In this document: in pieces, positions 1-64,000 of the stretch | Position numbering within the stretch: position 1 is the stretch's first letter | How the letters are laid out: each line of letters starts with the position of its first letter | Assembly (NCBI GenBank): GCA_016192455.1 | Contig: JACPUC010000026.1 | Span: 78,902-142,901 of the forward strand | Reading direction: 5' to 3' | DNA: 64,000 nt | From: Candidatus Tectimicrobiota bacterium | GTDB lineage: Bacteria > JACPUC01 | Made by a program: the position numbers and the translations under genes | The notes under the pieces: generated by a model | Seen by the model: the letters and a program-made list of their open reading frames with translations, nothing else | Told to the model about the DNA's origin: nothing | Database searches by the model: none

Positions 1-3000
1 CCCCGCCAGTGCTCGAGGACGTGATGCGCGAGCTGCCCCACCTCGCGGCCGGGAAGCTCAACCTCCTTGTCGAGATCAAAGGCCGCGCCCGGCTGCTGCT
101 TCCCCCATGCTTCCGGGGCTTCCTCCACGTAGCGGTAGAAGTAGCGTTTCGGGCATTGGCGGTAGGTGTGGAGCTGCGTCACGCTGAAGCAGGGCGCCGC
201 CCCAGCCGCTTCCACCGGCGCGACGCGGCTGCGCAGCTCCTCCGCCGGTAGGGGAGGAGCCGCAAGCGCGACCGCCTCGCGCAGCGGCAGCGCCGCCGCC
301 TCGGCGCTCCCGGCGCGCGCCGCGCGCACCACGTAGCTGGCTCTTCCCAGCGCGCGCACCTCTGCGGCGCCGGCAGCCGTGTCCGGCAGGTCGAGCAACG
401 CCGTCAGCCAGGACATCCAGCTTGCCGCGCCGCGTGCATTGCCGCCCGCGCCCTCGGCGGCCCCGACGAAGATCAGCCGGTCCCGCGCCCGCGTGCAGGC
501 AACGTAGAAGAGGCGGCGCCGCTCGGCCTCCTCCTTGCGCGCCTCGCGGGCTAGCGCCACCTGGTACGCCACCGGCTCCGCCTCGCTCTCGACCCCAGCG
601 CGCAGCCCCAGGCCGCAGCCGGCCCCCGTCCGCGGCTCGTAGTCAACGATGAGCCGCGACTTGCGGGCAGGCGGGCGGCGACTCAGATCGGGCAGGATGA
701 CGACGGGGAACTCCAGCCCTTTCGCGGCATGCACCGAGAGGAGCTGCACCCCGCCGCCCGCGCGGCTTGCCTCCGGCTCCGGGACCTCGATGCGGCTCTT
801 CTCGATATGCTCCAGGTAGAGCAGGAAGTCGCACAGGCTCCCCTGTTGGGAAGCCTCGAACGCTTCCGCCAGCTCCAGGACCTTGCGCACCACCACGACG
901 CGCTCCTCGCCTCCCGGCAGAGCGCCGAGCACCGCTTCGAGGCCCGAAGCCTCCAACGCCTCGGCCAGCAGCTCCGGCACCGTGGCGCGGTCGCGGCGGG
1001 CCCGCAGCCGCCGCAGCAGGTCGGCGGCAAAGTCGAGGGCGCGGCGATCGGGTGCGTCGATCTCCGCGATCCCCCCGGCCGCCGCCAGCCCCTCGTGCAG
1101 CGTGGCCCGCTGCGTCAGCCAGAAGAGGCCTTCGTCGGAAGCGGCCACCAGGGGCGAGCGCAGCAGCCCCGCCAGGGCGAGGTCATCCTCCTCGAAGGCG
1201 ACGCAGCGCAGCAGGCTGACGAGATCGAAGTACTCCTGCCGCTTGAAGAAGTCAGCCCGCACCAGCACCCGGTAGGGGATGCCTTGGCGTTGCAGCGCCT
1301 GCTCATAGATGGGAGCCGAGGTCATGGCCTGGAAGAGCAAGGCCACCTCGCGGTAGGCGACCCCCTCGTCCTCCACCAGGGCCTTGATGCGGCAGGCGAT
1401 CGAGTCGGCCTCCTCGACGCGGAGATCATCCAGAGAGCGCCTCCCCTCCGTCCCGGCGCGGTCCAGGAGGAGCACCTCCACGCAAGGTTCCGCGGAGATT
1501 CCCGGACGCTTCGGCAGCAGTTGCTCGTGGCCTACCTCGTAAGGCTTCAGGACGCCGACGGGCATGAGCCGCTCAAACAGCTCGTTCAGGAAGTCCAGCA
1601 GGCCGGGAAGGCTGCGGAAGTTCTCCTGCAGGCAATGGGCGGCCACGCCGGAGGCCGGCCCCTGGCGCTGCAAGGCATTGAAAATCTCCACCTCCGCCCG
1701 CCGGAAGCGATAGATCGACTGCTTCGCATCGCCGACGTAGAAGGTCGCGGCGCCGTCCGTGGGGCCAGCCTCTCCTGCAGCCGTCGGGGTCGGCGCCGCG
1801 GTGCCGGCAGGCATCGGGAAAGGATCAGTCGGCGCCGGCCCGCGCGACAGCAAGGAGAGCACCTCGTCCTGCACGTAATCGACATCCTGGAATTCATCCA
1901 CCAGGTAGTAGCGGAACCGGCGCTGCAGCGCTGCTCGAATCCCCTCGTGGCGGCGAAGCAGATCGCGGCTGCGATACAGGAGGTCGTCGAAGTCGAGCTC
2001 GCCGCGGTGTCCCTTCTCCACCGCATAGCGCCGCTGAAGCTGCCGAAACGCTTCCAGGAAGGCGCCGTAAAGCTCGGCCGCCTGCTCATCCACCTCCCCG
2101 AGGTGCAGATCGAGGCGGGCGGAGCTTCGCTTGGTCAACGGCTGCACCAGCTCGCGCAGGCTCACTGCGGCGGCGCGGAAGGCCTCCAGGTCGGCGTCGC
2201 GCCAGTGCTGGCCCTTACCGGAATTTATCCGAAACCCCCGGAACATCGTCATGAGGGCCGCCGCGCTCGCTTCGACATCTGCCGCGCGCTCCACCTCCTC
2301 GGCGCAATCCAGAATCTTGCGGCGGGCCAGTTCGGCCTTGTCGCCAGGAGCGCCGCCGACGCTCCGCAGCGTGGCAAGCGCGGCCCGCCAGCGCGGCTCT
2401 CGGACGACCTCCGCAAGGAGGCTCGCCTTGTACTCCCGGAGCTGCTCGGCCCAGCGAGCCAGGAGCGCCCCGGCGGGGACACGCGGCTCCTCTCCCAGGC
2501 GCTGCCCAAGCCAGGCCCCTAACCACTCCACCAGATGTCGCTGGTCGAGGCACTCGAGGAGCAACTCTTCGACGGCACGCAACCCCAGGCCCTCGACGAG
2601 CTGCCGGAAGGCGGCATCGTCTCGCCCGAGCAACCACGCCAAGGTCACCTCGCAAACCTCGGCGCGCCGGACCATCGCTTGCAGCTCATCCAGCTCCCGA
2701 AAGTGGGGGTCAACGCCCGCCTCGACGGCATAGTCATGCAGGATGGCGGCGAAGAAGCTGTGGATGGTGGAGATGTGGGCGCCTTCGAGGTCTTCCTCGT
2801 GGCTCCGCCAGAGCCGCCGCTGCGCCGGACGCGTCCGCTGCCGCTCCCGCACCGCCTCGCGGATGCGCTCCGTCATCTCGCTGGCGGCCTTGCGCGTGAA
2901 GGTGATGGCGACGATCTGCCTTACCCGCAGCCCGGCCTCCAGCGCCCACAGGTAGCGCGCGACGAGCACCGCCGTCTTCCCCGTGCCGGCGCCGGCGCTC

Positions 3001-3065
3001 ACCAGGATACGCGCCGACGACGATTCGATCGCGGCGCGCTGCTGCGACGTGGGAACGAAGTTCAC
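1..3065 (-). CDS. addA: AddA/RexA-like UvrD-family helicase-nuclease, partial (N-terminal ~1020 aa in window; C-terminus beyond left edge)
   Basis: Hand translation of the minus strand from GTG at 3065..3063 gives VNFVPTSQQRAAIESSSARILVSAGAGTGKTAVLVARYLWALEAG... (UvrD/Rep Walker A GAGTGKT) with no stop for >180 codons checked. Absent from the ORF track only because it runs off the window edge. GTG overlaps the addB TGA stop (GTGA). Confidence 0.8.
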   Translation of the reverse strand, partial: MNFVPTSQQRAAIESSSARILVSAGAGTGKTAVLVARYLWALEAGLRVRQIVAITFTRKAASEMTERIREAVRERQRTRPAQRRLWRSHEEDLEGAHISTIHSFFAAILHDYAVEAGVDPHFRELDELQAMVRRAEVCEVTLAWLLGRDDAAFRQLVEGLGLRAVEELLLECLDQRHLVEWLGAWLGQRLGEEPRVPAGALLARWAEQLREYKASLLAEVVREPRWRAALATLRSVGGAPGDKAELARRKILDCAEEVERAADVEASAAALMTMFRGFRINSGKGQHWRDADLEAFRAAAVSLRELVQPLTKRSSARLDLHLGEVDEQAAELYGAFLEAFRQLQRRYAVEKGHRGELDFDDLLYRSRDLLRRHEGIRAALQRRFRYYLVDEFQDVDYVQDEVLSLLSRGPAPTDPFPMPAGTAAPTPTAAGEAGPTDGAATFYVGDAKQSIYRFRRAEVEIFNALQRQGPASGVAAHCLQENFRSLPGLLDFLNELFERLMPVGVLKPYEVGHEQLLPKRPGISAEPCVEVLLLDRAGTEGRRSLDDLRVEEADSIACRIKALVEDEGVAYREVALLFQAMTSAPIYEQALQRQGIPYRVLVRADFFKRQEYFDLVSLLRCVAFEEDDLALAGLLRSPLVAASDEGLFWLTQRATLHEGLAAAGGIAEIDAPDRRALDFAADLLRRLRARRDRATVPELLAEALEASGLEAVLGALPGGEERVVVVRKVLELAEAFEASQQGSLCDFLLYLEHIEKSRIEVPEPEASRAGGGVQLLSVHAAKGLEFPVVILPDLSRRPPARKSRLIVDYEPRTGAGCGLGLRAGVESEAEPVAYQVALAREARKEEAERRRLFYVACTRARDRLIFVGAAEGAGGNARGAASWMSWLTALLDLPDTAAGAAEVRALGRASYVVRAARAGSAEAAALPLREAVALAAPPLPAEELRSRVAPVEAAGAAPCFSVTQLHTYRQCPKRYFYRYVEEAPEAWGKQQPGAAFDLDKEVELPGREVGQLAHHVLEHWR

Positions 3066-6000
3066 GGTGCTGCCTCGTCAGTCGTCGCCTCGTAGGCGCC
3101 CTCCCTCCCCTCCTCTTGCAGCTCGGTTTCGCTCCGCACCGAGTTGATCCGGCAGGCGGGGCGGAAGGGACAGCTCTCTTCGCAGTCTATCGGCGCCAAG
3201 CTGAAGTCGCCCTCGCGGAGCCGCGCCAGGAAGCGCGCGATATGCCTCCGCGTGCCCTCCTCGAGCTCCTCCCGCCATTGCTCCGACGCATCCCTGGGAG
3301 GCAGGACGTACTTCATGCGCTGCTTCTCATTCCTGAGATTCCTGAGCAGTACGTAGCCAGCCTGGAGAGGAGGCGCCTCCGGCAGCAGGCTGTGCACGGC
3401 CCAGACGTAGAGCGGCAACTGGAAGGTGATCCCCTGCTCAATGAAGTTTCCGCTGTCGCGAACCTGGCTGCGCTTGTAGTCGAGGACGATCGAGCCGCGC
3501 AGCTCGGGCGCACCCGCTGCATTTCGTTCGTAGACGTAGTCCACGCGGTCGATGACGCCGCGCAGGTGCACGGTCGTCGGCCCGCATGCGAAGCTCAGCG
3601 CTCCGCCCCGCCGTGGTGCGCCGGGGAGATGCAGGCCGGGGAGGGCCTCGGGACGACGAGAGGGATCCCCGGCATCATCCAGCGCCCCCCCCGCTCGCCC
3701 CGCCGCCACCCGGGCGGCAACGTGCCGCCCCGCCTCGCGGCGAGGGTCATGCCGCGGGGCTCGGCGCGGCGCGCCGAAGGGAAGCTCGAAGTAGGCCGGC
3801 AGGAGGAATCTCCCAGCCTTTTCAGCGCAGCGCGTCGCGTCGGCCTCCAGGAAGTCGGTGAGCACCTTCAGGAGCTCGCGCTGCTCGGCCTCCCAGCGAC
3901 CGGCATCGACGGGGAGCCACCCACGGGCAAAGCGCCGGAAGCTCTCCTCGGCGATCCGCCGCAATCGCGCGGCAGCGGCGGCGAGGTCCTCGGGGCGAAG
4001 CGGCAGGCGGCCCGCCGCGGCCTCCGCGGTGTAGAACTCCTCCAGGATGCCGTGCGCCAGGTTCCCCTCCTCGAGGGGTTGCAGAGGCCGCGCCCGGCTC
4101 TCGGCTGGCTTGAGGCGCAGGCGCTGGTTGGCGAAGTAGCGGAACGGGCACTTGCCATAGTCCGTCAGCGCCGTGGCGTTCAGGAAGCACTCGCCGTCCA
4201 GCTCCGCCGCCAGGGTGTCGCGCACCGCCGCGGCGCCGAGTCGTCCCGACCAGCGGCTGTGCTCATCGGCGCGCAGGCGCCGCTGCTCGACGCGCAGCGC
4301 CGCGAGGAGGCGCAGCAGCGTGGCATCCTCGGCGCTCTCCAGGAGGGGGAACGGCAGGGAGCGCGCTGTGCCGGGAGCGCTGACCGTCTTCGGCAGCAGC
4401 TCACGGAGCCGCCTCAGCCCCGGCGCCTCGCCCAGCTCCTCGGCGCGCGCGGCAGCGAGGCGCGCGAAGGCGGCGAGGCGCAGGTCGCCGAAGCGCCAGA
4501 CCTGCCGCGCCGGGAGCAGGACGCTTGCCGCGGCGCGGTGCTCGCGCGCCGGGGGGCTTACCTCGACGAGGCGCTCCACCTCGGCGAGGAAGGGTGAACG
4601 ACCGCTCTGGGGATCGGCCTCGTCCTCGCACGTATAGCCGAGGAGGAGCCGGCGGCTCGGGCGCGTGGCGCAGAGGTAGAAGAGGAGGCGCTCCTCTTGC
4701 TGGCGCGTCGTGCTGAGCTCGAGCCGATCATCGCGCAGGGGTGTTCCCGGAAGCGGGGCGAGGCGGCGGTTGAGCCGCGCCCGCGCCGCATCGTTCAGGA
4801 GCGGCGACTGGCGGGGCCGCGGCGGGAACGCACCCGACTCCACGTCGCCCAGGAGCAGCACGTCGAACTGACGCTGGCGCGCCGTGTTCGCATCGCAGAG
4901 CAGGATCGCCCGCTCCGCCGACTGCTGGCGCTTCTGCCACGGGAAGCGGCTCTCCTCCAGGCGTTCCTCGAGGTACGCGGCGAACGCCGCAAGTTCAATC
5001 GTGGCGCTGCCGCCCAGGCCGCCGAAGGCGGCCGCCGCGGCGCGCACTTCCTGGCGCCAGCGATGCAGCGCGCGCGCGTCGCGAGCGCGCAGGTCCTCCT
5101 GCTCCGAGGCGGCGATCGCCTCCTCAACACCCAGGCCGTCGAGAAAGGCCACGAGCTTCTCCGCCACGTCGCCGGCCTCGCTCCGCCGGGGAACCGCCTC
5201 GCCACGGGCGAAGAGCGCCTCGAAGCGGGAGATCGCCTCCTGGTGCCGCTGGAGCTGTGCCGCCGGCCCTTCGGCTGCGGCACGCGCCTCGTACGCTCCC
5301 TCCTCAGCGAGGTCGTCCTCCCGCGCCGCCACCTCCCCCCGGCAGCATCCTTCGAGGTAGGCGCGGCGCGCCGACAGCCGCTGGCGCCAGGAGGCCAACC
5401 CGCCGGTGACGCCGCAGGCGACCACGGCGGCGCGCAGCTCCACAAACGCCGCGCCAGACCGCCGCGGGGGGGGCGGTGCGTCAGGGGTGCCCGCGGCGGA
5501 GCCGCCAGGCCGCGGCTCGGGCACCGCCTCGTCCAGACCATAGTACGGACTGGTCATCAGATCGAGCACCGAGGGAGCCGGCCAGTCCTCGACGAGCAGC
5601 TTCAGGGCGCGCTGGCAGAAGCGCACCACCGGCTGGGCGGCGAGCGGCTCGGGGTCGGAGCAGGTGAACGGCAGGCCATGCGCCTCGAGGGCGCGCATGA
5701 GGCCGCGGCGGTGCCGATCGAGCTGGCGGGCCACCAGGCCGATTCCGCCCGGTTCGCAGACACCCTGCCGAATGAGGCGCTTGCAGGCAGCCGCCAGAAC
5801 CGCGTGCGCGGCGGCCTCGTTGCCGCCGCTCAGCACCTCGAGGCCGCCGGCGGCGGCGACCTTCGTCTCCTCGGCGCCGTCCTGCGCCGGTCGGAAGAGA
5901 TCGTGCTGCAAGACGCGCAGCGCCCCGGGAAGGTCCGTCGTCTCCGCCGCCCGCAGCTCGACGACCTCGTCGGCCAGCCCGCGCAGGCGCCGAGCCAGCG

Positions 6001-6745
6001 GCTCCACCAGGGCGTAGAGTTCAGGACGGCGGGATTCGTAGAGGAGCGTGGCCGTGGCCTGCTCGGCCCGTTCGATGAGCGCCTGCACGAAGGCCCACTG
6101 CAGCTCGTTGAAATCGTAGAAGCCGTCGATGGCGAGCAGCCGCAGCGGCGTGGGAAGTGCGTCCTCGCCGCTGCGCACCAGGGCGATGGCCTGCGCGAAG
6201 AGCGCCTCGCGATCAAGGAGATGGCGCTCGCGGCAGAGCGCGGCGTAGCGCTCCGCGACCCCGGCTAGCTCCCCGCAGCGGCGCCCCTCGGCCTGGTCGG
6301 CAAGGTGCGAGGCGGCGAGGCGCAAGTCCCCCGGCGCGATCCGGGCCTCGGCGATCTCGGTGAGGAGCGCGGCGAGGCTGGCTAGGAAACCCCGGTGCTC
6401 CAGCATCTGCGCCAGGCCCGTCAGGCGCCCGGCCGCGGCAATCTCGGCGCAGACCTCCTTGAGGAGGAGGCGGCGGTCGCTCGGGTTCAGCTCGCGCGCG
6501 GGCTTCGCGGCCTGGAGGAGACAGGCGCGCGCCGCGTCAAGCAGGAGCTTGAAGGGATTCCCCACGATGCCGCGCAGGGCGCCTTGGGCCACGAACCGCC
6601 GCCGCAGCGCCTCTGCGGCCACGTTCCCCGGCACGAGGACGAGGAGACCATCCCCCAGCGGGTTCTCTGCATAGGCATCAAGGAGGTGAGCAACGAGGCG
6701 GGTCGTCTTGCCGCTGCGGGGTGGGCCACAGAAGAGCCGGAACAT
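3062..6745 (-). CDS. addB: AddB/RexB-like helicase-nuclease subunit with C-terminal Fe-S nuclease domain
   Basis: Part of track ORF 3062..7042(-). Likely start at internal Met (MFRLFCGPPRSGKTT, Walker A), 99 codons in. Cys motifs CPFRYF... and CEESCPFRPACR are typical of the AddB Fe-S staple/PD-(D/E)XK nuclease. Immediately upstream of and coupled to addA. Confidence 0.8.
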   Translation of the reverse strand: MFRLFCGPPRSGKTTRLVAHLLDAYAENPLGDGLLVLVPGNVAAEALRRRFVAQGALRGIVGNPFKLLLDAARACLLQAAKPARELNPSDRRLLLKEVCAEIAAAGRLTGLAQMLEHRGFLASLAALLTEIAEARIAPGDLRLAASHLADQAEGRRCGELAGVAERYAALCRERHLLDREALFAQAIALVRSGEDALPTPLRLLAIDGFYDFNELQWAFVQALIERAEQATATLLYESRRPELYALVEPLARRLRGLADEVVELRAAETTDLPGALRVLQHDLFRPAQDGAEETKVAAAGGLEVLSGGNEAAAHAVLAAACKRLIRQGVCEPGGIGLVARQLDRHRRGLMRALEAHGLPFTCSDPEPLAAQPVVRFCQRALKLLVEDWPAPSVLDLMTSPYYGLDEAVPEPRPGGSAAGTPDAPPPPRRSGAAFVELRAAVVACGVTGGLASWRQRLSARRAYLEGCCRGEVAAREDDLAEEGAYEARAAAEGPAAQLQRHQEAISRFEALFARGEAVPRRSEAGDVAEKLVAFLDGLGVEEAIAASEQEDLRARDARALHRWRQEVRAAAAAFGGLGGSATIELAAFAAYLEERLEESRFPWQKRQQSAERAILLCDANTARQRQFDVLLLGDVESGAFPPRPRQSPLLNDAARARLNRRLAPLPGTPLRDDRLELSTTRQQEERLLFYLCATRPSRRLLLGYTCEDEADPQSGRSPFLAEVERLVEVSPPAREHRAAASVLLPARQVWRFGDLRLAAFARLAAARAEELGEAPGLRRLRELLPKTVSAPGTARSLPFPLLESAEDATLLRLLAALRVEQRRLRADEHSRWSGRLGAAAVRDTLAAELDGECFLNATALTDYGKCPFRYFANQRLRLKPAESRARPLQPLEEGNLAHGILEEFYTAEAAAGRLPLRPEDLAAAAARLRRIAEESFRRFARGWLPVDAGRWEAEQRELLKVLTDFLEADATRCAEKAGRFLLPAYFELPFGAPRRAPRHDPRREAGRHVAARVAAGRAGGALDDAGDPSRRPEALPGLHLPGAPRRGGALSFACGPTTVHLRGVIDRVDYVYERNAAGAPELRGSIVLDYKRSQVRDSGNFIEQGITFQLPLYVWAVHSLLPEAPPLQAGYVLLRNLRNEKQRMKYVLPPRDASEQWREELEEGTRRHIARFLARLREGDFSLAPIDCEESCPFRPACRINSVRSETELQEEGREGAYEATTDEAAP

Positions 6746-6824
6746 GGAGGAGCACCCTGGTTGCGAAGCGCCGCAGAACCCAAGGCGAGGTGGCGAAAAC
6801 GGTCGCGCCCGGCAGGCTTCGGCG

Positions 6825-7106
6825 CTACTGCGGGCGGGCCCGCACGGTGACGTGGTACATCGGTTTCTCGCGGTTGGCGAAGATCGCCCGGAACTGCTCT
6901 TTCGAGAAGCCGTAGTCGTCTCCGGGGCGGCGCCAGAAGTGCAGCTCAAGGTCTTTTCCCTGCCAGCGTCCCTTGACGATGATCTTCTCCTCCTTCGTCT
7001 CCACGAGGAAGCTCTGGTACGCCACTGCGTTGCCCCGGGCAAGCTGGCGGAAAAAGTTTTGCGACAGGGCGTCGTACTGTTTGACTGCGGGTTTCTTGGC
7101 CTTCAT
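6825..7106 (-). CDS. hypothetical small protein (93 aa, Lys-rich, non-GC-biased composition)
   Basis: ORF MKAKKPAVKQYDALSQNFFRQLARGNAVAYQSF... has protein-like composition unlike the antisense ORFs. Sits upstream of addB on the same strand. Confidence 0.45.
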   Translation of the reverse strand: MKAKKPAVKQYDALSQNFFRQLARGNAVAYQSFLVETKEEKIIVKGRWQGKDLELHFWRRPGDDYGFSKEQFRAIFANREKPMYHVTVRARPQ

Positions 7107-7293
7107 CCTGGCACTCGGAGCGTCATCACGAGAGGCGAGGGATTAAGGGAATCGGCGCGATCGGCGGCGCTGACCTCGCCGTACCGCGCGCTGCCTCCCA
7201 TGTAGCATGGGAAGAGGGGCAAGTCAAACTCGGCCCCCCTCGCGGCGGTCCCCGGCGGTCACTTGCCCCGGAGGCCGGCGAAGCGCGGCGGCC

Positions 7294-7710
7294 TCAGTCT
7301 GCCTCCGTCTCCAGGAACTCCTTCAGCACCGCGGCGCTGCAATGCGCCGCATCGCGGCTGGCAAAGAGGAGCGTGAGGACGCCGCGCCGACTCTGCTGAC
7401 GCAAGCAGGCCACGGCTTCCCGACGCTGGCGCAGCTCCTCCCGGTAGCGCCGCGCGAACTCCTGCCAGCGGCCGGCATCGTGGCCGTACCACGTCCGCAG
7501 CGCCGGGCTTGGGGCAACCTCCTTCAGCCAGCGGTCCACGGCGGCGCGCTCCTTCGTCAGCCCGCGCGGCCAGAGGCGCTCCACCAGCACGCGCAGGCCG
7601 TCCTCCGCCGAGCGCGCCTGGTAAATCCGCTTCAGCTTGATCTGGCGCTGCGTCGCCTTCCCTTTCGCAAGGGGTCCCCATTCGTCCCGCCACTGCCTTG
7701 TCAACGCCAC
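7294..7710 (-). CDS. DUF488 (YeaO-like) family protein
   Basis: IKLKRIYQARSAEDGLRVLVERLWPRGLTKERAAVDRWLKEVAPSPALRTWYGHD...EFARRYREEL matches the DUF488 signature (RVLVDRLWPRG...W.K...PS..LR.W). Confidence 0.75.
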   Translation of the reverse strand: MALTRQWRDEWGPLAKGKATQRQIKLKRIYQARSAEDGLRVLVERLWPRGLTKERAAVDRWLKEVAPSPALRTWYGHDAGRWQEFARRYREELRQRREAVACLRQQSRRGVLTLLFASRDAAHCSAAVLKEFLETEAD

Positions 7711-7910
7711 CTAATCATGGCAGATTTCTGAGAGCACACAAGCCGCCATGTGAACCTGACGCAAGCGAGGAGCTGGCGCGCGGTCGCGCGCCGACGAGCC
7801 GGCGGAGATCGGCACGCTCTCTCTCGAGGCGCGACGCCGGCAGCCGCCGCCCGACCCCGCGCACCTGCCATGATCGACCGAGCAGGACCGACCAGCATGA
7901 GGGACTCTTC

Positions 7911-8561
7911 ATGGACGCCTCGCTGATCGAGAACATGAAGCACATCAATGAGAAGTTCGGCCCCTTTTACCCCTACCTGGCGAAGCAGATGCACGAGACG
8001 CTGCAGCGCGCGCGCCGCGGCTGCGGCGGCGACGGGCGCGCGGGGGGCGCCGCGCTGGAGATCGGCCCCTACGCCCTGGGCATCTCGCTGGCGTTGGCCG
8101 AACTCTGCAGCGACTACGCCATCACCATCGTCGATGACGAGCCGGCGATGCTCGAGCAGTTCCGCCGCGATCTCGCCGGCCATCCGCGGGCGCGGCAGAT
8201 CACCATCACCGAGGGCGACAAGTACAACCTTCCCTTTCCCGCCAACAGCTTCGACCTCATCTTCTTCCGTGGGGCGCTCTTCTTCTGGGAGCGGCAGGGG
8301 CGCATCCTGGCGGAAATTCACCGCACCCTGAAGCCCGGCGGCGTGGGGATCGCCGGCGGCGGCTTCGGCAACGATGCGCCGAACGACCTCATCGAGGAGC
8401 ACCTGCCGGTTCTCCGCGACCTCAACCGCCGGCTCTACAAAAAGATTCTCGCCATCGAGGAGGTGCGCGACATCATCGCCCAAGCCGGCCTCCAGGAGCG
8501 GGCGCGCCTCACCCGCAAGCATGGGCTGTGGATCGAGATCACCAAGGAGACGGCGCCCTAG
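7911..8561 (+). CDS. class I SAM-dependent methyltransferase
   Basis: Internal Met (MDASLIENMKHINEK...) preceded by GAGGGA RBS. Methyltransferase fold motifs present (LEIGPY..G...LAEL, ITIVDDEP, LKPGGVGIAGG). The N-terminal 71 codons of the track ORF look like GC-rich read-in. Confidence 0.7.
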   Translation: MDASLIENMKHINEKFGPFYPYLAKQMHETLQRARRGCGGDGRAGGAALEIGPYALGISLALAELCSDYAITIVDDEPAMLEQFRRDLAGHPRARQITITEGDKYNLPFPANSFDLIFFRGALFFWERQGRILAEIHRTLKPGGVGIAGGGFGNDAPNDLIEEHLPVLRDLNRRLYKKILAIEEVRDIIAQAGLQERARLTRKHGLWIEITKETAP

Positions 8562-8626
8562 CGGCCGACGCGGAGTCCCATGACCGCCTCTCCAGCCAAT
8601 GACCCAGCAGTGAGAAGGAGTTCTCC

Positions 8627-9559
8627 TTGAGTCCCTGCAAGTTCGGCGTGACGATTGATGCGCCCCTCGGCCCGCACGCTTTCACCTTGGCGCGGCGGGC
8701 GGAGGAGTGGGGTTTTGACGGCCTCTGGGCGCGGGACCACGTTTCCTTCACCCAGTCGCTGCCCGACCCTCTCACCCTGCTGACAGGGTTTGCCGCGGTC
8801 ACCTCGCGCGTCACCATCGGCACGGGCATCTTCCTCTTCCCCTTGCGGCATCCCACCCTGGTGGCGAAGATGGTGGCCACCGCCGACTACCTCTCCGGCG
8901 GGCGCTTCATGTTCGGCATCGGCGTCGGCGGCGAGTTCCCGCAGGAGTGGGAGGGCTGCGGCATTCCCGTGAAGGAGCGCGGCAGCCGCTGCAACGAGGG
9001 GCTGGAGGTCGTCCGCCGCCTCTGGAGCGAGGAGCACGTGGCGCACCGGGGCACGCACTTCAGCTTCTCCGACGTGAATATCGACCCGAAGCCGGCGCGG
9101 CCGGGCGGTCCGCCGATCCTCATCGGCGGTCGCGGCGAGGTAGCCTTTCGGCGCGCCGCCCGCTACGGCAACGGCTGGATCCCTTACCTCCTGGACCCGC
9201 CGCGCCTGCGCGAGGGGCTGGCCACGATCCGCCGCTTCGCCGCGGAGGAGGGCCGCGGCGAGACACCGTTCTTTCTCTCCCCCCTCATCTACCTGCGCCT
9301 GGATCGAGATTACGAGTCGGCCCTGCGCTGGACGGCGAACCACCTTGGCGCGCGTTACAACCAGCCCTTCGAGAAGCCGGTGCGGCGCTACGCCCTGCTG
9401 GGCACGCCGGCGCAGGTCATCGAGCAGATCGGCCCCTACCTCGAGGCCGGCGTGACCCACATCATCTTCGAGCCGATGACGGACCCTGAAGGCTACGGCG
9501 ACCTCCTGCAAGCCATCGCCGGGGAGGTGCTGCCGAAGGCCCGCGTCATGACCGCCTAA
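8627..9559 (+). CDS. LLM-class F420-dependent oxidoreductase (luciferase-like monooxygenase family)
   Basis: FDGLWARDHVSF...GTGIFLFPLRHPTLVAKMVATADYLSGGRFMFGIGVGGEFPQEW...LLGTPAQVIEQI are typical of the TIGR03619/LLM F420-dependent class. Confidence 0.8.
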   Translation: MSPCKFGVTIDAPLGPHAFTLARRAEEWGFDGLWARDHVSFTQSLPDPLTLLTGFAAVTSRVTIGTGIFLFPLRHPTLVAKMVATADYLSGGRFMFGIGVGGEFPQEWEGCGIPVKERGSRCNEGLEVVRRLWSEEHVAHRGTHFSFSDVNIDPKPARPGGPPILIGGRGEVAFRRAARYGNGWIPYLLDPPRLREGLATIRRFAAEEGRGETPFFLSPLIYLRLDRDYESALRWTANHLGARYNQPFEKPVRRYALLGTPAQVIEQIGPYLEAGVTHIIFEPMTDPEGYGDLLQAIAGEVLPKARVMTA

Positions 9560-9610
9560 ACGCGCGGCAACGAGCGACCCTGATTCACCCCTTGAAAGAG
9601 GAAGCCGCCA

Positions 9611-10363
9611 ATGAGTCTGCAGGGTAAGGTTGCAATCGTCACCGGGGCAGCGGGGGGAATTGGTCAGGCCTATGCCAAGGCGCTCGCGGCCGCAGGGGCG
9701 AGCGTGGTGGTCGCGGACATCAAGGACGGCGGCGCCACGGTGGCCGCCATTACGGCCGCGGGCGGGCTCGCCCTGGCGCTTGCCTGCGACGTGAGCGATG
9801 AGACCAGCAGCCAGGCGATGGTCCGCCAGGCGGTGGATCACTTCGGCGGCGTCGACGTGCTCGTCAACAACGCCGCCATGTTCGCCGGCGTGGCGGTGAA
9901 GCCCTTCGACCTGATCAGCGTCGAGGAGTGGGACCACATGATGGCGGTGAACGTGCGCGGCACCTTCCTCTGCTGCCGCGCCGTCGTCCCCGCCATGCGC
10001 GAGCGCGGCAAGGGGAAGATCATCAACGTCTCCTCGTCGACGATCCTCTACGGCACGCCGCTGCTCCTGCACTACGTCACCTCGAAGGGAGCCGTCATGG
10101 CCCTCACCCGGGCCCTCGCCCGCGAGGTGGGGCGCTGGAACATCTGCGTCAACAGCATCGCCCCGGGCATCACCCTGAGCGACGCCGTCAAGGAACACCC
10201 GCGCATGGCGAAGTGGGACGCCGCGGTTGTCCAGTCCCGCTGCATCCGGCGCAGCGAGTTCCCCGAGGACCTCACCGGCACCATCCTCTACCTGGCCTCC
10301 GACGCCAGCGACTTCGTCACCGGCCAGTTCATCACCGTGGACGGCGGCACGTCGATGCATTGA
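9611..10363 (+). CDS. SDR family oxidoreductase (FabG-like)
   Basis: TGAAGGIGQAY Rossmann motif, NNAA, catalytic YxxxK (HYVTSKGAV), PG motif. Confidence 0.85.
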   Translation: MSLQGKVAIVTGAAGGIGQAYAKALAAAGASVVVADIKDGGATVAAITAAGGLALALACDVSDETSSQAMVRQAVDHFGGVDVLVNNAAMFAGVAVKPFDLISVEEWDHMMAVNVRGTFLCCRAVVPAMRERGKGKIINVSSSTILYGTPLLLHYVTSKGAVMALTRALAREVGRWNICVNSIAPGITLSDAVKEHPRMAKWDAAVVQSRCIRRSEFPEDLTGTILYLASDASDFVTGQFITVDGGTSMH

Positions 10364-10629
10364 GGGACCGCCCGGCGCCTTGAGCGCAAGGATGCGGAGG
10401 CGCTCTCATTCGCCGCCCGCGGAGACGAGCCTGACCGCGGCTGCCGGCGCGTCGCGCCAGATCTACCGCGACATCCTCGCGCTCGCCCTGCCGTTCTGGC
10501 GCGCGGCCGCGGACCCTGCCGGCTCGCCATGCCGCAGTCGGCCGCCGCTCCCCTGGCGGCGCCGTTCTCTCCTCTGCTACAATCCGGTGCGCTTGCGGGC
10601 ATCCCGCCCGCTGCACACGTCCACGCACC

Positions 10630-11814
10630 ATGGAGCCCCAGATGGCCGCCACTATCACCGTGCGCAAACGCATCCTCCCCCGCCTGCGGCGCGGCCACCA
10701 GTGGGTTTTCAGCAACGAAGTGGTGGCGGTGGAGGGGGAGGCGCAGCCGGGGGAGGTGGCGACCCTGACGGCCGGCGGCAAGCGCGTCGGCAGCGTCTTC
10801 TACCACCCGCACGCGCTCATCGCGGCGCGCCTGTTGACGACCGGCGAGGAGCCGATCGACGCCGCCTTCTATGCCCGGCGGCTGAGCGCGGCGCGCGCCT
10901 ACCGCGCCCGCATCCTGCCCGGCGCCCAGGCCTATCGGCTGTGCCACGGGGAGGGGGATTTCCTGCCGGGGCTCATTGTCGACTGGTACAATGGCCACGC
11001 CTGCGTGCAGACGCTCTGCGCGGGGATGGAGCGGGCGCTGCCGGTGATCACCGAGCTGCTGGCGGGCGAGCTTGGCGCCCTCTCCGTCATCGAACGCAAC
11101 ACCTCCGTGTTGCGCCGCCATGAAGAGCTGCCGGAGCGCACCGGCGTCCTCTTCGGCAGCGCGCCGGAGGAACTGGATATCGAAGAGGACGGCGCGCGTT
11201 TCACGGTGAACCTCCTCGGCGGCCAGAAGACCGGCTTCTTCTTCGATCAGCGCGACAACCGGCGGGCGGCGCGGGCACTCGCTTCCGGGGGGCGCGTCCT
11301 CGACGCCTACTGCAACGAGGGGGCCTTCGCCGTGCACTGCGCCCTGGGAGGGGCGGCGGCAGTCCTCGGCCTCGACTCGTCGGCGGTGGCCCTCGAACGC
11401 GCCCGCGCCAATGCCGCCTTGAACGGCCTCGGCGAGCGCTGTCGCTTCGAGCGCGGCGAGGTGCCCGAGCTGCTGCGCGCGCTGCGCGAGGCGGGCGAAC
11501 GCTACGACCTTATCATCCTCGATCCGCCCTCCTTCGCCCATACGAAGAAGGCCATCCCGGCGGCAAAGAAGGGCTACCGCGCCATCAACGAAGCCGCGAT
11601 GCGCCTGCTGCAGCGGGGCGGCTTCCTCGTCACCTCCTCCTGCTCGCACCACCTGCGGCGGGACACCTTCGAGCGCCTCCTCGAGGAAGCCGCCGAGGCC
11701 GCGGGCCGCTGCCTGCGGGTGCTGGAGTGGCGGGGTCAGGCGCTCGATCACCCGGTCCTGGCGGCCATGCCGGAGACCGCCTACCTGAAGTGCTGCATTC
11801 TGCAAATCCTCTGA
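10630..11814 (+). CDS. rlmI: class I SAM-dependent rRNA methyltransferase, RlmI/YccW-like (PUA + MTase)
   Basis: VLDAYCNEGAFAVHCA, DLIILDPPSFA and C-terminal LKCCIL resemble 23S rRNA m5C methyltransferase RlmI. Confidence 0.75.
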   Translation: MEPQMAATITVRKRILPRLRRGHQWVFSNEVVAVEGEAQPGEVATLTAGGKRVGSVFYHPHALIAARLLTTGEEPIDAAFYARRLSAARAYRARILPGAQAYRLCHGEGDFLPGLIVDWYNGHACVQTLCAGMERALPVITELLAGELGALSVIERNTSVLRRHEELPERTGVLFGSAPEELDIEEDGARFTVNLLGGQKTGFFFDQRDNRRAARALASGGRVLDAYCNEGAFAVHCALGGAAAVLGLDSSAVALERARANAALNGLGERCRFERGEVPELLRALREAGERYDLIILDPPSFAHTKKAIPAAKKGYRAINEAAMRLLQRGGFLVTSSCSHHLRRDTFERLLEEAAEAAGRCLRVLEWRGQALDHPVLAAMPETAYLKCCILQIL

Positions 11815-11897
11815 GGCGGGTGCGGCAGCCGGGGTACCGCCGCGGGCCCGCCTCCGTTGCGCTGGCGGAAGAGCGCCGCCTCAGGGGTAGGAACGCG

Positions 11898-12404
11898 ATG
11901 GCTGATGACCTCGAGGTGAGCTGGGCGGAGTACCACCGCAAGGTGGAGCAGCTCGCCCGGATCGTCCGCGACAGCCGCATCGCCCCCGAGCAGATCATCT
12001 GCATCGCCAAGGGAGGTCTGCGCGTCGGCGACATTCTGGCGCGCATCTTCAAGCTGCCGCTCGCCATCCTCGCCGCCGAAGCCTACACTGACCGGAATGA
12101 CCCGCGCGCGCCCAACCGCGTGGTCATCGCCGAGTCCCTGACCAGCACGCGGCAGCCGCTGGGAAGCCGCATCCTCCTCGTCGATGACCTCGTCGATCGC
12201 GGCGGCACCATGCAGGAGGCGGTGGCCTGGCTGCGGCGCCGCGCCGTGACGCCGCCCGCCGAGGTATGGACAGCGGTGATCTGGTACAAGCGCCGCTCGA
12301 TCTTCGCCCCCGACTTTTGGGTTGAAGTCATCGAAGGCGACGAGCCGCCGTGGATCGTCCAGCCCTTCGAGCGCTACGAGCACCTGCGTCCGGAGGACCT
12401 CTGA
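11898..12404 (+). CDS. phosphoribosyltransferase (type I PRTase fold)
   Basis: Internal Met MADDLEVSWAEYHRK preceded by AGGGGTAGGAAC. PRPP-binding loop ILLVDDLVDRGGTM. The upstream 57 codons of the track ORF are GC-rich read-in. Confidence 0.7.
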   Translation: MADDLEVSWAEYHRKVEQLARIVRDSRIAPEQIICIAKGGLRVGDILARIFKLPLAILAAEAYTDRNDPRAPNRVVIAESLTSTRQPLGSRILLVDDLVDRGGTMQEAVAWLRRRAVTPPAEVWTAVIWYKRRSIFAPDFWVEVIEGDEPPWIVQPFERYEHLRPEDL

Positions 12405-13129
12405 TGGCAAGCCGCGCGGCACGCCCCCTTGCGACTCGCTGGGAGCGGAGGCTGCGAAGCGTCTCGACCTGGATTGCCCTGCTGCTGGCGCTTGGGGTGG
12501 GACAGAGCGCCGCCCTGGCGCTGCTCCTGGAGCGCGCGCCCGGCGGCGGCGGGGACTGGCGCCAGGTGGGGAACGCCTCGGAAGGCGTGGGCCCGCTGGG
12601 GGCAACGCCATCGCTCGCGCAGCAGCGGCAGCGGCCCTTCCCCGATGTCTACTACCACGCCGACAAGGTCATCCGCTTCAGGCTTGGCGCGGGTTCGCTG
12701 GCGCTCTTCAATGAGAAGGGGGAGCCCACCCGCGTCCACAATGATCCGCAGCAGGCGCTCGGGCCGCCTGATCACGGCCTGCAAGGCTGGCCGTACACCG
12801 GCGCGGTGTCGCTGGGAAACGGCGGCGAGATCATCCTCGGTTTCCCCACCTGCATCGAGGATGGCGAGGGAGACGATTTCATCGTGCACGAGATCGTCAC
12901 GCCGGAGCGCGCCGAGGTCTTCGGCAGCCTGACGCCGGAGCCGCGGGACTTCCGCCTCCTAGGCACCGCCAGCGGCACGACGCGCTTCGATCTTGCCGCC
13001 GCCGGCGTGCAGCGGGTCTACCTCATCAGGATCGTGGACCAGAACGACGTCCGCACCCCTTCGCCCTTTGCCGGCTTCGATGTGGACGCGGTGGAGGTGA
13101 TCCACCCGTGCCAGCCGTTCACGAGCTGA
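12404..13129 (+). CDS. hypothetical exported/membrane-anchored protein
   Basis: ATG overlaps the PRTase stop (TGATG) with a GGAGGA RBS. N-terminal TM/signal STWIALLLALGVGQSAALALLL. No family recognised. Confidence 0.5.
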   Translation: MASRAARPLATRWERRLRSVSTWIALLLALGVGQSAALALLLERAPGGGGDWRQVGNASEGVGPLGATPSLAQQRQRPFPDVYYHADKVIRFRLGAGSLALFNEKGEPTRVHNDPQQALGPPDHGLQGWPYTGAVSLGNGGEIILGFPTCIEDGEGDDFIVHEIVTPERAEVFGSLTPEPRDFRLLGTASGTTRFDLAAAGVQRVYLIRIVDQNDVRTPSPFAGFDVDAVEVIHPCQPFTS

Positions 13130-13210
13130 GCGCGGGCGCCGCAGGAGCCCATCGGCCAGCCGCCACCGCCGGCCTGGATGACTCATCACCCGTGCAGGGA
13201 GGAGCAGCGC

Positions 13211-13966
13211 ATGCGCCTGAAGGATCGCGTCGTCATCATCACCGGCAGCGCCCAGGGCATCGGCAAGGTGTACGCCCAACGCTGCGCCCGCGAAGGAGCC
13301 AGGGTGGTCCTCACGGACATCCTCGACACCCAGCCGGCGGCGGAGGAGCTGCGCAAGAGCGGGGCCGAGGTGCTCGCCCTGCGGACCGATGTCGCCAAGG
13401 AGCAGAACACCAACGCCATGGCCGCGCAGACGATCGCACGCTTCGGGCGCATCGACGTGCTGGTGAACAACGCGGCCATCTTCGCCACCCTGCCGCTGCA
13501 GGATTTCTGGAACATCCCGGTGACGGAGTGGGACCGCGTCATGGAAGTCAACGTGAAGGGGAACTTCCTCTGCGTCAAGGCGGTGCTGCCGCAGATGCGC
13601 AAGCAAGGGGGCGGCAAGATCATCAACATCGCCTCGGGGGTGGCCTTCAAGGGGGTGCCGTACATGCTCCACTACGTCAGCTCGAAGGGCGCCGTCGTCT
13701 CCCTGACGCGGGCCATGGCGCGCGAGCTGGGACCCTTCAACATCGCGGTGAACGCCATCGCGCCCGGTTACACGATGAGCGAAGGCGTCCTGGCGCGCCC
13801 CGAGCAGGTGAATCAAATGCGCCGCCCCATCGTCGAGAGCCGCTGCTTCAAACGCGACGAGGTGCCCGAGGACCTCACCGGCACCCTCGTCTACCTCGCC
13901 AGCGCCGACAGCGACTTCGTTACCGGACAGATTCTCGCCGTGGACGGCGGCTCCGTCATGCACTGA
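13211..13966 (+). CDS. SDR family oxidoreductase (paralog 1 of tandem pair)
   Basis: MRLKDRVVIITGSAQGIGKVYAQR...NNAA...YVSSKGAV. RBS GGGAGGAG upstream of the internal Met. Confidence 0.85.
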   Translation: MRLKDRVVIITGSAQGIGKVYAQRCAREGARVVLTDILDTQPAAEELRKSGAEVLALRTDVAKEQNTNAMAAQTIARFGRIDVLVNNAAIFATLPLQDFWNIPVTEWDRVMEVNVKGNFLCVKAVLPQMRKQGGGKIINIASGVAFKGVPYMLHYVSSKGAVVSLTRAMARELGPFNIAVNAIAPGYTMSEGVLARPEQVNQMRRPIVESRCFKRDEVPEDLTGTLVYLASADSDFVTGQILAVDGGSVMH

Positions 13967-14068
13967 GACGGTGCGGGACGAACGGCGCCTCGGCGCTCGG
14001 CTGGGCTCCATCGCGCAGCGGCTGTCGTCCCCGCTGCGGCGCCGGCGGATGAGAGAAAGGATGCACCC

Positions 14069-14824
14069 ATGCGGTTGAAAGATCAGGTCGTTATCATCAC
14101 GGGAGGCGCCCAGGGGATTGGCAAGGTGTATGGGCAACGCTGCGCGGCCGAGGGCGCCAAGGTCGTGCTAGCGGACATCCGTGACGCCGAACCGGTGGCG
14201 GCGGAGCTGCGCCAGGGCGGCGCCGAGGCGCTGGCGCTGCACACCGACGTGGCCGACGAGACGAGCACGGCAGAGATGGCCCGCCGGACCGTGGAGCGCT
14301 TCGGGCGCATCGACGTGCTGGTGAACAACGCGGCGGTCTTCGCCATCACCAATCCGAGAGATTTCTGGGAGATTCCAACCTCGGATTGGGACCTGGCAAT
14401 GGCGGTGAACGTGAAGGGACCGTTCCTTTGCACCAAGGCGGTGCTGCCGCGGATGCGCGCGCAGGGGAAGGGGAAGATCATCAACATCGCCTCGGGGACG
14501 GCTTTCAAAGGGACCGTCGGGGTCCTCCACTACGTGAGCTCCAAGGGAGCGGTCATCTCCCTCACCCGCACCATGGCGCGCGAGCTGGGCCCCTTCAACA
14601 TCGCCGTGAACGCCATCGCACCGGGATTCGTCTTGCATGAGGGGATGCGCGCCAGCACGGCGCAGGTCGCGTCGATGAGCGAGCCGGTGAAGAAGAGCCG
14701 CTGCTTCCAGCGCGATCAGACGCCCGAGGACCTCACCGGCACTCTCGTCTACTTGGCGAGCGCGGACAGCGACTTCGTCACCGGGCAGGTCATCGCCGTG
14801 GACGGCGGCTCCGTGATGCACTAG
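14069..14824 (+). CDS. SDR family oxidoreductase (paralog 2 of tandem pair)
   Basis: MRLKDQVVIITGGAQGIGKVYGQR... Collinear with 13211..13966 and highly similar to it; the TAG stop abuts the repeat structure. Confidence 0.85.
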   Translation: MRLKDQVVIITGGAQGIGKVYGQRCAAEGAKVVLADIRDAEPVAAELRQGGAEALALHTDVADETSTAEMARRTVERFGRIDVLVNNAAVFAITNPRDFWEIPTSDWDLAMAVNVKGPFLCTKAVLPRMRAQGKGKIINIASGTAFKGTVGVLHYVSSKGAVISLTRTMARELGPFNIAVNAIAPGFVLHEGMRASTAQVASMSEPVKKSRCFQRDQTPEDLTGTLVYLASADSDFVTGQVIAVDGGSVMH

Positions 14825-14921
14825 GGTCACGTCGTACACCCGCGCGGAAAAATGCACATGTTCCACGTGGAACATCGACCAAGTCCAGCGGGTCACGTCG
14901 TACACCCGCGCGGAAAAATGC
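14824..14921. repeat. two 32-bp direct repeats (GGGTCACGTCGTACACCCGCGCGGAAAAATGC at 14824..14855 and 14890..14921) flanking an 18-bp perfect palindrome ATGTTCCACGTGGAACAT (14858..14875)
   Basis: Read directly from the sequence. Repeat period 66 bp, 34-bp unique spacer containing the palindrome. Confidence 0.7.
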
Positions 14922-15236
14922 GCCCCCTCAGCGGTAGAATTGGCGCAAAGATTCTTGCTGGAGGGATGCTTGATCCCTCGCTCGCCCGAGCCCCTTGGCT
15001 GCCGAGAGCAGGCGTTCCCGCGCTCGATGGGAGGGCACCCCTCCCCCCCGCCGGCAGCGCTTCGGATCAGCGGCATCTCTCCCCTTGCTCCTAAAGGGAA
15101 GAGCACGTATCCTTAGCAGATGGGAGAGGAGACAACGCCGGCGGCCGGGGGGAGGCGCCGTTCGCCGTGGCCCAGCGGGGCCGGCCGCCGTGATCCGGGA
15201 AGGTAGGGTCGGCGGCCGCAGCGAAGGAGGACCATC

Positions 15237-15830
15237 ATGGAGCGACAGGCTGGCGCCGCGATGGTTGCAAGTCCTCCGCAGCACTTCAGCAACGAGCAGC
15301 TTGGCCTCATTGCCAGCCTCACGGATGTGGCGGAAGAGGCAATCGCCGGCCACTACAAGATCGGCATGAAGGAGTGGCGGCACTGCAGGTACGACATCCG
15401 CACGCAGCGCGACGAGGCCCAGCCGCCGCAAGCCACGGAGGCTTTCGCGGAGGTCAGCAGGTACGAGTGCGTGGCCCTGCCCGACTCGCGGCAGGCGCGG
15501 CGCTTCGATCTCTACCGCATCCGCATCTACGATGCAGCGATCCTTCATGCTCTCCACAACCGTCAGGCGCTGCACGAGTTCGAGCCTCTCCTGCTCTACA
15601 TCCTCACCCATGAGCTGGTGCATGTGGTGCGGTTCGGCAGAATGAATCAGGCCTTCTGGGTGAGCCCGAAGGAGCGGCAGGCAGAGGAGGCGCGGGTACA
15701 CAAGGTCACGCACGACATCCTGCGGGCCCTTGCGTTCCAGCGCTTGCCGTCGATTCTCAATCACTACGCCGGATTCTGCGCTCTCCCCGCCCTCCCCGCC
15801 AGGAAAGGCCTCGGTAAGGCCGGCCCGTGA
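15237..15830 (+). CDS. hypothetical protein with HExxH-like motif (LTHELVHVVRFG)
   Basis: Strong RBS GAAGGAGGA before the ATG. Protein-like composition. No family recognised. Confidence 0.5.
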   Translation: MERQAGAAMVASPPQHFSNEQLGLIASLTDVAEEAIAGHYKIGMKEWRHCRYDIRTQRDEAQPPQATEAFAEVSRYECVALPDSRQARRFDLYRIRIYDAAILHALHNRQALHEFEPLLLYILTHELVHVVRFGRMNQAFWVSPKERQAEEARVHKVTHDILRALAFQRLPSILNHYAGFCALPALPARKGLGKAGP

Positions 15831-16074
15831 CGAATGGGGGAGCACCCCGCCACGATCTCCCGTCACCGCGGCGATCTCTTGGCGGGGGGGCGCTTCAGAG
15901 GGCCGCAGCGACGCGGTTGGTGTGGGGTTGGCGCCGCCCGCCGGCTTGACAAGGCGCCGAGGCGTCCTTATATTGGCGCTGCGTGAAGCGCCGCGATCCA
16001 TCTCGAGCAGCAGTGGAATAGAAGAGTTTCTCTTGTGCGTGTAAGGTGAGTTTCAAAGCGGAGGAAGTGGGACG

Positions 16075-16380
16075 ATGCCAATCTACGAGTACCGCTGCGC
16101 CGAGTGTAGTGCCGAGTTTGAGAAGATGCAGAAGTTCTCGGATGCGCCGGTATCGAGTTGTCCTCACTGTGGCGGCGCGGTGCACAAGCTGATCTCGCAC
16201 TCGACCTTCCATCTCAAGGGTTCCGGCTGGTACGTCACGGACTACGCCAAGAAGTCCTCGTCCGCCCCCTCTCCCAGCAAGAGTGAGAACTCTGAGAAGG
16301 CCCGCGCCTCCAGCAGCGACGCGAGCCCATCAAGCAGTTCACCTTCGTCAAGCACGGCGAGCAGTGCCTCGGACGATTAA
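16075..16380 (+). CDS. FmdB-family zinc-ribbon protein with Ser/Pro-rich acidic tail
   Basis: [34 protein letters not shown] is the FmdB/zinc-ribbon regulatory family signature. RBS GGAGGAAG. Confidence 0.8.
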
Positions 16381-16480
16381 CAGGAGGGGAAACCTCTTCT
16401 CTCCCCCGGAACCATGGCGTCTCGACCTGCTGAGGGTTGCGCCGGGAAGGTAACCGGCAAGACCACGACTGTCGTTCCAT

Positions 16481-16520
16481 CTCCGGAGCCTTCCCCCGTG
16501 AAGCTCCGGAGTTTTGTTTC
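16481..16520 (+). terminator. rho-independent terminator (9-bp stem CTCCGGAGC/GCTCCGGAG, 13-nt loop, TTTTGTTTC tail)
   Basis: Seen directly downstream of the FmdB gene. Confidence 0.6.
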
Positions 16521-16590
16521 CGGCTCCCCTCGGCTGCCTGACGCTGAGCCGCCGTGCTAGAGACCTTCCACCAAGAGCGTGGGACGCGCG

Positions 16591-16809
16591 ATGCCGTTGG
16601 GAACCATCCGAGAAGCAGACTTCAGGAACGGACGCGGCGCCATCGAGTTCGAGGGGCGGCTCATCCCGTTTTCCTGGAAGGATGTTGCGAACCGGTCGAT
16701 GAAAGGGCTGGAGCCGGGGGTGCGGGTTCTCTTCACGCTTCTGGAGCGCGGGGATGCGAGCCGCGCCGTGGCGGTGCGACGCTTTCCCTCTGCGGGTGCG
16801 GCGAGCTGA
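16591..16809 (+). CDS. small cold-shock-domain-like (OB-fold) hypothetical protein
   Basis: MPLGTIREADFRNGRGAIEFEGRLIPFSWKDV...LEPGVRVLFTL echoes the Csp pattern (GTVKWFN..KGFGFI...DVFVHFS...L.EGQRVEF). Weak RBS; start uncertain (track ORF begins 16579). Confidence 0.35.
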   Translation: MPLGTIREADFRNGRGAIEFEGRLIPFSWKDVANRSMKGLEPGVRVLFTLLERGDASRAVAVRRFPSAGAAS

Positions 16810-16890
16810 GCCGTCGCATCGCGGGGGGACGCCCGGCGCAGCGTCATGGCCGAGGCCGGCGAGCGGCGCCGACGGCGTTCTCGATCGGAT

Positions 16891-17685
16891 TCAAAAGCCA
16901 AAACCAGCTAGGAGCGAGTCAACCTCATCCTGCTTGACGCCCTGCCGCGAGGGGCCGCCGTTGAACGTCGGCGCCTGGAGGGATGTCTCTTCGTCGGCGG
17001 AGACGGCAGCAGTGGAAACGCCGAAGCGTTTCACCAGCGAGGCGAGGTTCGTCTCCAGCTCATTCAAAAGGCTGAGCACTTTCTGCAGGATCTGACCGGT
17101 CAAGTCCTGAAAGGCCTGCGCCATCACGATCTCGGTGAGCTCGTGCTGCGAGCGCGTCGAGAAATCCCCAAGGAATCCTTTCAGACTCTCCACCCGCGCC
17201 AGGAAGGCGTCGACCTTTGCCCGGCGGCGCCGCGGCGAGCTGCGCAGCTCGTCCAGCAGCCTCCCAAGCTCGGCAATCCCGGCGTCAAGCTCCTCGTGCT
17301 CCTGGAACTTCTGCTCGCAGATGCCAAGGGTCGTGTTGGCGGCGCGGTCGGTCATCTTCAGCACGTAGTCGAGCCGGTCCGCTGCTTCCGGCATCTCGTG
17401 CTCGGTGATCTGCTTCATGCGCGGGGCGATCACCTGCTTCAGCTCGCGCAGGCCGGCGTTAAGGTTTTGCGCGAGCTTGCCCAACTCGGCCAGCAGATCG
17501 GCATCGCAGAGCTTCGTGAGGCTGTTGATGGCGGCCTCCACTTCCTCGAGGTTTCCCGTCACCAGTCCTTCCAGCCCGTTCTGCTTCTGCTCCATGGCCT
17601 TGATGATTCCCTCGCTTGAACGGCCGGATCCAGCCTGGCGCGAGGCGATGTCACGCGCTGCCTGCGGCGCTTCCTGGTTGGGCAT
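16891..17685 (-). CDS. cheZ: CheZ-like chemotaxis protein phosphatase
   Basis: MAQAFQDLTGQILQKVL (CheZ catalytic Gln motif QDLTGQ) and C-terminal CheY-binding-like tail VKQDEVDSLLAGFGF (cf. E. coli ...VDDLLDSLGF). Confidence 0.75.
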   Translation of the reverse strand: MPNQEAPQAARDIASRQAGSGRSSEGIIKAMEQKQNGLEGLVTGNLEEVEAAINSLTKLCDADLLAELGKLAQNLNAGLRELKQVIAPRMKQITEHEMPEAADRLDYVLKMTDRAANTTLGICEQKFQEHEELDAGIAELGRLLDELRSSPRRRRAKVDAFLARVESLKGFLGDFSTRSQHELTEIVMAQAFQDLTGQILQKVLSLLNELETNLASLVKRFGVSTAAVSADEETSLQAPTFNGGPSRQGVKQDEVDSLLAGFGF

Positions 17686-18477
17686 CTCGGTCGTCCTCGC
17701 CTCATCCTCTCCTGAAGCCTTGACGGTCAGCCTGGGACTAGGGCGTTCGAGCGGCGGCCAGGACCTCGCCTCAGGCGTCGAACTCGCTGCCGAAGCACGC
17801 TGCCGGCTTCAGCTCTCCCCCTGAACACGCATCGTCACCTTGCTCCATTCTCTTGAATAGGAAAGTACCACGAGGCCAGCGCCGCCTTCTCCCGGGCCTC
17901 GCCGCTCAGTGCCGACGCGACTCGACAGCGGCGGCGAAGTTCGGCCCAGGCGCGGGAACGTCCCTTCTTGCGGAGTACCACTCCTGAGAATGGAGGCACA
18001 ATCCGTGCCGAAGCCGTGCTGAGTGCGAGGCTTTGTTCAGGCTCGGCGGCGCGGCGAAGCTGGAAGGCGCGTCGATGGGCGCGAATCTGGGCGGCCGCCT
18101 CGCGGCGCCTGCCGCGAACCTCACGAGCGTCCATGAGACGTTATCAGCCAGGATTACGAGGGGCTCGACGGCGGTGCGTCCCAGGTCGGATGCGGGGAGG
18201 CCGCCGGAGAGACAAGGGGTTGCAGGCAGAATTTGCCGTGAAGTTCTAGCGCAAATACTTGGACAGGAACGCCGGCACGGGCCCGCCAGCCTGACGGTTG
18301 ATCTTCGGGATGGAGAGCGCGCATCTTGGGGTGATCCACCTCCCCCATCCCTCGGCGCCGGCTCTCCTTACAACCTGGGGCCGGCTTTTGTTCTCATCGG
18401 GGCTATGGTAGCATTCCGCCAACGCGTAACGCGACGACCGTCGCGGACCTTCCCGAGTTCATCCACGAGGATCCCAC

Positions 18478-19101
18478 ATGAGCGCGAGGCGCGTCATCAC
18501 CCTGCGCGAGTATACCGACTACCTCTGACCCTGGTGCAACAACTCAGCAGTTCGGCTGCAGAAGATCGCCCAGGAATTCGGGGAGCGGGTTGACGTGGAG
18601 CCGCGCAGCTTCCTGCTGCGTCCGGAGCCGGATGCCACTGCCACCTTCACCTCGTACCGGGACATGCACTGGCGGCAGGCCCAAGCCCAGGAAGAGGCCG
18701 GGGAGTTCACCATCCCCAGCATCGGCACCCCTCTCCCCAGCGGCAGCTTCCCGGGGCAAGAGGCGGCAAAGGCCGCCAAACACCAGGGAACTGCGCTGTT
18801 CCGGGCCTACCATGCGCGCCTCTTTAAGGCGTTCTTCCAGGAGCATCGCAACCTCACCGAGCGCGCCGTTCTTGAAGAGCTGGCCGCCGAGGTCGGCCTT
18901 GATCTCGAACTTTTCCGCGCCGATCTGCAATCGGGCGCCTGCCGCGAAGAGGTCATCGCCGACCACCTCGAAGCCGTCAGCCGCTATGGGATCACCGGAA
19001 TCCCCACCGTCATCGTTGACGGCAAAGAGGCCATCGTCGGAGCCGTGCCGACAGAGGTGTATCGCAGCGTCATTACGCGCCTCCTCGAGGCGCAGCCCTG
19101 A
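18478..19101 (+). CDS. DsbA-family thiol:disulfide oxidoreductase, probable selenoprotein (Sec encoded by in-frame TGA at 18526..18528 in U-P-W-C redox motif)
   Basis: ATG 18478 (RBS GAGGA) then MSARRVITLREYTDYL-TGA-PWCNNSAVRLQ... runs in frame into track ORF 18595..19101 (DsbA C-terminal half ...YGITGIPTVIVDGK). Hairpin TCAGCAG-TTCGG-CTGCAGA at 18544..18562, 15 nt after the TGA. Confidence 0.7.
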
Positions 19102-19237
19102 CGGAGGCGCCCGGCGAACCCGGCCGGGCCGGCGGGGCCGGCGCTGCCGACCTCCGTGGGTCGCCAAGAGCGACGCCCCGGCGCAGGGGACCGCGGCGGC
19201 GGGGCGTGCGCACCGCCCGCCCGGCGCCGGCACGACG

Positions 19238-20512
19238 ATGTCCCCCCTCGCGACGCCCACATCCTCCCTGCGCTCTCTGGCCGAAAGGATTGTCGCCGTG
19301 GACGACGTGTACGCCACCAAGGTCTCGTACGCCTGGGAGGATCGCCAGGCGTGGCTGGAGCTGCCGTTTCCCCTGACGGAGTACGAGCGGCGCGTGCGGG
19401 CGGTGCAGGCCGGGATTCGAAAGCGCGGCCTGGCGGCGCTGCTGGTCTACAACGCTCCGGGACGCACCGGCGAAATCCGCTACCTCACCAACTTCAACAG
19501 CTTCTTCGGCATCTCGGTGCTCATCATGCCGCCGGAGGGGGATCTCACCATCGTCAGCAACGCCTGCTTCCACGGCGAGCCGATGCACACCGAGGTGTGG
19601 AAGACCTGGGTGCGCGATTTCCGCCACGCGCACTTCAGCATCCCCGTGGCGAAACCGGGATCGGTGGCGGACCTGCTGGTCGAGGCGCTGCGCGAGCGTA
19701 AGCTCGAAGGGGGGCGCCTCGGTCTGGCGGGGTACGCCTGGTGGCCGATGGTCCTGCACCAGCGCGTCAGCGAGGCGCTGCCGGGGTTCCGCGTCGAGCC
19801 GGCCGAGGACCTCGTCCTCGAGGTGAAGAAGATCAAGAGCCCGCTCGAGGTCGAGGTCATGCGCCGCCTCGCCTGGATCGGCGATCGCGGCCTGGAGGCG
19901 GGGTTTCGGACGGTGCGGCCGGGGGTGAGCGAACTCGACGTCTGCGCCGAGGTGCACCACGCCCTCATCAAGTCGGGAGCCGAGGAGGTGGGGGGGGAGA
20001 TCGTCGTCGTTGGCGGGCCGCGGGCCGGCTTCAAGCACGTCTGGCCGACGACGCGCACGTTCCAGGACGGCGACATGGTCTTCATCGACCTGAAGGCGGT
20101 CTACCAGGGCTACTGGTGCGACATCGCTCGCAGCTTCGCCGTGGGCACGCCCTCCGCCGAGGCGAAGAAGCTCCTCGACCTCTGCGTCCGCCTCGCTGAT
20201 GAAACGTTGCGGCGGGTGAAACCCGGTGTCGAGGTGGGCTCGCTCTACACCGTGCCGCAGACCCTGGCCGATGAGGCGGGGATCGGCCACCGCTTCTTCC
20301 CCACCGGCCTGGGGCACGGCACCGGCACGGCGCGCGCCGAACCCCCCTTCCTGCACGTGGGCAGCACGCTGCCGTTCGAGGAGAACATGGTCTTCTCGCT
20401 AGAGCCAGCCCTGGCGGTGGAGGGTCTGGGGACGGCGTGCATCGAGGATATGTGCCGGGTCACCGCCGAGGGCGCGGAGCGCATGTCGGTGTTCGAGCGC
20501 GTGCTCTGGTGA
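19238..20512 (+). CDS. M24-family metallopeptidase (Xaa-Pro aminopeptidase/creatinase-like)
   Basis: Creatinase_N-like N-terminus then pita-bread fold motifs (DMVFIDLKAVYQGYWCDIARSF, HGTGTA, EENMVFSLEP). Start ambiguous (ATG 19238 or GTG 19298 with AAAGGA RBS). Confidence 0.75.
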   Translation: MSPLATPTSSLRSLAERIVAVDDVYATKVSYAWEDRQAWLELPFPLTEYERRVRAVQAGIRKRGLAALLVYNAPGRTGEIRYLTNFNSFFGISVLIMPPEGDLTIVSNACFHGEPMHTEVWKTWVRDFRHAHFSIPVAKPGSVADLLVEALRERKLEGGRLGLAGYAWWPMVLHQRVSEALPGFRVEPAEDLVLEVKKIKSPLEVEVMRRLAWIGDRGLEAGFRTVRPGVSELDVCAEVHHALIKSGAEEVGGEIVVVGGPRAGFKHVWPTTRTFQDGDMVFIDLKAVYQGYWCDIARSFAVGTPSAEAKKLLDLCVRLADETLRRVKPGVEVGSLYTVPQTLADEAGIGHRFFPTGLGHGTGTARAEPPFLHVGSTLPFEENMVFSLEPALAVEGLGTACIEDMCRVTAEGAERMSVFERVLW

Positions 20513-20609
20513 GCGCCGGCCGGCGGCGGGGGCCGGCGCGGAGCCAGGGGGAACGACGCCGCGCGGCGCAGGATCGGCCCGAACGGTCGGGCTGTGCGGG
20601 AGGGAGAGG

Positions 20610-22169
20610 ATGCAGGCGCAGGTTGTGCGCGGCAGGCGGGGCGCCGTCTCCTCCGGGCATCACCTGGCGAGCTTCGAGGCGGCCCGCATCCTGCGCCAGG
20701 GCGGCAATGCCGTCGATGCGGCGGTGACGGCGGCGTCGGTGCTGGCGGTGGTCCTGCCGCACGCCTGCGGCCTGGGCAGCGATGCCTTCCTGCTCATCTA
20801 CGAGGCGGCGTCGCAGAGAGTGCACGCGCTGAACGCCAGCGGGCAGTCACCCCAGGGAGCGGACGTAGCGCGGTTCGCCCGCGGCATCCCCCGACATGGC
20901 CTCGCGGCGGCGACCGTCCCCGGCATGGTCTCCGGTTGGCAGGCGGCCCTGCGGCGGTTCGGCACGCGCAGCCTGCGGGAGGTCCTCGAACCCGCCATCG
21001 GTTACGCCGCCGAGGGGTTCCCGGTCCACGACAAGCTGGCGCAGATCTTCGCCGATATGGCCCCCGCCCTGGAGCAGGATGCCGGGGCCCGCGAAGTCTT
21101 TCTGCCGCAAGGGAAGCCACCCGCCGCGGGAGAAATCCTGCGGCAACCCGATCTGGCGGCGTCACTGCGACGCCTCGCCGACAAGGGGAGCGAGGCCTTC
21201 TATCGCGGCGACCTGGCGCGGCGTCTCGTGGCCCACAGCCGCGAGCACGGCGGCCTGTTCACGGAGGAGGACCTGGCGCGCCACGAGCCGATTTGGCAGG
21301 AACCCTTGCGCGCCTCGTTTTGCGGCTCCGAGGTTCTCACCATGCCGCCGAACTCCTACGGTCTGACGCTGCTGCTGCAGCTCCTCGCGCTCGAGGCGGG
21401 GGGCATCGCCGCCTGCGACCCCGACGGGGCTGCGTTTCTGCGCCTTGGCATGGCGGCGCGGGAGCAGGCGTACCGCAGCGGCGCGCCCGCCATCGCTGAT
21501 CCCACAGTCGGCGAGCCGGCGGCGCGGGAGCTGCTGGCGGGCCTCCTCAAGGGGGTGAAGGTTCCCCCGTCCGGCGGCAGGGCCGGAGATGGGCGCGCGG
21601 GAGGGGCGGCGGAGGGAACGGATACGTCCAACGTCCTCGTCATGGACGCGCAGGGGAACGCCGTCTCGCTCATCCAGAGCGTCTTCCATCCGTTCGGCTG
21701 CTGTGTCGTTCCGCGCGCAACCGGTGTAGTTCTGAACAACCGTATGCTCGGGTTCCGCCTCGAAGAGGGTCATCCCAATCGCCTTGCGCCGGGCAAGCGG
21801 CCGGCGCACACGCTGACGCCGGTGATGGTGCTGCGAGACGGCCGTCCCTCCATGGTCTGCGGGACACCCGGCGGACCGGGCCAGACCGCCACGCTGGCCC
21901 AGTTCCTGACGCGGCTCCTCGCCTATGGGCAACCCCTGGGCGAGGCAGCGAGCGCCCCCCGCTGGTCCGTAGCCCCGGGAGGAGGCTTCGTCATCGAGGA
22001 GAGCGTGGCGCCGCAGGTGCTGGCGGAGCTTCAAAAAGCGGACCCAACCCTGAAGGCGGCGCCGGCCGGAGGTCAACCGTTCGGCTCGCTGAAGGCGGTG
22101 CAGCGCGAAGGGGCCGGGTTCATCGCCGTCGCCGATTTCCGCCGCGACGCCGCTGCCGCGGCCCTCTAA
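20610..22169 (+). CDS. ggt: gamma-glutamyltransferase
   Basis: GHHLAS...GGNAVDAAV, Thr nucleophile context TSNVLVMDAQGNAVSLIQS, GGP motifs. RBS GGGAGGGAGAGG. Confidence 0.9.
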   Translation: MQAQVVRGRRGAVSSGHHLASFEAARILRQGGNAVDAAVTAASVLAVVLPHACGLGSDAFLLIYEAASQRVHALNASGQSPQGADVARFARGIPRHGLAAATVPGMVSGWQAALRRFGTRSLREVLEPAIGYAAEGFPVHDKLAQIFADMAPALEQDAGAREVFLPQGKPPAAGEILRQPDLAASLRRLADKGSEAFYRGDLARRLVAHSREHGGLFTEEDLARHEPIWQEPLRASFCGSEVLTMPPNSYGLTLLLQLLALEAGGIAACDPDGAAFLRLGMAAREQAYRSGAPAIADPTVGEPAARELLAGLLKGVKVPPSGGRAGDGRAGGAAEGTDTSNVLVMDAQGNAVSLIQSVFHPFGCCVVPRATGVVLNNRMLGFRLEEGHPNRLAPGKRPAHTLTPVMVLRDGRPSMVCGTPGGPGQTATLAQFLTRLLAYGQPLGEAASAPRWSVAPGGGFVIEESVAPQVLAELQKADPTLKAAPAGGQPFGSLKAVQREGAGFIAVADFRRDAAAAAL

Positions 22170-22278
22170 TGAAGTGTTTCACGAGTTCGCCAGGAAAATC
22201 GACCTAGCGCACGCAGCATTGAAATGGGGATTTCTTGTGGCGGATGTCTGCTCCCCCACACCCCCTATCCCAGCGAGC

Positions 22279-22308
22279 CGTAAGGGCGGTTCACGAACCG
22301 CCCCTACG
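22279..22308. repeat. REP-like palindromic element copy 1 (CGTAAGGGCGGTTCACGAACCGCCCCTACG, slightly degenerate)
   Basis: Inverted repeat GGGCGGTTC/GAACCGCCC. Same element at 38818..38845 and 48322..48349. Confidence 0.7.
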
Positions 22309-22420
22309 ATTAGGGGAGGCGCGAGGAGGGGCGGCTTCATCGCAGGGAAACTGCTTTAGATTGGAAACGATGTCGCATTGGAGTCAACGAACGTAGACGA
22401 GACGAAGCGAGGATGGTGCA

Positions 22421-23539
22421 ATGGAAAACCACAACCTCCATACCGTCGGTTTGACCGTTGAGGAGATCGACACTCCCGCGCTGCTGCTCGACCTCGATGC
22501 CATGGAGCGGAACCTGGCGGCCATGGCGTCGTTCTTCGCCTCGAAGAAGGCCACTCTGCGCCCGCACACGAAGACCCACAAGGCGCCGATCCTGGCGCAC
22601 CGGCAGATCGCCGCGGGGGCGCGCGGCATCTGCTGCCAGAAGCTGGGCGAGGCGGAGATCATGGCGCAGGGGGGGATCACCGACATCCTCATCACGAATG
22701 AGATCGTGGGCCGCCAGAAGGTTCGCCGCCTCATGCACCTGGCACGCCAGCTCCGCCACGGGCGGCTGGCGGTCTGCGTCGATCACCCGGCGAACGTCAA
22801 CGAGCTGTCGGAGGCGGTGCAAGCGGCTGGAGTGCGGCTGGACGTCCTGGTGGATGTGAACGTCGGCCAGAACCGCTGCGGCGTCGCCCCGGGGAAGCCG
22901 GCCCTGGAGCTGGCGCGGCAGGTGCTGCGCAGCCCCGGCCTGCGCCTGCGCGGGCTGCAGGGCTACGAAGGCCACTGCATGGTGAAGGAGGACGAGCAGG
23001 AGCGCCGCCACGCGTTCGAGGCCGCGTGGTCCCTGCTGCTGGAGACGAAGCATCTCCTCAAGCGCGAGGGGATCGACTTGGAGGAGATCAGCGCCGGCGG
23101 CACCGGCACCTTCGAGTGGCTGGTCGAGTGCCCGGAGGCCACCGAGGTGCAGGCCGGCTCGTACATCGTCATGGATGCGAAGTACCGCAAGGTCATCGGC
23201 GAGACCCGCTTCGCCTGCGCCCTGAGTGTGCTGAGCACGATCATGAGCACCCCGGATGCGGACTACGCCGTGTGCGATGCCGGCTTCAAGACCATCACGC
23301 ACGACCAGGGCATGCCGGAGGTGAAGGGGGTGGCCGGCATCGAGTACTACCTCGGCGGCGACGAGCACGGGCGCCTGCGCTACGTCGATGCCGCGCGGCG
23401 CTTCGAGCTGGGCGAGAAGATCGAGCTGATCGTCAGCCATTGCGACACGACGATCAACCTCTACGACAAGTACTTCGGGGTGCGCAACGGCGTGGTCGAG
23501 GTGGTGTGGGATATTGCCGGGCGCGGCAAGTCCCAGTGA
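22421..23539 (+). CDS. PLP-dependent alanine-racemase-fold enzyme (D-serine deaminase-like/DSD1 family)
   Basis: N-terminal TIM-barrel alanine racemase domain pattern (ALLLDLDAMERNL...LRPHTKTHKAPIL...GARGICCQKLGEAE), PLP Lys in HTKTHK. Confidence 0.7.
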   Translation: MENHNLHTVGLTVEEIDTPALLLDLDAMERNLAAMASFFASKKATLRPHTKTHKAPILAHRQIAAGARGICCQKLGEAEIMAQGGITDILITNEIVGRQKVRRLMHLARQLRHGRLAVCVDHPANVNELSEAVQAAGVRLDVLVDVNVGQNRCGVAPGKPALELARQVLRSPGLRLRGLQGYEGHCMVKEDEQERRHAFEAAWSLLLETKHLLKREGIDLEEISAGGTGTFEWLVECPEATEVQAGSYIVMDAKYRKVIGETRFACALSVLSTIMSTPDADYAVCDAGFKTITHDQGMPEVKGVAGIEYYLGGDEHGRLRYVDAARRFELGEKIELIVSHCDTTINLYDKYFGVRNGVVEVVWDIAGRGKSQ

Positions 23540-23621
23540 GGCGGGGAGGGCCCATTCCCCCGCCACGTCCGCGCGAGGCCCGGTGACTGTTTCCCAACCA
23601 ATCGCAGCGGTGAGGTGGAGC

Positions 23622-24701
23622 ATGAGCGCAATGAAACGGAGAAGCCATCGAACGGCGAGTGACAACCGGCGTCGCGGCGGGGTGGGCGGCGCGCCGGCGA
23701 CGCTGCTGTTCGTCTGCCTGCTGATCGCCCTGGTGCTGGGGTTGGCGAGGCGTGCGCTGGCGGAACCCATCACCATCCGCGTCGCCGGCGGCGTCGTTCC
23801 CGGCGTCATGACGCCCGTGGTGATGGAGCTGAAGCAGCAGCTCACACATTACGGCAAGTCGTACGTCACCGAGGTCTCCTACTTCCGCGGCTCCTCGCCG
23901 CAGATCCAGGCGCTGGCGGCCAAGCAGCTCGATCTCGGTTACCTCGCCTTCGGCAGCTTCCCCTCGGCGATCCTCAATGCGAAGCTCGACCTCGAAATCG
24001 TCGCCGACTTCATCCAGGAGGGGCCCGAGGGACACTTCTCCGCCGTGCGCGCCGTGCGGGCGGATTCCGGCATCACGAAGGTGGAGGACCTGCGCGGTAA
24101 GAGGATCGGCATCATCGCCTTCGGCACGGGGAACGACCTCGGCAACCGCGCCATGCTGAAGCGTCACGGCCTCGAGTTCGGCAAGGACTACACGATGGTC
24201 GAGGTGCAGCCGCCCAACATGGGAGCCATGCTGCGGGAGGGGAAGATCGATCTCGCCTGGCTGACGACGCCCTTCTGGTTCATCGAGGAGCGCAAGGGGG
24301 GCCTGCGCAAGCTCTTTGACGGCGTCGATGCCATGGGGCCGACGCAGGTGCTGGTGATGGTCGGGCGCAAAGAGTTCCTCGCAGCCAACAAGGCGGCCGT
24401 GCAGGATTTCTTCGAGGACTACCTGCGCGGGCTGCGCTACGCGCTCGATCCGAAGAACCGCGAGGAGCTGCTCGAACTCGTGTCGCGGCTCGGCAAGCGC
24501 CCCAAGGAAGCGTTCGCCTCCTGGGTGTTCACCAAGCGCGACTACTACCGTGATCGCGACGGCATCCCCAACATCAAAGCCTTGCAGGCGAACATCGACT
24601 TGCTGACGGAGGTGGGCCTCATCAAGACGAAGTTCGACGTCAGCCGGTACGTCAACCTCTCCTACATCAAGGAGGCGGCCGGGCGGCTGGGGAAGCCGTG
24701 A
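23622..24701 (+). CDS. ABC transporter substrate-binding protein, NMT1/SsuA/TauA family
   Basis: Internal Met (MSAMKRR...) with GAGGTGGAG RBS. Signal peptide LLFVCLLIALVLG. Periplasmic binding fold typical of sulfonate/nitrate/taurine binding proteins. Confidence 0.75.
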   Translation: MSAMKRRSHRTASDNRRRGGVGGAPATLLFVCLLIALVLGLARRALAEPITIRVAGGVVPGVMTPVVMELKQQLTHYGKSYVTEVSYFRGSSPQIQALAAKQLDLGYLAFGSFPSAILNAKLDLEIVADFIQEGPEGHFSAVRAVRADSGITKVEDLRGKRIGIIAFGTGNDLGNRAMLKRHGLEFGKDYTMVEVQPPNMGAMLREGKIDLAWLTTPFWFIEERKGGLRKLFDGVDAMGPTQVLVMVGRKEFLAANKAAVQDFFEDYLRGLRYALDPKNREELLELVSRLGKRPKEAFASWVFTKRDYYRDRDGIPNIKALQANIDLLTEVGLIKTKFDVSRYVNLSYIKEAAGRLGKP

Positions 24702-24890
24702 CGCGCGGGCCGCGGGGAGACAGGGCGGCGTGTCGGGGGTGAGCCTGAGGGGGAGCTGCGTCTCGATGAGTCTGCTGCGGCGCCAGCGGCGCCCGAAGGC
24801 AACGCCTGGAGCGGAAGCGCGGCGCGCCGGGATCAACGCCTGGGCCGTCTCGGCGGCACGCCGCCGCCCCGAGCCGAAGGGGGATTTCGT

Positions 24891-26627
24891 GTGAGGAACC
24901 AGCCGCGGCGCGGCGACGGCGCTGATCTCATCCTGCGCCACGGCACGATCATCACGATGGTTCCGGGGGCGCCGCACGGCGAGGCGCTGGCCGTCAGCGG
25001 CACGAGCATCCTCGCGGTGGGGAGCAACGCCGACATCGACCCCCTGGCGCGACCGATGACGCGCGTCATCGATCTCCGCGGCCGCACCGTCATCCCCGGC
25101 CTCATCGACGCCCATGCCCACCTCGACCGCGAGGGCTTGCGAGACCTCTTCCCCTCACTGGCGGGAATCAGGAGCATCCCGGAGCTGCAGGCGCGCCTCG
25201 CCCAGCTTGCCGCCTCGCGCCCGCCCGGCGAATGGATCGTCACCATGCCGCTGGGCGACCCGCCGCACTACTTCAACCCTCCGCACGGCCTCGCCGAGCG
25301 CCGCTGGCCGACGCGCTGGGACCTCGACGCGGCGGCGCCCGACCATCCGGTCTACATCCGGGCGCCGTGGGGGTTCTGGCACCGGCCGCCGATCGTCTCC
25401 ATCGCCAACAGCCGGGCGCTGGAGCTGGCCGGAGTCACGGCGCGGACGAAACCGTCCCTCTCCAGCATCACCATCGAGGTCGACGAGCGCCGCGGCGAGC
25501 CGACCGGCATCTTCCGCGAGGCGCACTACTTCCCCCTGGTCGAACTAGCGCTCTTCCCGATGCTGCCGCGCTTCACGCCGGATGACCGGGTGGAAGGCCT
25601 GCGGCGCGGCATGGCGCGATACGCCGCCCTCGGCATCACCAGCACCTACGAGGGGCATGGGCTGGCGCCGGAGATTCTCGACGCCTACCGCCGGCTGGCC
25701 CCCGCCGACATGCAGGTGCGCTGCCACCTCGTGCAGTCGGCGCCGTGGGACTCCGCCTCCGAGGCGGAGCGCTTCTGCCGCGACAGCGGCGGTCGCCTCG
25801 ACGACCTCAGCGCGGCGAACCCCTGGCTCCACCTCGACGGCATCTTCCTGTCGCTCGTCGGCAACCGGGAGCTGAACGAGGCGCTGCGCTGCTACCTCCC
25901 CTATACCGGCTGGGCCGGGTTCCTCCCCCAGGCGTTCGATGAGGCGGAGTACGGGGCGTGCGCCCGCCTCGCCATGCGGCACGGCATGCGCTTGAACACC
26001 ATCGACGGCTGGAAGTCCGACCGCATCGTCGACATCTGGGCGCGGCTGGCGGCGGACTACCCGGCGGCACGGCGCCGCCGCCACGTCGTCGAGCATCTGC
26101 GCCGGCCATCGGTGCAGACCCTGCGCACCATGAAGGCCAATGGGATGATCGCCACCACCGAGCCTTACGGCTACCTGTGGAAGAACGCCGATCAATACCC
26201 CTCGCTGCCCGAGGCGGAGCAGGAGATCGTCCCCCACCGCTCGCTGCTCGAGCACGGCATCCCGTTCGCCCTGGAGACCGACAACTGCCCGCCCAACCCC
26301 TTCGCCATCATGTGGAGCGCGGTGACGCGCGTCGAGCGCACGAGCGGCGCGGTCCTCGGTCCGCGGCAATGCATCTCGCCGTTCGAGGCGCTCGCCGCCA
26401 TGACTGTCGGCGGCGCGCTCCTCTGCGGCAGGGAGGAGCGTCTCGGCGCCCTGGCCCCCGGCAAGCTGGCGGACATGGTGGTGCTCGAGGAGAACCCCCT
26501 TGCCATCCCAGCCGACGAGCTCCGCCACCTGCAGCCGGTGCTGACGCTGGTCGGCGGCAGGGTGGTGTACGCCGCGCCTGGGGATGAGCCGGGGCTTGGA
26601 GAAGGCGGCGGCTTCAGCGCTGCCTGA
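24891..26627 (+). CDS. amidohydrolase-family metal-dependent hydrolase (Amidohydro_3-like)
   Basis: GTG start with GAAGGGGG RBS. VIPGLIDAHAHLD metal-binding HxH, C-terminal LEEN.. D motif region. Confidence 0.8.
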   Translation: MRNQPRRGDGADLILRHGTIITMVPGAPHGEALAVSGTSILAVGSNADIDPLARPMTRVIDLRGRTVIPGLIDAHAHLDREGLRDLFPSLAGIRSIPELQARLAQLAASRPPGEWIVTMPLGDPPHYFNPPHGLAERRWPTRWDLDAAAPDHPVYIRAPWGFWHRPPIVSIANSRALELAGVTARTKPSLSSITIEVDERRGEPTGIFREAHYFPLVELALFPMLPRFTPDDRVEGLRRGMARYAALGITSTYEGHGLAPEILDAYRRLAPADMQVRCHLVQSAPWDSASEAERFCRDSGGRLDDLSAANPWLHLDGIFLSLVGNRELNEALRCYLPYTGWAGFLPQAFDEAEYGACARLAMRHGMRLNTIDGWKSDRIVDIWARLAADYPAARRRRHVVEHLRRPSVQTLRTMKANGMIATTEPYGYLWKNADQYPSLPEAEQEIVPHRSLLEHGIPFALETDNCPPNPFAIMWSAVTRVERTSGAVLGPRQCISPFEALAAMTVGGALLCGREERLGALAPGKLADMVVLEENPLAIPADELRHLQPVLTLVGGRVVYAAPGDEPGLGEGGGFSAA

Positions 26628-26646
26628 CGGAAGGCGAGGAAACGGG

Positions 26647-27057
26647 ATGGAGCTACATCGAGCGCGGGAGTTCCTGAGAGCGAACCATCGCGCCGTCTTG
26701 ACGACGCGGCGGCGCGACGGCGGGGTGCAGTCCTCGCCGGTGGTGGCGGGGGTGGATGCCGAGGGGCGGGCCATCGTCAGCAGCCGCGAGACCGCCTACA
26801 AGACGCGCAACCTGCGCCGCGATCCGCGCGCCACGCTGTGCGTCTTCAACGACGCCTTCCTCGGGGCGTGGCTGCAAGTGGACGGCACGGCGGAGGTGGT
26901 CTCCCTTCCCGAGGCGATGGAACTCCTCGTCGACTACTACCGGCGGCTGAAGGGGGAGCACCCCGATTGGCAGGACTACCGGCGGGCGATGGAGCGGGAA
27001 GGGCGCGTCCTCCTGCGCATCACCATGGAGCGCGCCGGCCCCGACCGCAGCGGGTGA
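26647..27057 (+). CDS. PPOX-class probable F420-dependent enzyme (pyridoxamine 5'-phosphate oxidase fold)
   Basis: MELHRAREFLRANHRAVLTTRRRDGGVQSSPV... is typical of the TIGR03618 family. RBS GAGGAAA. Confidence 0.7.
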   Translation: MELHRAREFLRANHRAVLTTRRRDGGVQSSPVVAGVDAEGRAIVSSRETAYKTRNLRRDPRATLCVFNDAFLGAWLQVDGTAEVVSLPEAMELLVDYYRRLKGEHPDWQDYRRAMEREGRVLLRITMERAGPDRSG

Positions 27058-27284
27058 AGGCTGGTTTCGTCTCTGGAACAGGAGCCGGGCGGGGGAACCG
27101 TGTCCCCCCGCGCCTCCCATTAAGGCGAGCTGCTACGCAGCTCGCGGGAGTAAGGGAGATGCAACCTTGAGACGGCCCTGTACACCTTCCTCCTATGACA
27201 GGTCGCAGGCCCTCACGGGGTAGCAACCTCCTCCGAACCCACCCGCCTGTCAGCGCCTCTCCTGAATGAACGCCTGAGATCACC

Positions 27285-28343
27285 TCAACCCTTCGGCCGC
27301 TTCCAGACGCCCCGCTCCTGCAGCCGGCGGGTGCTCTGGCGGTGAATCTCCTGGCGACCGGCGCGGCGCGGCGGGGGCTCGTGCAAAAAGAGGTTCTTGG
27401 GGAAGATCGGCTGCTCGTAGATGACCTTGTACTGTTCGGTGCGCAGGTCCTTCAGCCAATTGCCGAAAAGCGACTTGTCGCGGAAATCGCGCAGCGCCTC
27501 GATATCGACCATGGCGCTGCAGAAGGAGTCCGTCCCCGCGATGTGATGGGAGATCACTTCCCCCTTGTAGTCGCACATGATGGTGTTGCCGCCGGTGATG
27601 TCCCAGCCGTGCGGCGAGTCGGCGGTGATCATGCCGAGGGCCGGGTTGGGAGCGATGACGTAGCAGGTGTTGTCGAGGGCCCGCGTGCGCGCCCGCAGCT
27701 CGGACCAGCCGCGCCCCGCCCATGGCTCCACGTAGGTCGGCATGTAGATCACCTCGGCGCCGTTCATGGCCAGGCCGCGCGCCGTCTCCGGGAAGCTCTG
27801 ATCCATGCAGATGATGGTGCCGATGCGGCCGATCTCCGTGTCGCAGACGGGGTAGAAGGAGTCGAGGGAGTAGCCGAACTTCTCGATCCAGAGGTCCCAC
27901 ACGTCGTGGGGCACGGTGCTCGGCTCGTTCGGGTAGACCTGCAGCTTGTGGTACTTGTGGACGATCTTGCCCTTCGGGTCGATGACGAAGGCGAGGTTGA
28001 AGTAGCGATCCTCGATGATCTCCGCCTCGACGGCGCGAATCTGCCCGGCGATGAAGACGTTCAGCTCGCGGGCGATGTCGGCCAGGTAGTCCGTCTCGGG
28101 TCCGGGCACGGTGGTCATCAGCTCCTTGCAGGCGCGCACGTGGTCCCAGTCAAACATCGAGTCCGGGAACCCCTGGATGGCGCCCTCGGCGAAGCAGATG
28201 AGCTTCACGGGGTACTCGAGGCTGGCCAGCCAGTAACTGGCGCGGATGCCCTGGGCCAGGTGATCGAGGTTGCGCTTCATGTCGTCCCGACACTGGATGT
28301 TGAGGAACGTGCTCTGCACGGCAACAGCAGCGTAGCGGTCCAT
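27285..28343 (-). CDS. aliphatic amidase/formamidase (nitrilase superfamily, Cys in IICMDQSFPE)
   Basis: Similarity in pattern to AmiE (KIVHKYHKLQVYPNEP vs VQKYRKIIPW; IICMDQSFPE vs LIICDDGNYPE). Confidence 0.75.
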   Translation of the reverse strand: MDRYAAVAVQSTFLNIQCRDDMKRNLDHLAQGIRASYWLASLEYPVKLICFAEGAIQGFPDSMFDWDHVRACKELMTTVPGPETDYLADIARELNVFIAGQIRAVEAEIIEDRYFNLAFVIDPKGKIVHKYHKLQVYPNEPSTVPHDVWDLWIEKFGYSLDSFYPVCDTEIGRIGTIICMDQSFPETARGLAMNGAEVIYMPTYVEPWAGRGWSELRARTRALDNTCYVIAPNPALGMITADSPHGWDITGGNTIMCDYKGEVISHHIAGTDSFCSAMVDIEALRDFRDKSLFGNWLKDLRTEQYKVIYEQPIFPKNLFLHEPPPRRAGRQEIHRQSTRRLQERGVWKRPKG

Positions 28344-28569
28344 AGTGCTTCCCCCATCGAGCCAAGGTGGAAAACTCAGGCGCCCGGCGGCGCCGCGTTG
28401 AGGTTCACCTCAACGAAGCCGGTACTTGCGGCAGGCTCGAGCGCTCGCAAGGGGCCCGCGCGCCGCGGCGGCACTGAGCCGGCACTGGCTCACCCAGCGC
28501 CTCCCCCTGGAGGTCAGCCTCCCCGTGTAGTTGGAGATCACCGTACTGGCAGCGGGGTTCTAAAAAGGA

Positions 28570-30927
28570 TCAACCTTTTCCGTATCGCCATTGTATTTCA
28601 CCGCACTGACATTGCACCCACTCCGCGCTCTCAGCGTCGGCCAACCAAACTCCCCTGCGGCACGACGAACATATGAACGACTCAAGGGCTTTTTCACAGG
28701 CGTCAATCACCTTAACCGCTTCCTGGCGAACTAAATCGAGTGTGTGAGTTCCACGGTTGGCCCAGGACACAAGCAGCCTATCCGCTTTGTCAAGCGCGCC
28801 CGTCGCATCCGAATGGGCTACGTACTCCTGTCCCACCTTTTTCCGGAAGCACTTCTTCCCGTCCGCCACGAAGCGATCGAGAAAGTCGTGCGCTATACGT
28901 TTGTCATTCTTTTCGGCGCGAAGGTAAGGCAATCTGATTCGAAGGCGCTCAGCGATCAGTGCGAGCTCGACGTCCATGATTTTCCTGGCATCAGTTCCCG
29001 CCGAGTCAGGACGATCATTGAGCTGGGCACGAGCGTCGTCGAAGGTCGTCGTTTTGTGCGACCATCGAATACCAACCGTCGGCGTCTCATAGGGCAACAG
29101 GGTCTTAAAGGTCCAACTGTTGCCGTGAAGCTGCTGCCTAAGCTCTGTGTACCACTCACGATCATGTGTCAAGATCACCACCTGCCGCTTGGCGAACTCC
29201 TTCTCCAGCAGCTCTCTAATCATGCCTCTGTGATTCCGATCGAGACTAATAACCACATCATCGAGGAAAAGGGGTCTATCCATCTTGGCTTCGCGCTTAG
29301 CCATCGCTAAGAAGATACAGAGACCGAGGCTGTTTCTATAGCCCTCCGATAAGGTAAGCCTTGGCGATTCCTGTTCATGGCCGTGGAAGTTCAAGCCAAT
29401 ATCGATGGCTTTATCCACATCATTCGGAAAGTACAGGCGCACATTTTCGATTGGTTCTCCAGGGTGCAGGATAGACCACATTGATTGGATATCTACAGAG
29501 ATATCCTCAATCACCTTTTGTGACCGAAGTCTGATCTCCTCACGGACACCCTTTTCAAGCGAACTAACAAAATCTCTCAGAGCTTCAGCACGAGCCACTG
29601 CTGCCGCTTGCCCCTTACCCTCGATCACAGCTTTGCCCACCTCGACGGTCTGCCGGTCGGTCGAGAGCTGGCGGACATCGGGAGGCGCGTCCTCCCACGC
29701 CTTCCTTGCTAAATTGATCACCGGAAGCAGATTGGCCTCAAGTGTCTTGAGGTCTGCATCGTTGCAAGAGGTTCGAAGCACGTCCACGTTGAAGCTGTCC
29801 AAAAACGCAATCCGGTCAGCGAGCGGACCCTTGGTAATTTCGTCGCGCCAGGCCTTGATCGCGGGCTTTGAAAGGTTGGACTGGAGCGATTTACAGGTGT
29901 CACAGAGAGTCCCAACTTCTGCTTTGCGGGTATTGTAAACGTTGATGATTTTATGAAGCCGCTCGCGCTCCGACTTCAAGTGTGCCTGAAGGTTCTCCAA
30001 CGGAATGGCCCGTCCGCAGGCGGGACAATTGACTTCTTTTGCTTCTCCCAATTTGTCGAGGAACGTGACGGTCGTCTGCAACACCTCCAATTTCTCAGCG
30101 ATCAGAGGATCAACAGAGTCAGCAAACTTCATGCTAACCGAGCGCACGGCATCAATGCAATGCTTAAGGTTAATTTCGGCTACATCTTGGAGTGCGAAGT
30201 TCCTTCTCTGGTCGGCCAAGGAGCGGTCGATCCGCGTCTCCAGCTCCGCCTCCAACTCTTTGCAGCGAGATAGAGGGTCCTTCGTGGTGGCCTCGTTAGC
30301 GCAATACCTCGCGTGGAGTGTCGCTATCTTGCTGGCGATCTGGTCATCGTTGTCCGCACCAAATGTCGCCGCACGACTGTTCTTTATCCTCCCAAGCGCA
30401 ACCTTAGTGTCCTCAAACTTCGACTGTTGCGCTATCATCTTTGAGAGCTGCCGGAGGTTCTCGGCAGCAACCTCCATTTGGTGAAGTCCGAGGAGCGGAA
30501 GGAGGGTGGAGTACTTGTCTCCCTTAGTGTCGTGAATGAAGGCCGCAACCTCGTCCTGCCTCAGTACCGTGCGGTGGTATTCCCAAGTGGGCATCGCGAC
30601 GACCTCCGCACCGGAGCTTTTCGGAGAGCCGTCCGGCTTTATCTGGACCGTGAGCTCCGCGTCGTTTGTGAATGTGATCCTTAGTTCTGTCTTCCGGTCC
30701 CTCGGCTTATGTGTATTAGGTATGGCCTTCTCCTGGTGTTTCCCGCTGTACTCGTGTGAGAGATGACCAATCCTGCCATTGTGAAGAACGTACTCAACAG
30801 CATCGACGAAAGACGATTTTCCCGCTCCATTGTTTCCGTACACGACCATTGACTTGCTGTCGGGATCCAACGCCACTGGGTCGGCGGCACCCCGGAACCA
30901 CGACAGTTGGATGGACTTGATTCTCAC
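28570..30927 (-). CDS. Rad50/SbcC/RecF-like SMC-type ABC ATPase with coiled-coil zinc hook and novel C-terminal Zn-ribbon domain
   Basis: GTG start. N-lobe MRIKSIQLSWFRGA...VVYGNNGAGKSSFVDAVEYVL (Walker A). Hook-like CPACGRAIPLE...LCDTC in mid coiled coil. C-lobe LSEGYRNSLGL (signature), RPLFLDDVVISLD (Walker B/D-loop), VVILTHD (H-loop). Then ~190 aa unrecognised ending CSSCRRGVW...WVQCQCGEIQW. Confidence 0.8.
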   Translation of the reverse strand: MRIKSIQLSWFRGAADPVALDPDSKSMVVYGNNGAGKSSFVDAVEYVLHNGRIGHLSHEYSGKHQEKAIPNTHKPRDRKTELRITFTNDAELTVQIKPDGSPKSSGAEVVAMPTWEYHRTVLRQDEVAAFIHDTKGDKYSTLLPLLGLHQMEVAAENLRQLSKMIAQQSKFEDTKVALGRIKNSRAATFGADNDDQIASKIATLHARYCANEATTKDPLSRCKELEAELETRIDRSLADQRRNFALQDVAEINLKHCIDAVRSVSMKFADSVDPLIAEKLEVLQTTVTFLDKLGEAKEVNCPACGRAIPLENLQAHLKSERERLHKIINVYNTRKAEVGTLCDTCKSLQSNLSKPAIKAWRDEITKGPLADRIAFLDSFNVDVLRTSCNDADLKTLEANLLPVINLARKAWEDAPPDVRQLSTDRQTVEVGKAVIEGKGQAAAVARAEALRDFVSSLEKGVREEIRLRSQKVIEDISVDIQSMWSILHPGEPIENVRLYFPNDVDKAIDIGLNFHGHEQESPRLTLSEGYRNSLGLCIFLAMAKREAKMDRPLFLDDVVISLDRNHRGMIRELLEKEFAKRQVVILTHDREWYTELRQQLHGNSWTFKTLLPYETPTVGIRWSHKTTTFDDARAQLNDRPDSAGTDARKIMDVELALIAERLRIRLPYLRAEKNDKRIAHDFLDRFVADGKKCFRKKVGQEYVAHSDATGALDKADRLLVSWANRGTHTLDLVRQEAVKVIDACEKALESFICSSCRRGVWLADAESAEWVQCQCGEIQWRYGKG

Positions 30928-31178
30928 TCGTCCGCCTCCACCTTTGGCGGGACAGGCGCCATATCTTTGAGGAGTAAGTTGGCTAATTCAGTCAAATCAG
31001 TGGGACGAAGCTGACGCTTTCCGAGTTCATCTCTGATAAGCTCCCTCATCCGAATAGCAACGGCATCTGTCACGGTTGGATAGGCTTTCTGCGCATCGCC
31101 AACGCGCTTGGATATCCAGTTTTCCTCTCCTTCCACTGCCGTCGCCTCCCTGTTAGTCAAGCTGCCAGGAAAAGCCAC
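30924..31178 (-). CDS. small hypothetical protein (84 aa) translationally coupled to the ATPase (GTGA overlap)
   Basis: Its stop TGA (30926..30924) overlaps the GTG start (30927..30925) of the ATPase. Lies in the same low-GC island. Start uncertain (GTG, or internal Met MRELIRDELG). Confidence 0.4.
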   Translation of the reverse strand: MAFPGSLTNREATAVEGEENWISKRVGDAQKAYPTVTDAVAIRMRELIRDELGKRQLRPTDLTELANLLLKDMAPVPPKVEADE

Positions 31179-31234
31179 ATAGCATTCTCTAGCTTCTTGC
31201 TAAACACGGTCCTCACTGCGCAGCGCCAGCGTCA

Positions 31235-32362
31235 TCAGCTCCAGCCGTAGAAGCGCTTGGCGTTCGTGCAGAGAATCTTCTCCACCGCCACGGCGGAGAG
31301 GTCCTGCCGGGCGCGCAGCTCCTTCACGGCGTAGCGGTCGCGGTCGCCATGCGGCATGTCGGAGGCGAAGAGAATTTGGTCTTCGCCGACAAGCTGCAAT
31401 GCTTGCGGCAGGAGGTCGTCCTCGACCTCCGTGTTGAAGAAGAGGCGCCCGCCGGCGACGTACTCGGCGGCGCGCTCCGCCGCCACCGGCTTGGGGAGCG
31501 GCAGGAACTTCGCGATGGCGTTGAGGAAGGTGCGGCGATGATCGAGCCGGTGGGTCATGAAGTGAATCCATTCGCAGCCGGCCTCCATGAAGCCGATGCG
31601 CAGGTTCGGGAAGCGATCCAGGAGGTCGCTGGTGAGGATGGCCGCGAAGCCCATGAGGACCGGGAAGAGGAAGGCGATGACGGTCGAGGTGAGGAGATTG
31701 GGGGCCAAGCTGGAGAGTTGCGGGCTGGCCCAGCCGACGTGCAGCGCCACGGGCAGGTCCTGCGCCGCGACCTCTTCCCAGAACGGCAGCAGGCGCGGGT
31801 GGCTGAGCATGTCGTTGCCCGCCAGGCCCAGGAGCATGATGCCGCTGGCGTGCAGCTCCGTCTTCAGCCGACGCACCTCCGCCACCGCCGCGGAAACGTT
31901 ATCCAGCGGCATCACCCCCACCCAGCCGAAACGCTCGTCGCCGCCGCGCAGGTCGCACATCCAGTTGTTGTAGGCGCGGCAGAGGGCGGCCTGGAAGTCG
32001 GGATCGGCGGTGAGGGGATAGGCGAGGAAGAGGGTGGGGTAGAGAACCTGCACGTCGATGTTCTCGGCCTGCATGTCGGCGAAGCGCGCCGCGCGGTCGC
32101 GCAGCTCGAGGCTCTCCAGACTCTCCGGCTTGCCGCGGGTGAAGGGCGTCAGCTTGCCCTGGTAGTGGGCCGGCGTGCCGAGGTTCGAGGCGCCGGGACC
32201 ATGCCGGCGCGGCAGGGTCACATCATCGATGAGCCAAAACGCCTGCTCGAACGGTCCCGGAATGACCATGGGCCGTCGATTGCGGAAGCGCGGCTCCAGG
32301 TACGCGTCGCTGAAGGTTGCCTCGCACTCCTCGATGTGCGCGTCGGCGTCGATGACTTTCAT
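31235..32362 (-). CDS. amidohydrolase-2 family metal-dependent hydrolase (ACMSD-like TIM barrel)
   Basis: Internal Met MKVIDADAHIEE (HxH-type metal site) with GGGGAGG RBS. The upstream 61 codons of the track ORF are GC-rich read-in. Confidence 0.7.
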   Translation of the reverse strand: MKVIDADAHIEECEATFSDAYLEPRFRNRRPMVIPGPFEQAFWLIDDVTLPRRHGPGASNLGTPAHYQGKLTPFTRGKPESLESLELRDRAARFADMQAENIDVQVLYPTLFLAYPLTADPDFQAALCRAYNNWMCDLRGGDERFGWVGVMPLDNVSAAVAEVRRLKTELHASGIMLLGLAGNDMLSHPRLLPFWEEVAAQDLPVALHVGWASPQLSSLAPNLLTSTVIAFLFPVLMGFAAILTSDLLDRFPNLRIGFMEAGCEWIHFMTHRLDHRRTFLNAIAKFLPLPKPVAAERAAEYVAGGRLFFNTEVEDDLLPQALQLVGEDQILFASDMPHGDRDRYAVKELRARQDLSAVAVEKILCTNAKRFYGWS

Positions 32363-32638
32363 TCCATTGCCTCCCCGCGCCCAGGAGCGCGCGGCTGCCA
32401 CCGGGCCCTCCCTGCGCCGCCGGCCGCGCGGAGAGGCTTCTCCCCCCGCGCCCGGCCGGCCTCCCCGCCGCACCGACGGCCCCCCGCGCTGCCGCCGGCC
32501 GCGCCGGAGGCCATCAGGGTTATTCCTGGAACGTGAAATGACCAAAAAGACGGTCCGCTACCTTGCCTAAGCCGCAACATCCCACCTGGCGCGCGCTTTT
32601 GGACCATTTCCCGAGGAGCTGCGTTCGCCTGGTTGTCC

Positions 32639-33439
32639 CTAAGTGACATCTGGAAAGTCCGGTTCAAGTTGCAGGACGTCGGCGATCTTCGTGTAGGTGT
32701 TAAAGAGTTGCGCCGTCTGCACCACCTCCCTGATGCCTTTCTCGGTGACGCCGAGGCGCAGGGCCTGGGTGCGGTGCAGATCAAGACCGAAGGGGGAGCG
32801 CGCCGCCACCGCGACTCCCAGGGCGATGCATTCCTTGAACTTGCGCCTCAGGACGCGATCGGCGAAGGCGGCCTGCACCGTGTTCCAAGTGTCGCGCAGG
32901 TAGCCCGGATCGCTTGCCAGGTAGCGATAGACCGCCGGCACGTCCGTCGTGCCGTAGTAGGCATTGATGTCGGCAAAGATCGGCAGCACGCCGCGATCCA
33001 GCTCGTCATCGGCGGGGAGCGGCACAAGCGGCTGACGCGCCCCGCCGGCCGCCGCGAAGGGGAGCGGCAGCACCAGGCTCTCCGCGAGCGACAGGAGGCC
33101 GTTCGTGGCCCCCGTGACGAAGGCGGTCTCGTACCAGACGGCGTCGTTCTCCATGCCCTGCAGCTTCCCGGCTGCGGTGTGGAAGTTCGTTCAGTAGCGA
33201 CAGGAATTCATGCCGCTGACGGCGGCGGCGATGATCTCCTTCTCGGCGCGCCTCAGCTCGCCATCCGGCATGGCGCGCTTCATGGCGCGGCCGTTGTGAT
33301 CGCGGAACTCCGGCAGCGCCAGGAGCACGCGGCCCATCTTCGGGGTGAAGTCGATCTTGAACCAGGCGCGCGAGGCGGCGAAGAGCTTCTGCTCCTCCGC
33401 CGAGTACTCCTCCGCGCCGCGGATACGTACGGTGGCCAT
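32639..33439 (-). CDS. AhpD/carboxymuconolactone-decarboxylase-family protein, probable selenoprotein (TGA at 33193..33191 gives C-R-Y-U-T-N-F-H = CxxUxxxH)
   Basis: Track ORFs 33191..33439(-) (...AAVSGMNSCRY) and 32639..33154(-) (MENDAVW...) are in the same frame, separated only by TGA plus 12 sense codons (TNFHTAAGKLQG). Read-through reconstitutes the AhpD CxxCxxxH active-site spacing with Sec in place of the second Cys. Hairpin GCAGC-CGGGAA-GCTGC at 33175..33160, 15 nt after the TGA. Confidence 0.65.
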
Positions 33440-33685
33440 TGACTCTCCCTACTCCTATCCAGTCTCCAGCGCGGCCGGAACGGCCGCGCTCCTCCATGGC
33501 CTCCTCAGGCTCTTTTGTCAAAGGGTGAGGAGAGGCGTCGGATACCGCAGCACCTTGTCCTGGAGAAGGTGTGACGCCCGGCCTCACTCCGGTTTGAACG
33601 ACTGCGAAACCCGCCGCCGACCTTGAGATCGGCGCAGAAGGACCCCTCCCCCTACACCTGACACGGCAAATGCGGAACGGCGAGG

Positions 33686-35155
33686 TTACGCCTTCACCTT
33701 CTCCGCCTCCGCCCCGGCGAAGATGTCGCTGTACTTGTCCAGAATCTTCGTGCGCAGCTCCTTGCTGGCGATGTTGGTGCGCGGGAACTTGTCCTTCCAG
33801 GCGTAGGGCTTGCAAGCGTTGATGATGACGCGCGAGGTGTTCTGCTGGCCGTGCGCCATCTCGAAGCGCATGTGCGGCGAGATGATGGGGTCGATCGGCG
33901 AGCTCCAGCACTCGCGGATCAGGTCCATGTCCCGCTCCGGCTCGCAGCGCGTGGCCACCGCCCACATGACGTCCTCGAGGCTGGTGATGTCGACGTCCTC
34001 GTCGACGACGATGACGTAGCGGCCGCAGTAGGCGCTCCCCTTGCTCCCCATGGCCACGAGGCCGGCCTGCTTGGCGTGCCCGGCGTAGCGCTGGCGGATC
34101 GACACGACGGTGATGAAGGGGAACCAGCTCCCGAACTGCCACACCCCCTGCACATCCGGCACCCCCACCTTGTTGAGGGCGTCCCAGGTCTCGCCGGCAT
34201 TGAAGGGAACCGTCGTGAACCAGTGGCTCGGGAACTTGAACGGCGGGGCGCCGAGGATGATGGGCTTGCTGCGAAACATCACCGACTTGACGCGGATGAT
34301 GAGCTGCGGGTGCGGCCCCACCGCATAGTAGCCGGTGAACTCGCCGAACGGTCCCTCCATGCGCATCTCTTCGTTGCGCGGCGGGATTTCGCCCTCGATG
34401 ACGATCTCGGCGGTGGCCGGGATGGGGAGGTCGGTGATGACGCCGCGGGTGACCTCGATGGGCGCGCCGCGCAGATGCCCCGCGAAGTCGTACTCACTCA
34501 TGGCGTAGGGGAAGAAGGTGGCGCAGCAGACGAAGAGAAGGGGATCGTGCCCCACCGAGACCGCCACCGGCGCGGCTTCGCCACGTTCGTGGTACTTCTG
34601 CAGGAAGAGGTAGCCGTGTTTGCCGGGGCTGATCCACAAGCCGAGCGTCTTCTCGTCGTGCACTTCCATGCGGTAGGTGGCGAGGTTGATCCAGTCCTCC
34701 CCCGGCGCCCGCATGATCACGGTATCGCCGGTGCCGAGGTAGCGGCCGGGATCGTTCTCATGCCATTTCGGCGAGGGGAAGTCGAAGAGGTTGATCTGGT
34801 CGCCCGTGAGCACATGCTCCTTCACCGGGGCGTCATCTACCCAGCGCGGCGGCACGGGCTTGATCTCCCGCGTGCGCTTGATCCAGTACTTCAGCATCTC
34901 GAACGGCGGCGTCTCCGGGTGCTGATCGAGAATGAGCGCGGTGCGCTTGTTGCTCGCCAGCGGATTGGCGAAGACGCGATGGCCCTTGGGGTAACCGGGG
35001 ATGTCATCAAACAGCGGGGCGGGGCTGTTGGGGATTTCCGCCAGAAGCTCGGTGATGGCGCCGATCTCGAGGTCCCAGTGGGCGCCGCTGATGTGCTTCA
35101 CCTCGCCGATCCTGTCACACGTGTCGATGAACTCACGCAAGTCCTTGAATGGCAT
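33686..35155 (-). CDS. UbiD-family (prFMN-dependent) decarboxylase
   Basis: Internal Met MPFKDLREFIDT with GAGGGG RBS. UbiD-like length and motifs throughout (e.g. ...EGPFGEFTGYY...). Confidence 0.8.
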   Translation of the reverse strand: MPFKDLREFIDTCDRIGEVKHISGAHWDLEIGAITELLAEIPNSPAPLFDDIPGYPKGHRVFANPLASNKRTALILDQHPETPPFEMLKYWIKRTREIKPVPPRWVDDAPVKEHVLTGDQINLFDFPSPKWHENDPGRYLGTGDTVIMRAPGEDWINLATYRMEVHDEKTLGLWISPGKHGYLFLQKYHERGEAAPVAVSVGHDPLLFVCCATFFPYAMSEYDFAGHLRGAPIEVTRGVITDLPIPATAEIVIEGEIPPRNEEMRMEGPFGEFTGYYAVGPHPQLIIRVKSVMFRSKPIILGAPPFKFPSHWFTTVPFNAGETWDALNKVGVPDVQGVWQFGSWFPFITVVSIRQRYAGHAKQAGLVAMGSKGSAYCGRYVIVVDEDVDITSLEDVMWAVATRCEPERDMDLIRECWSSPIDPIISPHMRFEMAHGQQNTSRVIINACKPYAWKDKFPRTNIASKELRTKILDKYSDIFAGAEAEKVKA

Positions 35156-35684
35156 TGTGTCCCCTCTCTTAGCTGGTTCTGGCACCACGGACGGTGGTCT
35201 TGACGGGCGCAGCCGTCTCCCTCCCGTGCACGTCTGCTGCGCCTCTCCTCTTCTTCAACTTGAAGCCTCACCCCTCTGGGCTCTTGGTCGAACCTCGAAC
35301 TCAGGCCGAGAGTCCTTGCGGGGGAGACCTTGGGATCATCCTGAAGAGCGCCGCCAGCCGCGACGCTGCATGTCATATCATACCTTTCGTCAAGGCCGGG
35401 GTCAATTCTCACTGGCGCGAGGTGCGGGTGTCTGGCGGACCGACCTCGCCACGGCCCCGCTCCCTCACCGCATCAGGAGACGCCGCCATCGCCTTCGGAG
35501 GCCACGCCGCCACTACGCGGCCCATCACCCCTATTCTCCCGAACCGTCGGGGAGCGCCGCGCCCCGGGGCGCCTCGCCCACCGCCGTTCCCGGTCGAAAC
35601 GTCCGCCTGACAGGCTTCGCGCCGCGAAAGATGCCGGCCCCTCTGCCGCAAGGCGCAAGAGAACTAGGAATGATACTCAGCATA

Positions 35685-35701
35685 TGATAGAATGCTTGAC
35701 A
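35685..35701 (+). promoter_or_regulatory. AT-rich divergent promoter region with extended -10 (TGaTAGAAT, 35685..35693) and TTGACA (35696..35701)
   Basis: Only conspicuously AT-rich stretch in the GC-rich UbiD/tautomerase intergenic region; also contains short inverted repeat AGCAT-N8-ATGCT. Confidence 0.3.
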
Positions 35702-35804
35702 GACAAGGAGACGAGCCGGGCGTCCGCCCAAGGACCCGGCCAGCTCCCTGGCACGAGGCGCGCGCCGGGCCGGGGGAACGTGCTACCACGCAGGAGGGGA
35801 GAGC

Positions 35805-36086
35805 ATGGCAACGGTTATCGTGAACACCACCGCGGGCAAGACGATGGCGCAGAAGCGTGCGGTCATCGCCGAGATCACCGACACGGTTGAGAAGCACTTC
35901 AAGCTGCCCCGCGGGGTGATCCGGGTGTACGTGAACGAGGTGGCGCGGACGAACGTGGCGGACGGCGGCGTGATCTTTGCCGAGCGGGACAAGAAGGCGA
36001 AGGCGAAACCGAAGAAGGCGGCCCCAACGAACAGCGCGGCGGCGAAGAAGCGGGTGGCGGCTAAGAGCAAGGCGAAGGCGAAGTAG
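35805..36086 (+). CDS. tautomerase (4-OT)-family protein with C-terminal Lys/Ala-rich histone-H1-like tail
   Basis: MATVIVNTTAGKTMAQKRAVIAEITDTVEKHFKLPRGVIRVYVNE matches the tautomerase beta-alpha-beta pattern; tail KKAKAKPKKAAPTNSAAAKKRVAAKSKAKAK. Confidence 0.6.
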   Translation: MATVIVNTTAGKTMAQKRAVIAEITDTVEKHFKLPRGVIRVYVNEVARTNVADGGVIFAERDKKAKAKPKKAAPTNSAAAKKRVAAKSKAKAK

Positions 36087-36159
36087 GGCGGCGTGGCGCG
36101 CCCTGCCGCCTCCGCAGGAGGCGGGACGCCGCTGCGGGCCGTGGGTCCTCTGCCGCCGC

Positions 36160-36519
36160 TCACCCTGCGGCCGAGGATGACTCGTTGGCCTCCGGGGGCG
36201 CCAGCTCCATGTCCGGCAGGTGGGGATCACCGCGCCGATGCACGTTGGTGCTGATCATGACGGCGCAGCCCGGGCAGAAGTATTGGCGGCAGACCATGTC
36301 GTCGCGCGGCGACAGCGCGTTGAGCGGGTTCACCTCGGCGAGGGGCACTTCGCGGTAGACGGCGCCCTGCTTCGGGTCCCGCGACACCGGGCCGTAGACG
36401 TGGCCGCAACGGTTACAGATGAGCACCAGGCCGCCCTCCTGTTCGGCCACCTCGAGGGCTTCGCCGATGCGCAGCCCCGGGTAAATCCAGCCCGAGGCTC
36501 GCTTGCTTTGCTCGTCCAT
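36160..36519 (-). CDS. acetone/acetophenone-carboxylase gamma-subunit-like small zinc-ribbon protein
   Basis: 119 aa with CNRCGH and YFCPGC Cys pairs, directly downstream of two HyuB-like genes. Confidence 0.55.
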   Translation of the reverse strand: MDEQSKRASGWIYPGLRIGEALEVAEQEGGLVLICNRCGHVYGPVSRDPKQGAVYREVPLAEVNPLNALSPRDDMVCRQYFCPGCAVMISTNVHRRGDPHLPDMELAPPEANESSSAAG

Positions 36520-36579
36520 CCCTGATTCCCCCCAAGGAGTTCGCTCCCGGCGCGGCCCCTGCGCAGGGCGAAGCGAGCC

Positions 36580-38493
36580 TCAGGCGCCGCCGGCCGCCCC
36601 CACGCTCCATCCCTCCACGGCCAGGCTTGTCCCGCGGCGCCCGCGGCGCACGGCGTCGCGGGTCTTGGCGGTCGCCAGCAGGTCGGGCGCCAGGCTCTGC
36701 GGATCAAGTACGACCCCGTAGAGGCGGACCGCGCTCTGCACATCGCAGAGGCCCTGCGCCGCGTCGGCGCTGACAAGGTGCGGCTCGCGCTCCAGCGGAT
36801 CGCCATAGCCGCCGCCGCCGCAGCAGTACGTGACAATCGCGTCGCCGTTCTCCAGCATCGTCATGTCCTTGGCGGCCAGGACGGCACCCTCGACGGCGCC
36901 CATCTCCTCGCTGCCGCCGGGCAGGGAGCGGCCTGCCGCCGGGGCGCCCTGCGGCTGCCATGCCCTGCGGTAGACGACGTTCGCGTTGACGCTGCCGGGA
37001 AGGCCTCCCATGAGGCCGCGCGCTTCGCTCTGGTTGATGCCGTGGCCGAAGACGAAGCAGCGCACCGGCGAGGCGGCCTTGTGGACCAGGCGCCCCAGCT
37101 CCAGGCCCGCGCCGCCGCGGTACTTTCCGGGTCCCAGGGTGGCGGGCTGCTCCTTGCGGTAGAGGTAGAGGAGCGGGTAGAGCCGCTCCACCGTCTCGAT
37201 ATTCGACATCGCCATCTTCGGCGAGCCCGGCGTGCCCTCCACGTCGAGGCCGTCGCGCGTGCTGCGGGCGCCGCCTCCTCCGCCCGTGTCGAGCATCGTG
37301 GCCGTGAAGTAGCGGCCCCGCTGGTCGAGGCCGGAGAAGTTCGCCCCGATCCACCCCGGCCAGCCCGTCGCCATGAGCTCCCCGCGGTAGCGCTCGCTGC
37401 AGGCGTACATCTTCGCGATCGCCTGCATGCAGACGTTGAAGGTCATGAAGGTGGCCGCCACCGTCGCCGCGCTCACGGCGGCCGGGTGGCGGGCGTTGTT
37501 CACGGTCCCCTCCTCCGAGATGATCTCCACCAACCCTGAGATCGCCCCGGTGGCCCACGGCATGTCGTAGCAGAGCAGCGTCAGCATGGCGGCCATGACC
37601 CCGCCCCACAGGCCGGTGTAGGTGCAGTTGATCATGCCGGGCGCCTGGGGGCTGGTGCCGCGGAAGTCGAAGGTGAGGCGCTCGCCGCGCTTCGTCATCG
37701 CCACCTTGATCTCGTAGAGCGCGTCGGTGCTGCCGTCGTGGTCGATGTAGCCGTGCTCGTACCAGGCGCCGTCGGGCAGCTCCGCCAGCCGCCGCCCCAG
37801 GCGACGCCGCACGTCCTCGAGTAGCCGCTCCTGCACCGCGAGGAAGGTGTCGACGCCGTACGTCTCGATGATCTCGGCGATGCGCTGACGCGTCTTGTTG
37901 ATCGCCGCGATGCGGGCGCGCAGGTCGAGGGCGTTGAACTCCGGGGTGCGGCTGTTGCGGATGAACATGCGCTCGACGTCGGGCCGCAGCCGGCCTGCTT
38001 CGACCACCTTCAGCGGCGGCAGCACCGGCGCCTCGCCGTAGATGTCGCGGGCGCCGACGACGAAGCTCCCCGGCACCGGCCCCCCCACGTCCATCTCGTG
38101 CATGCAGAGGCCGGTCCAGCAAACGACGCGGCCCTCGTGGTGGATCGGCGCCACGACGATGTAGTCGTTCATGTGCACCGCCCCCACCCAGGGGTCGTTG
38201 GTGAGGAACATATCCCCCTCGTGGATACCCGGGTCGCGGCTGTAGTCCTTGACGATGTTCTTCACCGCGATGTCAATGGAGAGCGACAGGCGCGTCACAT
38301 AGACGCCGATGAAGAGAGTGTCGCCCCTGTACGACATAAGGGCGCTGTTGAAGTCGTACGCCTCGTAGACCACCGGCGAGCCCGACATCTGCGCCGCCAG
38401 CAGCCCCTGCTCGTCGTTGATGGCCCACAACCGGTGCCGCAGCACCTCGTAGGTGATAGGATCGAGGGTCTCCCCTCGTGGTGCAGCCTGCAT
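36580..38493 (-). CDS. hydantoinase B/oxoprolinase-family (HyuB; ketone carboxylase alpha-like) paralog 2
   Basis: MQAAPRGETLDPITYEVLRHRLWAINDEQG... is collinear with and near-identical in stretches to 39137..41038. RBS GGAG. Confidence 0.85.
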   Translation of the reverse strand: MQAAPRGETLDPITYEVLRHRLWAINDEQGLLAAQMSGSPVVYEAYDFNSALMSYRGDTLFIGVYVTRLSLSIDIAVKNIVKDYSRDPGIHEGDMFLTNDPWVGAVHMNDYIVVAPIHHEGRVVCWTGLCMHEMDVGGPVPGSFVVGARDIYGEAPVLPPLKVVEAGRLRPDVERMFIRNSRTPEFNALDLRARIAAINKTRQRIAEIIETYGVDTFLAVQERLLEDVRRRLGRRLAELPDGAWYEHGYIDHDGSTDALYEIKVAMTKRGERLTFDFRGTSPQAPGMINCTYTGLWGGVMAAMLTLLCYDMPWATGAISGLVEIISEEGTVNNARHPAAVSAATVAATFMTFNVCMQAIAKMYACSERYRGELMATGWPGWIGANFSGLDQRGRYFTATMLDTGGGGGARSTRDGLDVEGTPGSPKMAMSNIETVERLYPLLYLYRKEQPATLGPGKYRGGAGLELGRLVHKAASPVRCFVFGHGINQSEARGLMGGLPGSVNANVVYRRAWQPQGAPAAGRSLPGGSEEMGAVEGAVLAAKDMTMLENGDAIVTYCCGGGGYGDPLEREPHLVSADAAQGLCDVQSAVRLYGVVLDPQSLAPDLLATAKTRDAVRRGRRGTSLAVEGWSVGAAGGA

Positions 38494-38663
38494 GGTTCTC
38501 ACTCCGCGGCGGTTCCCGCCGCCGCATTGTTCCACCGATACGGAAGATCGGCATCTCGGTGCGGCCCCGGATTCGCTTCCTGCCTGCCTCGAAAGTAGGC
38601 GCGGACTTGGTCGATTTCACGTGATGATCAAGATGAAGGTCATGCGGCCAAGTGTCCTTCAGC

Positions 38664-38996
38664 TCTGCGCTCTCTGTGCCTCCGCGGTTCAATGGAGTGC
38701 GCCGCAGAGACATAGAGGACGCGGAGAAGGGAGGGGAAGGCGCCACCGACGCAGCGGGGATGCACAGCGATTTCCGCCTGCCTCGGCGTTCAGCCGTGGC
38801 CCCTCGCATCCCCATGGTAGGGGCGGTTCGCGAACCGCCCCTACGGTCGCTGGGATGAAAGCCTGCCGCGAACATAGGTACCTACGTGGTCTATCGCACG
38901 CGATGCTGAGGCTCCCTGGCACGTCCTACACTCTCTGCGATCTCTGCGCCGCTGCGGTTCAATGGAGTGCACCGCAGAGACGCAGAGGACGCGGAG
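38664..38996. repeat. pair of ~63-bp direct repeats (38664..38726 and 38933..38996, about 90% identical) flanking a REP-like palindrome (38818..38845) inside a 600-bp intergenic spacer
   Basis: Read directly: CTCTGCG(C/A)TCTCTG(T/C)GCC(T/G)C(C/T)GCGGTTCAATGGAGTGC(G/A)CCGCAGAGAC(A/G)(T/C)AGAGGACGCGGAG. Confidence 0.65.
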
Positions 38997-39136
38997 GTTT
39001 CGACAGGCAAGATGCTTGTCCCAGGCGCACTTGGTAGCAAAAAATTCTCGACGAGGATCGGCAAGCCGGGCCGGCCAGCATACCCCATTTTCATCGGTTC
39101 GCGGGCAGGCGACCCGCCCATGCGCAGCTATCCTGA

Positions 39137-41038
39137 TTATGCCGCCGCCACCGGCGTACTCGTCGCCCGGCGCTCGCGGCGGATGGCGTCGCGGCACACG
39201 GCGGTGGCTTGCAGATCAGGCTTGCAGGTCTCGGCATCGACGATGACGCCGTAGATGCGCTCGGCAAGGTCGCGGTCGCACAGCCCCAGGGCAACGTCCT
39301 CGGCGACGAGGTACGGATCGCGCTCCAGCGGATCGCCGTAGCCGCCGCCGCCGCAGCAGTAGGTGACGAGGACGTCGCCGTTGTCCATCGTGGTGTGGTC
39401 CTTCGCCGCCATGACGCGGCGTTCTCCCGACCCGAACTCCTCCACGCCGCCCGGCAGCCGCGTGAGCCCTGCCGTGCCCGGCCCGCCGGCGCCGGGGCGC
39501 AGGCTCGGCTGCCGCAGCAGGATGTTGCTGTTGACGCTGGCCGGCAGGCCCCCCAGGAGGCCGCGCGACTCCGGCTGGCTGACGGCATGCCCCACCACGA
39601 GGTTGCGCAGCGGCTGCGGCGCCTTGTGCACCAGGCGCGCCGTCTCCAGGCCCACGCCGCCGCGGAACTTGCCGGCGCCGGGGGTGTGCGGGTGCTGCTT
39701 GCGATAGAGGTAGAGGATGGGGTAGAGGCGCTCGTTGGTCTCGATGTTCGAGATCGCCATCTTCGGCGAGCCCGGCACCCCCTCCACGTCGAGGCCGTCG
39801 CGGTTGCTGCGGGCGCCGCCGCCGCCTGCCTGGTCCATCAGCATGGCGGTGAAGAAGCGCCCGTGCTGGTTCAGGCCGGAGTAAAGCGCTCCGGTCCAGC
39901 CCGGCCAGCCCACGGCGATGAGCTCGCGGCGATAGCGCTCGCTGCAGGCGTACATCTTCGAGATCGCCTGCATGCAGACGTTGCCGGTCATGAAGGCGGC
40001 GCTGATCGTCGCCATGCTCACCGCCGCCGGATGCCGGGCGTTGTTCACGGTGCCCTCTTCCGAGATCACCTCGACGATGTCGTAGAGCGCCCCGCTGGCC
40101 CACGGCATGTCGTAGCAGACGAGGTTGAGCAGCGCCACCATGACGCCGCCCCACAGGCCGGTGTAGGTGCAGTTGATCATGCCGGGCGCCTGCGGGCTGG
40201 TGCCGCGGAAGTCGAAAATGAGGCGCTCGCCGCGCTTCGTCATCGCCAGTTTCACCTCGTAGATCTCGTTGCGGTTGCCGTCGTGATCGATGTAGCCGTG
40301 CTCGCACCAAGTGCCGTCGGGCAGTTCGGCGAGACGGCGGCGCACGCGGCGCTGCACGTCGGCGATGATCTGCTCCTGCACGACGAGGAAGGTCTCGACG
40401 CCGTAGGCCTCGATGACCTCGAGAAGGCGCTGGCGGGTCTTGTTGATGGCGGCGATGCGGGCGCGCAGGTTGAGGGCGTTGAGCTCCGGCGTGCGGCTGT
40501 TGCGCAGGAAGAGGCGCTCGACGTCCGGGCGCAACCGCCCCTTCTCGACGATCTTCATTGGCGGCATCACCGGCGCCTCGCCGTAGACGTCGGTGGCCCC
40601 CACCACGAAGCTCCCCGGCATCGGCCCGCCCACGTCGTTCTCGTGCATGCAGAGGCCCGTCCAGCAGACGATGCGCCCGCCGTGGTAGATCGGCGCCACC
40701 ACGGTGTAGTCGTTCATGTGGATGGCGCCGAACCAGGGGTCGTTGGTGAGGAACATGTCGCCGTCATTGATGCCGGGGTCCTTGCCGAACTCCTTCAGGA
40801 GGTTCTTCACGGTGATGTCGATGGTCAGCGAAAGGCGCGTGGTGTAGACGCCGACAAAGAGGGAATCGCCGCGCTGCGTCAGCAGGGCGCTGTTGAAGTC
40901 GTACGCCTCGTAGACCACCGGCGAGCCCGACATCTGCGCCGCCAGCAGACCCTGCTCGTCGTTGATGGCCCAGAGGCGGTGGCGCAGCACCTCGTAGGTG
41001 ATGGGATCGATGCCCGGCTGCGTGTTTGCGTCGTTCAT
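39137..41038 (-). CDS. hydantoinase B/oxoprolinase-family (HyuB; ketone carboxylase alpha-like) paralog 1
   Basis: MNDANTQPGIDPITYEVLRHRLWAINDEQG... RBS GAGAAGGA. Confidence 0.85.
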   Translation of the reverse strand: MNDANTQPGIDPITYEVLRHRLWAINDEQGLLAAQMSGSPVVYEAYDFNSALLTQRGDSLFVGVYTTRLSLTIDITVKNLLKEFGKDPGINDGDMFLTNDPWFGAIHMNDYTVVAPIYHGGRIVCWTGLCMHENDVGGPMPGSFVVGATDVYGEAPVMPPMKIVEKGRLRPDVERLFLRNSRTPELNALNLRARIAAINKTRQRLLEVIEAYGVETFLVVQEQIIADVQRRVRRRLAELPDGTWCEHGYIDHDGNRNEIYEVKLAMTKRGERLIFDFRGTSPQAPGMINCTYTGLWGGVMVALLNLVCYDMPWASGALYDIVEVISEEGTVNNARHPAAVSMATISAAFMTGNVCMQAISKMYACSERYRRELIAVGWPGWTGALYSGLNQHGRFFTAMLMDQAGGGGARSNRDGLDVEGVPGSPKMAISNIETNERLYPILYLYRKQHPHTPGAGKFRGGVGLETARLVHKAPQPLRNLVVGHAVSQPESRGLLGGLPASVNSNILLRQPSLRPGAGGPGTAGLTRLPGGVEEFGSGERRVMAAKDHTTMDNGDVLVTYCCGGGGYGDPLERDPYLVAEDVALGLCDRDLAERIYGVIVDAETCKPDLQATAVCRDAIRRERRATSTPVAAA

Positions 41039-41126
41039 GAGCGCAGTCCTTCTCAACACGGCGAGCGCCATGCTATTCCCGCACCACCGCGCCGCCGCTC
41101 GGGGTCATGCTTCGCCGCAAAATAGG

Positions 41127-43220
41127 TCACGGCCACGTAATGCTGAGATTCCCATAGGCATCGACGCGCGCCAGGGACGCGACCGGCAGGACGATGGTGT
41201 CCCCCATGCGCTCGATGACGGCCGGGCCGCTGATCTCGTGCCCGAAGCGCAGCGCCTCGCCGCTGTAAATCGGCGTGTCATGGAACTCGCCGTCGAAGTA
41301 GGCCCGCCGGGAGCCGCGCAGGGCCGCGGAGGCATCGGCGGGGACCGCCGCCTCCTGGCGCTCGATCCGCGGCGTAAACACCTCGTGGGTGCCGTCGACG
41401 CGGAAGGTGATGAACTCCGTGCCCGCCTCGTGGTAGGCGCCCCCCTTGCCGTAGAGCTCCTCGTACTGCACGTGGAAGCGCGCCACGATCGCCTCCGCCA
41501 CCTCGGGGGTGAAGGGCTGCCGCGGCGTCGCCACTCCCAGCTCGTGCACCTGCATCTGGTAGCGCATGAAGACGCTGCGCTCGAGGGTGACCCCCGCCGC
41601 GGCGATCCCCTCGTCCTCGAACTGCGCCAGCACCTGGCGCTCGAGGTCGGCATAGATGCCGTCGATGCCGCGGCAGACCTCCGCCCCGTACGGGCTCTTC
41701 GTCGGGAAGGAGCGCTCGGCGGTGTGCACGAGGTCGGAGGTGATGATGCCGAAGGCCGAGAAGACCGTCGAGTTGGCGAGAACGCAGACCGAGTGGGCGC
41801 CGATGTCGCGCCCGAAGAAGGGGGCGTGGGTCGGCCCGGCGCCGCCGTAGGAGAAGAGGATGAACTGCCGTGGGTCGTAGCCGCGCTCGATGGTCGAGCG
41901 CCGCACCAGGTCGGCCATCTGCGCGTTGGTGATGCGGAAGATACCGGCCGCCGCCGCTACCACGTCCATGCCGAGCCGCGCCGCCAGGCCCTCGAGCGCC
42001 TGTTCGGCACGCCCGCGGTCGAGCCGCATGCGCCCGCCGAGGAAGTTCTCCGCGTTGAGGTAGCCGAGGACGATGTTCGCGTCCGTAACGGTCGGCTGCT
42101 CGCCGCCGCGGCCGTAACAGGCCGGTCCCGGCATCGCCCCGGCGCTGGCGGGGCCGACGTGCAAGAGGTTGTCCTCGTCCACCCAGGCGATGCTGCCGCC
42201 GCCGGCGCCGATGGTCTTGATGAGAACCTTCGGCGCCAGGAAGGTGTACTGCTCGACCACCGGCTCTTTCTCGAGCTGCAAGGAGCCGCCGGCCACCAAG
42301 CTGACGTCGAAGGAGGTGCCTCCCACGTCGGTGCAGATGATGTTCGCCGCCTCGTAGAGCTGCCCGAAGTAGCGCGACCCCAGCGTGCCGCCGACCGGCC
42401 CCGAGTCGAGGAGCATGACGCCGCGACGCTGCGCGAGCTGCGTCGTCGTGAGGCCGCCGTTCGACTGCATGACGAGGAGCGGCCGGCGGTAGCCTTCGCC
42501 GCGCAAGGCCGTCTCCAGCCGGCCCAGATAGTCCGCCACGCGCGGCCCGAGGTAGGCGTTCAGCAGCGTGGTCACCGAGCGCTCGTACTCGCCGAGCACC
42601 GGGGCGATCTGCGACGACAGGCTGACGAAGAGGTCGGGGTGCTGGCGCGCCAGGTAGTCGCCGACGGCTTCCTCGTGGGCGGGATTGATGAAGGACCAGA
42701 GGAAGCAGACAGCGACGGCGCGCACCTCCCTGGCTCGCAAGGCGTCCACGGCGCGCTTCACGTCGTCGAGGTCGAGGGGCACGATGACCTCGCCGGCGAA
42801 GTCGATGCGCTCGGCCACCCCCATGATGCAGGGGCGGGTGATGATCGGCGGCTCCGGCTTGCGCATGGCCACGGCATGGATCATCTCGCGCTCCGAGAGG
42901 CCGGCGCGCTTCACCATGGCGCGGCCGATCGGCACCGTATCCTCGTGGCCGCGAGTTGTCAGCAGCCCCGTCTTCACCCCCTTGCGCTCGATCATGGCGT
43001 TGGTGGCGATGGTGCAGCCGTGCATGAAGTGCTCCGTCTGCGCCAGCAGCGCGCCGCGGCTCAGCTCAAGCTGCCGCGCGGCCACCTCCACGACCTCGAG
43101 GACGCCGCGGGCGGGATCCTCCGGCGTGGTGTCGCCCTTGGCAATCCAGGTGCGGCCCTGGGCATCCATGACGACGCAATCCGTGAACGTCCCCCCGATA
43201 TCGACGGCGATCTTGTACAT
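41127..43220 (-). CDS. hydantoinase A/oxoprolinase-family (HyuA; ketone carboxylase beta-like)
   Basis: Internal Met MYKIAVDIGGTFTDCVV (ASKHA ATPase fold N-terminus) with AGGAGG RBS. Confidence 0.85.
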   Translation of the reverse strand: MYKIAVDIGGTFTDCVVMDAQGRTWIAKGDTTPEDPARGVLEVVEVAARQLELSRGALLAQTEHFMHGCTIATNAMIERKGVKTGLLTTRGHEDTVPIGRAMVKRAGLSEREMIHAVAMRKPEPPIITRPCIMGVAERIDFAGEVIVPLDLDDVKRAVDALRAREVRAVAVCFLWSFINPAHEEAVGDYLARQHPDLFVSLSSQIAPVLGEYERSVTTLLNAYLGPRVADYLGRLETALRGEGYRRPLLVMQSNGGLTTTQLAQRRGVMLLDSGPVGGTLGSRYFGQLYEAANIICTDVGGTSFDVSLVAGGSLQLEKEPVVEQYTFLAPKVLIKTIGAGGGSIAWVDEDNLLHVGPASAGAMPGPACYGRGGEQPTVTDANIVLGYLNAENFLGGRMRLDRGRAEQALEGLAARLGMDVVAAAAGIFRITNAQMADLVRRSTIERGYDPRQFILFSYGGAGPTHAPFFGRDIGAHSVCVLANSTVFSAFGIITSDLVHTAERSFPTKSPYGAEVCRGIDGIYADLERQVLAQFEDEGIAAAGVTLERSVFMRYQMQVHELGVATPRQPFTPEVAEAIVARFHVQYEELYGKGGAYHEAGTEFITFRVDGTHEVFTPRIERQEAAVPADASAALRGSRRAYFDGEFHDTPIYSGEALRFGHEISGPAVIERMGDTIVLPVASLARVDAYGNLSITWP

Positions 43221-43728
43221 GGTGCGCTCGTCCACCTCCTGCGGCATCGGCGGCGCGTGCCACCGGCGGGCGCCCCGAAGGGTCGCTGCGATCACGATGG
43301 CTGCGCTCCCCCACGGCGATGCTGACAATTCTACTCAGGTTCCGCGTTGGCACAAGGGCGCTGCTCTCGAACGGCCGCGCCCCGTTTCGTTCTTCATCAG
43401 CGCCCGGCGAGCCCCACGGTCGGGAGATAGCGAGAATTCATCGAGGCGGCTGCGCAGCTCTTGCTTTCTTCGCAGAACTGTGGAAATATTATTTTCCCCT
43501 GGGGCAGAGGGCCGCCGGGGTTTTCTGTGCGGCGCTCCGGCGGCCGGCGTGGAAGGGTGCTGTCCCGCTGGCGCCACGAAGGAGGCACTGAAGAGGCGAC
43601 GGAGAGAGCGCGTTCCCGGCGGGGTTCCTCAGCGGGCCCTACCGCCGCGACGTGCTCAGGGCGTCTGCGTCTTTCCTGCTGCGCATCGCGTGCCTTGACC
43701 TTGTTGTCGATGTTGAGGAGACCCGTCC

Positions 43729-44763
43729 ATGAAAGCAGTTGTCATCCACGAGCACGGCGACCCGGAGGTCCTGAAGGAAGAGGAGTACCCAACACCGCAA
43801 CTCGGCCCCGAAGACGTGCTGGTGAAGGTGAAGGCGTGCGGCGTCAACCAGGCAGACTTGATGATCCGACGCGGCGACGTGCGCATGTATCCCAAGCTGC
43901 CCCACATCCTCGGTAGCGAGATCTCCGGCGTCGTCCACAGCGTCGGCAGCGCGGTGACGCAGTGGAAGGGGGGAGAGCGGGTCATCGTCTACCCCGGATT
44001 CGGCTGCGGGCACTGCGAGTTCTGCGTCAAGGGGCATCTCTATAGCTGCAATACCTACAAGTACTTCGGCACCCAGATGCAGGGGACTTACTCGGAGTTC
44101 GTGAAGGCTCCCTGGTACAACATGGTCCCCCTGCCGGAAGAAGTCTCCTTCGTGGAAGGGGCTGCCATCCCCATGGTGATGCTCACCTCGTGGCACATGG
44201 TGGTGGACCAGGCGAACGTGCGGCCCGGCGAGATCGTCCTGGTGCACGCCGCCGGTAGCGGCATCGGCTCGGCCTCGATCCAGATCGCCAAGCTCTGCGG
44301 CGCCACCGTCATCGCCACCGCCGGCTCCGACGACAAGGAGGAGCTGGCCAGAAGCCTCGGCGCCTCGCACTTCATCAACTACCGCAAGACCGACTTCCGC
44401 GAAGAGGTGGGGAAGATCACCAACAAGCGCGGCGTGGATGTGGTCATCGAGCACACCGGCGAGTTCACCTGGGACAAGAGCGTGCGCTCGCTGGTGAAGC
44501 ACGGCCGCCTCGTCGTCTGCGGCGCCACCTCGGGGCATAACGGCTACACGGATATCCGCTACGTCTACTACAAGCACCTCAACATCATCGGCTCGACGCT
44601 GGGCACCATCGAGAACCTGAAGCACGCGCTGCAGTATGTCGCCGCGGGCCGCATCCGCACCGTGGTCGATCGGGTCTATCCCATCAGCGAGGTGCGCAAG
44701 GCGCACGAGATCATGGAAGCCCGCCAGAACAAGGGCAAGCAGGTGCTGCAGATGTGGGACTAG
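43729..44763 (+). CDS. zinc-binding MDR-family alcohol dehydrogenase/quinone oxidoreductase
   Basis: MKAVVIHEHGDPEVL...GSEISGVV...GCGHCEFCVKGHLYSC (structural Zn Cys cluster), AAGSGIGS Rossmann. Confidence 0.85.
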   Translation: MKAVVIHEHGDPEVLKEEEYPTPQLGPEDVLVKVKACGVNQADLMIRRGDVRMYPKLPHILGSEISGVVHSVGSAVTQWKGGERVIVYPGFGCGHCEFCVKGHLYSCNTYKYFGTQMQGTYSEFVKAPWYNMVPLPEEVSFVEGAAIPMVMLTSWHMVVDQANVRPGEIVLVHAAGSGIGSASIQIAKLCGATVIATAGSDDKEELARSLGASHFINYRKTDFREEVGKITNKRGVDVVIEHTGEFTWDKSVRSLVKHGRLVVCGATSGHNGYTDIRYVYYKHLNIIGSTLGTIENLKHALQYVAAGRIRTVVDRVYPISEVRKAHEIMEARQNKGKQVLQMWD

Positions 44764-44823
44764 CGTGGGACGAGCGAGGGAGATGGTTGAGACTTTCAGA
44801 GACGCACTCGGGGGAGGGTTGCC

Positions 44824-45546
44824 ATGCGTACCTACCGCTCGAAAGAGGAGATGCCCCACGACTACTACGCCATGCTTGTGGACATCATGACGCGCCAGTT
44901 CCTGCGCGAGCTGGAGAACTCCGCCATCTTCGGGCGCGCCATCCAGTACGCCCCGAGCTGGCGGGCCAAGGCCGAGCTGGCCGAGATTTCCTACGAGGAG
45001 GCGCAGCACGGCATCATGACGGCGCCGATCCTCGAAGGTCTGGGCATCGACCTGAAAGAGATCGACAACCGCTGGCGGTTGGCCGAGGCCTTCCTCGGCA
45101 ACGTTGATGAGGTGCAGGACTGGGTCGAGATGATCGTCTACTGCTCCCTCATCGACCGCGCCGGCAAGACGCACGTGGCGGTGCTGGCCGGGAACAGCTA
45201 CGAGCCCTACGCCGCCATCATGGATAAGATCGTCGAGGATGAGGAGGGGCACGAGTCCTACGGCGAAGAGGCCATCGCCGAAATCTGCCAGGACCCGGCT
45301 CAGCGCCAGCGCGTCGGTCAGCTCTTCCGCAAGTGGCTGCCGCGCTGCGTCAAGCTCCTCGGCAAACCGCGCAGCGCCGCCAACCGCTTCTGCGTTGAGC
45401 ACGGGCTGAAGAACCGCGACAGCGAAGAGGAAATCCGCGAGTACCTCGACTACTGCCGGCAGATCGCCAAGAACGTCGGCATTCCGTTCCCCACCGCCGA
45501 GGAGCTGCGGGCCGAGGGGGTGATCCTGCCGCGGGGGTGGGTGTAG
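44824..45546 (+). CDS. ferritin-like diiron-carboxylate protein (PaaA/PaaC-like)
   Basis: Two E-x-x-H motifs (EEAQHG; EDEEGHE), ~240 aa. Confidence 0.55.
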   Translation: MRTYRSKEEMPHDYYAMLVDIMTRQFLRELENSAIFGRAIQYAPSWRAKAELAEISYEEAQHGIMTAPILEGLGIDLKEIDNRWRLAEAFLGNVDEVQDWVEMIVYCSLIDRAGKTHVAVLAGNSYEPYAAIMDKIVEDEEGHESYGEEAIAEICQDPAQRQRVGQLFRKWLPRCVKLLGKPRSAANRFCVEHGLKNRDSEEEIREYLDYCRQIAKNVGIPFPTAEELRAEGVILPRGWV

Positions 45547-45634
45547 CGGCCCCGCCTGACGGCGTCCGCGGCGGGGCTCGGGCAGCGACACGATCGGCCT
45601 CAATGCTCGTTTCGGCTCCCGCCGCGAGGGAGCC

Positions 45635-46486
45635 ATGGAACGCCTCACCATGCCCACCATTCTCCCCCCATGCCGGCTGCTGGTTGACGTAGCCTGGCTG
45701 CGCGCCAACCTTGGGAGTTCCAGCCTCCTCTGCATTGATGCGCGCAACGCTGAGGAGTTCGCCAAGGGGCACCTGCCGGGCGCGGTGAACGTCGATACCT
45801 ACGCCTGGGGCTGGTACGACACCTCGCCGGCGGGCTTGCAGGCATACACGCGGAAGATGGCGGGTCTCATCGCCGGTCTGGGAGTGCGGCGGCAGGACGC
45901 GGTGCTCTTCTACCAGGGCACCTCGGGGATGCTGGCGGCGCGGGGCGTCTGGCTCCTGCATTACCTCGGGCGCCAGCGCGTCGCCATGCTTGACGGCGGC
46001 CTGCGCGACTGGGCAGAGACAGGCGGGGAGGTGACGATCGAGGTCCGTGAACCCCGCGCGGCCGTTGCCCCCGGCGATGCGCCCATCCCCGATGCCGCCT
46101 GCCTGGCGTCCTACACCTACGTGCGCGAGCGTATGGGAGACAAGGCCAGCATCATCCTGGACGTGCGCGCCGACGATGAGTACCGCGGCGAGAACGTGCG
46201 CGCCAGCCGCGGCGGCACCATCCCCGGCTCGGTCCACCTCGAGTGGCAGGAGTGCCTCGGCGCCGATCGCCGGTTCCTCCCGCCCCAGGCGCTGCGGGAG
46301 CTGTTTGTCGGGCGCGGCGTCACCCCGGAGCGGGAGGTCATTACCTTCTGCCAGGGGGGCGCGCGCTCCTCGCACACCTATCTTGCCCTGCGTCAGGCTG
46401 GCTATCCGAAGGTGCGGAACTTCATCGGCTCCTGGCACGAGTGGGCCGACCGCCACGAGCTGCCGATCGAAACTCCGCAGCGATGA
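45635..46486 (+). CDS. rhodanese-domain sulfurtransferase (tandem rhodanese, active-site FCQGGARSS)
   Basis: Classical thiosulfate/3-mercaptopyruvate sulfurtransferase layout. Confidence 0.8.
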   Translation: MERLTMPTILPPCRLLVDVAWLRANLGSSSLLCIDARNAEEFAKGHLPGAVNVDTYAWGWYDTSPAGLQAYTRKMAGLIAGLGVRRQDAVLFYQGTSGMLAARGVWLLHYLGRQRVAMLDGGLRDWAETGGEVTIEVREPRAAVAPGDAPIPDAACLASYTYVRERMGDKASIILDVRADDEYRGENVRASRGGTIPGSVHLEWQECLGADRRFLPPQALRELFVGRGVTPEREVITFCQGGARSSHTYLALRQAGYPKVRNFIGSWHEWADRHELPIETPQR

Positions 46487-46555
46487 GCCGCGGGCGGGCG
46501 CCGCCGGTCCGCGCCGCGTGCCCACGGCGAGCTTGGGGATCGGGGAAGCACGGCC

Positions 46556-47467
46556 ATGACCCTCCCATCCAGCGTCAGCATTGTCGAGGTGGGGCCGCGC
46601 GACGGTTTGCAGGGAGAGGCGCGGCACGTCGCCACCGCCGACAAGATCGCCCTCATCAACCGCCTGAGCGCCTGCGGCCTGCGGCGCCTCGAGGTGTCGT
46701 CGTTCGTCAGCGCCAAGGCCATCCCGCAGCTTGCCGACGCGGCCGAGGTGCTGGCCGGCATCGAGCGCGCCCCGGGCGCGCGCTACAGCGTTCTGGTGGC
46801 GAACGAGCGCGGCTACGAGAGCGCCGCGGCGGCGGGCGCCGACGAGGTGGCCGTCTTCCTGTCGGCCAGCGAGGCCCACAACCAGCTCAACGTCGGCAAG
46901 AGCATCGCGGACACCCTGGCGAAGCTGCGGCCGGTGGCGCGGCGGGCGGCGGCGGACGGGGTGCCGGTGCGCGGCTACGTCTCCACGGTCTTCGGCTGCT
47001 CCCTCGCCGGCAAGGTGGAGGCGGCGCGGGTGGAGCGCATCTGCGGCGAGCTTGCCGACATGGGGGTGGGGGAAATCTCGCTGGGGGACACCATCGGCGT
47101 GGCGCACCCGCCGCAGGTTCAGGCCATGATCGAGGGGCTGCGCGCGCGGCTTGGCGACCTGCCACTGGCGCTGCATCTCCACGATACCCTCGGGCGCGGG
47201 CTGGCGAACGTCTGGGCGGGATTGCAGGCGGGGATTCGCGTCTTCGACAGCTCGGTCGGCGGGCTGGGAGGCTGCCCCAATACGCCGGGAGGGGCCGGCA
47301 ACATCGCCACGGAGGACCTCGTGAGCCTGCTGCGGGCCATGGGCATCGCCTGCGGCGTGGAGGAGGAGGCGATCCGCGCGGTGGCGCGCTTCGCGGCGTC
47401 GCTCGTCGATCACCCCCTGGCCAGCCACTGCGCTTACGCCGGCGGCACCGCGGAGGAGAGAGCGTGA
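46556..47467 (+). CDS. hydroxymethylglutaryl-CoA lyase
   Basis: SIVEVGPRDGLQ..., DTIGVAHP, LHLHDTLG, GGLGGCP motifs. Confidence 0.85.
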   Translation: MTLPSSVSIVEVGPRDGLQGEARHVATADKIALINRLSACGLRRLEVSSFVSAKAIPQLADAAEVLAGIERAPGARYSVLVANERGYESAAAAGADEVAVFLSASEAHNQLNVGKSIADTLAKLRPVARRAAADGVPVRGYVSTVFGCSLAGKVEAARVERICGELADMGVGEISLGDTIGVAHPPQVQAMIEGLRARLGDLPLALHLHDTLGRGLANVWAGLQAGIRVFDSSVGGLGGCPNTPGGAGNIATEDLVSLLRAMGIACGVEEEAIRAVARFAASLVDHPLASHCAYAGGTAEERA

Positions 47468-48243
47468 GCGAGGCCCCCCTGCTCATCGAAGATCGCGAGA
47501 CCGTGCGCTGGCTCATCCTGAATCGGCCCGAGAGCCGCAATGCGCTGAGCCGCGACCTCGTGGCTCGGCTTGGCGAGGCGGTGGCAGCGACGGCCGCGGA
47601 GCACGGCGTGCGCGTGGTGGTGCTGCGCGGCGCCGGCGACGAGGCGTTCTGCGCCGGGGCTGACTTGAAGGAGCGGCGCAGCATGGGCGACGATGAGGTG
47701 CGCGCCTTCCTGCGTGGGCTGGGGGCGGTGATCACCGCCATCGAGGAGCTGCCGCAACCGGTGGTGGCGGCCATCAACGGTCACGCCCTCGGCGGTGGGC
47801 TGGAGCTGAGCCTCTGCTGCGACCTGCGGCTGGCGGCCGAGCATGCCCGCCTGGGGCTGCCGGAGGTGCGCCTGGGGATCATTCCCGGCGCCGGCGGCAC
47901 CCAGCGCCTGCCGCGCATTGTCGGGCCGGCGCGGGCACGCGAGCTGATCCTCACCGGGCGCCAGCTCAGCGCCATCGAGGCCCTGCCGTACGGCCTCGTG
48001 CACCGCGTGGTGGCCGCCGAGCGGCTTGACGAGGCGGTCGGGGATCTCTGCCAGGAGCTCCTCCTCGCCGCGCCTATCTCCCAGGCGCAGGCGAAACGAG
48101 CCCTGCGCGCCGCCGAGGCGGACCTCGCCACCGGCCTCGCCTTCGAGACCGCCGCCTACGAGCGCTGTCTGCACTCGGAGGACCGGCTTGAAGCCCTCGC
48201 CGCCTTCCGCGACAAGCGCCCTCCCCACTTCCAGGGACGCTAA
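47464..48243 (+). CDS. enoyl-CoA hydratase/isomerase family protein
   Basis: GTG start overlaps the HMGL stop (GTGA). FCAGADLKE, INGHALGGGLELSLCCD crotonase motifs. Confidence 0.8.
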   Translation: MSEAPLLIEDRETVRWLILNRPESRNALSRDLVARLGEAVAATAAEHGVRVVVLRGAGDEAFCAGADLKERRSMGDDEVRAFLRGLGAVITAIEELPQPVVAAINGHALGGGLELSLCCDLRLAAEHARLGLPEVRLGIIPGAGGTQRLPRIVGPARARELILTGRQLSAIEALPYGLVHRVVAAERLDEAVGDLCQELLLAAPISQAQAKRALRAAEADLATGLAFETAAYERCLHSEDRLEALAAFRDKRPPHFQGR

Positions 48244-48321
48244 TGCCGCCGAAGCTCGTTAACTAAATTGTGCGAGGGAGCGGTGCCCCTTCGCCTGCCT
48301 GCCGGCAGGCGCATCCCGCCT

Positions 48322-48349
48322 TGTAGGGGCGGTTCGCGAACCGCCCCTA
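48322..48349. repeat. REP-like palindromic element copy 3 (GTAGGGGCGGTTCGCGAACCGCCCCTAC) with outer CATCCC...GGGATG arms
   Basis: Perfect 28-bp palindrome, identical core to 38818..38845. Confidence 0.75.
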
Positions 48350-48445
48350 CGGGATGGGAGTGCGGGGGAAGAAGGGTCCGCCACAACAAATGGACCCCGC
48401 GGCGCAGCAACCTCGTCAGCGAATTTCCGCGGCGCATCTCACCCG

Positions 48446-49264
48446 CTAGATGACCGGGTCGCTGATTCCCATGGAGGCCAGCGTTTCCTGGAACGTGCCG
48501 AGGGCCTTCTCGATGCTCGCCAGCTTATCGATGCCGAAAATCTTCAGGGCATCAGCCTTGTGCGTCATGGCATCGACGTAGATCGGCGTCCACTCCTTGG
48601 CGACATCGCGGGCCAGGGCGGTATCTTCCGGATGGGTCTTGAGACGCTCGCGCAGCCAGGTGATGCCGAAGGCGACGTGGCGCCCTTCATCCTGGAGCTG
48701 GCGTTGCAGGATGGTGCGAGTCACCGGGTCCTTCCCCGACTCGCAGAGCGCATCGTAGTGCGCAGTGAACTGGCTGGCGGCCAGGAGCTCCCCCAGAATA
48801 TTCAGGCTCATGACGGACTGCACCGGGTGCTCATAGGCGTAGCAGCCCGAGATGGCTTTCACCCAGGCGGAGTTGCCGCTCCGCACCGTATCCGGGTCGA
48901 GGCCCATCTTGCGCAGGCGCATGCGGTAGGCGTGGCAGTGGCGCGCCTCCTCGAAGCACTGGGTGGCCAGGAACTCGCGCGCCGCCAGGTCCTCCTTGGG
49001 GAGCTGGGTCATGATGCGCGCCGGCGCGTCGATGCCGACTTTCTCACCGATCTGATAGGTCGCCAGGATGCCGCGCAGGAGTTTGGTTTCGATGTCGCTC
49101 ATCGGGCAGGGTTCATCCCAGTTAATGTCGGTGTTGGCGTTCCACTGATTCCGCTTCGCCATCTCGTAGAGCCGCCAGATTTCATTCTGGGTGTGGGCGT
49201 AATCGGTGAGGGCCATGCCGCTGCCTGAGCCGGCAGGGGCGTGCGTGGTGGCGTATTCTTCCAT
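48446..49264 (-). CDS. ferritin-like diiron-carboxylate protein (oxygenase/rubrerythrin-like)
   Basis: E-x-x-H motifs (CFEEARHCH; QDEGRHVAFG). Confidence 0.55.
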   Translation of the reverse strand: MEEYATTHAPAGSGSGMALTDYAHTQNEIWRLYEMAKRNQWNANTDINWDEPCPMSDIETKLLRGILATYQIGEKVGIDAPARIMTQLPKEDLAAREFLATQCFEEARHCHAYRMRLRKMGLDPDTVRSGNSAWVKAISGCYAYEHPVQSVMSLNILGELLAASQFTAHYDALCESGKDPVTRTILQRQLQDEGRHVAFGITWLRERLKTHPEDTALARDVAKEWTPIYVDAMTHKADALKIFGIDKLASIEKALGTFQETLASMGISDPVI

Positions 49265-49297
49265 GGGTGCTCCTTTCCTGTTGTCCGCGCAACCAGT

Positions 49298-50044
49298 TCA
49301 GCATCGCTCCCGAGTCTTGCGACTTCGCTTGGCAGGCGAGATGCCGGGTTCCTTCGCGTCGTGGTGTTGCTGCCGCCGTTCATGCAGAGGGCGCCGTGCA
49401 CGTGACGCGCGCTCCGGGGCAGCCAGGCCATAGAGGTCCAGCGTGGGTTGGGAGCCGTTCGGACCACCGCGGCCGCCTCGCTCCGCGAGGCGCTGCAGGG
49501 CCCAGGCGCACCAGTCACGGTACATCCGTTCGTAGCGCAATCCCCACTCCAGACAGAGGAGCGGCCCCAGCAGCGAGTCGTTCGGCAGGGCGCGCAGGAC
49601 GCCGTAGCGCGCCTCGATCTGCTCCTTGATCGCCTCGTAGGTCGCCAGTCGCTCGGCATGGGCGCGTGCGGCCAAGGCCAGCAACGCCTCGCCGTCCGCC
49701 GCGGCCATCGCGTCGATGCCATAAACGCGCAGGAGGAGGTCGTCCTTCATCTCGAAGCGAATGAGCGCCGCCTTCTGCCATGCCGCCAGCGCTTCGCGGC
49801 CGCGTCGGGTGATGGCGTAGATGGTCCTGTTCGGGCGATGGGTCTGGATCTCGCATTTCGAGCGCAGCAGCGCTTCGCGTTCCAGCCGGCGCAGCTCGGG
49901 ATAAATCTGCGCCAGATGGGCGTGCCAGCAGAACATCACCGATTGCTGGAAGCGCTGACGGATGTCGTAGCCGGTCAGGGGCTTGCGGCGCAGCAGCTCG
50001 AGGAGGGCGTAGCGGAGCATGCCAGGTTCCCACAATAGGGACAT
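49298..50044 (-). CDS. PadR-family transcriptional regulator (extended C-terminal domain)
   Basis: Winged-helix N-terminus ALLELLRRKPLTGYDIRQRF...IYPELRRLEREALL. Immediately upstream of the diiron gene on the same strand. Confidence 0.65.
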   Translation of the reverse strand: MSLLWEPGMLRYALLELLRRKPLTGYDIRQRFQQSVMFCWHAHLAQIYPELRRLEREALLRSKCEIQTHRPNRTIYAITRRGREALAAWQKAALIRFEMKDDLLLRVYGIDAMAAADGEALLALAARAHAERLATYEAIKEQIEARYGVLRALPNDSLLGPLLCLEWGLRYERMYRDWCAWALQRLAERGGRGGPNGSQPTLDLYGLAAPERASRARRPLHERRQQHHDAKEPGISPAKRSRKTRERC

Positions 50045-50428
50045 TTTGTACTATGCAAACTTTTCTCTATGAATGGCATGAAGGGGACCCTGCCGTCAAG
50101 AAAAAAATGTCTCCACCCCTGCAGCCGCGGCAGGATAGCGGCGGCCCGCTGCGGAGGAGACCATCCCGGCAGCCTCGACAGGGAGCAGCCCGCTCGGAGC
50201 AGGCGGGACCCAGCCACCACCCGCAGCGCCGAGGGGAGCGGCAGGCAGGAGCGCGGAGCGCTGGCGAGGGTTCGGAAAGGAACGGGGGGTGGTTCGGGGA
50301 GGTCGAGCTTTCCCACCCGGGGGCAAGGGGTTTGCCCCCGGGGCCACCATGCTCTCCTGGACCGGCGTCTGGGCGGCAAGAGACTGGCAGCCGGCGGGAG
50401 AACCCAGAGAGCTGCGTCCGTACGCAGC

Positions 50429-51448
50429 CTACATCGCCGCCTTGGCCACGAAGCTGCCATCCCAGAGATCGTCGATGTTGAGCTTCTGCTTCACGAAACC
50501 GTTCTCAAAGAGCCAATCCTGAAACTGCGCCACGCTCTTCATGTTCGGCTTGCCATCCGGAGCAATCCCGGTGGGCACCGCGGCTTTCACCAGCTCCGCG
50601 GGGACCTTCGTGTGCTTCGAGATGATTGCCGCCACCGTATCACCTCGCTCCCCGGTGCTGTGGTAGAAGCGCACCGCCTTCATATAGGCATTCATGAAGC
50701 GCTGCGCCGCCTCGCGGTTCTCCTTGATGAACTTGTCGGTGTAGATGATGTAGGCGATTTGGAAATCCCGCCCTTTCGGCAGCTCATCGCCGCGCACCAG
50801 GACCTTGGCGACGTTCTCGCGCTCGGCCCGGATGCACCACGGCTCGACGCAGATACCGACCTCCACCGCCTTCGTCTGCATACCCTGAAAAATCTGCGGC
50901 ATCCCAAGGTAGGCGACCTTCGCGTGGTCGTACGGGACGCCCGCCTGCTCGAGAGCGAGCACGAGGAGGTAGCCGGCGCCGTTGAGCGGCGCCGTATTGA
51001 TAAGCTTGCGGCCCTTGAGATCAGCAATCTTGGTGATCTGGCCGCTGTCGTAGAGGTCTTTCCGCACCATGATCTGAGTGATGCCGTGGCCTTCGGACCA
51101 GCGCCCCTTATCGGCGACGATCTTCATCTTCAGGCCCTTGGCCACTGAGTTGTAGAAGCCGGCGCTGAGGGCGCCACCCACCACATCGAGCTGCCCCGCC
51201 GCCACCGGCGCCATCATCTTCTGCGCCGAGACGAAGCTCTCGACTTTCACCTCGAGCTGCTGCTCGGTGAACATCCCCTTCTCGAGAGCGATGAAGATCG
51301 GCGCATACGAGATGAAGGGCTGGATGCCCATATTCACCTTCTCCTGCTCTGCCGTGGCGGGGCCGCCCGCCAGCCCGGCGAGCAGAACCCCCACGCCGAC
51401 AACCAGGCCGACACCACGCAGCATTCGCCCTTTTGCTGGTCGATTCAT
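50429..51448 (-). CDS. ABC transporter substrate-binding protein, NMT1/SsuA/TauA family
   Basis: Internal Met MNRPAKGRMLRGVGLVVGVGVLLAGLAGG (signal peptide) with GAGGAGGAAGGG RBS; second paralog of 23622..24701. Confidence 0.7.
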   Translation of the reverse strand: MNRPAKGRMLRGVGLVVGVGVLLAGLAGGPATAEQEKVNMGIQPFISYAPIFIALEKGMFTEQQLEVKVESFVSAQKMMAPVAAGQLDVVGGALSAGFYNSVAKGLKMKIVADKGRWSEGHGITQIMVRKDLYDSGQITKIADLKGRKLINTAPLNGAGYLLVLALEQAGVPYDHAKVAYLGMPQIFQGMQTKAVEVGICVEPWCIRAERENVAKVLVRGDELPKGRDFQIAYIIYTDKFIKENREAAQRFMNAYMKAVRFYHSTGERGDTVAAIISKHTKVPAELVKAAVPTGIAPDGKPNMKSVAQFQDWLFENGFVKQKLNIDDLWDGSFVAKAAM

Positions 51449-51600
51449 CTTCCCTTCCTCCTCTGCGATGCTGAGGTTCACTCCGCGGACGACTCGGTTC
51501 ATGGTAGGGAAGCGGCGGGGCCCCGGCACGAGGTGCAGGAGGCTTGCGCAAGGCTGCGACAGGTTCGGCTGCCGCTTCCTCCCCGCTTCTCCGCGGCCTC

Positions 51601-52608
51601 TCACCCCTGGGAAGCCCGACCTGCGGCGGAGTGGGCGGCGGCTACGCTCTGCTTCAGTTTCTGGCGCCAGAAGTTCAGGATGTCCAGCAGTGTCGTGTCG
51701 AAGCTGATGCGCGGCTGCCAGCCCGTCACCGTGCGGAAGAGGGTGTTATCGCCGAGCAGGACGGGCACGTCCGACGGGCGCAGGCGGGCGGCATCCTGCC
51801 GCACTTCGATCTTCTGCGAGCTCATTGCCAGGAGCTTCTCGAGCAGCTCCCGTATCGCAATGCACGACCCTGAGCAGATGTTGTACACCTGACCCGGCTC
51901 GCATTTCTCCAGGGCCAGCCAGTAGGCGCGCACCGTATCGCGCACATCGGTGAAATCCCGCTTCGCCTCGAGATTCCCCACGTGCAAGAGCGGCGGCCGG
52001 AGACCCAGCTCGATCTCGGCGATCTGCTTGGCGAAGTTCGAGCAGACGAAGACCTCGCCGCGGCGCGGCCCGGTGTGGTTGAAGGCGCGCGTGCGCACGA
52101 CATTGAGCTTGTAGCTCATGAAGTACTGGTAGGCGAGGAGGTCCTGCCCCACCTTGCTGACGGCGTACGGACTCATCGGTCGGAGCTGATTGGTCTCGCG
52201 GATCGGCAGCTCGTGCTCGTAGACCATGCCGTACTCTTCGCTCGAGCAGGCGATCTGAATGAAAGGGTTGATGCCGGCGCCGCGCACCGCCTCGAAGATG
52301 TGCAGGTTGCCGAGGATGTTCGTGGTCAACGTTTCGGCCGGTGCGTTCCAGGAGGTGGGGACGAAGCTCTGCGCCGCGAGATGGAAGATTTTCTCCGGTT
52401 TCACCCTGGCGATGATCTCGGTGACCGAGGTCTGATCCCGCAGGTCGCACTCATGGATGGAGATGCGCTCGAGGTAGGGAGCGATCGCCTCGGTGTTGCT
52501 GCGCCAGCGCTTGATGCCGTGGACCTCGACATCCGACCGCGAGAGGAGGTACTCGACAAGGTGGCTGCCCGCGAACCCCGTGATGCCAGTGATGAGCACT
52601 CGTTGCAT
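51601..52608 (-). CDS. NAD-dependent epimerase/dehydratase (GDP-mannose 4,6-dehydratase-like, extended SDR)
   Basis: MQRVLITGITGFAGSHLVEYLL Rossmann, YAVSK catalytic YxxxK. Confidence 0.8.
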   Translation of the reverse strand: MQRVLITGITGFAGSHLVEYLLSRSDVEVHGIKRWRSNTEAIAPYLERISIHECDLRDQTSVTEIIARVKPEKIFHLAAQSFVPTSWNAPAETLTTNILGNLHIFEAVRGAGINPFIQIACSSEEYGMVYEHELPIRETNQLRPMSPYAVSKVGQDLLAYQYFMSYKLNVVRTRAFNHTGPRRGEVFVCSNFAKQIAEIELGLRPPLLHVGNLEAKRDFTDVRDTVRAYWLALEKCEPGQVYNICSGSCIAIRELLEKLLAMSSQKIEVRQDAARLRPSDVPVLLGDNTLFRTVTGWQPRISFDTTLLDILNFWRQKLKQSVAAAHSAAGRASQG

Positions 52609-52834
52609 GCAAACCTCCCCTCTCCCCGGCGGCAGCGAGCTGAAGGAGCGCGGGCGCGGGCCCGGCCCCACCCTCCCCTTCCCGCCATGCTCGTTGCGAT
52701 CCTGCTCGGCGGCGATCGCTCACACGCATAGTCTACTTCATCACCGCGCGCCTGCAAAGATGCTGGGCCCAGGAGGGGCCCCACGACCTCCCGCGAGATT
52801 ACCCGGCACGGCGTACCCGCTCCCATATTTAGCG

Positions 52835-52863
52835 TTGTTCGAGTCCAAGCCACCCTGTATACT
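52835..52863 (+). promoter_or_regulatory. sigma70-like promoter candidate TTGTTC-N17-TATACT
   Basis: Seen ~130 nt upstream of the lytic transglycosylase start. Confidence 0.3.
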
Positions 52864-52990
52864 GGGGTTGAGCGGAAATCTTGCTTGACCTTTCCTGGTC
52901 CCGGCACGGGCGGGAAGGGGTATGGGTGGGGGCAAGAATCCGTTCTGCCCCGCTGCGCATCATGGTTTCGCTCCAGAGAGGAGGACCCCT

Positions 52991-54310
52991 GTGAGTCGCC
53001 AATCTCCAGCCAGCTTCTGCGGCTTGCTGCTCATGGTGATGACCGCGTGGTTGAGTGGCCCTCTGCTTACCACCACGCAGGCGCAACAGAACAGCACCCT
53101 CCCCAAGGGCATGCCCACGGAGCAGGTATTGGAGGGTCTCACCAAGCGCCTCGATGAGCTCTTCGCACAGATGCAGCAACTGCGCGGCGAGAACGAGCGC
53201 CTGCGCGCTCAGGTGGACTTCATCGCGGCGCAGAAGCAGAAGCCTACCGCCAAGCAGGCGGCGCCGGGTCCGCTCCTGCCGGGTCACCTGATCAGCGCGG
53301 TTCATCTGCCGGAAAAGGTGACCTTTGCCGGCGAGCCCGTCCCTCTCGACCGCTGGGATGTTCGTGAACGGCTGGAGCGCGAGTTCTTCACCTTCTTGGG
53401 GGAGCCGGCGAAAGTTCTCCTGCTGATGAAACGGAGCGGACGGTTCTTCCCCTACCTCGAGGCGCAGCTCCGCAAGCACAGCTTGCCGGATGATCTCAAA
53501 TACCTCGCCGCCGTGGAGAGCTGGCTGAACACGAGTGCCTACTCCCACGCAGGCGCTTCCGGGGTGTGGCAGTTCATCAAGTCGACGGGCCGGCGCTACG
53601 GCATGCGCTATGACACCTGGGTGGATGATCGCCGCGATCTGGAGAAGTCAACGCGCGCGGCGATGCGCTACTTGAGCGAGCTCCAGGCGCGGTTCAGCAA
53701 CTGGCCGCTGGTGATGGCGGCCTACAATGCCGGGGAGTCACGCGTCTCCCGCGAGCTCGGCGAGCAGAGGGTAACGAGCTACTACCAGCTTGACCTGCCG
53801 CTGGAGACGGAGCGCTACGTTTTCAAGATCATCGCCATCAAGCTCATCTTCGAGTATGGGCGGGAACTCGGTTTTCAGCTCGCCCGCAACGATTTCTACG
53901 AACCCTACGATACGGAACCCGTGCAGGTGAAAATCCAGAAGCAGCGGGTGCACTTGAGCGAGGTGGCGAAGGCTGCGAAAACGTACTTCCGCCAGTTGAA
54001 ACGGCTCAATCCATCATTCCGCCGCGACTCCCTGCCCCGAGGCACGTACCGGCTGCACATCCCCAAGGGGCACGCAGCGGACTTTGCCCGCACCTTCGCC
54101 GCGGCGCAAGGGGTGAAACCAGAGGTGCTGGCGGGACACCGCGTCGACCCGGAGCCGCAACGGCTTCTCCACGAGGTGCGCCCGGGCGAGACGCTTTGGG
54201 CTATCGCTGATCGTTACGACGTGACGGTGCCGCTCCTGCGGCAATGGAACGATCTCGCAAAGAAACCGCCCATCTTTCCTGGAGACGACATCGTCATCCT
54301 GACGCGCTGA
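52991..54310 (+). CDS. membrane-bound lytic murein transglycosylase (SLT domain) with C-terminal LysM (MltD-like)
   Basis: GTG start after GAGGAGGA. Signal/TM, coiled coil, SLT motifs (ES.LN..A.S..GA.G.WQF; AAYNAGESRV), LysM (VRPGETLWAIADRYDVTVPLLRQWND). Confidence 0.8.
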   Translation: MSRQSPASFCGLLLMVMTAWLSGPLLTTTQAQQNSTLPKGMPTEQVLEGLTKRLDELFAQMQQLRGENERLRAQVDFIAAQKQKPTAKQAAPGPLLPGHLISAVHLPEKVTFAGEPVPLDRWDVRERLEREFFTFLGEPAKVLLLMKRSGRFFPYLEAQLRKHSLPDDLKYLAAVESWLNTSAYSHAGASGVWQFIKSTGRRYGMRYDTWVDDRRDLEKSTRAAMRYLSELQARFSNWPLVMAAYNAGESRVSRELGEQRVTSYYQLDLPLETERYVFKIIAIKLIFEYGRELGFQLARNDFYEPYDTEPVQVKIQKQRVHLSEVAKAAKTYFRQLKRLNPSFRRDSLPRGTYRLHIPKGHAADFARTFAAAQGVKPEVLAGHRVDPEPQRLLHEVRPGETLWAIADRYDVTVPLLRQWNDLAKKPPIFPGDDIVILTR

Positions 54311-54460
54311 GGAACCCCAGGGAATAGGCCCTATCTCCCGTCCCCGGGTCCGATGCGGCGCCATGCGGGGGCGAGTGCGCTGATGTGCTTGGCGTGCGGC
54401 GGCAGCCTGGACGCTGCGTGCCCGCCGGCGTGTGCAGCGGAGCTCCAAGGAAGCGTGGTC

Positions 54461-57436
54461 ATGCTGGTCGAGGCCATCACCGGCTTGAGCCGCGGCGAGG
54501 TGTTGCGCGGGCAGCTCGTCCACCATGAGATTCTTCCCGCCTGCACGCCGCTGTACGGCGCGCCTGCGGCGCCGCTGTCGCCGCTCCTCGCCACGACGCT
54601 CCGCGGCGCCGGCATCGAGCAGCTCTACGTCCACCAGGCCGCCGCCCTCGACGCCGCGCGCGCCGGCCGCAACGTGCTCCTCACCACGCCGACGGGGAGC
54701 GGCAAGACGCTGGCTTTCAACCTGCCGATCATCGAGGCGCTGCTCCGCGCCGGAGCGCCTGCCGCGGCCGGCGCCGCTCCAGCCCACGCCCTCTACCTCT
54801 TTCCCCTGAAAGCCCTCGAGCAGGACCAACTGCAAGGGCTGCGGGGCCTCCTGGCGCTCCTGCCGCCGGGCGCTCGTCCCTTGCGGGCCGACATCTACGA
54901 CGGCGACACCCCTCCGGCGCGGCGTCGCAAGCTGCGCGACAGCCCGCCGGACATCCTCATCAGCAACCCCGACATGCTGCACCGCAGCCTGCTGGCCTAC
55001 CATGCTCAATGGGCGGAGTTCTTCCGCCGCCTGCGCTTCGTGGTCCTCGACGAGCTGCATACCTACAAGGGCATCTTCGGCTCGCATGTCGCCCAGGTGC
55101 TGCGGCGGCTGCGCCGGCTCTGCGCCTTCTACGGCGCGCGGCCGCAGTTCATCGCCTGCTCCGCCACCATCGCCAACGCTCGCGAGTTCGCCCTGCGCCT
55201 GAGCGGGCTTGAGTTCGACGTGGTGGCCCGCAATGGCGCCCCGCAGACCGCTCGCCACCTCCTCTTCGTCAACCCCGCCGGCAGCCCTTACACGCTCGCC
55301 GCCAACCTCTTCAAGGCGTGCCTCCGCGCCGGCCTGAAGACGATCGCCTTCACGAAGGCGCGCAAGATCACCGAGCTGCTGCACGCCTGGTGCGTCCAGG
55401 GCGACCCGGAGCTGGCGCAGACCATCAGCTCCTACCGCGCCGGTTTCCTGCCGGAGGAGCGCCGCCAGATCGAGGCGAAGCTCTTCTCTGGAGAGCTGCA
55501 CGGCGTCATCTCAACCAGCGCCCTGGAAATGGGGGTCGATATCGGCGGCCTGGACGCCTGCCTCCTGGTCGGCTATCCCGGCACGATCACCACCACCTGG
55601 CAGCGCGCCGGGCGCGTCGGCCGCGCCGACCGCCCCGCCGTCATCTTCCTCATCGCGCAAGCGGACGCCCTCGACCAGTATTTCATGCGCCATCCGCGCA
55701 ACTTCTTCGAGCGCGGCTACGAAAGCGCCACCCTCGATCCCGACAACCCCGAGGTGCTGGCGCCGCACCTCCTCTGCGCCGCCGCCGAGCTGCCGCTGCG
55801 CGCCGATGACGCGGTCTTCGCGCTGCCGCGGCACGCCCCCCTCCTGGCGGAGCTGGAGCGCTCCCACCAGCTCGTGCGCAGCGCCGCCGGCGACGAGTGG
55901 TACGCCGCCACCCGGCAGCCGCACCGGCAGACCGACATCCGCGCCATCGGGGAGTCGTTCACCATCTTCGGCCCCGGCGCCAGGGAGGTCGTCGGCACCA
56001 TCAGCGGCGGCCGCGTGCTGAGCGAGTGTCACGAGGGGGCGATCTACCTGCACCGCGCCCGCCAGCACCTCATCACCGACCTCGACCTGGAGCGGCGCAA
56101 CGTGCGCGGCAAACCGGTGGAGGTGAACTACTACACCCGCGCCCAGGGGGAAAAATCGACCTCCATCCTCAGCCGCGACGACTCCAAGCCGGTGGCCAAT
56201 TTCCTCGTCCGGCGGGGCCGCCTGCGCGTCACCTCGCAGATTCTCAGCTTCGAAAAGCGCCGCGTCTTCGGCGGCGATCTCCTCAGCACCCATCCCTTGA
56301 ACCTGCCCCCCGAATCCTTTGAGACGGTGGGACTATGGATTGAGATCGAGAATGTCATCAAGCATGCCGTGCAGGCGAGGCAGCTCCACTTCATGGGCGC
56401 TATCCACGCTGTCGAGCATGCCGCCATCGCCCTCCTGCCTCTCTTCGTCCTCTGCGAGCGGGATGACATGGGGGGCATCTCCTACGCCGAGCACCCCGAG
56501 GTGGGCAAGGCGGCGATCTTCCTCTACGACGGCTACCCCGGCGGCGTGGGACTTGCCGCCCATGCCTACACGCTCATCGAGGAGCTGCTGCGGGCAACCC
56601 TCGAGCTGCTGCGCGACTGCCCCTGCGAGGAGGGCTGCCCTTCCTGCGTCCACTCGCCGAAGTGCGGCTCCGGGAACAAACCCCTCGACAAGCCGGGCGC
56701 CATCTTCGTGCTGCGGGCCTTGCTGGGCGACCTCAGCCTCGCCGAGTTGGCGCAGGTGCAGGCCGAACGGGGGCAGGTCGGCATGGGGGCGCGGTACGCG
56801 CTGTCGTCGGGGCAGGCGGCAGCCGATCACCAGCCGGCGGCGGTGACCGCCTCGCGGAGGCAAGAGGAGCCGCGCATCGTCACATTCGATCTGGAGACCC
56901 AGCGCAGCGCCGAGGAGGTGGGCGGTTGGCAGAACAAGCACCTCATGCGCGTCTCCCTGGCGGTCGCCTACGACAGCAGCACCGGACTTTACACGACCTA
57001 CCGCGAGGAGGAGCTCGACAAGCTCGTCGCCCTGCTTGCCGAGGCCGATCTCGTGCTGGGATTCAATATCGCGCAGTTCGATTTCGTCGTCCTCGGCGCC
57101 TACACCCCCTTCGACCTGCGCTCCCTGCCGGTCCTCGATCTCCTCCAGGAGGTGCAGGAGCGCCTCGGTTTCAGGCTGAGCCTCAACCACCTGGCGGAGA
57201 AGACCCTCGGCGATGCGAAGACCGCCGAAGGGCTGCAGGCCATCACCTGGTTCCGCGACGGCGCCTGGGAGGAACTGGAGGCCTACTGCCGGCACGATGT
57301 GGAGCTGACGCACCGCCTCTTCCGCTTCGGCTTGGAGCAGGGCTACCTGCTCTATGAGACGAAAGCGGGCCACCTCGTCCGCCTACCCCTCGACTGGGAC
57401 CTGCGGGCTCGCTGCCGTCAGCAGGCGAAGGGCTGA
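54461..57436 (+). CDS. MrfA/YprA-like DEAD/DEAH helicase with DUF1998 Cys4 domain fused to C-terminal DEDD(h) 3'-5' exonuclease (MrfB-like)
   Basis: Helicase motifs TPTGSGKTLAF, DELH, SAT, VISTSALEMGVDIG, QRAGRVGR. DUF1998 Cys cluster DCPCEEGCPSCVHSPKCGSGN. C-terminal exonuclease motifs VTFDLETQR (Exo I), ...GFNIAQFDFVVL (Exo II), YCRHDVELTHRLF (Exo III, H-x4-D). Confidence 0.8.
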   Translation: MLVEAITGLSRGEVLRGQLVHHEILPACTPLYGAPAAPLSPLLATTLRGAGIEQLYVHQAAALDAARAGRNVLLTTPTGSGKTLAFNLPIIEALLRAGAPAAAGAAPAHALYLFPLKALEQDQLQGLRGLLALLPPGARPLRADIYDGDTPPARRRKLRDSPPDILISNPDMLHRSLLAYHAQWAEFFRRLRFVVLDELHTYKGIFGSHVAQVLRRLRRLCAFYGARPQFIACSATIANAREFALRLSGLEFDVVARNGAPQTARHLLFVNPAGSPYTLAANLFKACLRAGLKTIAFTKARKITELLHAWCVQGDPELAQTISSYRAGFLPEERRQIEAKLFSGELHGVISTSALEMGVDIGGLDACLLVGYPGTITTTWQRAGRVGRADRPAVIFLIAQADALDQYFMRHPRNFFERGYESATLDPDNPEVLAPHLLCAAAELPLRADDAVFALPRHAPLLAELERSHQLVRSAAGDEWYAATRQPHRQTDIRAIGESFTIFGPGAREVVGTISGGRVLSECHEGAIYLHRARQHLITDLDLERRNVRGKPVEVNYYTRAQGEKSTSILSRDDSKPVANFLVRRGRLRVTSQILSFEKRRVFGGDLLSTHPLNLPPESFETVGLWIEIENVIKHAVQARQLHFMGAIHAVEHAAIALLPLFVLCERDDMGGISYAEHPEVGKAAIFLYDGYPGGVGLAAHAYTLIEELLRATLELLRDCPCEEGCPSCVHSPKCGSGNKPLDKPGAIFVLRALLGDLSLAELAQVQAERGQVGMGARYALSSGQAAADHQPAAVTASRRQEEPRIVTFDLETQRSAEEVGGWQNKHLMRVSLAVAYDSSTGLYTTYREEELDKLVALLAEADLVLGFNIAQFDFVVLGAYTPFDLRSLPVLDLLQEVQERLGFRLSLNHLAEKTLGDAKTAEGLQAITWFRDGAWEELEAYCRHDVELTHRLFRFGLEQGYLLYETKAGHLVRLPLDWDLRARCRQQAKG

Positions 57437-57473
57437 CCCCGATCGCGGCGCGGACGCCGGCCCCGCGGGCTTG

Positions 57474-57501
57474 ACACCGAGGTTCCCCGCCGCTACATTA
57501 C
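57474..57501 (+). promoter_or_regulatory. sigma70-like promoter candidate TTGACA-N16-TACATT
   Basis: Seen directly upstream of yacG. Confidence 0.35.
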
Positions 57502-57532
57502 AGTCGCTCTTGGGTCGCGCCGGGGCAAGAGG

Positions 57533-57841
57533 TTGGTGGTGGCGCTCAAACGAGGAGGCGCCAACCGGAAGGCGGCTTCGGGAACGACATGCCCCGGGGG
57601 CGAGGGTCTTGTGGCGAAGGCTTCCACGACCAAGGAACGTCAGCGCCCCTGCCCGCAATGCGGCCAGCTCGCGGGCTGGGAAAACAATCCCTACCGGCCG
57701 TTCTGCTCGCAGCGCTGCAAACTCCTTGATCTTGGCGCCTGGATCGATGAGCGCTACGCGATCCCCAGCGAGGATGCGATCGCGGCCGAGGAGCGGGCTG
57801 ACCGCGCCTCCTCTCCAGAAGAGGGAACGAAGTCAGAGTAA
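57533..57841 (+). CDS. yacG: DNA gyrase inhibitor YacG (zinc-finger)
   Basis: RPCPQCGQLAGWENNPYRPFCSQRCKLLDLGAWIDERYAIP is the YacG signature. True start may be the internal GTG (~57611), giving a ~76-aa protein. Confidence 0.7.
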   Translation: MVVALKRGGANRKAASGTTCPGGEGLVAKASTTKERQRPCPQCGQLAGWENNPYRPFCSQRCKLLDLGAWIDERYAIPSEDAIAAEERADRASSPEEGTKSE

Positions 57842-57930
57842 CGCCGTCTTACCTCCTGGAGTGGCGAAGGCGCCTCACCCGGCGCTGGGTGGGTGGTGGC
57901 TTCTGATACGTGGTGGGGGGAAGACATCCC

Positions 57931-58653
57931 ATGGACCGTGCGATGCGGAACAGCACTGCAAGCCGAGCCTGGCGCGTCTGCCTGGTGGCGGGACTGATCA
58001 CCGTGCTCTGCCTCTTCGCGTCGCCGAGCTTCGCGGCCATCTATAGCTGGCTCGACCGTGGCGGAACCCGCTACTACACGAACGATCCGGACGAGGTCCC
58101 GGTGGAGCATCGGGCAGCGAACAAGCTCGAGGTCTACACCTGGACCGGTGTAGACGGCAAGCGCCAGTATACGCTGACCAAAGCCGAGGTGCCGCCGCGC
58201 TTCCGGCGCGAGGCCGGCATCACCATGCTCTACAAATGGGTCGATGAGAAGAAGGTCGTCCATTACGCCTTCGACCTCGACGATGTACCGCCACGCTGGC
58301 GGAACATGGCGACCAAGGAGACGGGTGAGGCGCTGATCAGCGCCAAGGTGGACACGCCGACGAAGGAGGAGTTGGCCTCGGCCAGCGCCAGGCCGCAAGC
58401 GGGCGCCGCGCAGAAGCAGCCGGCAGTCAATCCCTTCGTGGAAGCGCTGCAACGCGCCAAAGACCGTTCGGGTGCTCCCGGACCGGGAGCCGCAACCGGC
58501 AAGCCCCAGCCGGCCAACCCCTTTGTCGAAGCGCTGAAGCGAGCCAAGGAGAGGCGCCAGCAGGCCGCCCAAGAAACTCAAGGCCAGGAAGAGCAGCCGC
58601 AAGGCTCATCAAATCCCTTCCTCGACGCCATACGTCGCACGCGTGATCAATAG
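57931..58653 (+). CDS. DUF4124-domain periplasmic protein with three NPF(V/L)(E/D)A(L/I)xRA(K/R)(D/E) C-terminal repeats
   Basis: Signal peptide. Two DUF4124-like units (IYSWLDRGGTRYYTNDPDEVP; LYKWVDEKKVVHYAFDLDDVP). Confidence 0.55.
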   Translation: MDRAMRNSTASRAWRVCLVAGLITVLCLFASPSFAAIYSWLDRGGTRYYTNDPDEVPVEHRAANKLEVYTWTGVDGKRQYTLTKAEVPPRFRREAGITMLYKWVDEKKVVHYAFDLDDVPPRWRNMATKETGEALISAKVDTPTKEELASASARPQAGAAQKQPAVNPFVEALQRAKDRSGAPGPGAATGKPQPANPFVEALKRAKERRQQAAQETQGQEEQPQGSSNPFLDAIRRTRDQ

Positions 58654-58820
58654 GAGGCCGGAGAGGAGGGTCGGGGGATCCCCCTCCCCACGCGCATCCC
58701 GCCATCTCCTGGGCGGCACCGTCTACCTCGTTCGTGAACGTCGGCACCCGGAACCAAGGAGCAAGAGCGAAGGAATGTCGAGCGCGCCGTAACAGGGCTG
58801 AGAAGGAGCTGAGAGTCCTC

Positions 58821-59627
58821 ATGGCAGAGCAGGTTGTCGATGTTCGTAGCGTGCGCAGGCGCCTCGAGCGCTTCCAGGAAGATGCCAGCCGGTTTACCAC
58901 TGAGCAGGTGAGCGACCTGGAGAAGCAGATTCTCGCCTGCGAGCCGGAGGACTCGGTCGAGTTCCAAAAGCACCTCATGGGTGCGATCATCCGCGAGCAG
59001 CGGCGGACTATCCGGGATGGCATCGTTACCTTCTTGTTGGCGGGGATCGTTGCGATCCTGAGCCTCTTCTTGCTGGTCAAGATCGTCGCCATCGAGAGCC
59101 CCGTGCTCCTCGTCGCCCGCCTGCTCCATCAGCCCTTGGGGGATGTGGATGCCGCCTTCAGCCTGTTGATCCTGGCAATCCCTCCGCTCCTCCTTGGTCT
59201 CTTCTCCCTCTACCTGTTGCGCCGCATCATCGAGGCAACGCGCGAGATCAGCCTGGTGCGCCGCTTCCAGGCGGAGCACAGCGGCCCCCTCACCATCTCG
59301 GCGTACCGCGCCTATCGCCAGAATGCCCGCAGCTTCACCGTCGCCCTCAGGAACCGCGAGTACCGCTGGAAGTTCAGCTCCACGAAGCGCAAGGCCATCC
59401 AGAGCATCTCGGAGGTCGCCGGTATTGAGCGCGAGGACCTGGATCGGTTGCGCGCCGTGCAGGCGGCTTACTTCCTCTTCGAGAACCGTTACATCCAGAA
59501 TAGCGAGAGCCGCTTCATCAACGAGGTGCTGCCGGAGGAGTGCAAGGCGTTCCGCTACGATCGCAACGTGGAGAAGTTCCTGCGCAGCGAGCGGGTGCAG
59601 AACTACCTCTACGCGCCAGTTGAGTAA
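58821..59627 (+). CDS. hypothetical membrane protein (2 TM helices)
   Basis: Internal Met MAEQVVD with GAAGGAG RBS; TM segments IVTFLLAGIVAILSLFLLV and LLILAIPPLLLGLFSLYLL. Confidence 0.5.
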   Translation: MAEQVVDVRSVRRRLERFQEDASRFTTEQVSDLEKQILACEPEDSVEFQKHLMGAIIREQRRTIRDGIVTFLLAGIVAILSLFLLVKIVAIESPVLLVARLLHQPLGDVDAAFSLLILAIPPLLLGLFSLYLLRRIIEATREISLVRRFQAEHSGPLTISAYRAYRQNARSFTVALRNREYRWKFSSTKRKAIQSISEVAGIEREDLDRLRAVQAAYFLFENRYIQNSESRFINEVLPEECKAFRYDRNVEKFLRSERVQNYLYAPVE

Positions 59628-59801
59628 GCAAGGCGCCCGCGGCCCGGGGCCCGGTCAAAAGGGATCAGCGCGGCAGCGCTGTGGGGGGCGGGGCTGCGCG
59701 CAGCAGGGTCCTGCAGACGCGCGGCCGTCGCAAGCGACCTGGAGTGGCGCAGCCATCTTCCGCGCCACGCTGCTGGCGCGACGCGCGGCGGAGGAAGCCG
59801 C

Positions 59802-60407
59802 ATGGATGAACCACCTTTGCAGGCAACGCCCCAACAGCCTTCGGCCTCTCTTCCCGCGGCTGCCGGCGAGAGAGTGATTCTGGATCGGCAGCCGCATCCG
59901 ATCCTCATCGTTCCGTCACTTTCCCTCGTGGCCATTTTTCTCTTCACCGCCCTGGCTTCTGGCGAGTCGTTCATTCACCTCCTGGCGGGAATCGCCGCGT
60001 TGAGCGCCCTCTGGCACGGCCGCCGCCGGCGGCGCTGCCGCTTCCTCCTCACGGGGACGCGCTTCGTCGTCACCCTCTCCCGCGGCTGGAACCAGCAGGA
60101 CGAACGCGCTTTCCCCTGGAGCGGCCTTTACAAGGCGGAGTGCCACCAGAGCGTTCTGGGGCGCCTCCTTGGCTACGGAACCCTGCTCCTCATGACTGAT
60201 CGGGCGTTGCCTCCCCTGCGCCTGTCGTTCGTCCCCAAGGTTCGCGAGTACGAACGCGCCATCACCGAGCAGCTCCGGGCGCACGCGAAGCGCCGCGTGA
60301 ACGAGCTGCGCGAGCGCCTCGCCGAGGTTGGCTCGATCGTCGAGATCGAAGCGCGCGAGTTCGAGAAGCTCATGGAGGTGGAGCCGGCCACCCCCTCCCC
60401 TCAGTAG
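59802..60407 (+). CDS. bacterial PH-domain (bPH_2/DUF304, YdbT-like) membrane protein
   Basis: TM hairpin followed by CRFLLTGTRFVVTLSRGW... as in DUF304 proteins. Confidence 0.5.
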   Translation: MDEPPLQATPQQPSASLPAAAGERVILDRQPHPILIVPSLSLVAIFLFTALASGESFIHLLAGIAALSALWHGRRRRRCRFLLTGTRFVVTLSRGWNQQDERAFPWSGLYKAECHQSVLGRLLGYGTLLLMTDRALPPLRLSFVPKVREYERAITEQLRAHAKRRVNELRERLAEVGSIVEIEAREFEKLMEVEPATPSPQ

Positions 60408-61144
60408 CCTGCCGCCAGCCGCTCGGCCAGAAACGCCGGCAACCCTGCCGCCAGAATCTTCTCCGCCGCAGCAGCAACGTCGTAGGCCACCCGCCGCAGC
60501 TCCACCCTCCCCTCCACCGTGTCGTAAAGAGCGTAGGAAGCAGCCGGGTCGCCGTCGCGCGGCTGCCCGACGCTGCCGACATTGACGATAGCGCGGCGGT
60601 TGGGTGGCGCGCTCGGCTTCAGCTCCAGGACGCCTCCAGGCTCGGCGCGCACGCGGCGGCGATCCTCATCGAAGAGGAAGATACCAGGCACGTGGGAGTG
60701 GCCCAGGAAGCAGAGCGGCTCCACGAAGTGGGAGAAGTTGAAGGCGGCGGAACGGAGATCAAGGATGTAGTGCCAGGCGGTCGGCTGGTAGGGCGTGGCA
60801 TGCACGAGGAAGGCATCGCCGAGGCGCGCTGTTACGGGGAGACCGGCGAGGTAGGCCGCTTCGTCAGGCGCGAGCTGGGCGCGCGTCCACGCGGCGGCGG
60901 CGGCGGCGGCAGGGTTGAAGTAGGAGGTGTCGGTCTCCCCGATCGCCGCCCAGTCGTGGTTGCCGGCGATGACGACCTCGCAGTGGCGGCGCACCCAAGC
61001 GATCAGGGCCGCGGGGTCGGCGCCATACCCCACCACATCACCGAGGCAAACAAAGGCTTCGGCGCCGGCCTCCCGCGCATCGCCTACCGCCGCCTGCAAA
61101 GCTTCCAGGTTGCTGTGGAGGTCGGAGATTACCGCATAGCGCAT
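60401..61144 (-). CDS. metallophosphoesterase (calcineurin-like, YfcE/MJ0936 family)
   Basis: MRYAVISDLHSN, GDVVGYG, GNHD, GHSH motifs. Confidence 0.8.
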   Translation of the reverse strand: MRYAVISDLHSNLEALQAAVGDAREAGAEAFVCLGDVVGYGADPAALIAWVRRHCEVVIAGNHDWAAIGETDTSYFNPAAAAAAAWTRAQLAPDEAAYLAGLPVTARLGDAFLVHATPYQPTAWHYILDLRSAAFNFSHFVEPLCFLGHSHVPGIFLFDEDRRRVRAEPGGVLELKPSAPPNRRAIVNVGSVGQPRDGDPAASYALYDTVEGRVELRRVAYDVAAAAEKILAAGLPAFLAERLAAGY

Positions 61145-61239
61145 CGCCGCCTCGATGCGGCGCAGGGGCCACGGCGCGGCCTCCCGCCTCGCGGCATGCG
61201 CGCCCGAGGTCGCTGGGCCGCGCCCTCCTCGGCCGTCGC

Positions 61240-61860
61240 TTAGATCACGCCCCAGACTTTCAGCACGTGGTCACACGTCGCGACGATGCCGAAGTGGAGA
61301 TTGATGTTCAGAAGCGTCGCCTCGTGCTCTTCCTTCGTGGTGGTGCCGCAGCAATCCTCGACGAAGACGACATTGTAGTCGAGCATGTAGCCTTGCCGGG
61401 CTGTCGACTCGACGCAGACATTCGTCGCCACACCGGTGCAGAGGATGCTTTCCACCCCGATGCTGCGCAGGACGAGATCGAGGTCCGTATCCTGGAAAGC
61501 GCTGTAGCGGTGCTTAATCACCACGAAATCATCGACATCCGGTGAGACCTTGTAGTACTCGCAGCCCCAGGTGCCGACCTGGCAGATCGGCGGGCCGGCC
61601 ACGTTGCCCTTGCGGATGACCCACGACTTCGAGTTGGTCCACTTGCCGTGCTCGGTGCGGATGAAGATCACCGGCACCCCCGCCGCATGGGCGCCATCGA
61701 TGAGCTTCTGCAGGCGCGGGATCATATTCATCGACATGGTGGTGTCAAGCGCGCGTTTCCCGATGGCTCCTTCGGGATGGACGAAATCGTTCTGCACGTC
61801 GACGACGATGAGTGCCGCCTGCTTTGGATCAACCCGCTCTTTTAACAGCTCCTCGTGCAT
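61240..61860 (-). CDS. isochorismatase-family cysteine hydrolase (nicotinamidase-like)
   Basis: ALIVVDVQNDF, K...catalytic Cys context LCTGVATNVCVESTARQ. Confidence 0.8.
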   Translation of the reverse strand: MHEELLKERVDPKQAALIVVDVQNDFVHPEGAIGKRALDTTMSMNMIPRLQKLIDGAHAAGVPVIFIRTEHGKWTNSKSWVIRKGNVAGPPICQVGTWGCEYYKVSPDVDDFVVIKHRYSAFQDTDLDLVLRSIGVESILCTGVATNVCVESTARQGYMLDYNVVFVEDCCGTTTKEEHEATLLNINLHFGIVATCDHVLKVWGVI

Positions 61861-62072
61861 GCTGGTCTCCTCCCCTGGAGTACGCCGCGGCGCCAGGACG
61901 CCGACGCCGCTGCCACTGCTGTCGCATGGTACGGAAGGCCGCCGAGGTTGTCAACGCTGCCACGCGCCGACGACTCTCCCCTCACCTCCGCACCTTTGGC
62001 CGCCAGCGAGGGCCGTGCCAAGGCCCCGGGGCCATGCCGCGGGCAACAGCCTCGCCGCCTTTTCTGTGTCTG

Positions 62073-63686
62073 TTAGCCCCGACCGGCCGGACACGGCGGA
62101 GCCGCGGGCGGCAGCCCGGCGCCATAGCGGGCGCGCAGCTCCTGCTTCAGCACTTTCCCGGAAGGGTTGTACGGCAGCGCCTCAACAAAATCGACGCCGC
62201 GCGGCTTCTTGTAGTCGGCCAGGCGGTCAGCGCAGTAATTGATGAGGTCCTGCGGATCGGGCCGCCACGCCGGGGCCGGCACCACGACGGCCCATACCAC
62301 TTCGCCCCAGTAGTCGTCCGGCACCCCGATGACGGCGACGTCCTGGACGCCTGGGTGCCCCGCCAGCACCTTCTCGATCTCTGCCGGGTAGATGTTCACG
62401 CCGCCGCTCAGCAGCATGTCCTGGCTGCGGTCGACGACGTAGAGGTAGCCCGCCGCATCGAGGTAGCCGACATCACCCAAGGTGAAGTAGTCGCCGTGAA
62501 AGGCGGCGGCGGTCGTTTCGGGCTCGTTGTAGTAAGCATCGAGGAGCTGGAAGTTCTTCATATAGATGGCGCCCACCTCGCCGGGCGGCAGCTCGTTGCG
62601 GTCTTCGTCGAGAATCTTCAGGTCGTTGCCCGGCATGGGGCGCCCGCAGCAGCCCTCGCCGCGGAACTGCTCGTGGGGGTAGAGGATAGTGTTCATGCCG
62701 GTTTCGGTTGAACCATAGTATTCATGCAGGACGCCCTCGCCGAAGTGCTCGATGACGCGGCGCTTCAGCGCCAGGGGGCAGGGCGCCCCGCCGGTGAGCA
62801 GGAGCTTGAAGGAGTCGTTCCGGTAGCGGGCGCGCCTCTCCGCGGGCAGGCGAACGCAGGCGTTGAGGACGGTGGGCACGGTGGTGGTGGTGGTGACGCG
62901 GTAGGCGGCAATGAGGCGCAACATCTCCTCCGCGTCAAAGCGGGGCAGCGGCTGCAGGATCACCGTCCCCCCCAGGTAAAGGGTGTTGTTCGCCCAGGAC
63001 ATGGGGGCGCTGTGGTAGAGCGGGCAGTGGCAAAGGTGGCGCTCATCCCGCGTCAGGTTGAAGAGCTTGGCGGCATCGATGAACTTGCGCAGGGGGTAGG
63101 AGTTGCGGCGCAGCACCCCCTTCGGCAGCCCGGTGGTCCCCGAGGTGTAGATCATGGTGTTGCTGACGGGGGTGCGGATCGGCCAGTCGGGCTCGGCGTC
63201 GCTCGCCCCGCCGGTAAACTCGGCAAAGCTGCGCCCCGCGCCGCCCTCGCGCTCACTGACGTGCACGATCAGCCGCGGGTCGAGCTGCGGCAGGTGCGGC
63301 AGCGCGGCGCTCACCTGCTCATGGAAGGCGCTGCCGTAGACCAGCCCCCGCGCCTCGGCGTTGGACACCACGTAGGCGATCTCCCGCGCCTTCAGGCGGT
63401 AATTGACGAGGACGCTGAGGGCATTCAGCTTGCCCAGGCCATGGACGGTGATGAGGTATTCCGGGCAGTTCCCCAGGAGGAGCGCGACATGCTCGCCAGG
63501 TCGCAGGCCGGCGTCCCGGAAGGCATGCGCCACGCGGTTGAGCGCCCGGTTGAACTCCCGCCACGCGAGGGGGTGATCGCGGTAGATGATGGCCGGCTTG
63601 TCGGGGGTTCGCTCGGCGTTGCGGACCAGGCCGATCTCCTGCTCCTGGAGGAGAGCGGGGGAAGCGCCGTAGGAGAGACTGACCAT
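62073..63686 (-). CDS. AMP-binding acyl-CoA synthetase/ligase
   Basis: Internal Met MVSLSYGAS. MIYTSGTTGLPKGV (A3), YGSTETG (A5), GDVGYLD (A7), IYPAEIE, PSGKVLK (A10). Confidence 0.85.
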   Translation of the reverse strand: MVSLSYGASPALLQEQEIGLVRNAERTPDKPAIIYRDHPLAWREFNRALNRVAHAFRDAGLRPGEHVALLLGNCPEYLITVHGLGKLNALSVLVNYRLKAREIAYVVSNAEARGLVYGSAFHEQVSAALPHLPQLDPRLIVHVSEREGGAGRSFAEFTGGASDAEPDWPIRTPVSNTMIYTSGTTGLPKGVLRRNSYPLRKFIDAAKLFNLTRDERHLCHCPLYHSAPMSWANNTLYLGGTVILQPLPRFDAEEMLRLIAAYRVTTTTTVPTVLNACVRLPAERRARYRNDSFKLLLTGGAPCPLALKRRVIEHFGEGVLHEYYGSTETGMNTILYPHEQFRGEGCCGRPMPGNDLKILDEDRNELPPGEVGAIYMKNFQLLDAYYNEPETTAAAFHGDYFTLGDVGYLDAAGYLYVVDRSQDMLLSGGVNIYPAEIEKVLAGHPGVQDVAVIGVPDDYWGEVVWAVVVPAPAWRPDPQDLINYCADRLADYKKPRGVDFVEALPYNPSGKVLKQELRARYGAGLPPAAPPCPAGRG

Positions 63687-63792
63687 TGCCGCGCCGGAGT
63701 CAGAAGGTGAGAGAAGTGGGAGGCCCGGCGGCAGGGTGCTCTTCCTGCAGCCTCCGCCTTGTGTCGGCATGATACACAAGCGCCGACGAAAA

Positions 63793-63825
63793 AGGGAGGG
63801 CCTTCGCCCTCCCTGCCTCGCGATC
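63793..63825 (-). terminator. rho-independent terminator (GGGAGGGC-GAAG-GCCCTCCC stem-loop followed by a U-run on the minus strand)
   Basis: Seen between the partial upstream gene and the acyl-CoA synthetase promoter region. Confidence 0.5.
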
Positions 63826-63838
63826 GGTGTGTGGCGCG

Positions 63839-64000
63839 CTTAGCGGATGCCGGCGAGCTCCTGCAAGAGGTGCCAGTAGGCGAGGCGATCGGCCTGCCCT
63901 TTCAGGAGGGTCTCGGTGGGTTCGCCGTTGCCGTTGAAGTGCTTGGCGAAGCGGCCTTCGGTGCGGGCCCAGTAAATGAAGTCCATGACCTCGCCGGTCT
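63839..64000 (-). CDS. partial CDS (C-terminal ~53 aa only; product unknown), runs off right edge
   Basis: Hand translation of the minus strand gives ...TGEVMDFIYWARTEGRFAKHFNGNGEPTETLLKGQADRLAYWHLLQELAGIR-stop (TAA at 63841..63839). Confidence 0.4.

Follow-up and report, generated by a model that had tools for sequence, protein, structure and literature searches.

Results and Discussion

Architecture of the locus

Between an SDR gene and a gene for a hypothetical protein, two exact 32-bp direct repeats bracket a 34-bp insert, as found by reading the sequence and with a repeat finder. The structure measures 98 bp as a whole and lies in a window of 64 kb (the entire stretch of DNA that was analysed), where it is accompanied by the following features:

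14069–14824, plus strand: SDR (FabG-like) gene, upstream (adh_short_C2, E 8e-58)
14824–14855, plus strand: direct repeat copy 1, 32 bp, local intergenic sequence that begins with the final G of the SDR TAG stop
14856–14889, plus strand: 34-bp insert ACATGTTCCACGTGGAACATCGACCAAGTCCAGC, missing in the sister strain L126
14859–14874, no strand assigned: parS, 16-bp perfect palindrome TGTTCCACGTGGAACA, predicted ParB binding/loading site, inside an 18-bp palindrome (14858–14875)
14890–14921, plus strand: direct repeat copy 2, 32 bp, without a difference from copy 1; the two together make up a target-site duplication
14922–15236, plus strand: conserved intergenic sequence that follows the insertion and serves as colinear anchor when the empty site of L126 is compared
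15237–15830, plus strand: hypothetical gene, 197 aa, HELVH motif, the synteny anchor for the sister-strain comparison, whose protein led to both the host MAG and the sister strain

Both copies of the repeat read GGGTCACGTCGTACACCCGCGCGGAAAAATGC and are 100% identical at a period of 66 bp, and as the bases flanking the two copies differ on both sides, the repeat is exactly 32 bp long. The 18-bp perfect palindrome of the insert (ATGTTCCACGTGGAACAT) is hairpin-forming and sits off-centre, with 2 nt to its left and 14 nt to its right; no hairpin was found in the 32-bp repeat. A first-pass annotation, made from the letters alone, had already described two identical 32-bp repeats around a 34-bp spacer with an 18-bp palindrome, placed the first of them immediately on the TAG of the SDR gene and put the structure about 300 bp upstream of an HExxH gene. 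Our analysis agrees on each of these points, as the TAG and repeat copy 1 share one base and 315 bp separate copy 2 from the start of the HExxH gene at 15237. The 312-aa antisense ORF that had been mentioned along with them is also present (14168–15106). The insertion, directly 3' of the stop codon, does not interrupt the SDR coding sequence. In NCBI the SDR protein has a 100% match in a MAG of Candidatus Tectomicrobia, the host.

Allowing up to three mismatches, the 32-mer occurs in the 64 kb only in these two copies, with 0 expected from 100 shuffles, and the palindrome is likewise unique in the window at this tolerance, again with 0 expected. The pair is the sole exact direct repeat of at least 16 nt with a period of 30–150 bp in the whole window.

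In five independent Logan assemblies (SRR12113390, SRR12113418, SRR12113422, SRR12113426 and SRR12113428) the contigs break at window position 14892, 2 nt into repeat copy 2. At k=31 a break is expected there if the 31-mer ending in ...AAAAATGC has two successors, an A leading into the insert and a G leading on to the flank; the contigs would also break at this base if 14922 were polymorphic for G and A. Complete read-through comes from the MAG contig only, and the copy number of 1.5 for the 66-bp unit is that of this one assembly. An exact-protein look-up of the SDR, its paralogue and an intergenic 80-aa ORF in the Logan assemblies found none of the three on record.

The palindrome has the sequence of a canonical parS site

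The 16-bp palindrome fits the pattern of chromosomal parS sites (TGTTNCACGTGAAACA or TGTTCCACGTGGAACA), shows 0 mismatches to TGTTNCACGTGNAACA and is the sole parS-like site in the 64-kb window. From Pseudomonas aeruginosa the sites parS2 and parS3 have been described, both identical to TGTTCCACGTGGAACA (PMC4368675), and a table of parS consensus sequences from many phyla lists TGTTCCACGTGGAACA for P. putida and TGTTCCACGTGGAACG for M. xanthus (PMC7022226). At least 120 viral contigs of IMG/VR contain the 18-mer; their GC content ranges from 26 to 71%, their flanks are unrelated and TGTTTCACGTGAAACA variants often lie beside it, while a control palindrome with the same half-site composition gave 0 matches in the viral contigs; the motif is thus kept across unrelated taxa far above chance. 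Judged by its sequence, the palindrome is an exact canonical chromosomal parS site, and by analogy with such sites we infer that its present role is that of a predicted ParB loading site. A dimer of ParB reads the 16-bp parS palindrome via its helix-turn-helix domains, binds CTP, closes as a clamp and slides onto the flanking DNA. At the candidate parS described here, such a clamp would nucleate a partition complex, on which ParA and SMC would then act.

With chromosomal parS sites and their ParB (Spo0J) in ParABS systems the locus shares the exact 16-bp palindrome, which here is intergenic and surrounded by housekeeping and metabolic genes, as on a chromosome. It differs from them in that the site is carried on a 34-bp insertion inside a perfect 32-bp duplication and is missing in the sister strain. 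Chromosomal parS sites usually cluster in the origin-proximal domain; this one is solitary in 64 kb, and Pfam scans of the approximately 55 ORFs of the window revealed neither parA, parB, dnaA nor any other origin-proximal marker; the GC-skew profile of the window shows no clear switch. The plasmid centromeres that are built from tandem units (F sopC, P1 parS, R1 parC) resemble the locus in having a repeated unit with an inverted-repeat protein-binding site, but here only 1.5 units are present, the parS is of the chromosomal type rather than specific to a plasmid, and the protein binds outside the part that is repeated. Flanking repeats are not a general property of parS either, as the longest direct repeat around 135 parS instances in viral contigs was 16 nt, and a literature search for parS together with target-site duplication found nothing relevant.

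The site is empty in a sister strain

In order to take a closer look at the history of the structure we compared it with the contig L126 from a sister strain, whose neighbouring protein is 92% identical. After the SDR stop this contig (sample SRR22387965) has one diverged 32-mer and then directly the conserved flank, with no insert. When 66 bp are removed from the window, the two sequences align without gaps across the site, with 86% identity over 402 columns, and the repeat matches its single orthologue in L126 at 22 of 32 positions in the same register (p ~7e-6 for chance). As established by this alignment, the ancestral state consisted of the SDR stop, one copy of the 32-mer and the downstream flank, and the host lineage gained exactly 66 bp, that is, the insert and the second copy.

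The two copies differ at 0 positions, and about 10 differences would be expected for a duplication as old as the split of the strains; the chance of finding none is 0.69^32 (~7e-6), or 0.86^32 (~0.008) if the divergence of the flank is used instead. The lack of any difference between the copies, set against 10 of 32 positions changed in the orthologue, makes the insertion event much younger than the strain split. Taken together, the single diverged copy in L126, the missing insert and the gap-free alignment after removal of 66 bp identify the repeats as a young target-site duplication of ordinary local sequence. They are best explained as the scar of the insertion, with no role of their own.

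These results also bear on the two readings that the first-pass annotation had offered. Its preferred one, a duplicated operator or attenuator for a dimeric regulator, is borne out insofar as the palindrome is the site of a dimeric DNA-binding protein; as this site is an exact canonical parS it is not an anonymous operator, and what is duplicated around it is ordinary local intergenic sequence and not an operator. The second reading, two half-sites of site-specific recombination or an insertion scar, survives in its latter part, as seen from L126 with its one diverged copy and no insert, but not as functional half-sites. On balance we consider it probable that the locus holds a genuine parS in a recent insertion with target duplication.

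Origin of the insertion

Several known classes of elements were compared with the structure. Insertion sequences and MITEs likewise show an insert between two direct copies of its target and an empty site in a relative, but a duplication of 32 bp is far above their usual 2–14 bp, terminal inverted repeats are lacking, and the only inverted repeat of the insert is the internal, offset parS palindrome. The element is also single-copy in the window and the viral collection. The first-pass annotation had named many further copies of the 32-mer as a reason to reclassify the structure as a REP or MITE element, and no such copy was found in the window or the viral collection, where the 25-nt core of the repeat gave 0 matches in viral contigs. 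A REP or BIME element, which would be dispersed in many copies, was rejected as well, since the 64 kb hold the insert once and the repeat twice, at neighbouring positions. Unequal recombination among the three SDR paralogues does not account for the repeat, because the sequence after the other two stop codons is unrelated to it.

Among the known ways of making such a structure we tentatively name the host Cas1-Cas2 integrase, acting at a non-CRISPR site, as the single most likely enzyme, an attribution that is possible rather than probable. It is proposed because the 32-bp repeat and the 34-bp spacer have the size of a type I-C-like array unit. In Bacillus halodurans the type I-C repeat is 32 bp long (PMC6519985), and in Xanthomonas a type I-C repeat of 31 bp occurs with spacers listed at approximately 32–36 nt. 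This likeness in size is to type I-C systems of other organisms, whose repeat length may not be that of the host. A comparison of the repeat with that of Xanthomonas gave a score of 16 versus 12.2 for shuffled sequences (p 0.02), which is one comparison with an unrelated organism. Off-target integration by Cas1-Cas2 that spawns new repeat-spacer-repeat units ('neo-CRISPR') has been documented in papers that cite Nivala, Shipman & Church (2018), and the known cases are E. coli over-expressing Cas1-Cas2 and circumstantial natural ones. The locus resembles them in the repeat-length duplication of a non-CRISPR host sequence around a spacer-length insert, and together with the empty site in a relative these are among the features by which a neo-CRISPR unit is recognised. 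In addition, the duplicated segment begins with G on both strands. Such a G at both strand starts of the target fits the preference of Cas1.

In such an event a parS-bearing prespacer, which could come from the own chromosome, a plasmid or a phage, would be captured; the target would be cut with a stagger of 32 bp, the 34-bp DNA inserted and the gaps filled, which would produce the duplication. Integration just after the gene would leave a new ParB loading site there. The locus differs from the documented neo-CRISPR units in that its 'spacer' is a functional motif of host type that is not recognisably foreign, and in that one unit only is present. As a random spacer would rarely hold a complete parS, either selection or a mechanistic bias must be invoked. 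The Pfam scans of the approximately 55 ORFs found no cas gene in the 64-kb window.

A donor of the insert was searched for in several collections. A 20-mer from the non-parS part gave 0 matches in viral contigs and 0 in the GTDB representative genomes, a collection that does not contain the host and its relatives, as the conserved downstream 25-mer also has 0 matches there. In JGI metagenomes the same 20-mer matched once, in a nitrile-hydratase-like ORF with no parS, which is at chance level. No second copy of a 17-mer of the insert was found in the window, and in a BLASTN search of the 34-mer against plasmids and phages the matches were limited to the parS part.

The same predicted functional parS could have been made with no CRISPR enzyme at all, by template switching during replication (FoSTeS/MMBIR-like) or by break repair with filler DNA, and we regard this route as unlikely. 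The nascent strand would copy the 32-mer, continue with 34 nt at another parS locus, return to a point 32 nt upstream and copy the 32-mer again, and the trigger may have been the palindrome, or ParB bound to it, stalling the fork at the donor parS. The product predicted in this way matches the structure seen, the hairpin-forming palindrome and the lack of cas genes in the 64 kb suit it, and short strings are shared at the junctions (ATG at ...AAATGC/ACATG... and GTC at ...AGTCCAGC/GGGTCAC..., the slash marking the junction). However, these microhomologies of 3 nt are at chance level, the donor was not found in the window, and the route makes no prediction that duplication and insert should both match canonical CRISPR unit sizes. 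The remnant of an integrated mobile element, a reading already raised in the first-pass annotation, is improbable. A plasmid or prophage with a parS would have integrated at the 3' end of the SDR gene between 32-bp attL and attR cores, and a later deletion would have left 34 bp. Attachment cores are direct repeats of some tens of bp that are typically found at the 3' end of genes, which the repeats resemble, and parS is frequent on phage and plasmid contigs; but this reading needs two events, with deletion endpoints that must fall 2 and 14 bp from the cores. The repeat overlaps the gene by 1 nt only, no integrase or other trace of an element lies nearby, and the single copy of the sister strain is ordinary, diverged intergenic sequence.

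The remaining explanations concern the reading of the structure itself. Plasmid centromeres made from tandem units with internal palindromes exist; sopC of the F plasmid is mentioned in PMC3597684. Several 66-bp parS units in a longer array of sopC or plasmid-iteron type might have been collapsed to 1.5 by short-read assembly, as a k=31 graph cannot count how often a loop is traversed and every Logan contig breaks at the repeat. We consider this quite improbable, because the MAG contig crosses the structure with no more than a single insert, an initial insertion would have been needed in any case and the sister strain has no unit at all. That the loop is a chimeric path in the MAG assembly, or a binning artefact, would fit with the read-through in one assembly and with the SDR protein not being on record in the Logan assemblies, but the breaks of five independent sample assemblies coincide to the base with the one that the repeat predicts, the structure of 98 bp is shorter than a typical read and the insert is a biologically meaningful perfect parS, so that an artefact is very unlikely. 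The same low probability applies to an operator, attenuator or terminator with duplicated half-sites. It would explain a perfect palindrome between two same-strand genes, and the hairpin followed by T5 resembles a terminator on the minus strand; an intrinsic terminator of the SDR gene was rejected, as neither a terminator nor a promoter match exists on the plus strand and only the minus-strand look-alike remains. Fold z-scores of the region are only -1.87 and -1.24, and an Rfam search for a structured RNA or riboswitch in the region gave nothing beyond a 13.9-bit ilvH look-alike. Furthermore, the sequence agrees in every base with a motif that is universally conserved and independent of taxon, as a local operator would not, and the same gene pair occurs in the sister strain without it. 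Finally, a functional mini-array, or a CRISPR-derived regulatory RNA (CreA-like), whose spacer matches parS by chance is extremely unlikely. Period and part sizes (32/34/32) are indeed those of CRISPR arrays, but two repeats with one spacer, where three or more repeats with different spacers are typical, and no cas genes in 64 kb led us to reject an array, in agreement with the first-pass annotation, and Rfam returned no CRISPR-DR or other RNA family for the repeat at E up to 10. Unlike the repeats of CRISPR arrays, this one is unstructured and occurs at this locus alone, and its homologue in the relative is intergenic DNA present once; a crRNA against parS would hit the host's own centromeres.

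Implications and surroundings

parS sites are commonly viewed as old, conserved landmarks of the region around the replication origin, and how new ones come about can rarely be observed. What we see here resembles a centromere site that has arisen recently, and as the occupied and the empty state are both preserved, the 34-bp insertion that brought in a perfect parS is open to dating and dissection. If Cas1-Cas2 made the 32-bp duplication, spacer integration off target would have a natural example in this locus, among the few natural records of it with the empty site kept in a sister strain. The CRISPR adaptation machinery would then supply new functional cis-elements, in this case a centromere. 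Such integration is known chiefly from over-expression in E. coli, and new CRISPR arrays have been proposed to start from it. For genome scans it follows that a repeat-spacer-repeat unit without cas genes nearby is not necessarily a degenerate CRISPR, and that its 'spacer' should be checked for known protein-binding motifs.

With regard to the surroundings, the 197-aa protein encoded downstream remained without a Pfam or NCBIfam match when E values up to 5 were allowed, and one of its distant homologues carries the NCBI label 'nucleoid-associated protein', which is a label alone. A different REP-like element is also present in the window, in three copies.

Structure of the locus and its assembly

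The structure lies directly behind an SDR/FabG-like gene and reads TAG|GGTCACGTCGTACACCCGCGCGGAAAAATGC-ACATGTTCCACGTGGAACATCGACCAAGTCCAGC-GGGTCACGTCGTACACCCGCGCGGAAAAATGC-GCCCCC, with the first G of repeat 1 completing the TAG stop codon of this gene. The features concerned are:

14069–14824, SDR/FabG-like gene, stop abutting repeat 1
14824–14855, 32-bp direct repeat 1
14856–14889, 34-bp insert
14858–14875, 18-bp palindrome within the insert
14890–14921, 32-bp direct repeat 2
15237, start of the next gene, a 197-aa hypothetical protein with an HELVH motif

A repeat finder returned the two 32-mers as identical, with a mismatch at either side of each, and together with the palindrome this bears out the repeat-spacer-palindrome arrangement described in the first-pass annotation. 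No other copy of the 32-mer exists in the 64 kb with up to 3 mismatches allowed (shuffles expect 0), the palindrome occurs once in the window and is not expected by chance, and further exact direct repeats of at least 16 nt with a 30–150 bp period were not found elsewhere in the window.

Five Logan assemblies with an identical downstream gene (SRR12113390, SRR12113418, SRR12113422, SRR12113426 and SRR12113428) all start at window position 14892. At k=31, two successors to the 31-mer just before it, which lies in the repeat, would make the k-mer starting here the first that belongs to the downstream flank alone, and the break is thus exactly the one that a repeat-insert-repeat structure predicts; it is supportive but not conclusive, as a G/A polymorphism at 14922 would give an equal break. 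The assembly of a sister strain (L126, see below) passes its single 32-mer unbroken, and the metagenome-assembled (MAG) contig is the sole assembly reading through the structure, which we consider very unlikely to be an artefact. Because a k=31 graph cannot count loop traversals, a longer tandem array is a minor possibility, and its collapse in the contig is an improbable explanation.

The insert carries a parS motif

The DNA motif places the palindrome in the parS family. The core is found verbatim in parS2 and parS3 of P. aeruginosa (TGTTCCACGTGGAACA, PMC4368675), the consensus of P. putida is also TGTTCCACGTGGAACA and conforms to TGTTNCACGTGAAACA, the general consensus of chromosomal parS sites, and the parS of M. 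xanthus is TGTTCCACGTGGAACG (PMC7022226). An exact-match scan found the 18-mer in at least 120 IMG/VR contigs, whereas a control palindrome of equal half-site composition had 0 matches in IMG/VR. The 135 instances among the matches listed stand in contigs of 26–71% GC with unrelated flanks, are often intergenic and often adjoin TGTTTCACGTGAAACA-type variants. Such indifference to taxon and context marks a universal protein-binding site and, since the core equals published parS sites, the ‘spacer’ appears to contain a perfect ParB-binding centromere site; even with 3 mismatches allowed, the window has no other parS-like site. The palindrome was also matched in phi29-family phages by plasmid/phage blastn, which fits the host-type parS known on some phages. 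By analogy with ParABS systems the site may work like a parS: ParB dimers would bind to the palindrome and load there as CTP-dependent clamps, from where they spread (PMC7022226), with the 32-bp repeats being passive.

Some viral contigs (L035, L105, L054, L106, L026) carry three to five exact parS 18-mers 1–2 kb apart. In L035 and L105 a conserved gctacg...acaggacaacaa motif comes after every copy, directly upstream of a ribosome-binding site, an arrangement like that of a phage regulatory cassette with parS at its centre. Flanking repeats as a general parS trait were ruled out, the longest among the 135 viral instances listed being 16 nt.

An empty site in a sister strain

One close relative is represented by the Logan contig L126 (SRR22387965), which encodes an orthologue of the 197-aa protein at 92% identity. 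Its sequence at the site, ...GTCATGCACTAG-GGTCGGGTCGCAGACCTGGGGAGAAGAATCC-CCGCCCTCAGCAG..., shows the SDR stop, one 32-mer and the conserved downstream flank in this order, and no parS-like site was found in its 6.9 kb. The single 32-mer is identical to the window repeat at 22 of 32 positions in unchanged register (chance p ~7e-6), and the window minus 66 bp (insert plus one repeat) is colinear with L126, gap-free across the site and 86% identical over 402 columns. As L126 has one orthologous 32-mer and no insert, the 32-mer is ordinary local intergenic DNA and the window lineage gained the 34-bp insert and a second copy. These comparisons support the first-pass suggestions of an insertion scar and of a site for a dimeric protein, the former through the empty site and the latter through the parS match, while the operator proposed there now seems improbable.

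The two copies show 0 differences as against 10 differing positions in the L126 orthologue. Had the duplication been as old as the split, such identity would be expected at 0.69^32 ~7e-6, or 0.86^32 ~0.008 using the flank divergence, and the event is therefore probably recent, or the copies were homogenised, which is less parsimonious.

The 315 bp upstream of the 197-aa gene (14922–15236) are highly conserved against L126 (86%, the 402-column alignment including this region) and contain a long-range 20-nt inverted repeat (15040–15059/15136–15155); the fold z-score is only −1.24 with one compensatory pair in two sequences compared, and the region may be a structured leader. Between its Zn-ribbon gene and cheZ, L126 also holds a 1237-aa DUF87/HerA plus Mrr_cat (NA-iREase1) gene and a 103-aa ORF (1767–5480), which are absent from the window (~16400–16890) and from a further contig, L001; this stretch is a variable, defence-like insertion adjoining the locus.

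Origin of the insert

A long exact target duplication flanks the insert, which would thus have been joined to cuts staggered by 32 bp, with the gaps then filled in. To our knowledge, the Cas1–Cas2 integrase is the one well-characterised bacterial machine doing so at this scale; its action copies one repeat length and brings in one spacer, and type I-C spacers are typically 33–36 bp. Off-target integration reportedly created new repeat-spacer-repeat units at non-CRISPR sites in E. coli, and there are circumstantial natural cases (Nivala et al. 2018, as cited in other papers). The duplicated segment has G first on both strands, a weak lead that fits the Cas1 preference. Cas1–Cas2 of P. furiosus integrates off-target at repeat-like sites, and the type I-C repeat is 32 bp long (PMC6519985). 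Another weak lead is a likeness to a Xanthomonas I-C repeat slightly above shuffles (p 0.02), in one comparison with a sequence from an unrelated organism. Against this origin, no cas genes lie within the 64-kb window, and a complete parS would be rare in a random spacer, for which reason selection or bias must be assumed. No donor sequence was found in the window, viral contigs, GTDB representative genomes, plasmids or phages. Off-target integration by a host Cas1–Cas2, if the host encodes one, is therefore a possible but doubtful source of insert and duplication, and the likeliest of those considered. Template switching or filler repair is a rather unlikely one, and an eroded integrated element is hardly to be expected.

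The structure looks like a single product of CRISPR adaptation but lacks the hallmarks of a CRISPR array. With two repeats and no cas genes in 64 kb, the first-pass annotation was right not to call one, and a true mini-CRISPR is highly improbable. The 32-mer was ruled out as a CRISPR repeat family on these grounds and by the lack of a hairpin on either strand and the single-copy orthologue in the relative; Rfam CRISPR-DR gave no match at E up to 10, and the 32-mer core had 0 matches in viral contigs. REP or MITE copies were likewise rejected (a single element without terminal inverted repeats, and a 32-bp duplication far exceeding transposase footprints), as were unequal exchange among the SDR paralogues as repeat source, the DNA behind the other two stop codons bearing no relation to the repeat, and a plus-strand terminator or promoter, for which there was no match. 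Nothing stands out in the local RNA fold. A terminator-like match on the minus strand (14855–14875) consists of the parS hairpin followed by TTTTT of repeat 1, with no minus-strand gene converging on it.

Our literature search found no precedent for this architecture, in which a parS lies on an insert of spacer size, the target is duplicated over a repeat length and the empty site is preserved. The motif at the centre is a known one and hence less of a surprise; the way in which it was acquired is unusual. A 21-nt part of the insert (CGTGGAACATCGACCAAGTCC) matches a soil metagenome contig (L127, JGI Ga0126311_10409789, 896–916) in a nitrile-hydratase-like ORF (…GSWNIDQVRF…) without parS; the match count is at chance expectation for a 20-mer.

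Host and gene neighbourhood

Both the 197-aa protein and the SDR have 100% identical counterparts in an NCBI MAG named Candidatus Tectomicrobia bacterium (locus tag HYY96_15075, contig of 277,354 bp). The window (GC ~68%) encodes metabolic and housekeeping functions, namely three SDRs, methyltransferases, an AddB-like nuclease, CheZ, an M24 peptidase, GGT, hydantoinases, UbiD and a DEAD/MrfA helicase; neither parA/parB nor dnaA was found within its 64 kb, and an Rfam scan gave no family at gathering score. The 197-aa protein (15237–15830) matches no Pfam or NCBIfam family and has 48 homologues, mostly of 35–43% identity from Deltaproteobacteria/Myxococcota-type MAGs, one being named ‘nucleoid-associated protein’ by NCBI. 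An FmdB-type zinc-ribbon gene follows it in all loci seen.

Two of the three SDR/FabG-like paralogues (9611–10363, 13178–13966, 14069–14824), the latter two, stand in tandem with blocks of 77–87% nucleotide identity and one 25-nt identical stretch, which suggests a recent duplication or gene conversion; this paralogy is a probable cause of breaks here in k=31 assemblies. Three long ARAGORN ‘tRNA’ calls (86–98 nt; 13081–13166, 44197–44290, 46738–46835) are probably false positives, since two fall within well-supported coding genes and no tRNA in the window reaches the Rfam gathering score. GC dips to 57–60% against ~68% at 28000–32000, where a 785-aa SMC_N/AAA_13/AAA_15 ATPase is encoded (28570–30927, minus strand), and this stretch may be a defence-like island gained by horizontal transfer. 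A REP-like palindromic element (GTAGGGGCGGTTCGCGAACCGCCCCTAC), unrelated to the 32-bp repeat, occurs three times (22273–22309, 38810–38846, 48316–48352; 76–100% identity). Its copy at 38810 is flanked by a 64-nt direct repeat (38663–38726/38933–38996; 89% identity at a distance of 270 bp). This repeat lies between the genes of two Hydantoinase_B paralogues (36580–38535 and 39137–41071), which have blocks of 75–79% nucleotide identity in common.

Follow-up and report, generated by a model that had tools for sequence, protein, structure and literature searches.

Introduction

A DsbA-like protein with a UxxC motif (COG2761; nine sequences) was introduced as a new selenoprotein family in the 2005 analysis of Sargasso Sea sequences by Zhang, Fomenko & Gladyshev (Genome Biol 6:R37; PMC1088965). 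The family was later found in the genomes of Anaeromyxobacter, Desulfovibrio and Desulfotomaculum (PMC1794560), and a 2026 AEM review carries it as "DsbA-like protein form 1, PF01323, UxxC" (PMC13188914). CMD-like and AhpD-like selenoproteins with a CxxU motif are likewise already known (PMC1088965, PMC1794560, PMC13188914). On the side of the Cys-containing proteins, FrnE acts in the cytoplasm as a disulfide reductase/isomerase of the DsbA family and carries a CP(W/F)C motif, and some FrnE proteins have no C-terminal CxxxxC tail (PMC8945050). As far as the bSECIS model of Zhang & Gladyshev (2005) is summarised in PMC13188914, it comprises a loop of 3-9 nt with a G in one of its first two positions, an upper stem of 4-16 bp, a spacing of 16-37 nt and a minimum free energy (MFE) of at most -7.5 kcal/mol.

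Here, we analyzed a 64-kb stretch of DNA (hereafter the window) from a Candidatus Tectomicrobia MAG, in which a first-pass annotation had proposed a selenocysteine (Sec)-containing DsbA-like protein. The gene at 18478-19101 was correctly identified, and it belongs to a family already known as selenoprotein since 2005. Judged from the sequence, it very probably encodes a genuine Sec-containing DsbA/FrnE-like oxidoreductase of the cytoplasm.

Results

An in-frame TGA interrupts a DsbA-like gene

The gene lies on the + strand, starts with ATG at 18478, stops with TGA at 19099-19101 and comprises 207 codons upon translation, including the proposed Sec17. A Shine-Dalgarno-like GAGGA (18467-18471, +) can be read in the sequence 6 nt 5' of the ATG. 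Without a change of frame, MSARRVITLREYTDYL is followed by the TGA at 18526-18528 (+) and then by PWCNNSAVRLQKIAQEFGERVDVEPRSF..., which opens with PWCNNSAVRLQ, and all coordinates previously given for the ATG and the in-frame TGA hold. This TGA, the proposed Sec codon for residue 17, occupies the first position of a U-P-W-C motif (18526-18537), and the full-length gene (18478-19101, +) was classified as a DsbA-like (FrnE-type) selenoprotein gene based on its translation, the Pfam domain PF01323 and a match to the FrnE structure 5cnw.

As had been pointed out in the first-pass annotation, the ORF caller splits the gene. The ORF list starts at GTG 18595 and gives a shortened ORF of 168 aa (18595-19101, +), whose product is found in the protein database as an entry of the same length with 99% identity (P0001), and further database entries of 168-188 aa also start just past the motif. 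A purine-rich GGGGAG is located 8 nt 5' of this GTG. Taken together with the absence of Sec machinery from the 64-kb window, this start site and the reading adopted by ORF and gene callers would be in line with a true stop at 18526, leaving either a pseudogene or a 168-aa protein devoid of the redox motif. However, strand 1 and the CxxC helix of the thioredoxin fold would both be missing from such a shortened product, and GC3 is coding-like before as well as after the TGA. When the window was scanned for in-frame TGAs flanked on either side by coding-like GC3, five sites emerged, only two of which, at 18526 (+) and 33193 (-), coincide with a Cys-containing redox motif.

Among the confident genes of the window, TGA is the commonest stop codon, and it also terminates gene 18478-19101; an alternative genetic code is thereby ruled out. 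Since TGA is the usual stop and ends this very gene, decoding at 18526 must hinge on local context.

The TGA replaces the first Cys of a CPWC motif

For protein and profile searches of the 207-aa product, the TGA was read as Cys. Residues 8-198 match the Pfam family DSBA (PF01323) over profile positions 1-189 of 191 (E 9.1e-25; 88 bits against a cut-off of 25.6). Because the match starts at residue 8, the 16 residues 5' of the TGA belong to the domain, and the concern voiced earlier that this N-terminal segment could lie outside it does not apply. The best solved relative is FrnE of D. radiodurans (5cnw; E 2e-13, residues 11-200), in which 16-IWSDIACPWC-25 aligns with 11-EYTDYL[U]PWC-20 of the window protein, so that the TGA column corresponds to FrnE Cys22. 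In the same way, YTDYL[TGA]PWC aligns with the YSDYLCPWC of five database proteins (P0003, P0005-P0008) and with other full-length Cys homologues (xSDYLCPWC). Both alignments bear out the proposal of the first-pass annotation that the TGA stands at the first Cys of CPWC. An invariant proline, Pro176, was found in both alignments (A1 and A2) within the sequence G-I-P-T (codon 19003-19005, +); from its position in the DsbA/thioredoxin fold, this residue probably represents the cis-proline loop opposite the CxxC motif.

The protein has no hydrophobic leader. Its redox motif U-P-W-C is located at residues 17-20 and is preceded by strand 1 only; with Sec at residue 17, a signal peptide could not be accommodated. 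The window protein shares with the FrnE subfamily (cd03024) an N-terminal CP(W/F)C-type motif without a signal peptide. Membership in the classical periplasmic DsbA proteins was considered as well and is ruled out by the missing signal peptide, by UPWC in place of CPHC and by the lack of a dsbB gene nearby. The chain ends with ...RLLEAQP at residue 207, and the sole Cys other than Cys20 is C154; the C-terminal CxxxxC tail, which many though not all FrnE members carry and which does not strictly define the subfamily, is thus absent. A search of NCBIfam provided no family-specific model, the best match being NF041057 with 44.8 bits against a cut-off of 190.

The gene is flanked by a divergent CheZ gene upstream and by genes for an M24 peptidase and a gamma-glutamyltranspeptidase downstream. 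This neighbourhood is not kept in distant relatives, and therefore no operon-based function can be claimed.

The TGA is conserved across more than ten phyla

Homologous loci were collected in a tblastn-confirmed scan with a five-sequence query alignment and one genome per species, resulting in 80 loci (L008-L087). The active-site codon is TGA in 75/80 of these and TGC or TGT in the remaining 5/80, which gives a ratio of Sec to Cys forms of about 15:1 among the nearest relatives, many of them from uncultivated phyla. Overall, 68-69 non-identical sequences carry the TGA, in addition to three further loci (L093-L095), and the peptide is kept on both sides of it. The non-identical homologues with TGA span more than ten phyla and include Nitrospinota, Methylomirabilota/NC10, Rokubacteria, Binatia, Dehalococcoidia, Acidimicrobiia, Rubrobacteraceae, Tectomicrobia/Entotheonella, Myxococcota and several proteobacterial MAGs. 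Since the peptide is conserved on both sides, decay of the gene is ruled out. Furthermore, the retention of the 16 upstream codons as protein in about 70 species, with TGA across phyla, is incompatible with independent nonsense mutations, and we consider a true stop at 18526 very unlikely.

The protein database contains full-length homologues (~205 aa) with xSDYLCPWC as well as many shortened entries of 168-188 aa. The DNA behind shortened entries carries an in-frame TGA at the position of the first Cys, as seen in a TARA contig with 70% identity (L001; FTDYL*PWC), in a locus with 44% identity (L005; FSDFL*PWC) and likewise in L093-L095. In the protein database, we mostly encountered full-length Cys forms and shortened entries, in contrast to the 75/80 genome loci with TGA; annotation hides the Sec forms.

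A single base change would be enough to turn TGC or TGT into TGA, and Cys forms of the family exist, so that a sequencing or assembly error in the gene of an ordinary Cys-containing DsbA-like protein has to be weighed. Against this stands the finding that three assemblies from separate sequencing runs (SRR12113426, SRR12113422 and SRR12113390) are base-identical across the site, TGA included; the first-pass annotation had regarded TGC or TGT upon resequencing as an outcome that would speak against its proposal. The TGA is also present in the 70%-identical TARA relative and in dozens of other species. An error at this codon is hence hardly conceivable, and a Sec codon remains the preferred reading.

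A candidate SECIS hairpin 3' of the TGA

MFE folding predicted a candidate SECIS hairpin, UCAGCAG-UUCGG-CUGCAGA (18544-18562, +), at a distance of 15 nt from the TGA. It consists of six pairs and one A.A mismatch, with a core of GCAG (18547-18550) and CUGC (18556-18559). A bulged hairpin had been reported here before; its position and sequence are confirmed, whereas the bulge is not, the A.A being an internal mismatch. The loop starts at nt 26-27 counted from the U of UGA, i.e. within the range of 16-37 nt, and the distance thus fits a bacterial SECIS, as had been stated. The stem of 4-5 bp with a 2-bp extension also fits the model in length but reaches -6.2 kcal/mol (22 nt folded in isolation) compared to the model cut-off of -7.5 kcal/mol. 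Positions 1-2 of the predicted loop (UUCGG or UCG) contain a G only if the top G-C and U.G pairs are opened, and the G-U belonging to the Val codon lies in the predicted stem.

The core of the hairpin is kept in the TARA relative (70% identity). Both sequences form GCAG(U)-UCG-(G)CUGC, whose centre lies 2 nt further 3' than the family consensus described below. In the MFE structure of 18520-18590, a possible lower helix (18530-18574, +) pairs CCUGG (18530-18534) with CCAGG (18570-18574), and the hairpin together with this helix reaches -12.5 kcal/mol. The lower helix is doubtful because its 3' arm is missing in the TARA contig, i.e. it is not conserved.

Stability alone does not set the hairpin apart from chance. 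Compared to dinucleotide shuffles, the MFE of the 71 nt at 18520-18590 showed a z-score of -0.63. Compared to synonymous recodings, the stability of the hairpin gave p values between 0.03 and 0.18; the p of 0.03 in a 9-codon test was matched by 7/61 control windows within the gene. Around the site, no Rfam family was found at the gathering threshold, and matches at E <= 10 were noise alone. The hairpin contains the codons TCA, GCA and GTT, which in confident genes are chosen in 0.9%, 2% and 2.6% of cases within their respective synonymous families; all three are kept in the TARA relative. As SECIS evidence, this run of rare codons was set aside as only suggestive, since 19% of the codons of the gene end in A or T and a second such run is present. 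The hairpin at 18544-18562 is a plausible candidate for a minimal SECIS.

Covariation supports a hairpin at the family level

For the family, we prepared an ungapped alignment of 69 non-identical Sec genes over 60 nt from the UGA, with columns counted from its U. In this alignment, columns 16-23 pair with columns 29-36, and the loop (columns 24-28) contains an invariant G25-U26 that belongs to a Val codon; the centre of the hairpin is located about 26 nt after the UGA. Paired cells amount to 68.7% compared to 56.4% in shuffles, and the covariation score of 0.26 (0.10 in shuffles) was reached by none of 500 shuffles. All slid controls scored below the family hairpin. The type of pair switches between members, for example between CG (26) and GC (23) or between UA (18) and CG (15). 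This family-level hairpin fits the published bSECIS model.

Bulk folding energies of the 54 nt after the UGA, compared to synonymous recodings in 73 homologues, gave a mean z-score of -0.25 for the Sec genes, and controls and Cys genes were equal or better. For these GC-rich genes, a mean z-score of this size shows that bulk MFE is blind to SECIS elements here.

Within the Dehalococcoidia/Chloroflexota, twelve loci (L037, L049, L052, L054, L059, L064-L068, L071 and L073) have their best hairpin about 4-10 nt nearer to the UGA. One Dehalococcoidia example, at nt 11-31 after the UGA, reads GCU-A-CAUC-ACGUC-GGUG-C-GGC and exposes the loop G-U at nt 21-22. This shift implies that the SECIS register varies between clades of one protein family.

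A UGA with C as the next base makes a leaky stop context, and TGAC is invariant in the family alignment. Together with the weak SECIS evidence for the window sequence itself, this could point to a UGA that is read through as Trp, Cys or Gly by a near-cognate or suppressor tRNA, or to a reassigned code. However, the site is the position of the catalytic Cys, which makes it a classic Sec/Cys pair, and the family hairpin covaries at bSECIS spacing. Moreover, the same window contains a second UGA with a CxxU motif and a canonical SECIS, as detailed in the following section. In view of these findings, readthrough by anything other than Sec appears highly improbable, and we continue to read the codon as Sec.

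A second selenoprotein gene in the window

The second site is part of a gene for a two-domain CMD/AhpD-like selenoprotein (32639-33439, -). From ATG 33439, 82 codons ending with ...AAVSGMNSCRY lead to the TGA at 33193-33191, followed by TNFHTAAGKLQ... and a TAG at 32639. The resulting C-R-Y-U-T-N-F-H is a CxxU-xxxH motif of the CMD/AhpD-like type. Once the TGA at 33193 is read through, the Pfam CMD score about doubles, from 35.9 bits to 69.5 bits, and the match comprises two stretches. The database contains a 100% identical match to the gene product (P0103), an entry assigned to a Candidatus Tectomicrobia MAG, and all 16 database homologues (16/16) are cut short at the point of the TGA, with no full-length Cys form among them. 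The same codon is TGA in three loci with 45-52% protein identity (L088, L090 and L091). With the CMD/AhpD-like protein as sole query, a scan of metagenomes returned no matches.

A canonical SECIS hairpin, GCAGC-CGGGAA-GCUGC (33175-33160, -), follows this TGA. In the form UGCAGC-CGGGAA-GCUGCA, 16 nt after the TGA, it has a G-rich loop, reaches -10.1 kcal/mol and is nucleotide-identical in the three related loci.

Regarding the decoding machinery, Pfam assignment of all large ORFs revealed no selA, selB or selD within the 64-kb window, and an ARAGORN search that covered the window and 1.3 Mb of related loci detected no tRNA-Sec. The families assigned to window ORFs include an AddA/AddB-type helicase-nuclease, several SDRs, CheZ, an M24 peptidase, a gamma-glutamyltranspeptidase, hydantoinase/oxoprolinase subunits, UbiD and rhodanese. 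Strong, if indirect, evidence for the use of Sec by the organism comes from two independent conserved sites of the Sec/Cys type that lie within 15 kb. It is solely the second selenoprotein gene that points to the presence of the Sec machinery and to a Tectomicrobia genome that would decode Sec.

Other features of the window

ARAGORN called three tRNAs in the window: tRNA-Leu(cag) at 13081-13166 (-) inside an SDR gene junction, an unusually long tRNA-Gly(acc) of 94 nt at 44197-44290 (-) inside a zinc-ADH gene, and a tRNA-Pro(cgg) of 98 nt at 46738-46835 (+) inside an HMGL-like gene. Rfam at the gathering threshold showed no tRNA in the window. These calls within coding ORFs of high GC3 are probably false positives.

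On the - strand, the region 36160-43334 encodes Hydantoinase_A, two Hydantoinase_B paralogues and a small ORF resembling the gamma subunit of acetone carboxylase, and this hydantoinase/oxoprolinase cluster adjoins genes for a UbiD-like decarboxylase, a tautomerase and an amidohydrolase. It may represent a carboxylase or aromatic-catabolism island that is unrelated to the DsbA-like gene. A 785-aa ORF of the SMC_N/AAA_13/AAA_15 ATPase type (28570-30927, -), whose GC3/GC2 falls outside the gene filter of the codon scan, may be related to defence or mobile elements.

Discussion

Following the bacterial Sec pathway (PMC13188914), SelB.GTP with Sec-tRNA(Sec) would bind the stem-loop that directly follows the UGA in the mRNA, in this gene the hairpin at 18544-18562. 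Sec would then be delivered to the ribosomal A site at UGA 18526 in competition with release factor 2, while UGA 19099, which is without such a context, would terminate translation. In the protein, Sec17 is expected from the fold to be an exposed nucleophile at the N-terminal end of helix 1 in the thioredoxin fold, facing the cis-Pro loop G-I-P176-T. By analogy with the fold and with FrnE, its reaction cycle would comprise the attack on substrate disulfides and a selenenylsulfide between Sec17 and Cys20. The comparison with D. radiodurans FrnE most likely places the protein among the cytoplasmic disulfide reductases or isomerases that act in oxidative or thiol stress. As the FrnE-type tail is missing, its recycling partner must differ from that of FrnE.

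The main value of the finding is the repair of annotation: callers give a fragment of 168 aa in which the catalytic motif is missing (P0001, and many entries of 170-190 aa), and NCBIfam holds no model that would rescue the family. Both selenoprotein genes would mark the Tectomicrobia genome as Sec-decoding and add two thiol-redox enzymes to its stress-defence inventory. Selenoprotein biology as known is unchanged by the finding. A broader reading, which we put forward only tentatively, is that the DsbA-like protein ranks among the most widespread and systematically truncated environmental selenoproteins, with Sec in about 75/80 loci from more than ten mostly uncultivated, largely aerobic phyla and no NCBIfam model, and that the sub-clade of the window and TARA sequences may use a minimal, register-shifted SECIS outside the loop rule of the bSECIS model.

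Among the described systems, classical DsbA (E. coli type, CPHC, partner DsbB) shares with the window protein the thioredoxin fold with an inserted helical domain, a CxxC-type motif and the cis-Pro loop, and sequence matches to DsbA structures are weak (E 1e-4). It differs in the points already named, i.e. the signal peptide, CPHC in place of UPWC and the DsbB partner. FrnE (DR_0659, 5cnw and others) is similar in the position of C-P-W-C, the lack of a signal peptide and the DsbA-type fold. However, FrnE uses Cys instead of Sec, and its active site is regenerated by a tail CxxxxC (residues 239-244) that the window protein does not have.

On the RNA level, the candidate hairpin resembles SECIS elements of the E. 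coli fdhF type and the bSECIS model in that it is part of the coding sequence, directly follows the UGA on its 3' side and has its apical loop within 16-37 nt. Most family members have the G-U in the loop, whereas in the window sequence the G-U is paired, the loop has no early G and the energy of -6.2 kcal/mol lies above the cut-off of -7.5 kcal/mol. The closest known system is the DsbA-like selenoprotein family itself, with the same Pfam domain, a UxxC motif with Sec first, widespread Cys homologues and a stem-loop directly 3' of the UGA. Compared by domain and motif, nothing essential differs from the published family (representative NIP15863.1 / AACY01178397); relative to the other members, the hairpin of the window is shorter than the consensus and shifted by 2 nt, and the host is a Candidatus Tectomicrobia MAG.

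Follow-up and report, generated by a model that had tools for sequence, protein, structure and literature searches.

A mobile two-gene cassette encoding a Rad50/LmuB-like zinc-hook ATPase with a C-terminal HEPN domain and a small partner protein

Our analysis of a 64,000-nucleotide stretch of DNA from a Candidatus Tectimicrobiota bacterium (hereafter the window) identified a two-gene module on the minus strand, at positions 28570-31136, which consists of a gene for a 70-aa protein and a gene for a 785-aa ABC ATPase. Since this ATPase combines a coiled coil carrying a zinc hook with a C-terminal HEPN domain, its architecture is of the known ABC-HEPN kind represented by RloC and PrrC, and we regard the protein as an uncharacterised cousin of these anticodon nucleases. 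The two genes are obligately linked and the cassette is mobile. It likely encodes an RNase module with an abortive-infection or toxin-antitoxin-like function and, arguing from analogy, we lean towards the view that it is a self-contained, horizontally mobile system of the ABC-HEPN abortive-infection type that may act in defence against phages. Many defence systems, such as Lamassu, RloC, PrrC, Septu, Gabija and PARIS, rely on ABC or SMC-like ATPases as their sensor core, and the manner in which DNA sensing is coupled to the effector is a question for which a solution is only now emerging, in the case of Lamassu.

The main features of the locus are as follows.

28520..31215, minus strand: low-GC foreign cassette of about 2.7 kb, delimited by GC and GC3, with approximate boundaries read from the sequence
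28570..30927, minus strand: gene for the Rad50/LmuB-like ABC ATPase with HEPN domain and Zn ribbon, 785 aa
30924..31136, minus strand: small partner gene, 70 aa, GTG start, with a TGA stop that overlaps the GTG start of the ATPase gene (GTGA)
31145..31150, minus strand: ribosome-binding site GGGAGG, 8 nt before the GTG of the small gene, read from the sequence
28379..28394, minus strand: terminator-like GC hairpin and T-run, 175 nt 3' of the ATPase stop, from a consensus scan only

No other 2.7-kb window of the 64 kb has a GC content as low as that of the module (0.54; the windows have a mean of 0.674, with an sd of 0.033), and the GC3 values of the two module genes are 0.63 and 0.54, as compared to 0.85-0.93 in six neighbouring genes. 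An earlier note on this DNA had described a low-GC block with a different codon style, inserted between two metabolic genes on the same strand, and both parts of this description are borne out: the cassette is, as judged from GC3, of foreign origin, and it is flanked by a CN_hydrolase gene (27285-28343) and an Amidohydro_2 gene (31235-32362) that share the strand of the module. The genes that adjoin the module in the source window are metabolic, not defence, genes. The number of terminator-like hairpins found in the scan was not above the shuffled expectation, and the hairpin listed above may belong to the host flank. The GTGA overlap between the stop of the small gene and the start of the ATPase gene was confirmed at 30924/30927. 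The small protein, previously given as 84 aa, is instead 70 aa long when read from the GTG at 31136 behind the ribosome-binding site, and both the alignment of homologues and the NCBI call (P0286) agree with this start. Purine-rich ribosome-binding sites are present at the equivalent position in homologous loci.

The ATPase carries the full set of motifs expected for an SMC/Rad50-type head, just as had been proposed (GNNGAGKS at residue 31, LSEGY at 526, LFLDDVVISLD at 553 and THD at 587-589). Residue conservation was examined in three alignments, with 59 C-domain sequences (A2), 60 sequences (A3) and the sequences of the partner protein (A4).

30811..30837, minus strand: Walker A (P-loop) GNNGAGKSS, residues 31-39, with G36 and K37 invariant (A3)
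29458..30480, minus strand: antiparallel coiled-coil insert, approximately residues 150-490, from the AF2 model
30013..30027, minus strand: zinc hook C301-P-A-C304-G305 at the apex of the coiled coil, from conservation and the model
29338..29352, minus strand: ABC signature LSEGY, residues 526-530, with L526, S527 and E528 invariant
29239..29271, minus strand: Walker B and D-loop LFLDDVVISLD, residues 553-563, with Asp557 in place of the catalytic Glu
29164..29166, minus strand: H-loop His588, with T587 and H588 invariant

All four ABC motif groups, which are also those that define RloC (Davidov & Kaufmann 2008), are invariant in A3, and within the Walker B and D-loop this applies to D556, D557, S561 and D563. 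The Walker B form hhhhDD corresponds to the consensus for LmuB in long Lamassu systems (PMC12663957), and it also occurs in AAA_13-type proteins. In the AF2 model, the ATPase head, which was modelled at low confidence (pLDDT 40-60), is split by an antiparallel coiled coil of about 340 residues, formed by two long helices at residues 150-291 and 310-487 (pLDDT 80-92), with a beta-hairpin at residues 298-309 over the hook. C301, P302 and C304 in the hook are invariant and G305 is conserved in at least 90% of the sequences in A3, and CP[LMA]C is retained in relatives at 21-26% identity. The CPxCG form is that of the LmuB-type hook (PMC10586767). Of the hook-like CPxC...CDTC motif suggested earlier, the CPAC at residue 301 is conserved as CPxCG, whereas the second element, CDTC, is not conserved.

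The best PADLOC matches of the ATPase are to LmuB (PDLC03865, 1.3e-27; PDLC03859, 5.7e-24); they span residues 122-592 and end before the C-terminal domain. The two lobes of the head differ in their profile matches. The N-lobe is matched by SMC_N, AAA_15 and AAA_23 in Pfam and by the LmuB models in PADLOC, while the C-lobe alone (residues 459-603) is matched by Pfam AAA_13, with 47.9 bits against a cut-off of 36 bits, and weakly by PADLOC PrrC (E 5e-6).

The C-terminal domain is a HEPN fold, a four-helix up-down bundle, and a putative RNase. In this respect our results depart from the earlier note, in which no nuclease was recognised here, as HEPN is a nuclease-type fold.

28678..29043, minus strand: HEPN-fold domain, approximately residues 629-750, with four core helices and a beta-hairpin insert
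28885..28899, minus strand: R677-x3-D681 (NDxRxxx[D/E]), candidate catalytic or RNA-binding pair, from conservation
28744..28758, minus strand: N724-R-G-T727-H728, candidate HEPN catalytic histidine motif, from conservation
28603..28671, minus strand: C-terminal Cys4 zinc ribbon C753-x2-C756...C773-x-C775, from conservation and the model

Three residues in this domain are invariant (R648, N674 and H728, of which N674 in both A2 and A3) and four are near-invariant (D652, R677, N724 and E736), with R677 and N724 conserved in at least 90% of the sequences; relatives in clade B retain N[DE]xRMxxE at the R677 motif. The canonical HEPN motif Rx4-6H is absent; the corresponding sequence is N724-R725-x-S/T-H728 (Rx2H), in which R725 varies (R/K/P/A/S/L) and a Ser or Thr directly precedes the His. 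The invariant R648 and the conserved R677 are located on other helices than H728, as in PrrC and RloC. For RloC, the catalytic triad has been described as Arg-X3-Glu-X36-52-(Ser)His (PMC2610378), and a candidate counterpart, R677-x3-D/E681-x46-S/T727-H728, is present in the module protein, where H728 lies 46 residues past D681, inside the X36-52 range; this assignment was made by pattern alone, and a second R-x3-D (R648/D652) also exists. Pfam DUF4145 matches 16 of the 59 members, at best with an E-value of 0.003, which is below the gathering score, and sub-threshold matches to DUF4145 and HEPN_MAE_28990 (E 0.12) fall on the region of the His motif. A Foldseek search against PDB gave no significant match. 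The domain is followed by the terminal four-cysteine ribbon that had been noticed before, and the positions of the cysteines (753, 756, 773 and 775) were confirmed; the first three are invariant, C775 is conserved in at least 90% of the sequences, and the model contains beta strands here. Weak Zn-ribbon matches in Pfam include DUF1922 and Zn_ribbon_LysW. The ribbon is retained in all distant clades and is missing from AAA_13/RloC-type tails.

It had been suggested that this combination of domains matches no known system. Yet the architecture published for RloC is just this one, an ABC ATPase with a zinc-hook coiled coil and a HEPN domain at its C-terminus (PMC2610378, PMC3710099). Given this RloC-like architecture and the best matches to LmuB, the module is therefore not a categorically new system.

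The small partner gene directly precedes the ATPase gene in each of the 17 family loci for which upstream sequence is included, as well as in four further loci (L104-L107), and in loci other than the source locus the stop/start overlap is 1-11 nt. A database search recovered 39 homologues of the partner, nearly all of which are 66-73 aa long and without a Pfam domain, and W7 is invariant in A4. The partner protein itself had no matches in Pfam, PADLOC, NCBIfam, PHROGs or PDB. It is probably helical, neutral to acidic and fast-evolving, with a median dN/dS of 0.41 versus 0.18 for the ATPase, and constitutes an orphan family under purifying selection. Partners from different clades show no detectable homology to one another, and no conserved operator or promoter was found upstream of the module across the loci.

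The search for such two-gene modules in other genomes showed that they recur as a mobile cassette, often beside defence or mobile genes, as anticipated. Relatives at 21-26% identity, which fall into several clades, keep the two-gene plan, including plasmid copies in Brucella anthropi, where the module adjoins repA/repB, and in Sphingomonas aliaeris. The gene pairs of these two plasmid copies are DR92_RS00815/RS00810 and H5J25_RS20045/RS20040, respectively. No conserved third gene was found within 4 kb in 15 independent loci, the small partner being the sole conserved neighbour, and the other neighbours vary by locus: type III RM and AbiV, IS66 and DruA, HicAB, AbiEi, a DUF4011 helicase-nuclease, PIN and IS21/repAB. 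When clustered at 50% identity, sequences with the C-domain form at least 163 clusters, from several phyla, and no close homologues were found in phage or IMG/VR collections. The homologues are recorded as "AAA family ATPase," "SbcC," "RecF" or hypothetical proteins. Neither the C-domain nor the partner is covered by any model in Pfam, PADLOC or NCBIfam, and a check against defence libraries, PADLOC among them, confirmed that no model recognises the module as a whole.

The similarity to RloC (the anticodon nuclease of Geobacillus kaustophilus and Acinetobacter baylyi; Pfam AAA_13) is extensive. Both are single polypeptides of about 800 aa (the 785 aa of the module protein fall in the 658-897 range), with a GTG start, an ABC head interrupted by a coiled coil that carries a CXXC zinc hook, the Walker B LDD and D-loop SLD, and a C-terminal HEPN-class region, in the module protein a putative RNase with a candidate Arg-X3-acidic...(Ser)His pattern, and both have a patchy, mobile distribution. 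It could therefore be argued that the ATPase is a divergent member of the RloC family, in line with its AAA_13 score above the cut-off, with a Walker B/D-loop (LDDxxxSLD..HR) that resembles AAA_13-type proteins and with the X46 spacing before the (S/T)His. However, the AAA_13 match is confined to the C-lobe, and the N-lobe is LmuB/SMC_N-like, not AAA_13-like. Furthermore, an hhalign comparison of the 59-sequence C-domain profile with eight AAA_13-type tails gave a probability of 0.1%, with a shallow comparator profile and with AAA_13 ending at about residue 583 of 713 even in strong members. These tails (LRLAWERxVEEV...SKFxHD) lack the Cys4 ribbon, the weak HEPN matches of the module are to the classical families DUF4145 and MAE_28990 rather than to the PrrC/RloC type, and an obligate small partner, here translationally coupled, is not among the described features of RloC. 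With AAA_13-type tails as stand-ins in the comparison, the ATPase is not demonstrably RloC, and we find membership in that family rather unlikely. PrrC likewise has an ABC ATPase N-domain and a C-terminal HEPN-class RNase, and its toxin is latent and released on infection, which may be a further likeness if the module functions analogously. It differs in that it contains only about 400 aa, lacks the coiled-coil/zinc-hook insert, and resides within a type Ic R-M system that keeps it silent; no hsd genes adjoin the module in the source window, and its 785-aa protein has a 340-residue coiled coil. Lamassu (LmuA/LmuB/LmuC; DdmABC) shares with the module the LmuB-type ATPase, the CPxCG hook, coiled coils of about 20 nm, the non-canonical Walker B of its long form and a small accessory gene in the operon, and probably also DNA-end sensing with an abortive-infection outcome. 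One could imagine a reduced Lamassu derivative, in which LmuB carries the effector as a fusion in cis, while the 70-aa protein serves as a minimal LmuC or as a subunit that resembles the Rad50-binding domain of Mre11 and clamps the coiled coil at its base. Such an origin would agree with LmuB being the best PADLOC match for the source protein and all distant clades, with the hook and the short coiled coils (PMC10586767), and with reports that Lamassu lineages have lost or remodelled components (PMC12663957). On the other hand, a separate LmuA-type gene and the LmuA CTD are lacking, the small protein has no LmuC match (0 PADLOC matches at E<=1) and its gene is located upstream of the ATPase gene, opposite to the "middle component" position of LmuC. 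Moreover, the LmuB matches do not reach the fused C-domain, and HEPN is not among the LmuA effector domains in PMC10586767, nor is the term found in PMC12663957. As it lacks both an LmuA and an LmuC gene, the module is not Lamassu, and we consider a reduced derivative of it quite improbable. A zinc ribbon and a DUF4145 HEPN domain are also combined in RAZR, the ring-activated zinc-finger RNase of abortive infection (PMC13017515), but its ribbon is N-terminal to HEPN, it has no ATPase, coiled coil or partner gene, and it is activated by assembly around phage protein rings.

We also considered the possibility that addiction is the main role of the pair, which would then be a type II-like toxin-antitoxin module in which a small labile upstream protein neutralises the HEPN toxin and thereby stabilises plasmids and islands without sensing phages. 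The layout is classic for such pairs, with the stop of the small upstream gene overlapping the start of the toxin gene, the fast evolution, charge and missing cross-clade homology of the partner are in keeping with it, the cassettes are small, mobile and autonomous, with plasmid copies, one of them beside repA/repB, and HEPN toxins are common in toxin-antitoxin systems (PMC3710099). Nevertheless, a Rad50-like sensor ATPase of 600 aa whose zinc hook is conserved seems too elaborate for a simple addiction toxin, and no conserved operator was found upstream, so that we judge a purely addictive role to be fairly unlikely; the explanation overlaps with the one we favour, because many toxin-antitoxin-like modules act in defence anyway. 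As for a housekeeping DNA-repair ATPase of the SbcC/RecN/RecF type, weak NCBIfam matches and labels in the source records, among them "SbcCD ATPase subunit" and "RecF", point in this direction, but the NCBIfam scores fall well short of the cut-offs (RecF 39 versus 172, SbcC 17 versus 478, Rad50 28 versus 1000), no SbcD/Mre11 neighbour is present in the window or in 15 loci, and the composition is foreign, the neighbourhoods varied and without synteny, and the HEPN domain fused. The protein also differs from Rad50/SbcC in its much shorter coiled coil, in the absence of an Mre11/SbcD partner, in having Asp instead of the catalytic Glu and in its fusion to an RNase-type domain, and its gene is mobile, with a patchy distribution. 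The sub-cut-off scores and the lack of a nuclease partner and of synteny effectively refute a housekeeping identity, which we regard as extremely improbable.

We return to the hypothesis of an ABC-HEPN abortive-infection module, for which RloC and PrrC provide the precedents (PMC2610378, PMC3458546, PMC3710099). By analogy, the ATPase would dimerise via the zinc hook and the ATP-engaged heads and monitor DNA ends or phage replication intermediates, as do Rad50, LmuB and RloC; DNA ends are sensed by Lamassu (PMC12663957). In the resting state, the HEPN domains may be masked or separated from each other, and the small partner may serve as an inhibitor or adaptor. Upon sensing of an infection, slow ATP turnover, as suggested by the Walker B DD, and a rearrangement of the heads and coiled coils could unite two HEPN domains in a composite active site, and the active RNase would then cut tRNA or other RNA, such that translation is arrested and the infection aborted. 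As a more tentative, if serious, proposal, the cassette might be the prototype of a widespread anti-phage system with two components that has no name as yet and would form a bridge between Lamassu and RloC. In such a system, a Rad50/LmuB-like sensor of DNA ends or replication would be wired covalently to a HEPN RNase of the DUF4145 type and to a zinc ribbon, and the rapidly evolving 70-aa partner would be an infection-sensitive latch, which could act as an antitoxin, as a decoy or as a minimal clamp similar to the Mre11 RBD or LmuC.

Current annotation is blind to this family. Experiments are feasible because homologues are located on plasmids of cultured strains. With sensor and RNase effector in one polypeptide and a single tiny partner, the module would represent a minimal case, and this minimal layout would make the coupling between a Rad50-like head and coiled coil and the activation of a HEPN domain directly testable.

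The two minus-strand genes considered here, encoding a small partner protein and a Rad50/LmuB-like ATPase, form a real and conserved module that is unannotated. As the earlier note had claimed, the block at 28500-31250 is compositionally foreign: its windowed GC content is 0.51-0.56, as compared to 0.65-0.72 on either side, and the cassette, at 0.540, is the lowest 2.7-kb window within the 64 kb (mean 0.674, sd 0.033). Likewise, GC3 is 0.63 in the ATPase gene and 0.54 in the small gene, versus 0.85-0.93 in six neighbouring genes. The proposed coupling of the two genes also held, in that the TGA of the upstream reading frame overlaps the GTG start of the ATPase gene (GTGA; read from the sequence). 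Both flanking genes belong to a catabolic cluster that also contains Amidohydro_3, PNPOx, CMD and UbiD.

Features of the window around the two-gene module
13081-13166: tRNA Leu-cag, 86 nt (ARAGORN call)
27285-28343, minus strand: CN_hydrolase gene, flank on the cassette's strand
28379-28394, minus strand: GC-rich hairpin and T-run, 175 nt downstream of the ATPase stop and just before the CN_hydrolase start
28570..30927, minus strand: ATPase ORF, 785 aa (ORF call)
Start GTG 31136, minus strand: small partner gene, 70 aa, 8 nt behind a GGGAGG site
31235-32362, minus strand: Amidohydro_2 gene, flank on the cassette's strand
44197-44290: tRNA Gly-acc, 94 nt (ARAGORN call, probably a false positive)
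46738-46835: tRNA Pro-cgg, 98 nt (ARAGORN call, probably a false positive)

A small protein does lie beside the ATPase, but it has 70 aa from the GTG at 31136 rather than the 84 aa first assigned to it. This start coincides with the Met at which all homologues begin and with NCBI's own 70-aa call. A sigma-70-like promoter or promoter consensus and a conserved upstream element were looked for and none was found, and the terminator-like sites in our scan showed no excess over shuffled sequence. Scanned at the Rfam gathering thresholds, the whole window returned zero families, tRNA included, which leaves an RNA antitoxin or a retron ncRNA without supporting evidence; the two long ARAGORN calls (94 and 98 nt) are probably false positives. 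Antisense reading frames of 395-444 aa, such as 27342-28676 and 31349-32536 on the plus strand, overlap the real minus-strand genes; these are non-genes that reflect the usual effect of high-GC DNA.

The ATPase part of the 785-aa protein is matched by the Pfam family SMC_N (5e-18, residues 3-598), by AAA_13 in the C-lobe only (1e-12), and also by AAA_15 and AAA_23. All of the ATPase motifs quoted from the sequence are present. The Walker B motif reads LFLDD, and an invariant Asp therefore stands in place of the catalytic Glu; an hhhhDD Walker B is the consensus of long-Lamassu LmuB (PMC12663957) and is also seen in the AAA_13-type proteins that we recovered. Of the suggested zinc motif CPxC...CDTC, the first half is conserved as C301-P-x-C304-G305, which is the LmuB-type hook (PMC10586767), but 'CDTC' is not conserved across homologues and was rejected as a second zinc motif. 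A PADLOC search, as the earlier note had advised, gave Lamassu LmuB models as the best matches (1.3e-27 and 5.7e-24), followed by mad3 and PDC-S06, but every match is confined to the ATPase part. PDC-S06 was rejected as an identity on these grounds, and DARNA and RAZR because their architectures differ. A PDB search with the family profile matched solely Rad50 and SMC heads, and the NCBIfam RecF, Rad50 and SbcC models scored far below their cut-offs, which speaks against a housekeeping identity.

The C-terminal domain had been described as unrecognised; we assign it to a HEPN domain, a putative RNase, followed by a Cys4 zinc ribbon. Pfam gave no match on residues 600-785, and Foldseek of the domain against the PDB returned nothing significant. 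Sub-threshold Pfam matches to DUF4145, which belongs to the HEPN families (PMC3710099), were obtained for 16 of the 59 family members, and in one member both DUF4145 and HEPN_MAE_28990 align to the stretch with the conserved His motif and the helix that follows; this sequence evidence agrees weakly with the HEPN assignment. Down to 29% identity, R648, N674, H728, C753, C756, C773 and W780 are invariant, and conservation is at least 90% at D652, R677, N724, E736 and C775. The pattern R677-x3-[D/E]681-x46-[S/T]727-H728 fits the published triad of RloC and PrrC, Arg-X3-Glu-X36-52-(Ser)His (PMC2610378), and the canonical HEPN Rx4-6H spacing is absent from the domain. One homologue of 834 aa (P0103) carries a 49-aa low-complexity insertion (columns 709-757 of alignment A1) within the beta-hairpin region that separates HEPN helices 2 and 3, and this surface loop therefore tolerates large insertions.

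The claim that the domain combination is without precedent was wrong, since the architecture is that of an ABC-HEPN (RloC-like) protein with an LmuB-like ATPase. Independent ABC-HEPN fusions have already been noted in PrrC, RloC, APECO1_4465 and ERFG_01251 (PMC3710099). The defining features of RloC are ABC motifs, a coiled-coil/CXXC zinc-hook insert, a C-terminal triad and a length of 658-897 aa (PMC2610378), and the 785-aa protein has all of these features at the pattern level. As comparators we used AAA_13-type zinc-hook proteins among the fetched loci (L091, L092, L098, L099 and L068, from the metagenome and viral scans; AAA_13 E 5e-17 to 3e-25), which stand in for the authentic G. kaustophilus RloC. 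Their tails differ in having the classic 'LRLAWERxVEEV ... SKFxHD' signature and no terminal Cys4, and the hhalign profile-profile probability between these tails and our C-terminal domain is 0.1%. Even strong members lose the AAA_13 alignment at about position 583 of 713; a missing AAA_13 match in the tail is therefore uninformative by itself. We conclude that the protein probably acts in the manner of RloC, but its membership of the RloC family is not demonstrable. Four of the comparators, of 800-890 aa, lie on IMG/VR viral or prophage contigs (L091 23-2428, L092 4093-6738, L098 3831-6479, L099 4117-6789).

Homologous two-gene modules were found elsewhere, as had been anticipated. Among 1.84 billion representatives, at least 163 clusters at 50% identity contain the C-terminal domain; of the best 150 listed, those carriers that are full-length almost all measure about 770-800 aa and have the domain at the C-terminal end; the contig scan, queried with one protein, gave a single locus. 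Members at 56-72% identity come from Tectomicrobia (this window and P0001) and Anaerolineales (L001), and an Eisenbacteria MAG has an annotated homologue of the partner gene. Wherever a family locus includes upstream DNA, a reading frame of 66-73 aa adjoins or overlaps the start of the ATPase gene; the partner was detected by HMM in L001-L012, L014, L019, L022 and L027, weakly in L016, and by gene calls in L104-L107. It represents an orphan family: of its 39 database matches almost all measure 66-73 aa, none carries a Pfam domain or is a fusion, and there were zero matches in PDB, PHROGs, PADLOC and NCBIfam. The partner diverges much faster than the ATPase (27-46% versus 61-72% identity) and is under purifying selection (median dN/dS 0.41 over 87 pairs, versus 0.18 for the ATPase). 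Within 4 kb of the two genes, 15 independent loci share no further conserved gene, and the cassette is therefore an autonomous two-gene unit.

The neighbourhoods differ completely between loci, and include IS66 with DruA and an AAA_15 ATPase, HicAB with MTase-Mrr, AbiEi_4 with AAA_14, a DUF4011/MTES_1575 helicase-nuclease, IS481 and PIN. At L002 (3166-15605, a contig region shared with L003 and L007) the cassette lies inside a clear defence island, with an SNF2 helicase and DUF2130 upstream and HEPN_AbiV and a type III R-M system (N6_N4_Mtase and ResIII) downstream. On the unrelated contig of L004 (6414-11792, flank GC 0.585) it is found among Amidohydro_2 paralogues, as at 27285-32362 in the window, which may be coincidence or mean that the cassette travels with a catabolic island. 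At other loci the GC content of the cassette resembles that of its flanks, and the strong dip in the window thus marks a recent acquisition; the flanks here have no adjacent tRNA and no integrase, and direct repeats are at chance level only.

More distant relatives at 21-26% identity (L025-L036, L040, L044 and the viral fragment L087) keep the CP[LMA]C hook, 'LDDV', THD/E, the terminal Cys4 and an upstream reading frame of 53-75 aa. Some have 'N[DE]xRMxxE ... SHD' and others the variant 'VHYNxWAN'. In L030, L032, L036, L038-L040, L044 and L109 (5998-8451, a Sphingomonas plasmid), 'N..VHYNxWAN' replaces 'SH'; this clade has retained the hook, LDD, the Cys4 ribbon and the small partner, and its HEPN site may be a variant or inactivated. 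The small partners of different clades have no detectable homology (hhalign probability <10%). Two cultured bacteria carry the same layout on plasmids, annotated as hypothetical or 'AAA family ATPase': 53 aa and 817 aa in Sphingomonas aliaeris (H5J25_RS20045/RS20040), and 73 aa and 798 aa (DR92_RS00815/RS00810) in Brucella anthropi OAB plasmid 1 (L108 1014-3214 and 8494-12776), where the repA/repB partition genes are about 1 kb away from the unit and a recombinase and IS21 come after it. The latter position would fit a role in maintaining the plasmid or in defence carried by it. There was no match in GenBank phages and no close match in IMG/VR.

The earlier defence hypothesis is reasonable, and we propose a mechanism based on analogies with RloC, Lamassu and HEPN enzymes in general. 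[quoted passage not shown] In Lamassu, the SMC-like LmuB, with slow ATP turnover and a divergent Walker B, senses dsDNA ends and replication origins, and the effector is activated by oligomerisation (PMC12663957), while HEPN enzymes build a composite active site when they dimerise (PMC13017515; bioRxiv 10.64898/2026.02.22.705581). By analogy, dimers formed through the hook and heads would keep the HEPN domains from acting, the small protein serving as a latch, until phage DNA structures or phage proteins cause a rearrangement of the heads and coiled coils. This would unite the HEPN domains, leading to cleavage of tRNA or other RNA and abortion of the infection. For the Cys4 ribbon, RNA binding is one possible role; alternatively, it may mediate oligomerisation or contact with the trigger, like the zinc-finger domain of RAZR. 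What is new is this specific family, the combination of a classical DUF4145-like HEPN domain with a zinc ribbon, and the obligate small partner, which has been kept across deep clades.

Follow-up and report, generated by a model that had tools for sequence, protein, structure and literature searches.

A probable AhpD/CMD-family selenoprotein with a conserved in-frame UGA codon and a SECIS-like hairpin in a Tectomicrobia genome

Two open reading frames on the minus strand of the window (the whole 64-kb stretch of DNA analysed here), separated by an in-frame TGA, very probably form a single gene (33439..32639) that encodes a 266-residue AhpD/CMD selenoprotein, with the UGA at codon 83 read as selenocysteine (Sec) and a downstream hairpin acting as the SECIS element. 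We arrive at one gene with UGA as Sec because the TGA splits one AhpD domain, because it is maintained as TGA at every related locus, and because the hairpin that follows it is both constrained and covarying.

Gene layout and AhpD-core domains

The reading frame is composed of the following elements:

32639..33439, minus strand: read-through coding sequence of the candidate tandem AhpD-core/CMD selenoprotein, 266 residues including Sec83, ending at the stop codon TAG (32641..32639)
33445..33448, minus strand: Shine-Dalgarno-like GGAG, 5 nt 5' of the ATG at 33439..33437, by direct reading of the sequence
33439..33194, minus strand: 82-aa ORF, starting at the ATG 33439..33437 and with the C-terminus ...AAVSGMNSCRY
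33193..33191, minus strand: in-frame TGA, proposed Sec codon for residue 83, TGA in 172/172 loci and placed by alignment to PDB 2ouw_A
Between the TGA and the second ORF, minus strand: 12 sense codons, TNFHTAAGKLQG, by direct reading
From 33154 to the TAG at 32641..32639, minus strand: 171-aa ORF, starting MENDAVW, by direct reading

The 82-codon ORF, the TGA, the 12 sense codons and the 171-codon ORF lie in a single minus-strand frame, and on re-reading, the coordinates, frame, ORFs, TGA, intervening codons and hairpin position given in an earlier note on this DNA all proved exact. Direct reading 5' of the 171-aa ORF revealed no Shine-Dalgarno-like motif comparable to the GGAG upstream of the 82-aa ORF. 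The 171-aa piece is identical to the NCBI protein P0001 of a Candidatus Tectomicrobia MAG, which is named 'carboxymuconolactone decarboxylase family protein'. In the deposited annotation as well as in the visible metagenome gene calls, the gene is split, with the 82-residue ORF labelled 'hypothetical' and the truncated remainder given this family name. The NCBI name arises because of the Pfam domain only; the equivalog model for the 4-carboxymuconolactone decarboxylase PcaC (TIGR02425) stays below its cutoff, at 12.2 versus 155.7 bits.

We performed profile searches with the read-through protein, placing Cys at the TGA position. The Pfam CMD domain (PF02627) gives two matches in the 266-residue protein (2.6e-19; 69.5 bits versus a cutoff of 23), and the AhpD-domain model TIGR00778 matches across the TGA:

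33146..33262, minus strand: TIGR00778 ahpD_dom match, residues 60-98, spanning the TGA (54.2 bits versus a cutoff of 27.8)
33179..33238, minus strand: predicted active-site segment with E68 (33238..33236), C80 (33202..33200), Y82 (33196..33194), U83 and H87 (33181..33179)
32672..32902, minus strand: second, apparently degenerate CMD/AhpD-core unit (Pfam CMD, residues 180-256, 2.6e-19)
32797..32774, minus strand: pseudo-active site of the second unit, S215-P-F-G218-L-D-L-H222, plus E203 upstream

The context of the TGA reads C80-R-Y-U83-T-N-F-H87, with E68 located 12 residues N-terminal to C80. AhpD-like proteins are defined by a proton relay in which Glu, Cys, Tyr/His, Cys and His take part and the first Cys follows the Glu at a distance of 12 residues (PMC3141380). 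All five positions are filled here by E68, C80, Y82, U83 (at the Cys position) and H87. E68, C80, Y82, the TGA and H87 are each found in 82 of 82 unique orthologues. In the alignment to solved structures, the best relative is PDB 2ouw (2ouw_A, E 8e-10). Its segment ...NSCSYCAHSHTAA... aligns with ...NSCRY[U]TNFHTAA..., which places U opposite the second Cys of CxxC; over a longer stretch, ...REMIYLAVSTANSCSYCAHSHTAAARAKGM is aligned with ...KEIIAAAVSGMNSCRY[U]TNFHTAAGKLQGM. U likewise falls opposite the second Cys of 6k40 and of other solved AhpD-core proteins. The TIGR00778 match across the TGA and the position of U in the 2ouw_A alignment bear out the earlier claim that CxxUxxxH represents the AhpD/CMD active site.

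Each of the two halves of the protein aligns to 2ouw, which has a single unit, and we therefore consider the protein to have arisen by tandem duplication of an AhpD-core unit. In the second unit, the Glu and the His are retained, with Ser and Gly in place of the cysteines (E203, S215, G218, H222). Throughout the family, and even in distant members at 34-46% identity, S215 and G218 are invariant and H222 is nearly so. Judged by these residues, the second unit is a catalytically degenerate and probably structural copy. Relatives with a single unit or with reversed unit order exist (L086, L089).

Conservation of the in-frame TGA and the coding signal

The codon homologous to the TGA is TGA in 172 of 172 related loci and in none of them TAA, TAG or a sense codon; the orthologues are related to each other, and these locus counts do not represent independent events. 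The first 86 sequences, all with TGA, comprise the window, five loci (L001-L005) and 80 species-representative genomes. A set of 78 metagenome contigs was found by a peptide pattern upstream of the TGA, a selection that is not biased to the stop codon or the hairpin, and all 78 carry the TGA. The host lineages of the 172 loci are Methylomirabilota/Rokubacteria, Dehalococcoidia, Acidobacteriota and Tectomicrobia. Relatives occur in at least 116 species-level genomes, the same in-frame TGA is present in all 80 that were read, and the gene is probably annotated as split throughout those at least 116 genomes.

We determined the mean pairwise divergence at codon positions 1/2/3 in ~82 orthologues, which amounts to 0.16/0.15/0.38 upstream of the TGA and 0.16/0.16/0.38 immediately past it, the third position diverging ~2.4 times as much as positions 1 and 2 on either side. 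By this measure, both flanks are under protein-level purifying selection in one frame. The window derives from a metagenome-assembled genome, where errors occur, and one could take the locus for a pseudogene or suppose that sequencing or assembly introduced the TGA into an otherwise ordinary AhpD-like gene with CxxC. We regard this as exceedingly unlikely, given that the same TGA recurs in these independently assembled loci from several phyla and that selection on the protein persists on either side of it. The earlier note had also raised the possibility that the 82-aa piece is a pseudogene fragment; the divergence upstream of the TGA is of the coding type.

Database matches break at the same codon. 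A word-indexed search of 5.8 billion proteins gave 16 matches, all of them C-terminal pieces with lengths of 165-193 residues, and most of these pieces begin no more than 3 residues past the TGA position. In an exhaustive phmmer search of 1.84 billion cluster representatives with the 82-residue query, the matches that reach residue 82 (24 of 24) end exactly in C-x-Y.

Were the TGA a true stop, the locus would produce a separate 82-residue peptide and an independently initiated protein of ~171-183 residues, the two perhaps assembling non-covalently. The annotation by NCBI and by the gene callers (P0001, 171 aa; split calls) follows this arrangement, and 74 of 85 loci offer some ATG, GTG or TTG among the first 14 codons past the TGA, but the would-be start varies in position and kind and is absent in the other 11, and the residue aligned with M95 is M, L, I, Y or F in relatives, so that the downstream start is not conserved. 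A single AhpD-core domain would be cut between its two catalytic residues, the stop would always have to be TGA, never TAA or TAG, and a frozen, covarying hairpin would be positioned exactly at the junction. The 12 intervening codons, which include the one for the catalytic His, form the most conserved stretch of the protein. Taken together, we consider two genes highly improbable. The proposal that the two ORFs are one gene with an in-frame TGA stands on the HMM match across the TGA, on the invariance of the TGA and on the coding signal of both flanks.

The hairpin downstream of the TGA

The RNA downstream of the TGA is predicted to fold as follows:

33160..33175, minus strand: putative core SECIS hairpin, 5-bp stem GCAGC/GCUGC and 6-nt loop CGGGAA, from the consensus fold of 81 sequences
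33177..33157, minus strand: CC/GG extension with a bulged A, within the extended fold 33149..33184, from the window sequence only
33184..33180 with 33153..33149, minus strand: lower stem UUCCA/UGGAG, from the window sequence only

The hairpin starts 15 nt past the TGA and, when the RNA is numbered from the U of UGA, spans positions 19-34. For the extended fold, an energy of -15.3 kcal/mol is calculated for 48 nt; its lower stem UUCCA/UGGAG is not conserved in relatives, as read from the alignment, and probably lies outside the functional element. In terms of folding energy, the hairpin is no better than chance for DNA of 67% G+C, which is the G+C content of the window (z = -0.16), and the energy is no proof by itself. 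The criteria for bacterial SECIS elements (bSECIS) comprise an apical loop of 3-9 nt, an upper stem of 4-16 bp, a G in the first two loop positions, a UGA-to-loop distance of 16-37 nt and an MFE <= -7.5 kcal/mol (PMC13188914). The hairpin passes all of them, with its 6-nt loop, its 5-bp stem (7 bp with the extension), a G at loop position 2, a UGA-to-loop distance of 20 nt and -8.5 kcal/mol for the 21-nt element.

The nucleotide sequence of the hairpin region is conserved well beyond what the protein requires in comparable columns. At roughly 45-50% protein identity, 81-82 unique orthologues show almost no variation in the 17 nt GCAGCCGGGAAGCUGCA. Ala90 is encoded by GCC, Gly91 by GGG, Lys92 by AAG and Leu93 by CTG in 82 of 82 sequences each, and Ala89 by GCA in 78 of 82, while GCA accounts for only 0-5% in other conserved Ala columns; codon entropy in other invariant Ala, Gly and Leu columns is 0.9-1.8 bits. 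The sole variant at the Ala89 codon, GCA to GCG, turns an A-U into a G-U pair and keeps the pairing. Every synonymous site of the stem is paired with a non-synonymous one (A21-U32, involving a Leu second base, and G33 and G30, which pair with the second bases of the two Ala codons), so that a pair can be restored only at the price of an amino-acid substitution. In L172, the stem reads GCU...CAG with Leu replaced by Gln and the U-A pair kept, and in L154 and L156 the stem is remodelled with Thr and Val substitutions. The synonymous loop sites C24 and G27 are unpaired and still invariant, which points to recognition of the loop sequence as such, presumably by SelB.

In distant relatives (33-50% identity), the same TGA is followed at the same place by other hairpins with compensatory changes and G-rich loops. 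Those in identical register include a GCUGC/GCAGC stem and, in members at 33-40% identity, CUGCUUCA-GGGA-UGAAGCAG, GCCUCC-GGUC-GGAGGU and GCCGC-CGUGCU-GCGGC; slightly shifted ones, likewise at 33-40% identity, are ACUUCUGC-GGU-GCAGAAGU and GUCCGCCC-GGC-GGGCGGGC. An alignment of 48 sequences has 98.8% of its cells paired, and double compensatory changes are seen in two of the five pairs (AU/UA/CG/GU and GC/UA). This covariation lies above that of shuffled alignments (0 of 500 reach it), and no slid register comes close. In one contig, L095, a stem pair is broken. The frozen codons and the covariation support the SECIS role that had been proposed for GCAGC-CGGGAA-GCTGC from its position after the TGA.

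Probable Sec decoding, predicted chemistry and related systems

Translation through the TGA could also be achieved with one of the standard amino acids, Trp, Cys or Gly, in place of Sec, either by near-cognate or suppressor decoding or under a reassigned code. Two database proteins, P0035 and P0056, have W at the TGA position, but these entries are most simply explained, and most likely produced, by the gene caller's code 4 translation of TGA. TGA is the commonest stop in the window, where it ends 25 of 43 coding-like ORFs, and the genetic code is therefore standard. Consistent with a standard amino acid, Pfam scans found no SelA, SelB or SelD among the 20 largest ORFs of the 64-kb window, which are general metabolic, repair and cell-wall genes (hydantoinases, amidohydrolases, UbiD, an AddB-like nuclease, a helicase and others), ARAGORN found no tRNA-Sec in the window, and an Rfam gathering search of the window gave no matches. 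TGC or TGG would be the cheaper solution for such a residue, yet they occur in no locus; the position is that of the catalytic Cys of CxxC, for which Sec is a known substitute, and the downstream hairpin both passes the bSECIS criteria and covaries. We judge insertion of a standard amino acid to be very unlikely, and retain Sec as the residue most probably encoded by UGA.

A second gene in the window contains an in-frame TGA at an active site:

18478..19101, plus strand: DsbA-like gene, TGA at 18526..18528, motif YTDYL-U-PWC, Pfam DSBA match across the TGA (9e-25)

Its homologues carry CPWC, with Cys opposite U, in 72 of 88 cases (printed examples read YSDYL-CPWC), and the closest ones are N-terminally truncated. 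DsbA-like UxxC proteins are a known selenoprotein family, and the U-P-W-C gene is supported by these comparisons as a second selenoprotein candidate. The earlier note had described two Sec candidates with the same hairpin spacing and stem and with matching SECIS geometry. Both genes hold up, and both hairpins have GCAG/CUGC and a rough geometry in common, but the UGA-to-stem distance is 15 nt in the AhpD-like versus 18 nt in the DsbA-like gene, and neither of the first two loop positions of the latter (UUCGG or UCG) is a G. A covariance model of the AhpD-like family's element finds only its own gene in the window (56 bits) and misses the DsbA-like hairpin, which speaks against deriving a lineage-wide SECIS model from the two.

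We screened the window for further in-frame TGA candidates, and only the AhpD-like and DsbA-like genes survived. A same-frame junction at 49300..49298 is an ordinary two-gene boundary, where the upstream ORF ends at TGA and the downstream ORF has its own ATG. From the AhpD-like and DsbA-like genes, the host Tectomicrobia genome is likely to be a Sec user. Lineages related to it are known to be Sec-rich, with 63 selenoprotein genes predicted in a Methylomirabilota MAG (PMC13188914).

For the selenoprotein, we infer Sec insertion, SelB binding, substrate and reductant in the following scheme. SelB carrying Sec-tRNA(Sec) would be recruited by the hairpin, and Sec would be inserted at codon 83. 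As in AhpD, H87 and E68 together with a water molecule would activate the selenolate of Sec83, which could then attack a hydroperoxide or an oxidised partner (a protein thiol or disulfide). Resolution of the adduct by Cys80 would yield an intramolecular selenenylsulfide, and an external reductase or reductant would regenerate the protein. By analogy, the chemistry is likely to be thiol/selenol-based redox chemistry. In M. tuberculosis AhpD, Cys133, the second Cys of CxxC, attacks/cross-links AhpC, with Cys130 as its partly buried partner (PMC6626918). By this precedent, Sec83 would be found at the attacking position, and the description of Sec as a replacement of the resolving Cys needs to be revised. 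The attacking position is the usual place of Sec in redox enzymes. In a Burkholderia enzyme, the first Cys matters more, and our assignment of Sec83 to the attacking position is therefore provisional.

In the window, the gene is flanked by genes for a UbiD-family decarboxylase and an Amidohydro_2 protein, and across 83 loci no neighbour is common to more than about a quarter. The sole neighbour that looks meaningful is a gene whose product resembles the catalytic subunit of ferredoxin:thioredoxin reductase (FTR; Pfam FeThRed_B, 6.5e-24). Of 83 species genomes, 15 have it on the same strand at a distance of no more than ~2 kb (upstream in 14, downstream in 1), and it is absent from the window itself. 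Its end is separated from the start codon by only 4-12 nt in seven genomes. This gene provides a hint at the reductant.

Cys-form relatives exist for nearly all selenoproteins, as stated in a review. For this AhpD-like family we found none in the word-indexed search of 5.8 billion proteins, in the exhaustive phmmer search with the 82-residue N-terminal piece or in a third large search, two of these searches being word-indexed and scoring the best 8000 word-sharing candidates. A Cys opposite the UGA is seen at the superfamily level only, in the AhpD-core proteins of the PDB. It is conceivable, if on balance rather unlikely, that we are dealing with a distinct and maybe obligately Sec-dependent two-domain AhpD-core family without Cys forms, with a locked SECIS whose loop is invariant in at least four phyla and recognised by SelB, and with the upstream FTR-like protein as reductant in part of the family. 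If true, the FTR-like neighbour would define a new ferredoxin-to-selenoprotein redox relay.

Selenoproteins with CxxU of the AhpD-like (COG2128/TIGR01926) and CMD-domain kinds were reported from the Sargasso Sea in 2005 and from GOS in 2008 (PMC1088965, PMC2398784; listed in PMC13188914), and they are also represented in present catalogues and in NCBIfam models. The gene described here has in common with these metagenome families the fold family, Sec as the second residue of the CxxU pair, a SECIS inside the coding sequence just past the UGA and the mis-annotation as a truncated ORF that is typical for them. Unlike them, it has two AhpD-core units in tandem, the second of them degenerate, and no Cys form was detected, whereas those families have hundreds. 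The named AhpD-related models all score below their cutoffs: TIGR01926 peroxid_rel (51.6 vs 81.8), NF041238 AhpD_rel_CFYUT (32.5 vs 175), NF041047 GSU3128 (23.5 vs 110) and TIGR04169 (45.6 vs 120). Going by these scores, the protein is related to the NF041238, NF041047, TIGR01926 and TIGR04169 families, set apart from each and a member of none.

Comparison with Mycobacterium tuberculosis AhpD (Cys130-Ser-His-Cys133...His137, Glu118) shows the same arrangement of the Glu 12 residues before the first Cys and the His four after the second, and probably, by analogy, the same attack-and-resolve chemistry. The similarity is confined to the two-helix active-site motif. Unlike in AhpD, Sec occupies the position of Cys133 and Tyr that of His132, the latter as in P. 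aeruginosa PA0269; no ahpC was found among the scanned window ORFs near the gene, and TIGR00777 ahpD reaches only 14.4 bits. The 'alkylhydroperoxidase AhpD core' protein 2ouw from Rhodospirillum rubrum (~138 residues) has a nearly identical CxxCxxxH segment, but differs in having one unit and Cys instead of Sec, and its function is uncharacterised.

With the bSECISearch consensus, whose prototype is E. coli fdhF, the predicted element shares a location within the coding sequence, a loop that is 20 nt away from the UGA and opens G-rich, and an upper stem of 5-7 bp. It departs from the bacterial consensus in its loop CGGGAA, where the flanking C and A are unable to pair. The loop GGUC of some relatives is presumably that of fdhF. 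The family provides a clean natural case of a SECIS that overlapping constraints on protein and RNA have frozen, and the element could serve as a well-defined, predicted SelB-binding element for uncultured lineages.

Read correctly, the gene would enlarge by one the selenoprotein inventories of Tectomicrobia, Methylomirabilota/Rokubacteria, Dehalococcoidia and Acidobacteriota. From these comparisons, the gene is best called an unannotated new member or subfamily of the known CxxU AhpD-like selenoproteins. Since such selenoproteins have been catalogued since 2005, there is little new in kind and no great surprise to specialists; what stands out is the tandem with a degenerate unit, the family in which no Cys form was found, and the invariance of the SECIS across phyla.

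The DsbA-like candidate and gene content of the window

The second Sec candidate in the window is DsbA-like, with the motif YTDYL-U-PWC, in which U denotes the residue at the in-frame TGA, proposed to be Sec.

18478..19101, + strand: DsbA-like Sec candidate
18526..18528, + strand: its in-frame TGA
18547..18559, + strand: its hairpin GCAG-UUCGG-CUGC

In a profile search, the Pfam DSBA match spans the TGA (9e-25), and a Cys is aligned with U in 72 of the 88 homologues, among which the nearest are N-terminally truncated. The hairpin loop has no G at its first two positions and is therefore a poorer match to the consensus of bacterial SECIS hairpins (bSECIS).

The window is predominantly occupied by catabolic genes for amidohydrolase, hydantoinase and CN-hydrolase, including a hydantoinase cluster upstream of a UbiD-family gene.

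36583..43334, − strand: two Hydantoinase_B genes and one Hydantoinase_A/oxoprolinase-type gene
33686..35188: UbiD-family gene

The Rfam gathering search returned no tRNA in the window. ARAGORN made three calls, all of which overlap stop-to-stop ORFs of coding-like composition, and the calls are probably spurious predictions in DNA of high G+C content.

13081..13166: Leu-cag call, overlapping ORFs 12326..13129 and 13130..13966
44197..44290: Gly-acc call (94 nt), overlapping ORF 43717..44763
46738..46835: Pro-cgg call (98 nt), overlapping ORF 46487..47467

Variation in the wider AhpD-like family

Relatives of the AhpD-like selenoprotein display several architectures, including single AhpD-core Sec proteins of ~133 residues (loci L086 and L087) and a reversed order, in which the degenerate unit precedes the Sec unit (L089, protein P0046). 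Locus L174 has a displaced SECIS, whose loop lies 25 nt downstream of the UGA, and encodes Tyr in place of the second-unit His. Two database proteins, P0035 and P0056, have W at the Sec position within an uninterrupted sequence (…ACEYWTVDH…); most likely, this W represents a TGA that the gene caller translated under genetic code 4. Locus L063 (DATIWG010000032.1) encodes a typical bacterial-type family member in a MAG labelled Nitrosotalea sp., an ammonia-oxidising archaeon. The contig has probably been mis-binned; an archaeal selenoprotein of the bSECIS type is the less likely reading.

A ferredoxin:thioredoxin-reductase-like neighbour

In 15 of 83 species genomes, a gene resembling the catalytic subunit of ferredoxin:thioredoxin reductase (FTR; Pfam FeThRed_B, motif CPC...CxC...CHC) adjoins the AhpD-like selenoprotein gene on the same strand; it is absent from the window. 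The FTR-like gene ends 4–12 nt upstream of the selenoprotein start at loci L014, L022, L028, L032, L033, L040 and L050, and also adjoins the selenoprotein gene at L052, L054, L056, L067, L071, L072, L081 and L083. Its product may be the physiological reductant of the AhpD-like selenoprotein.
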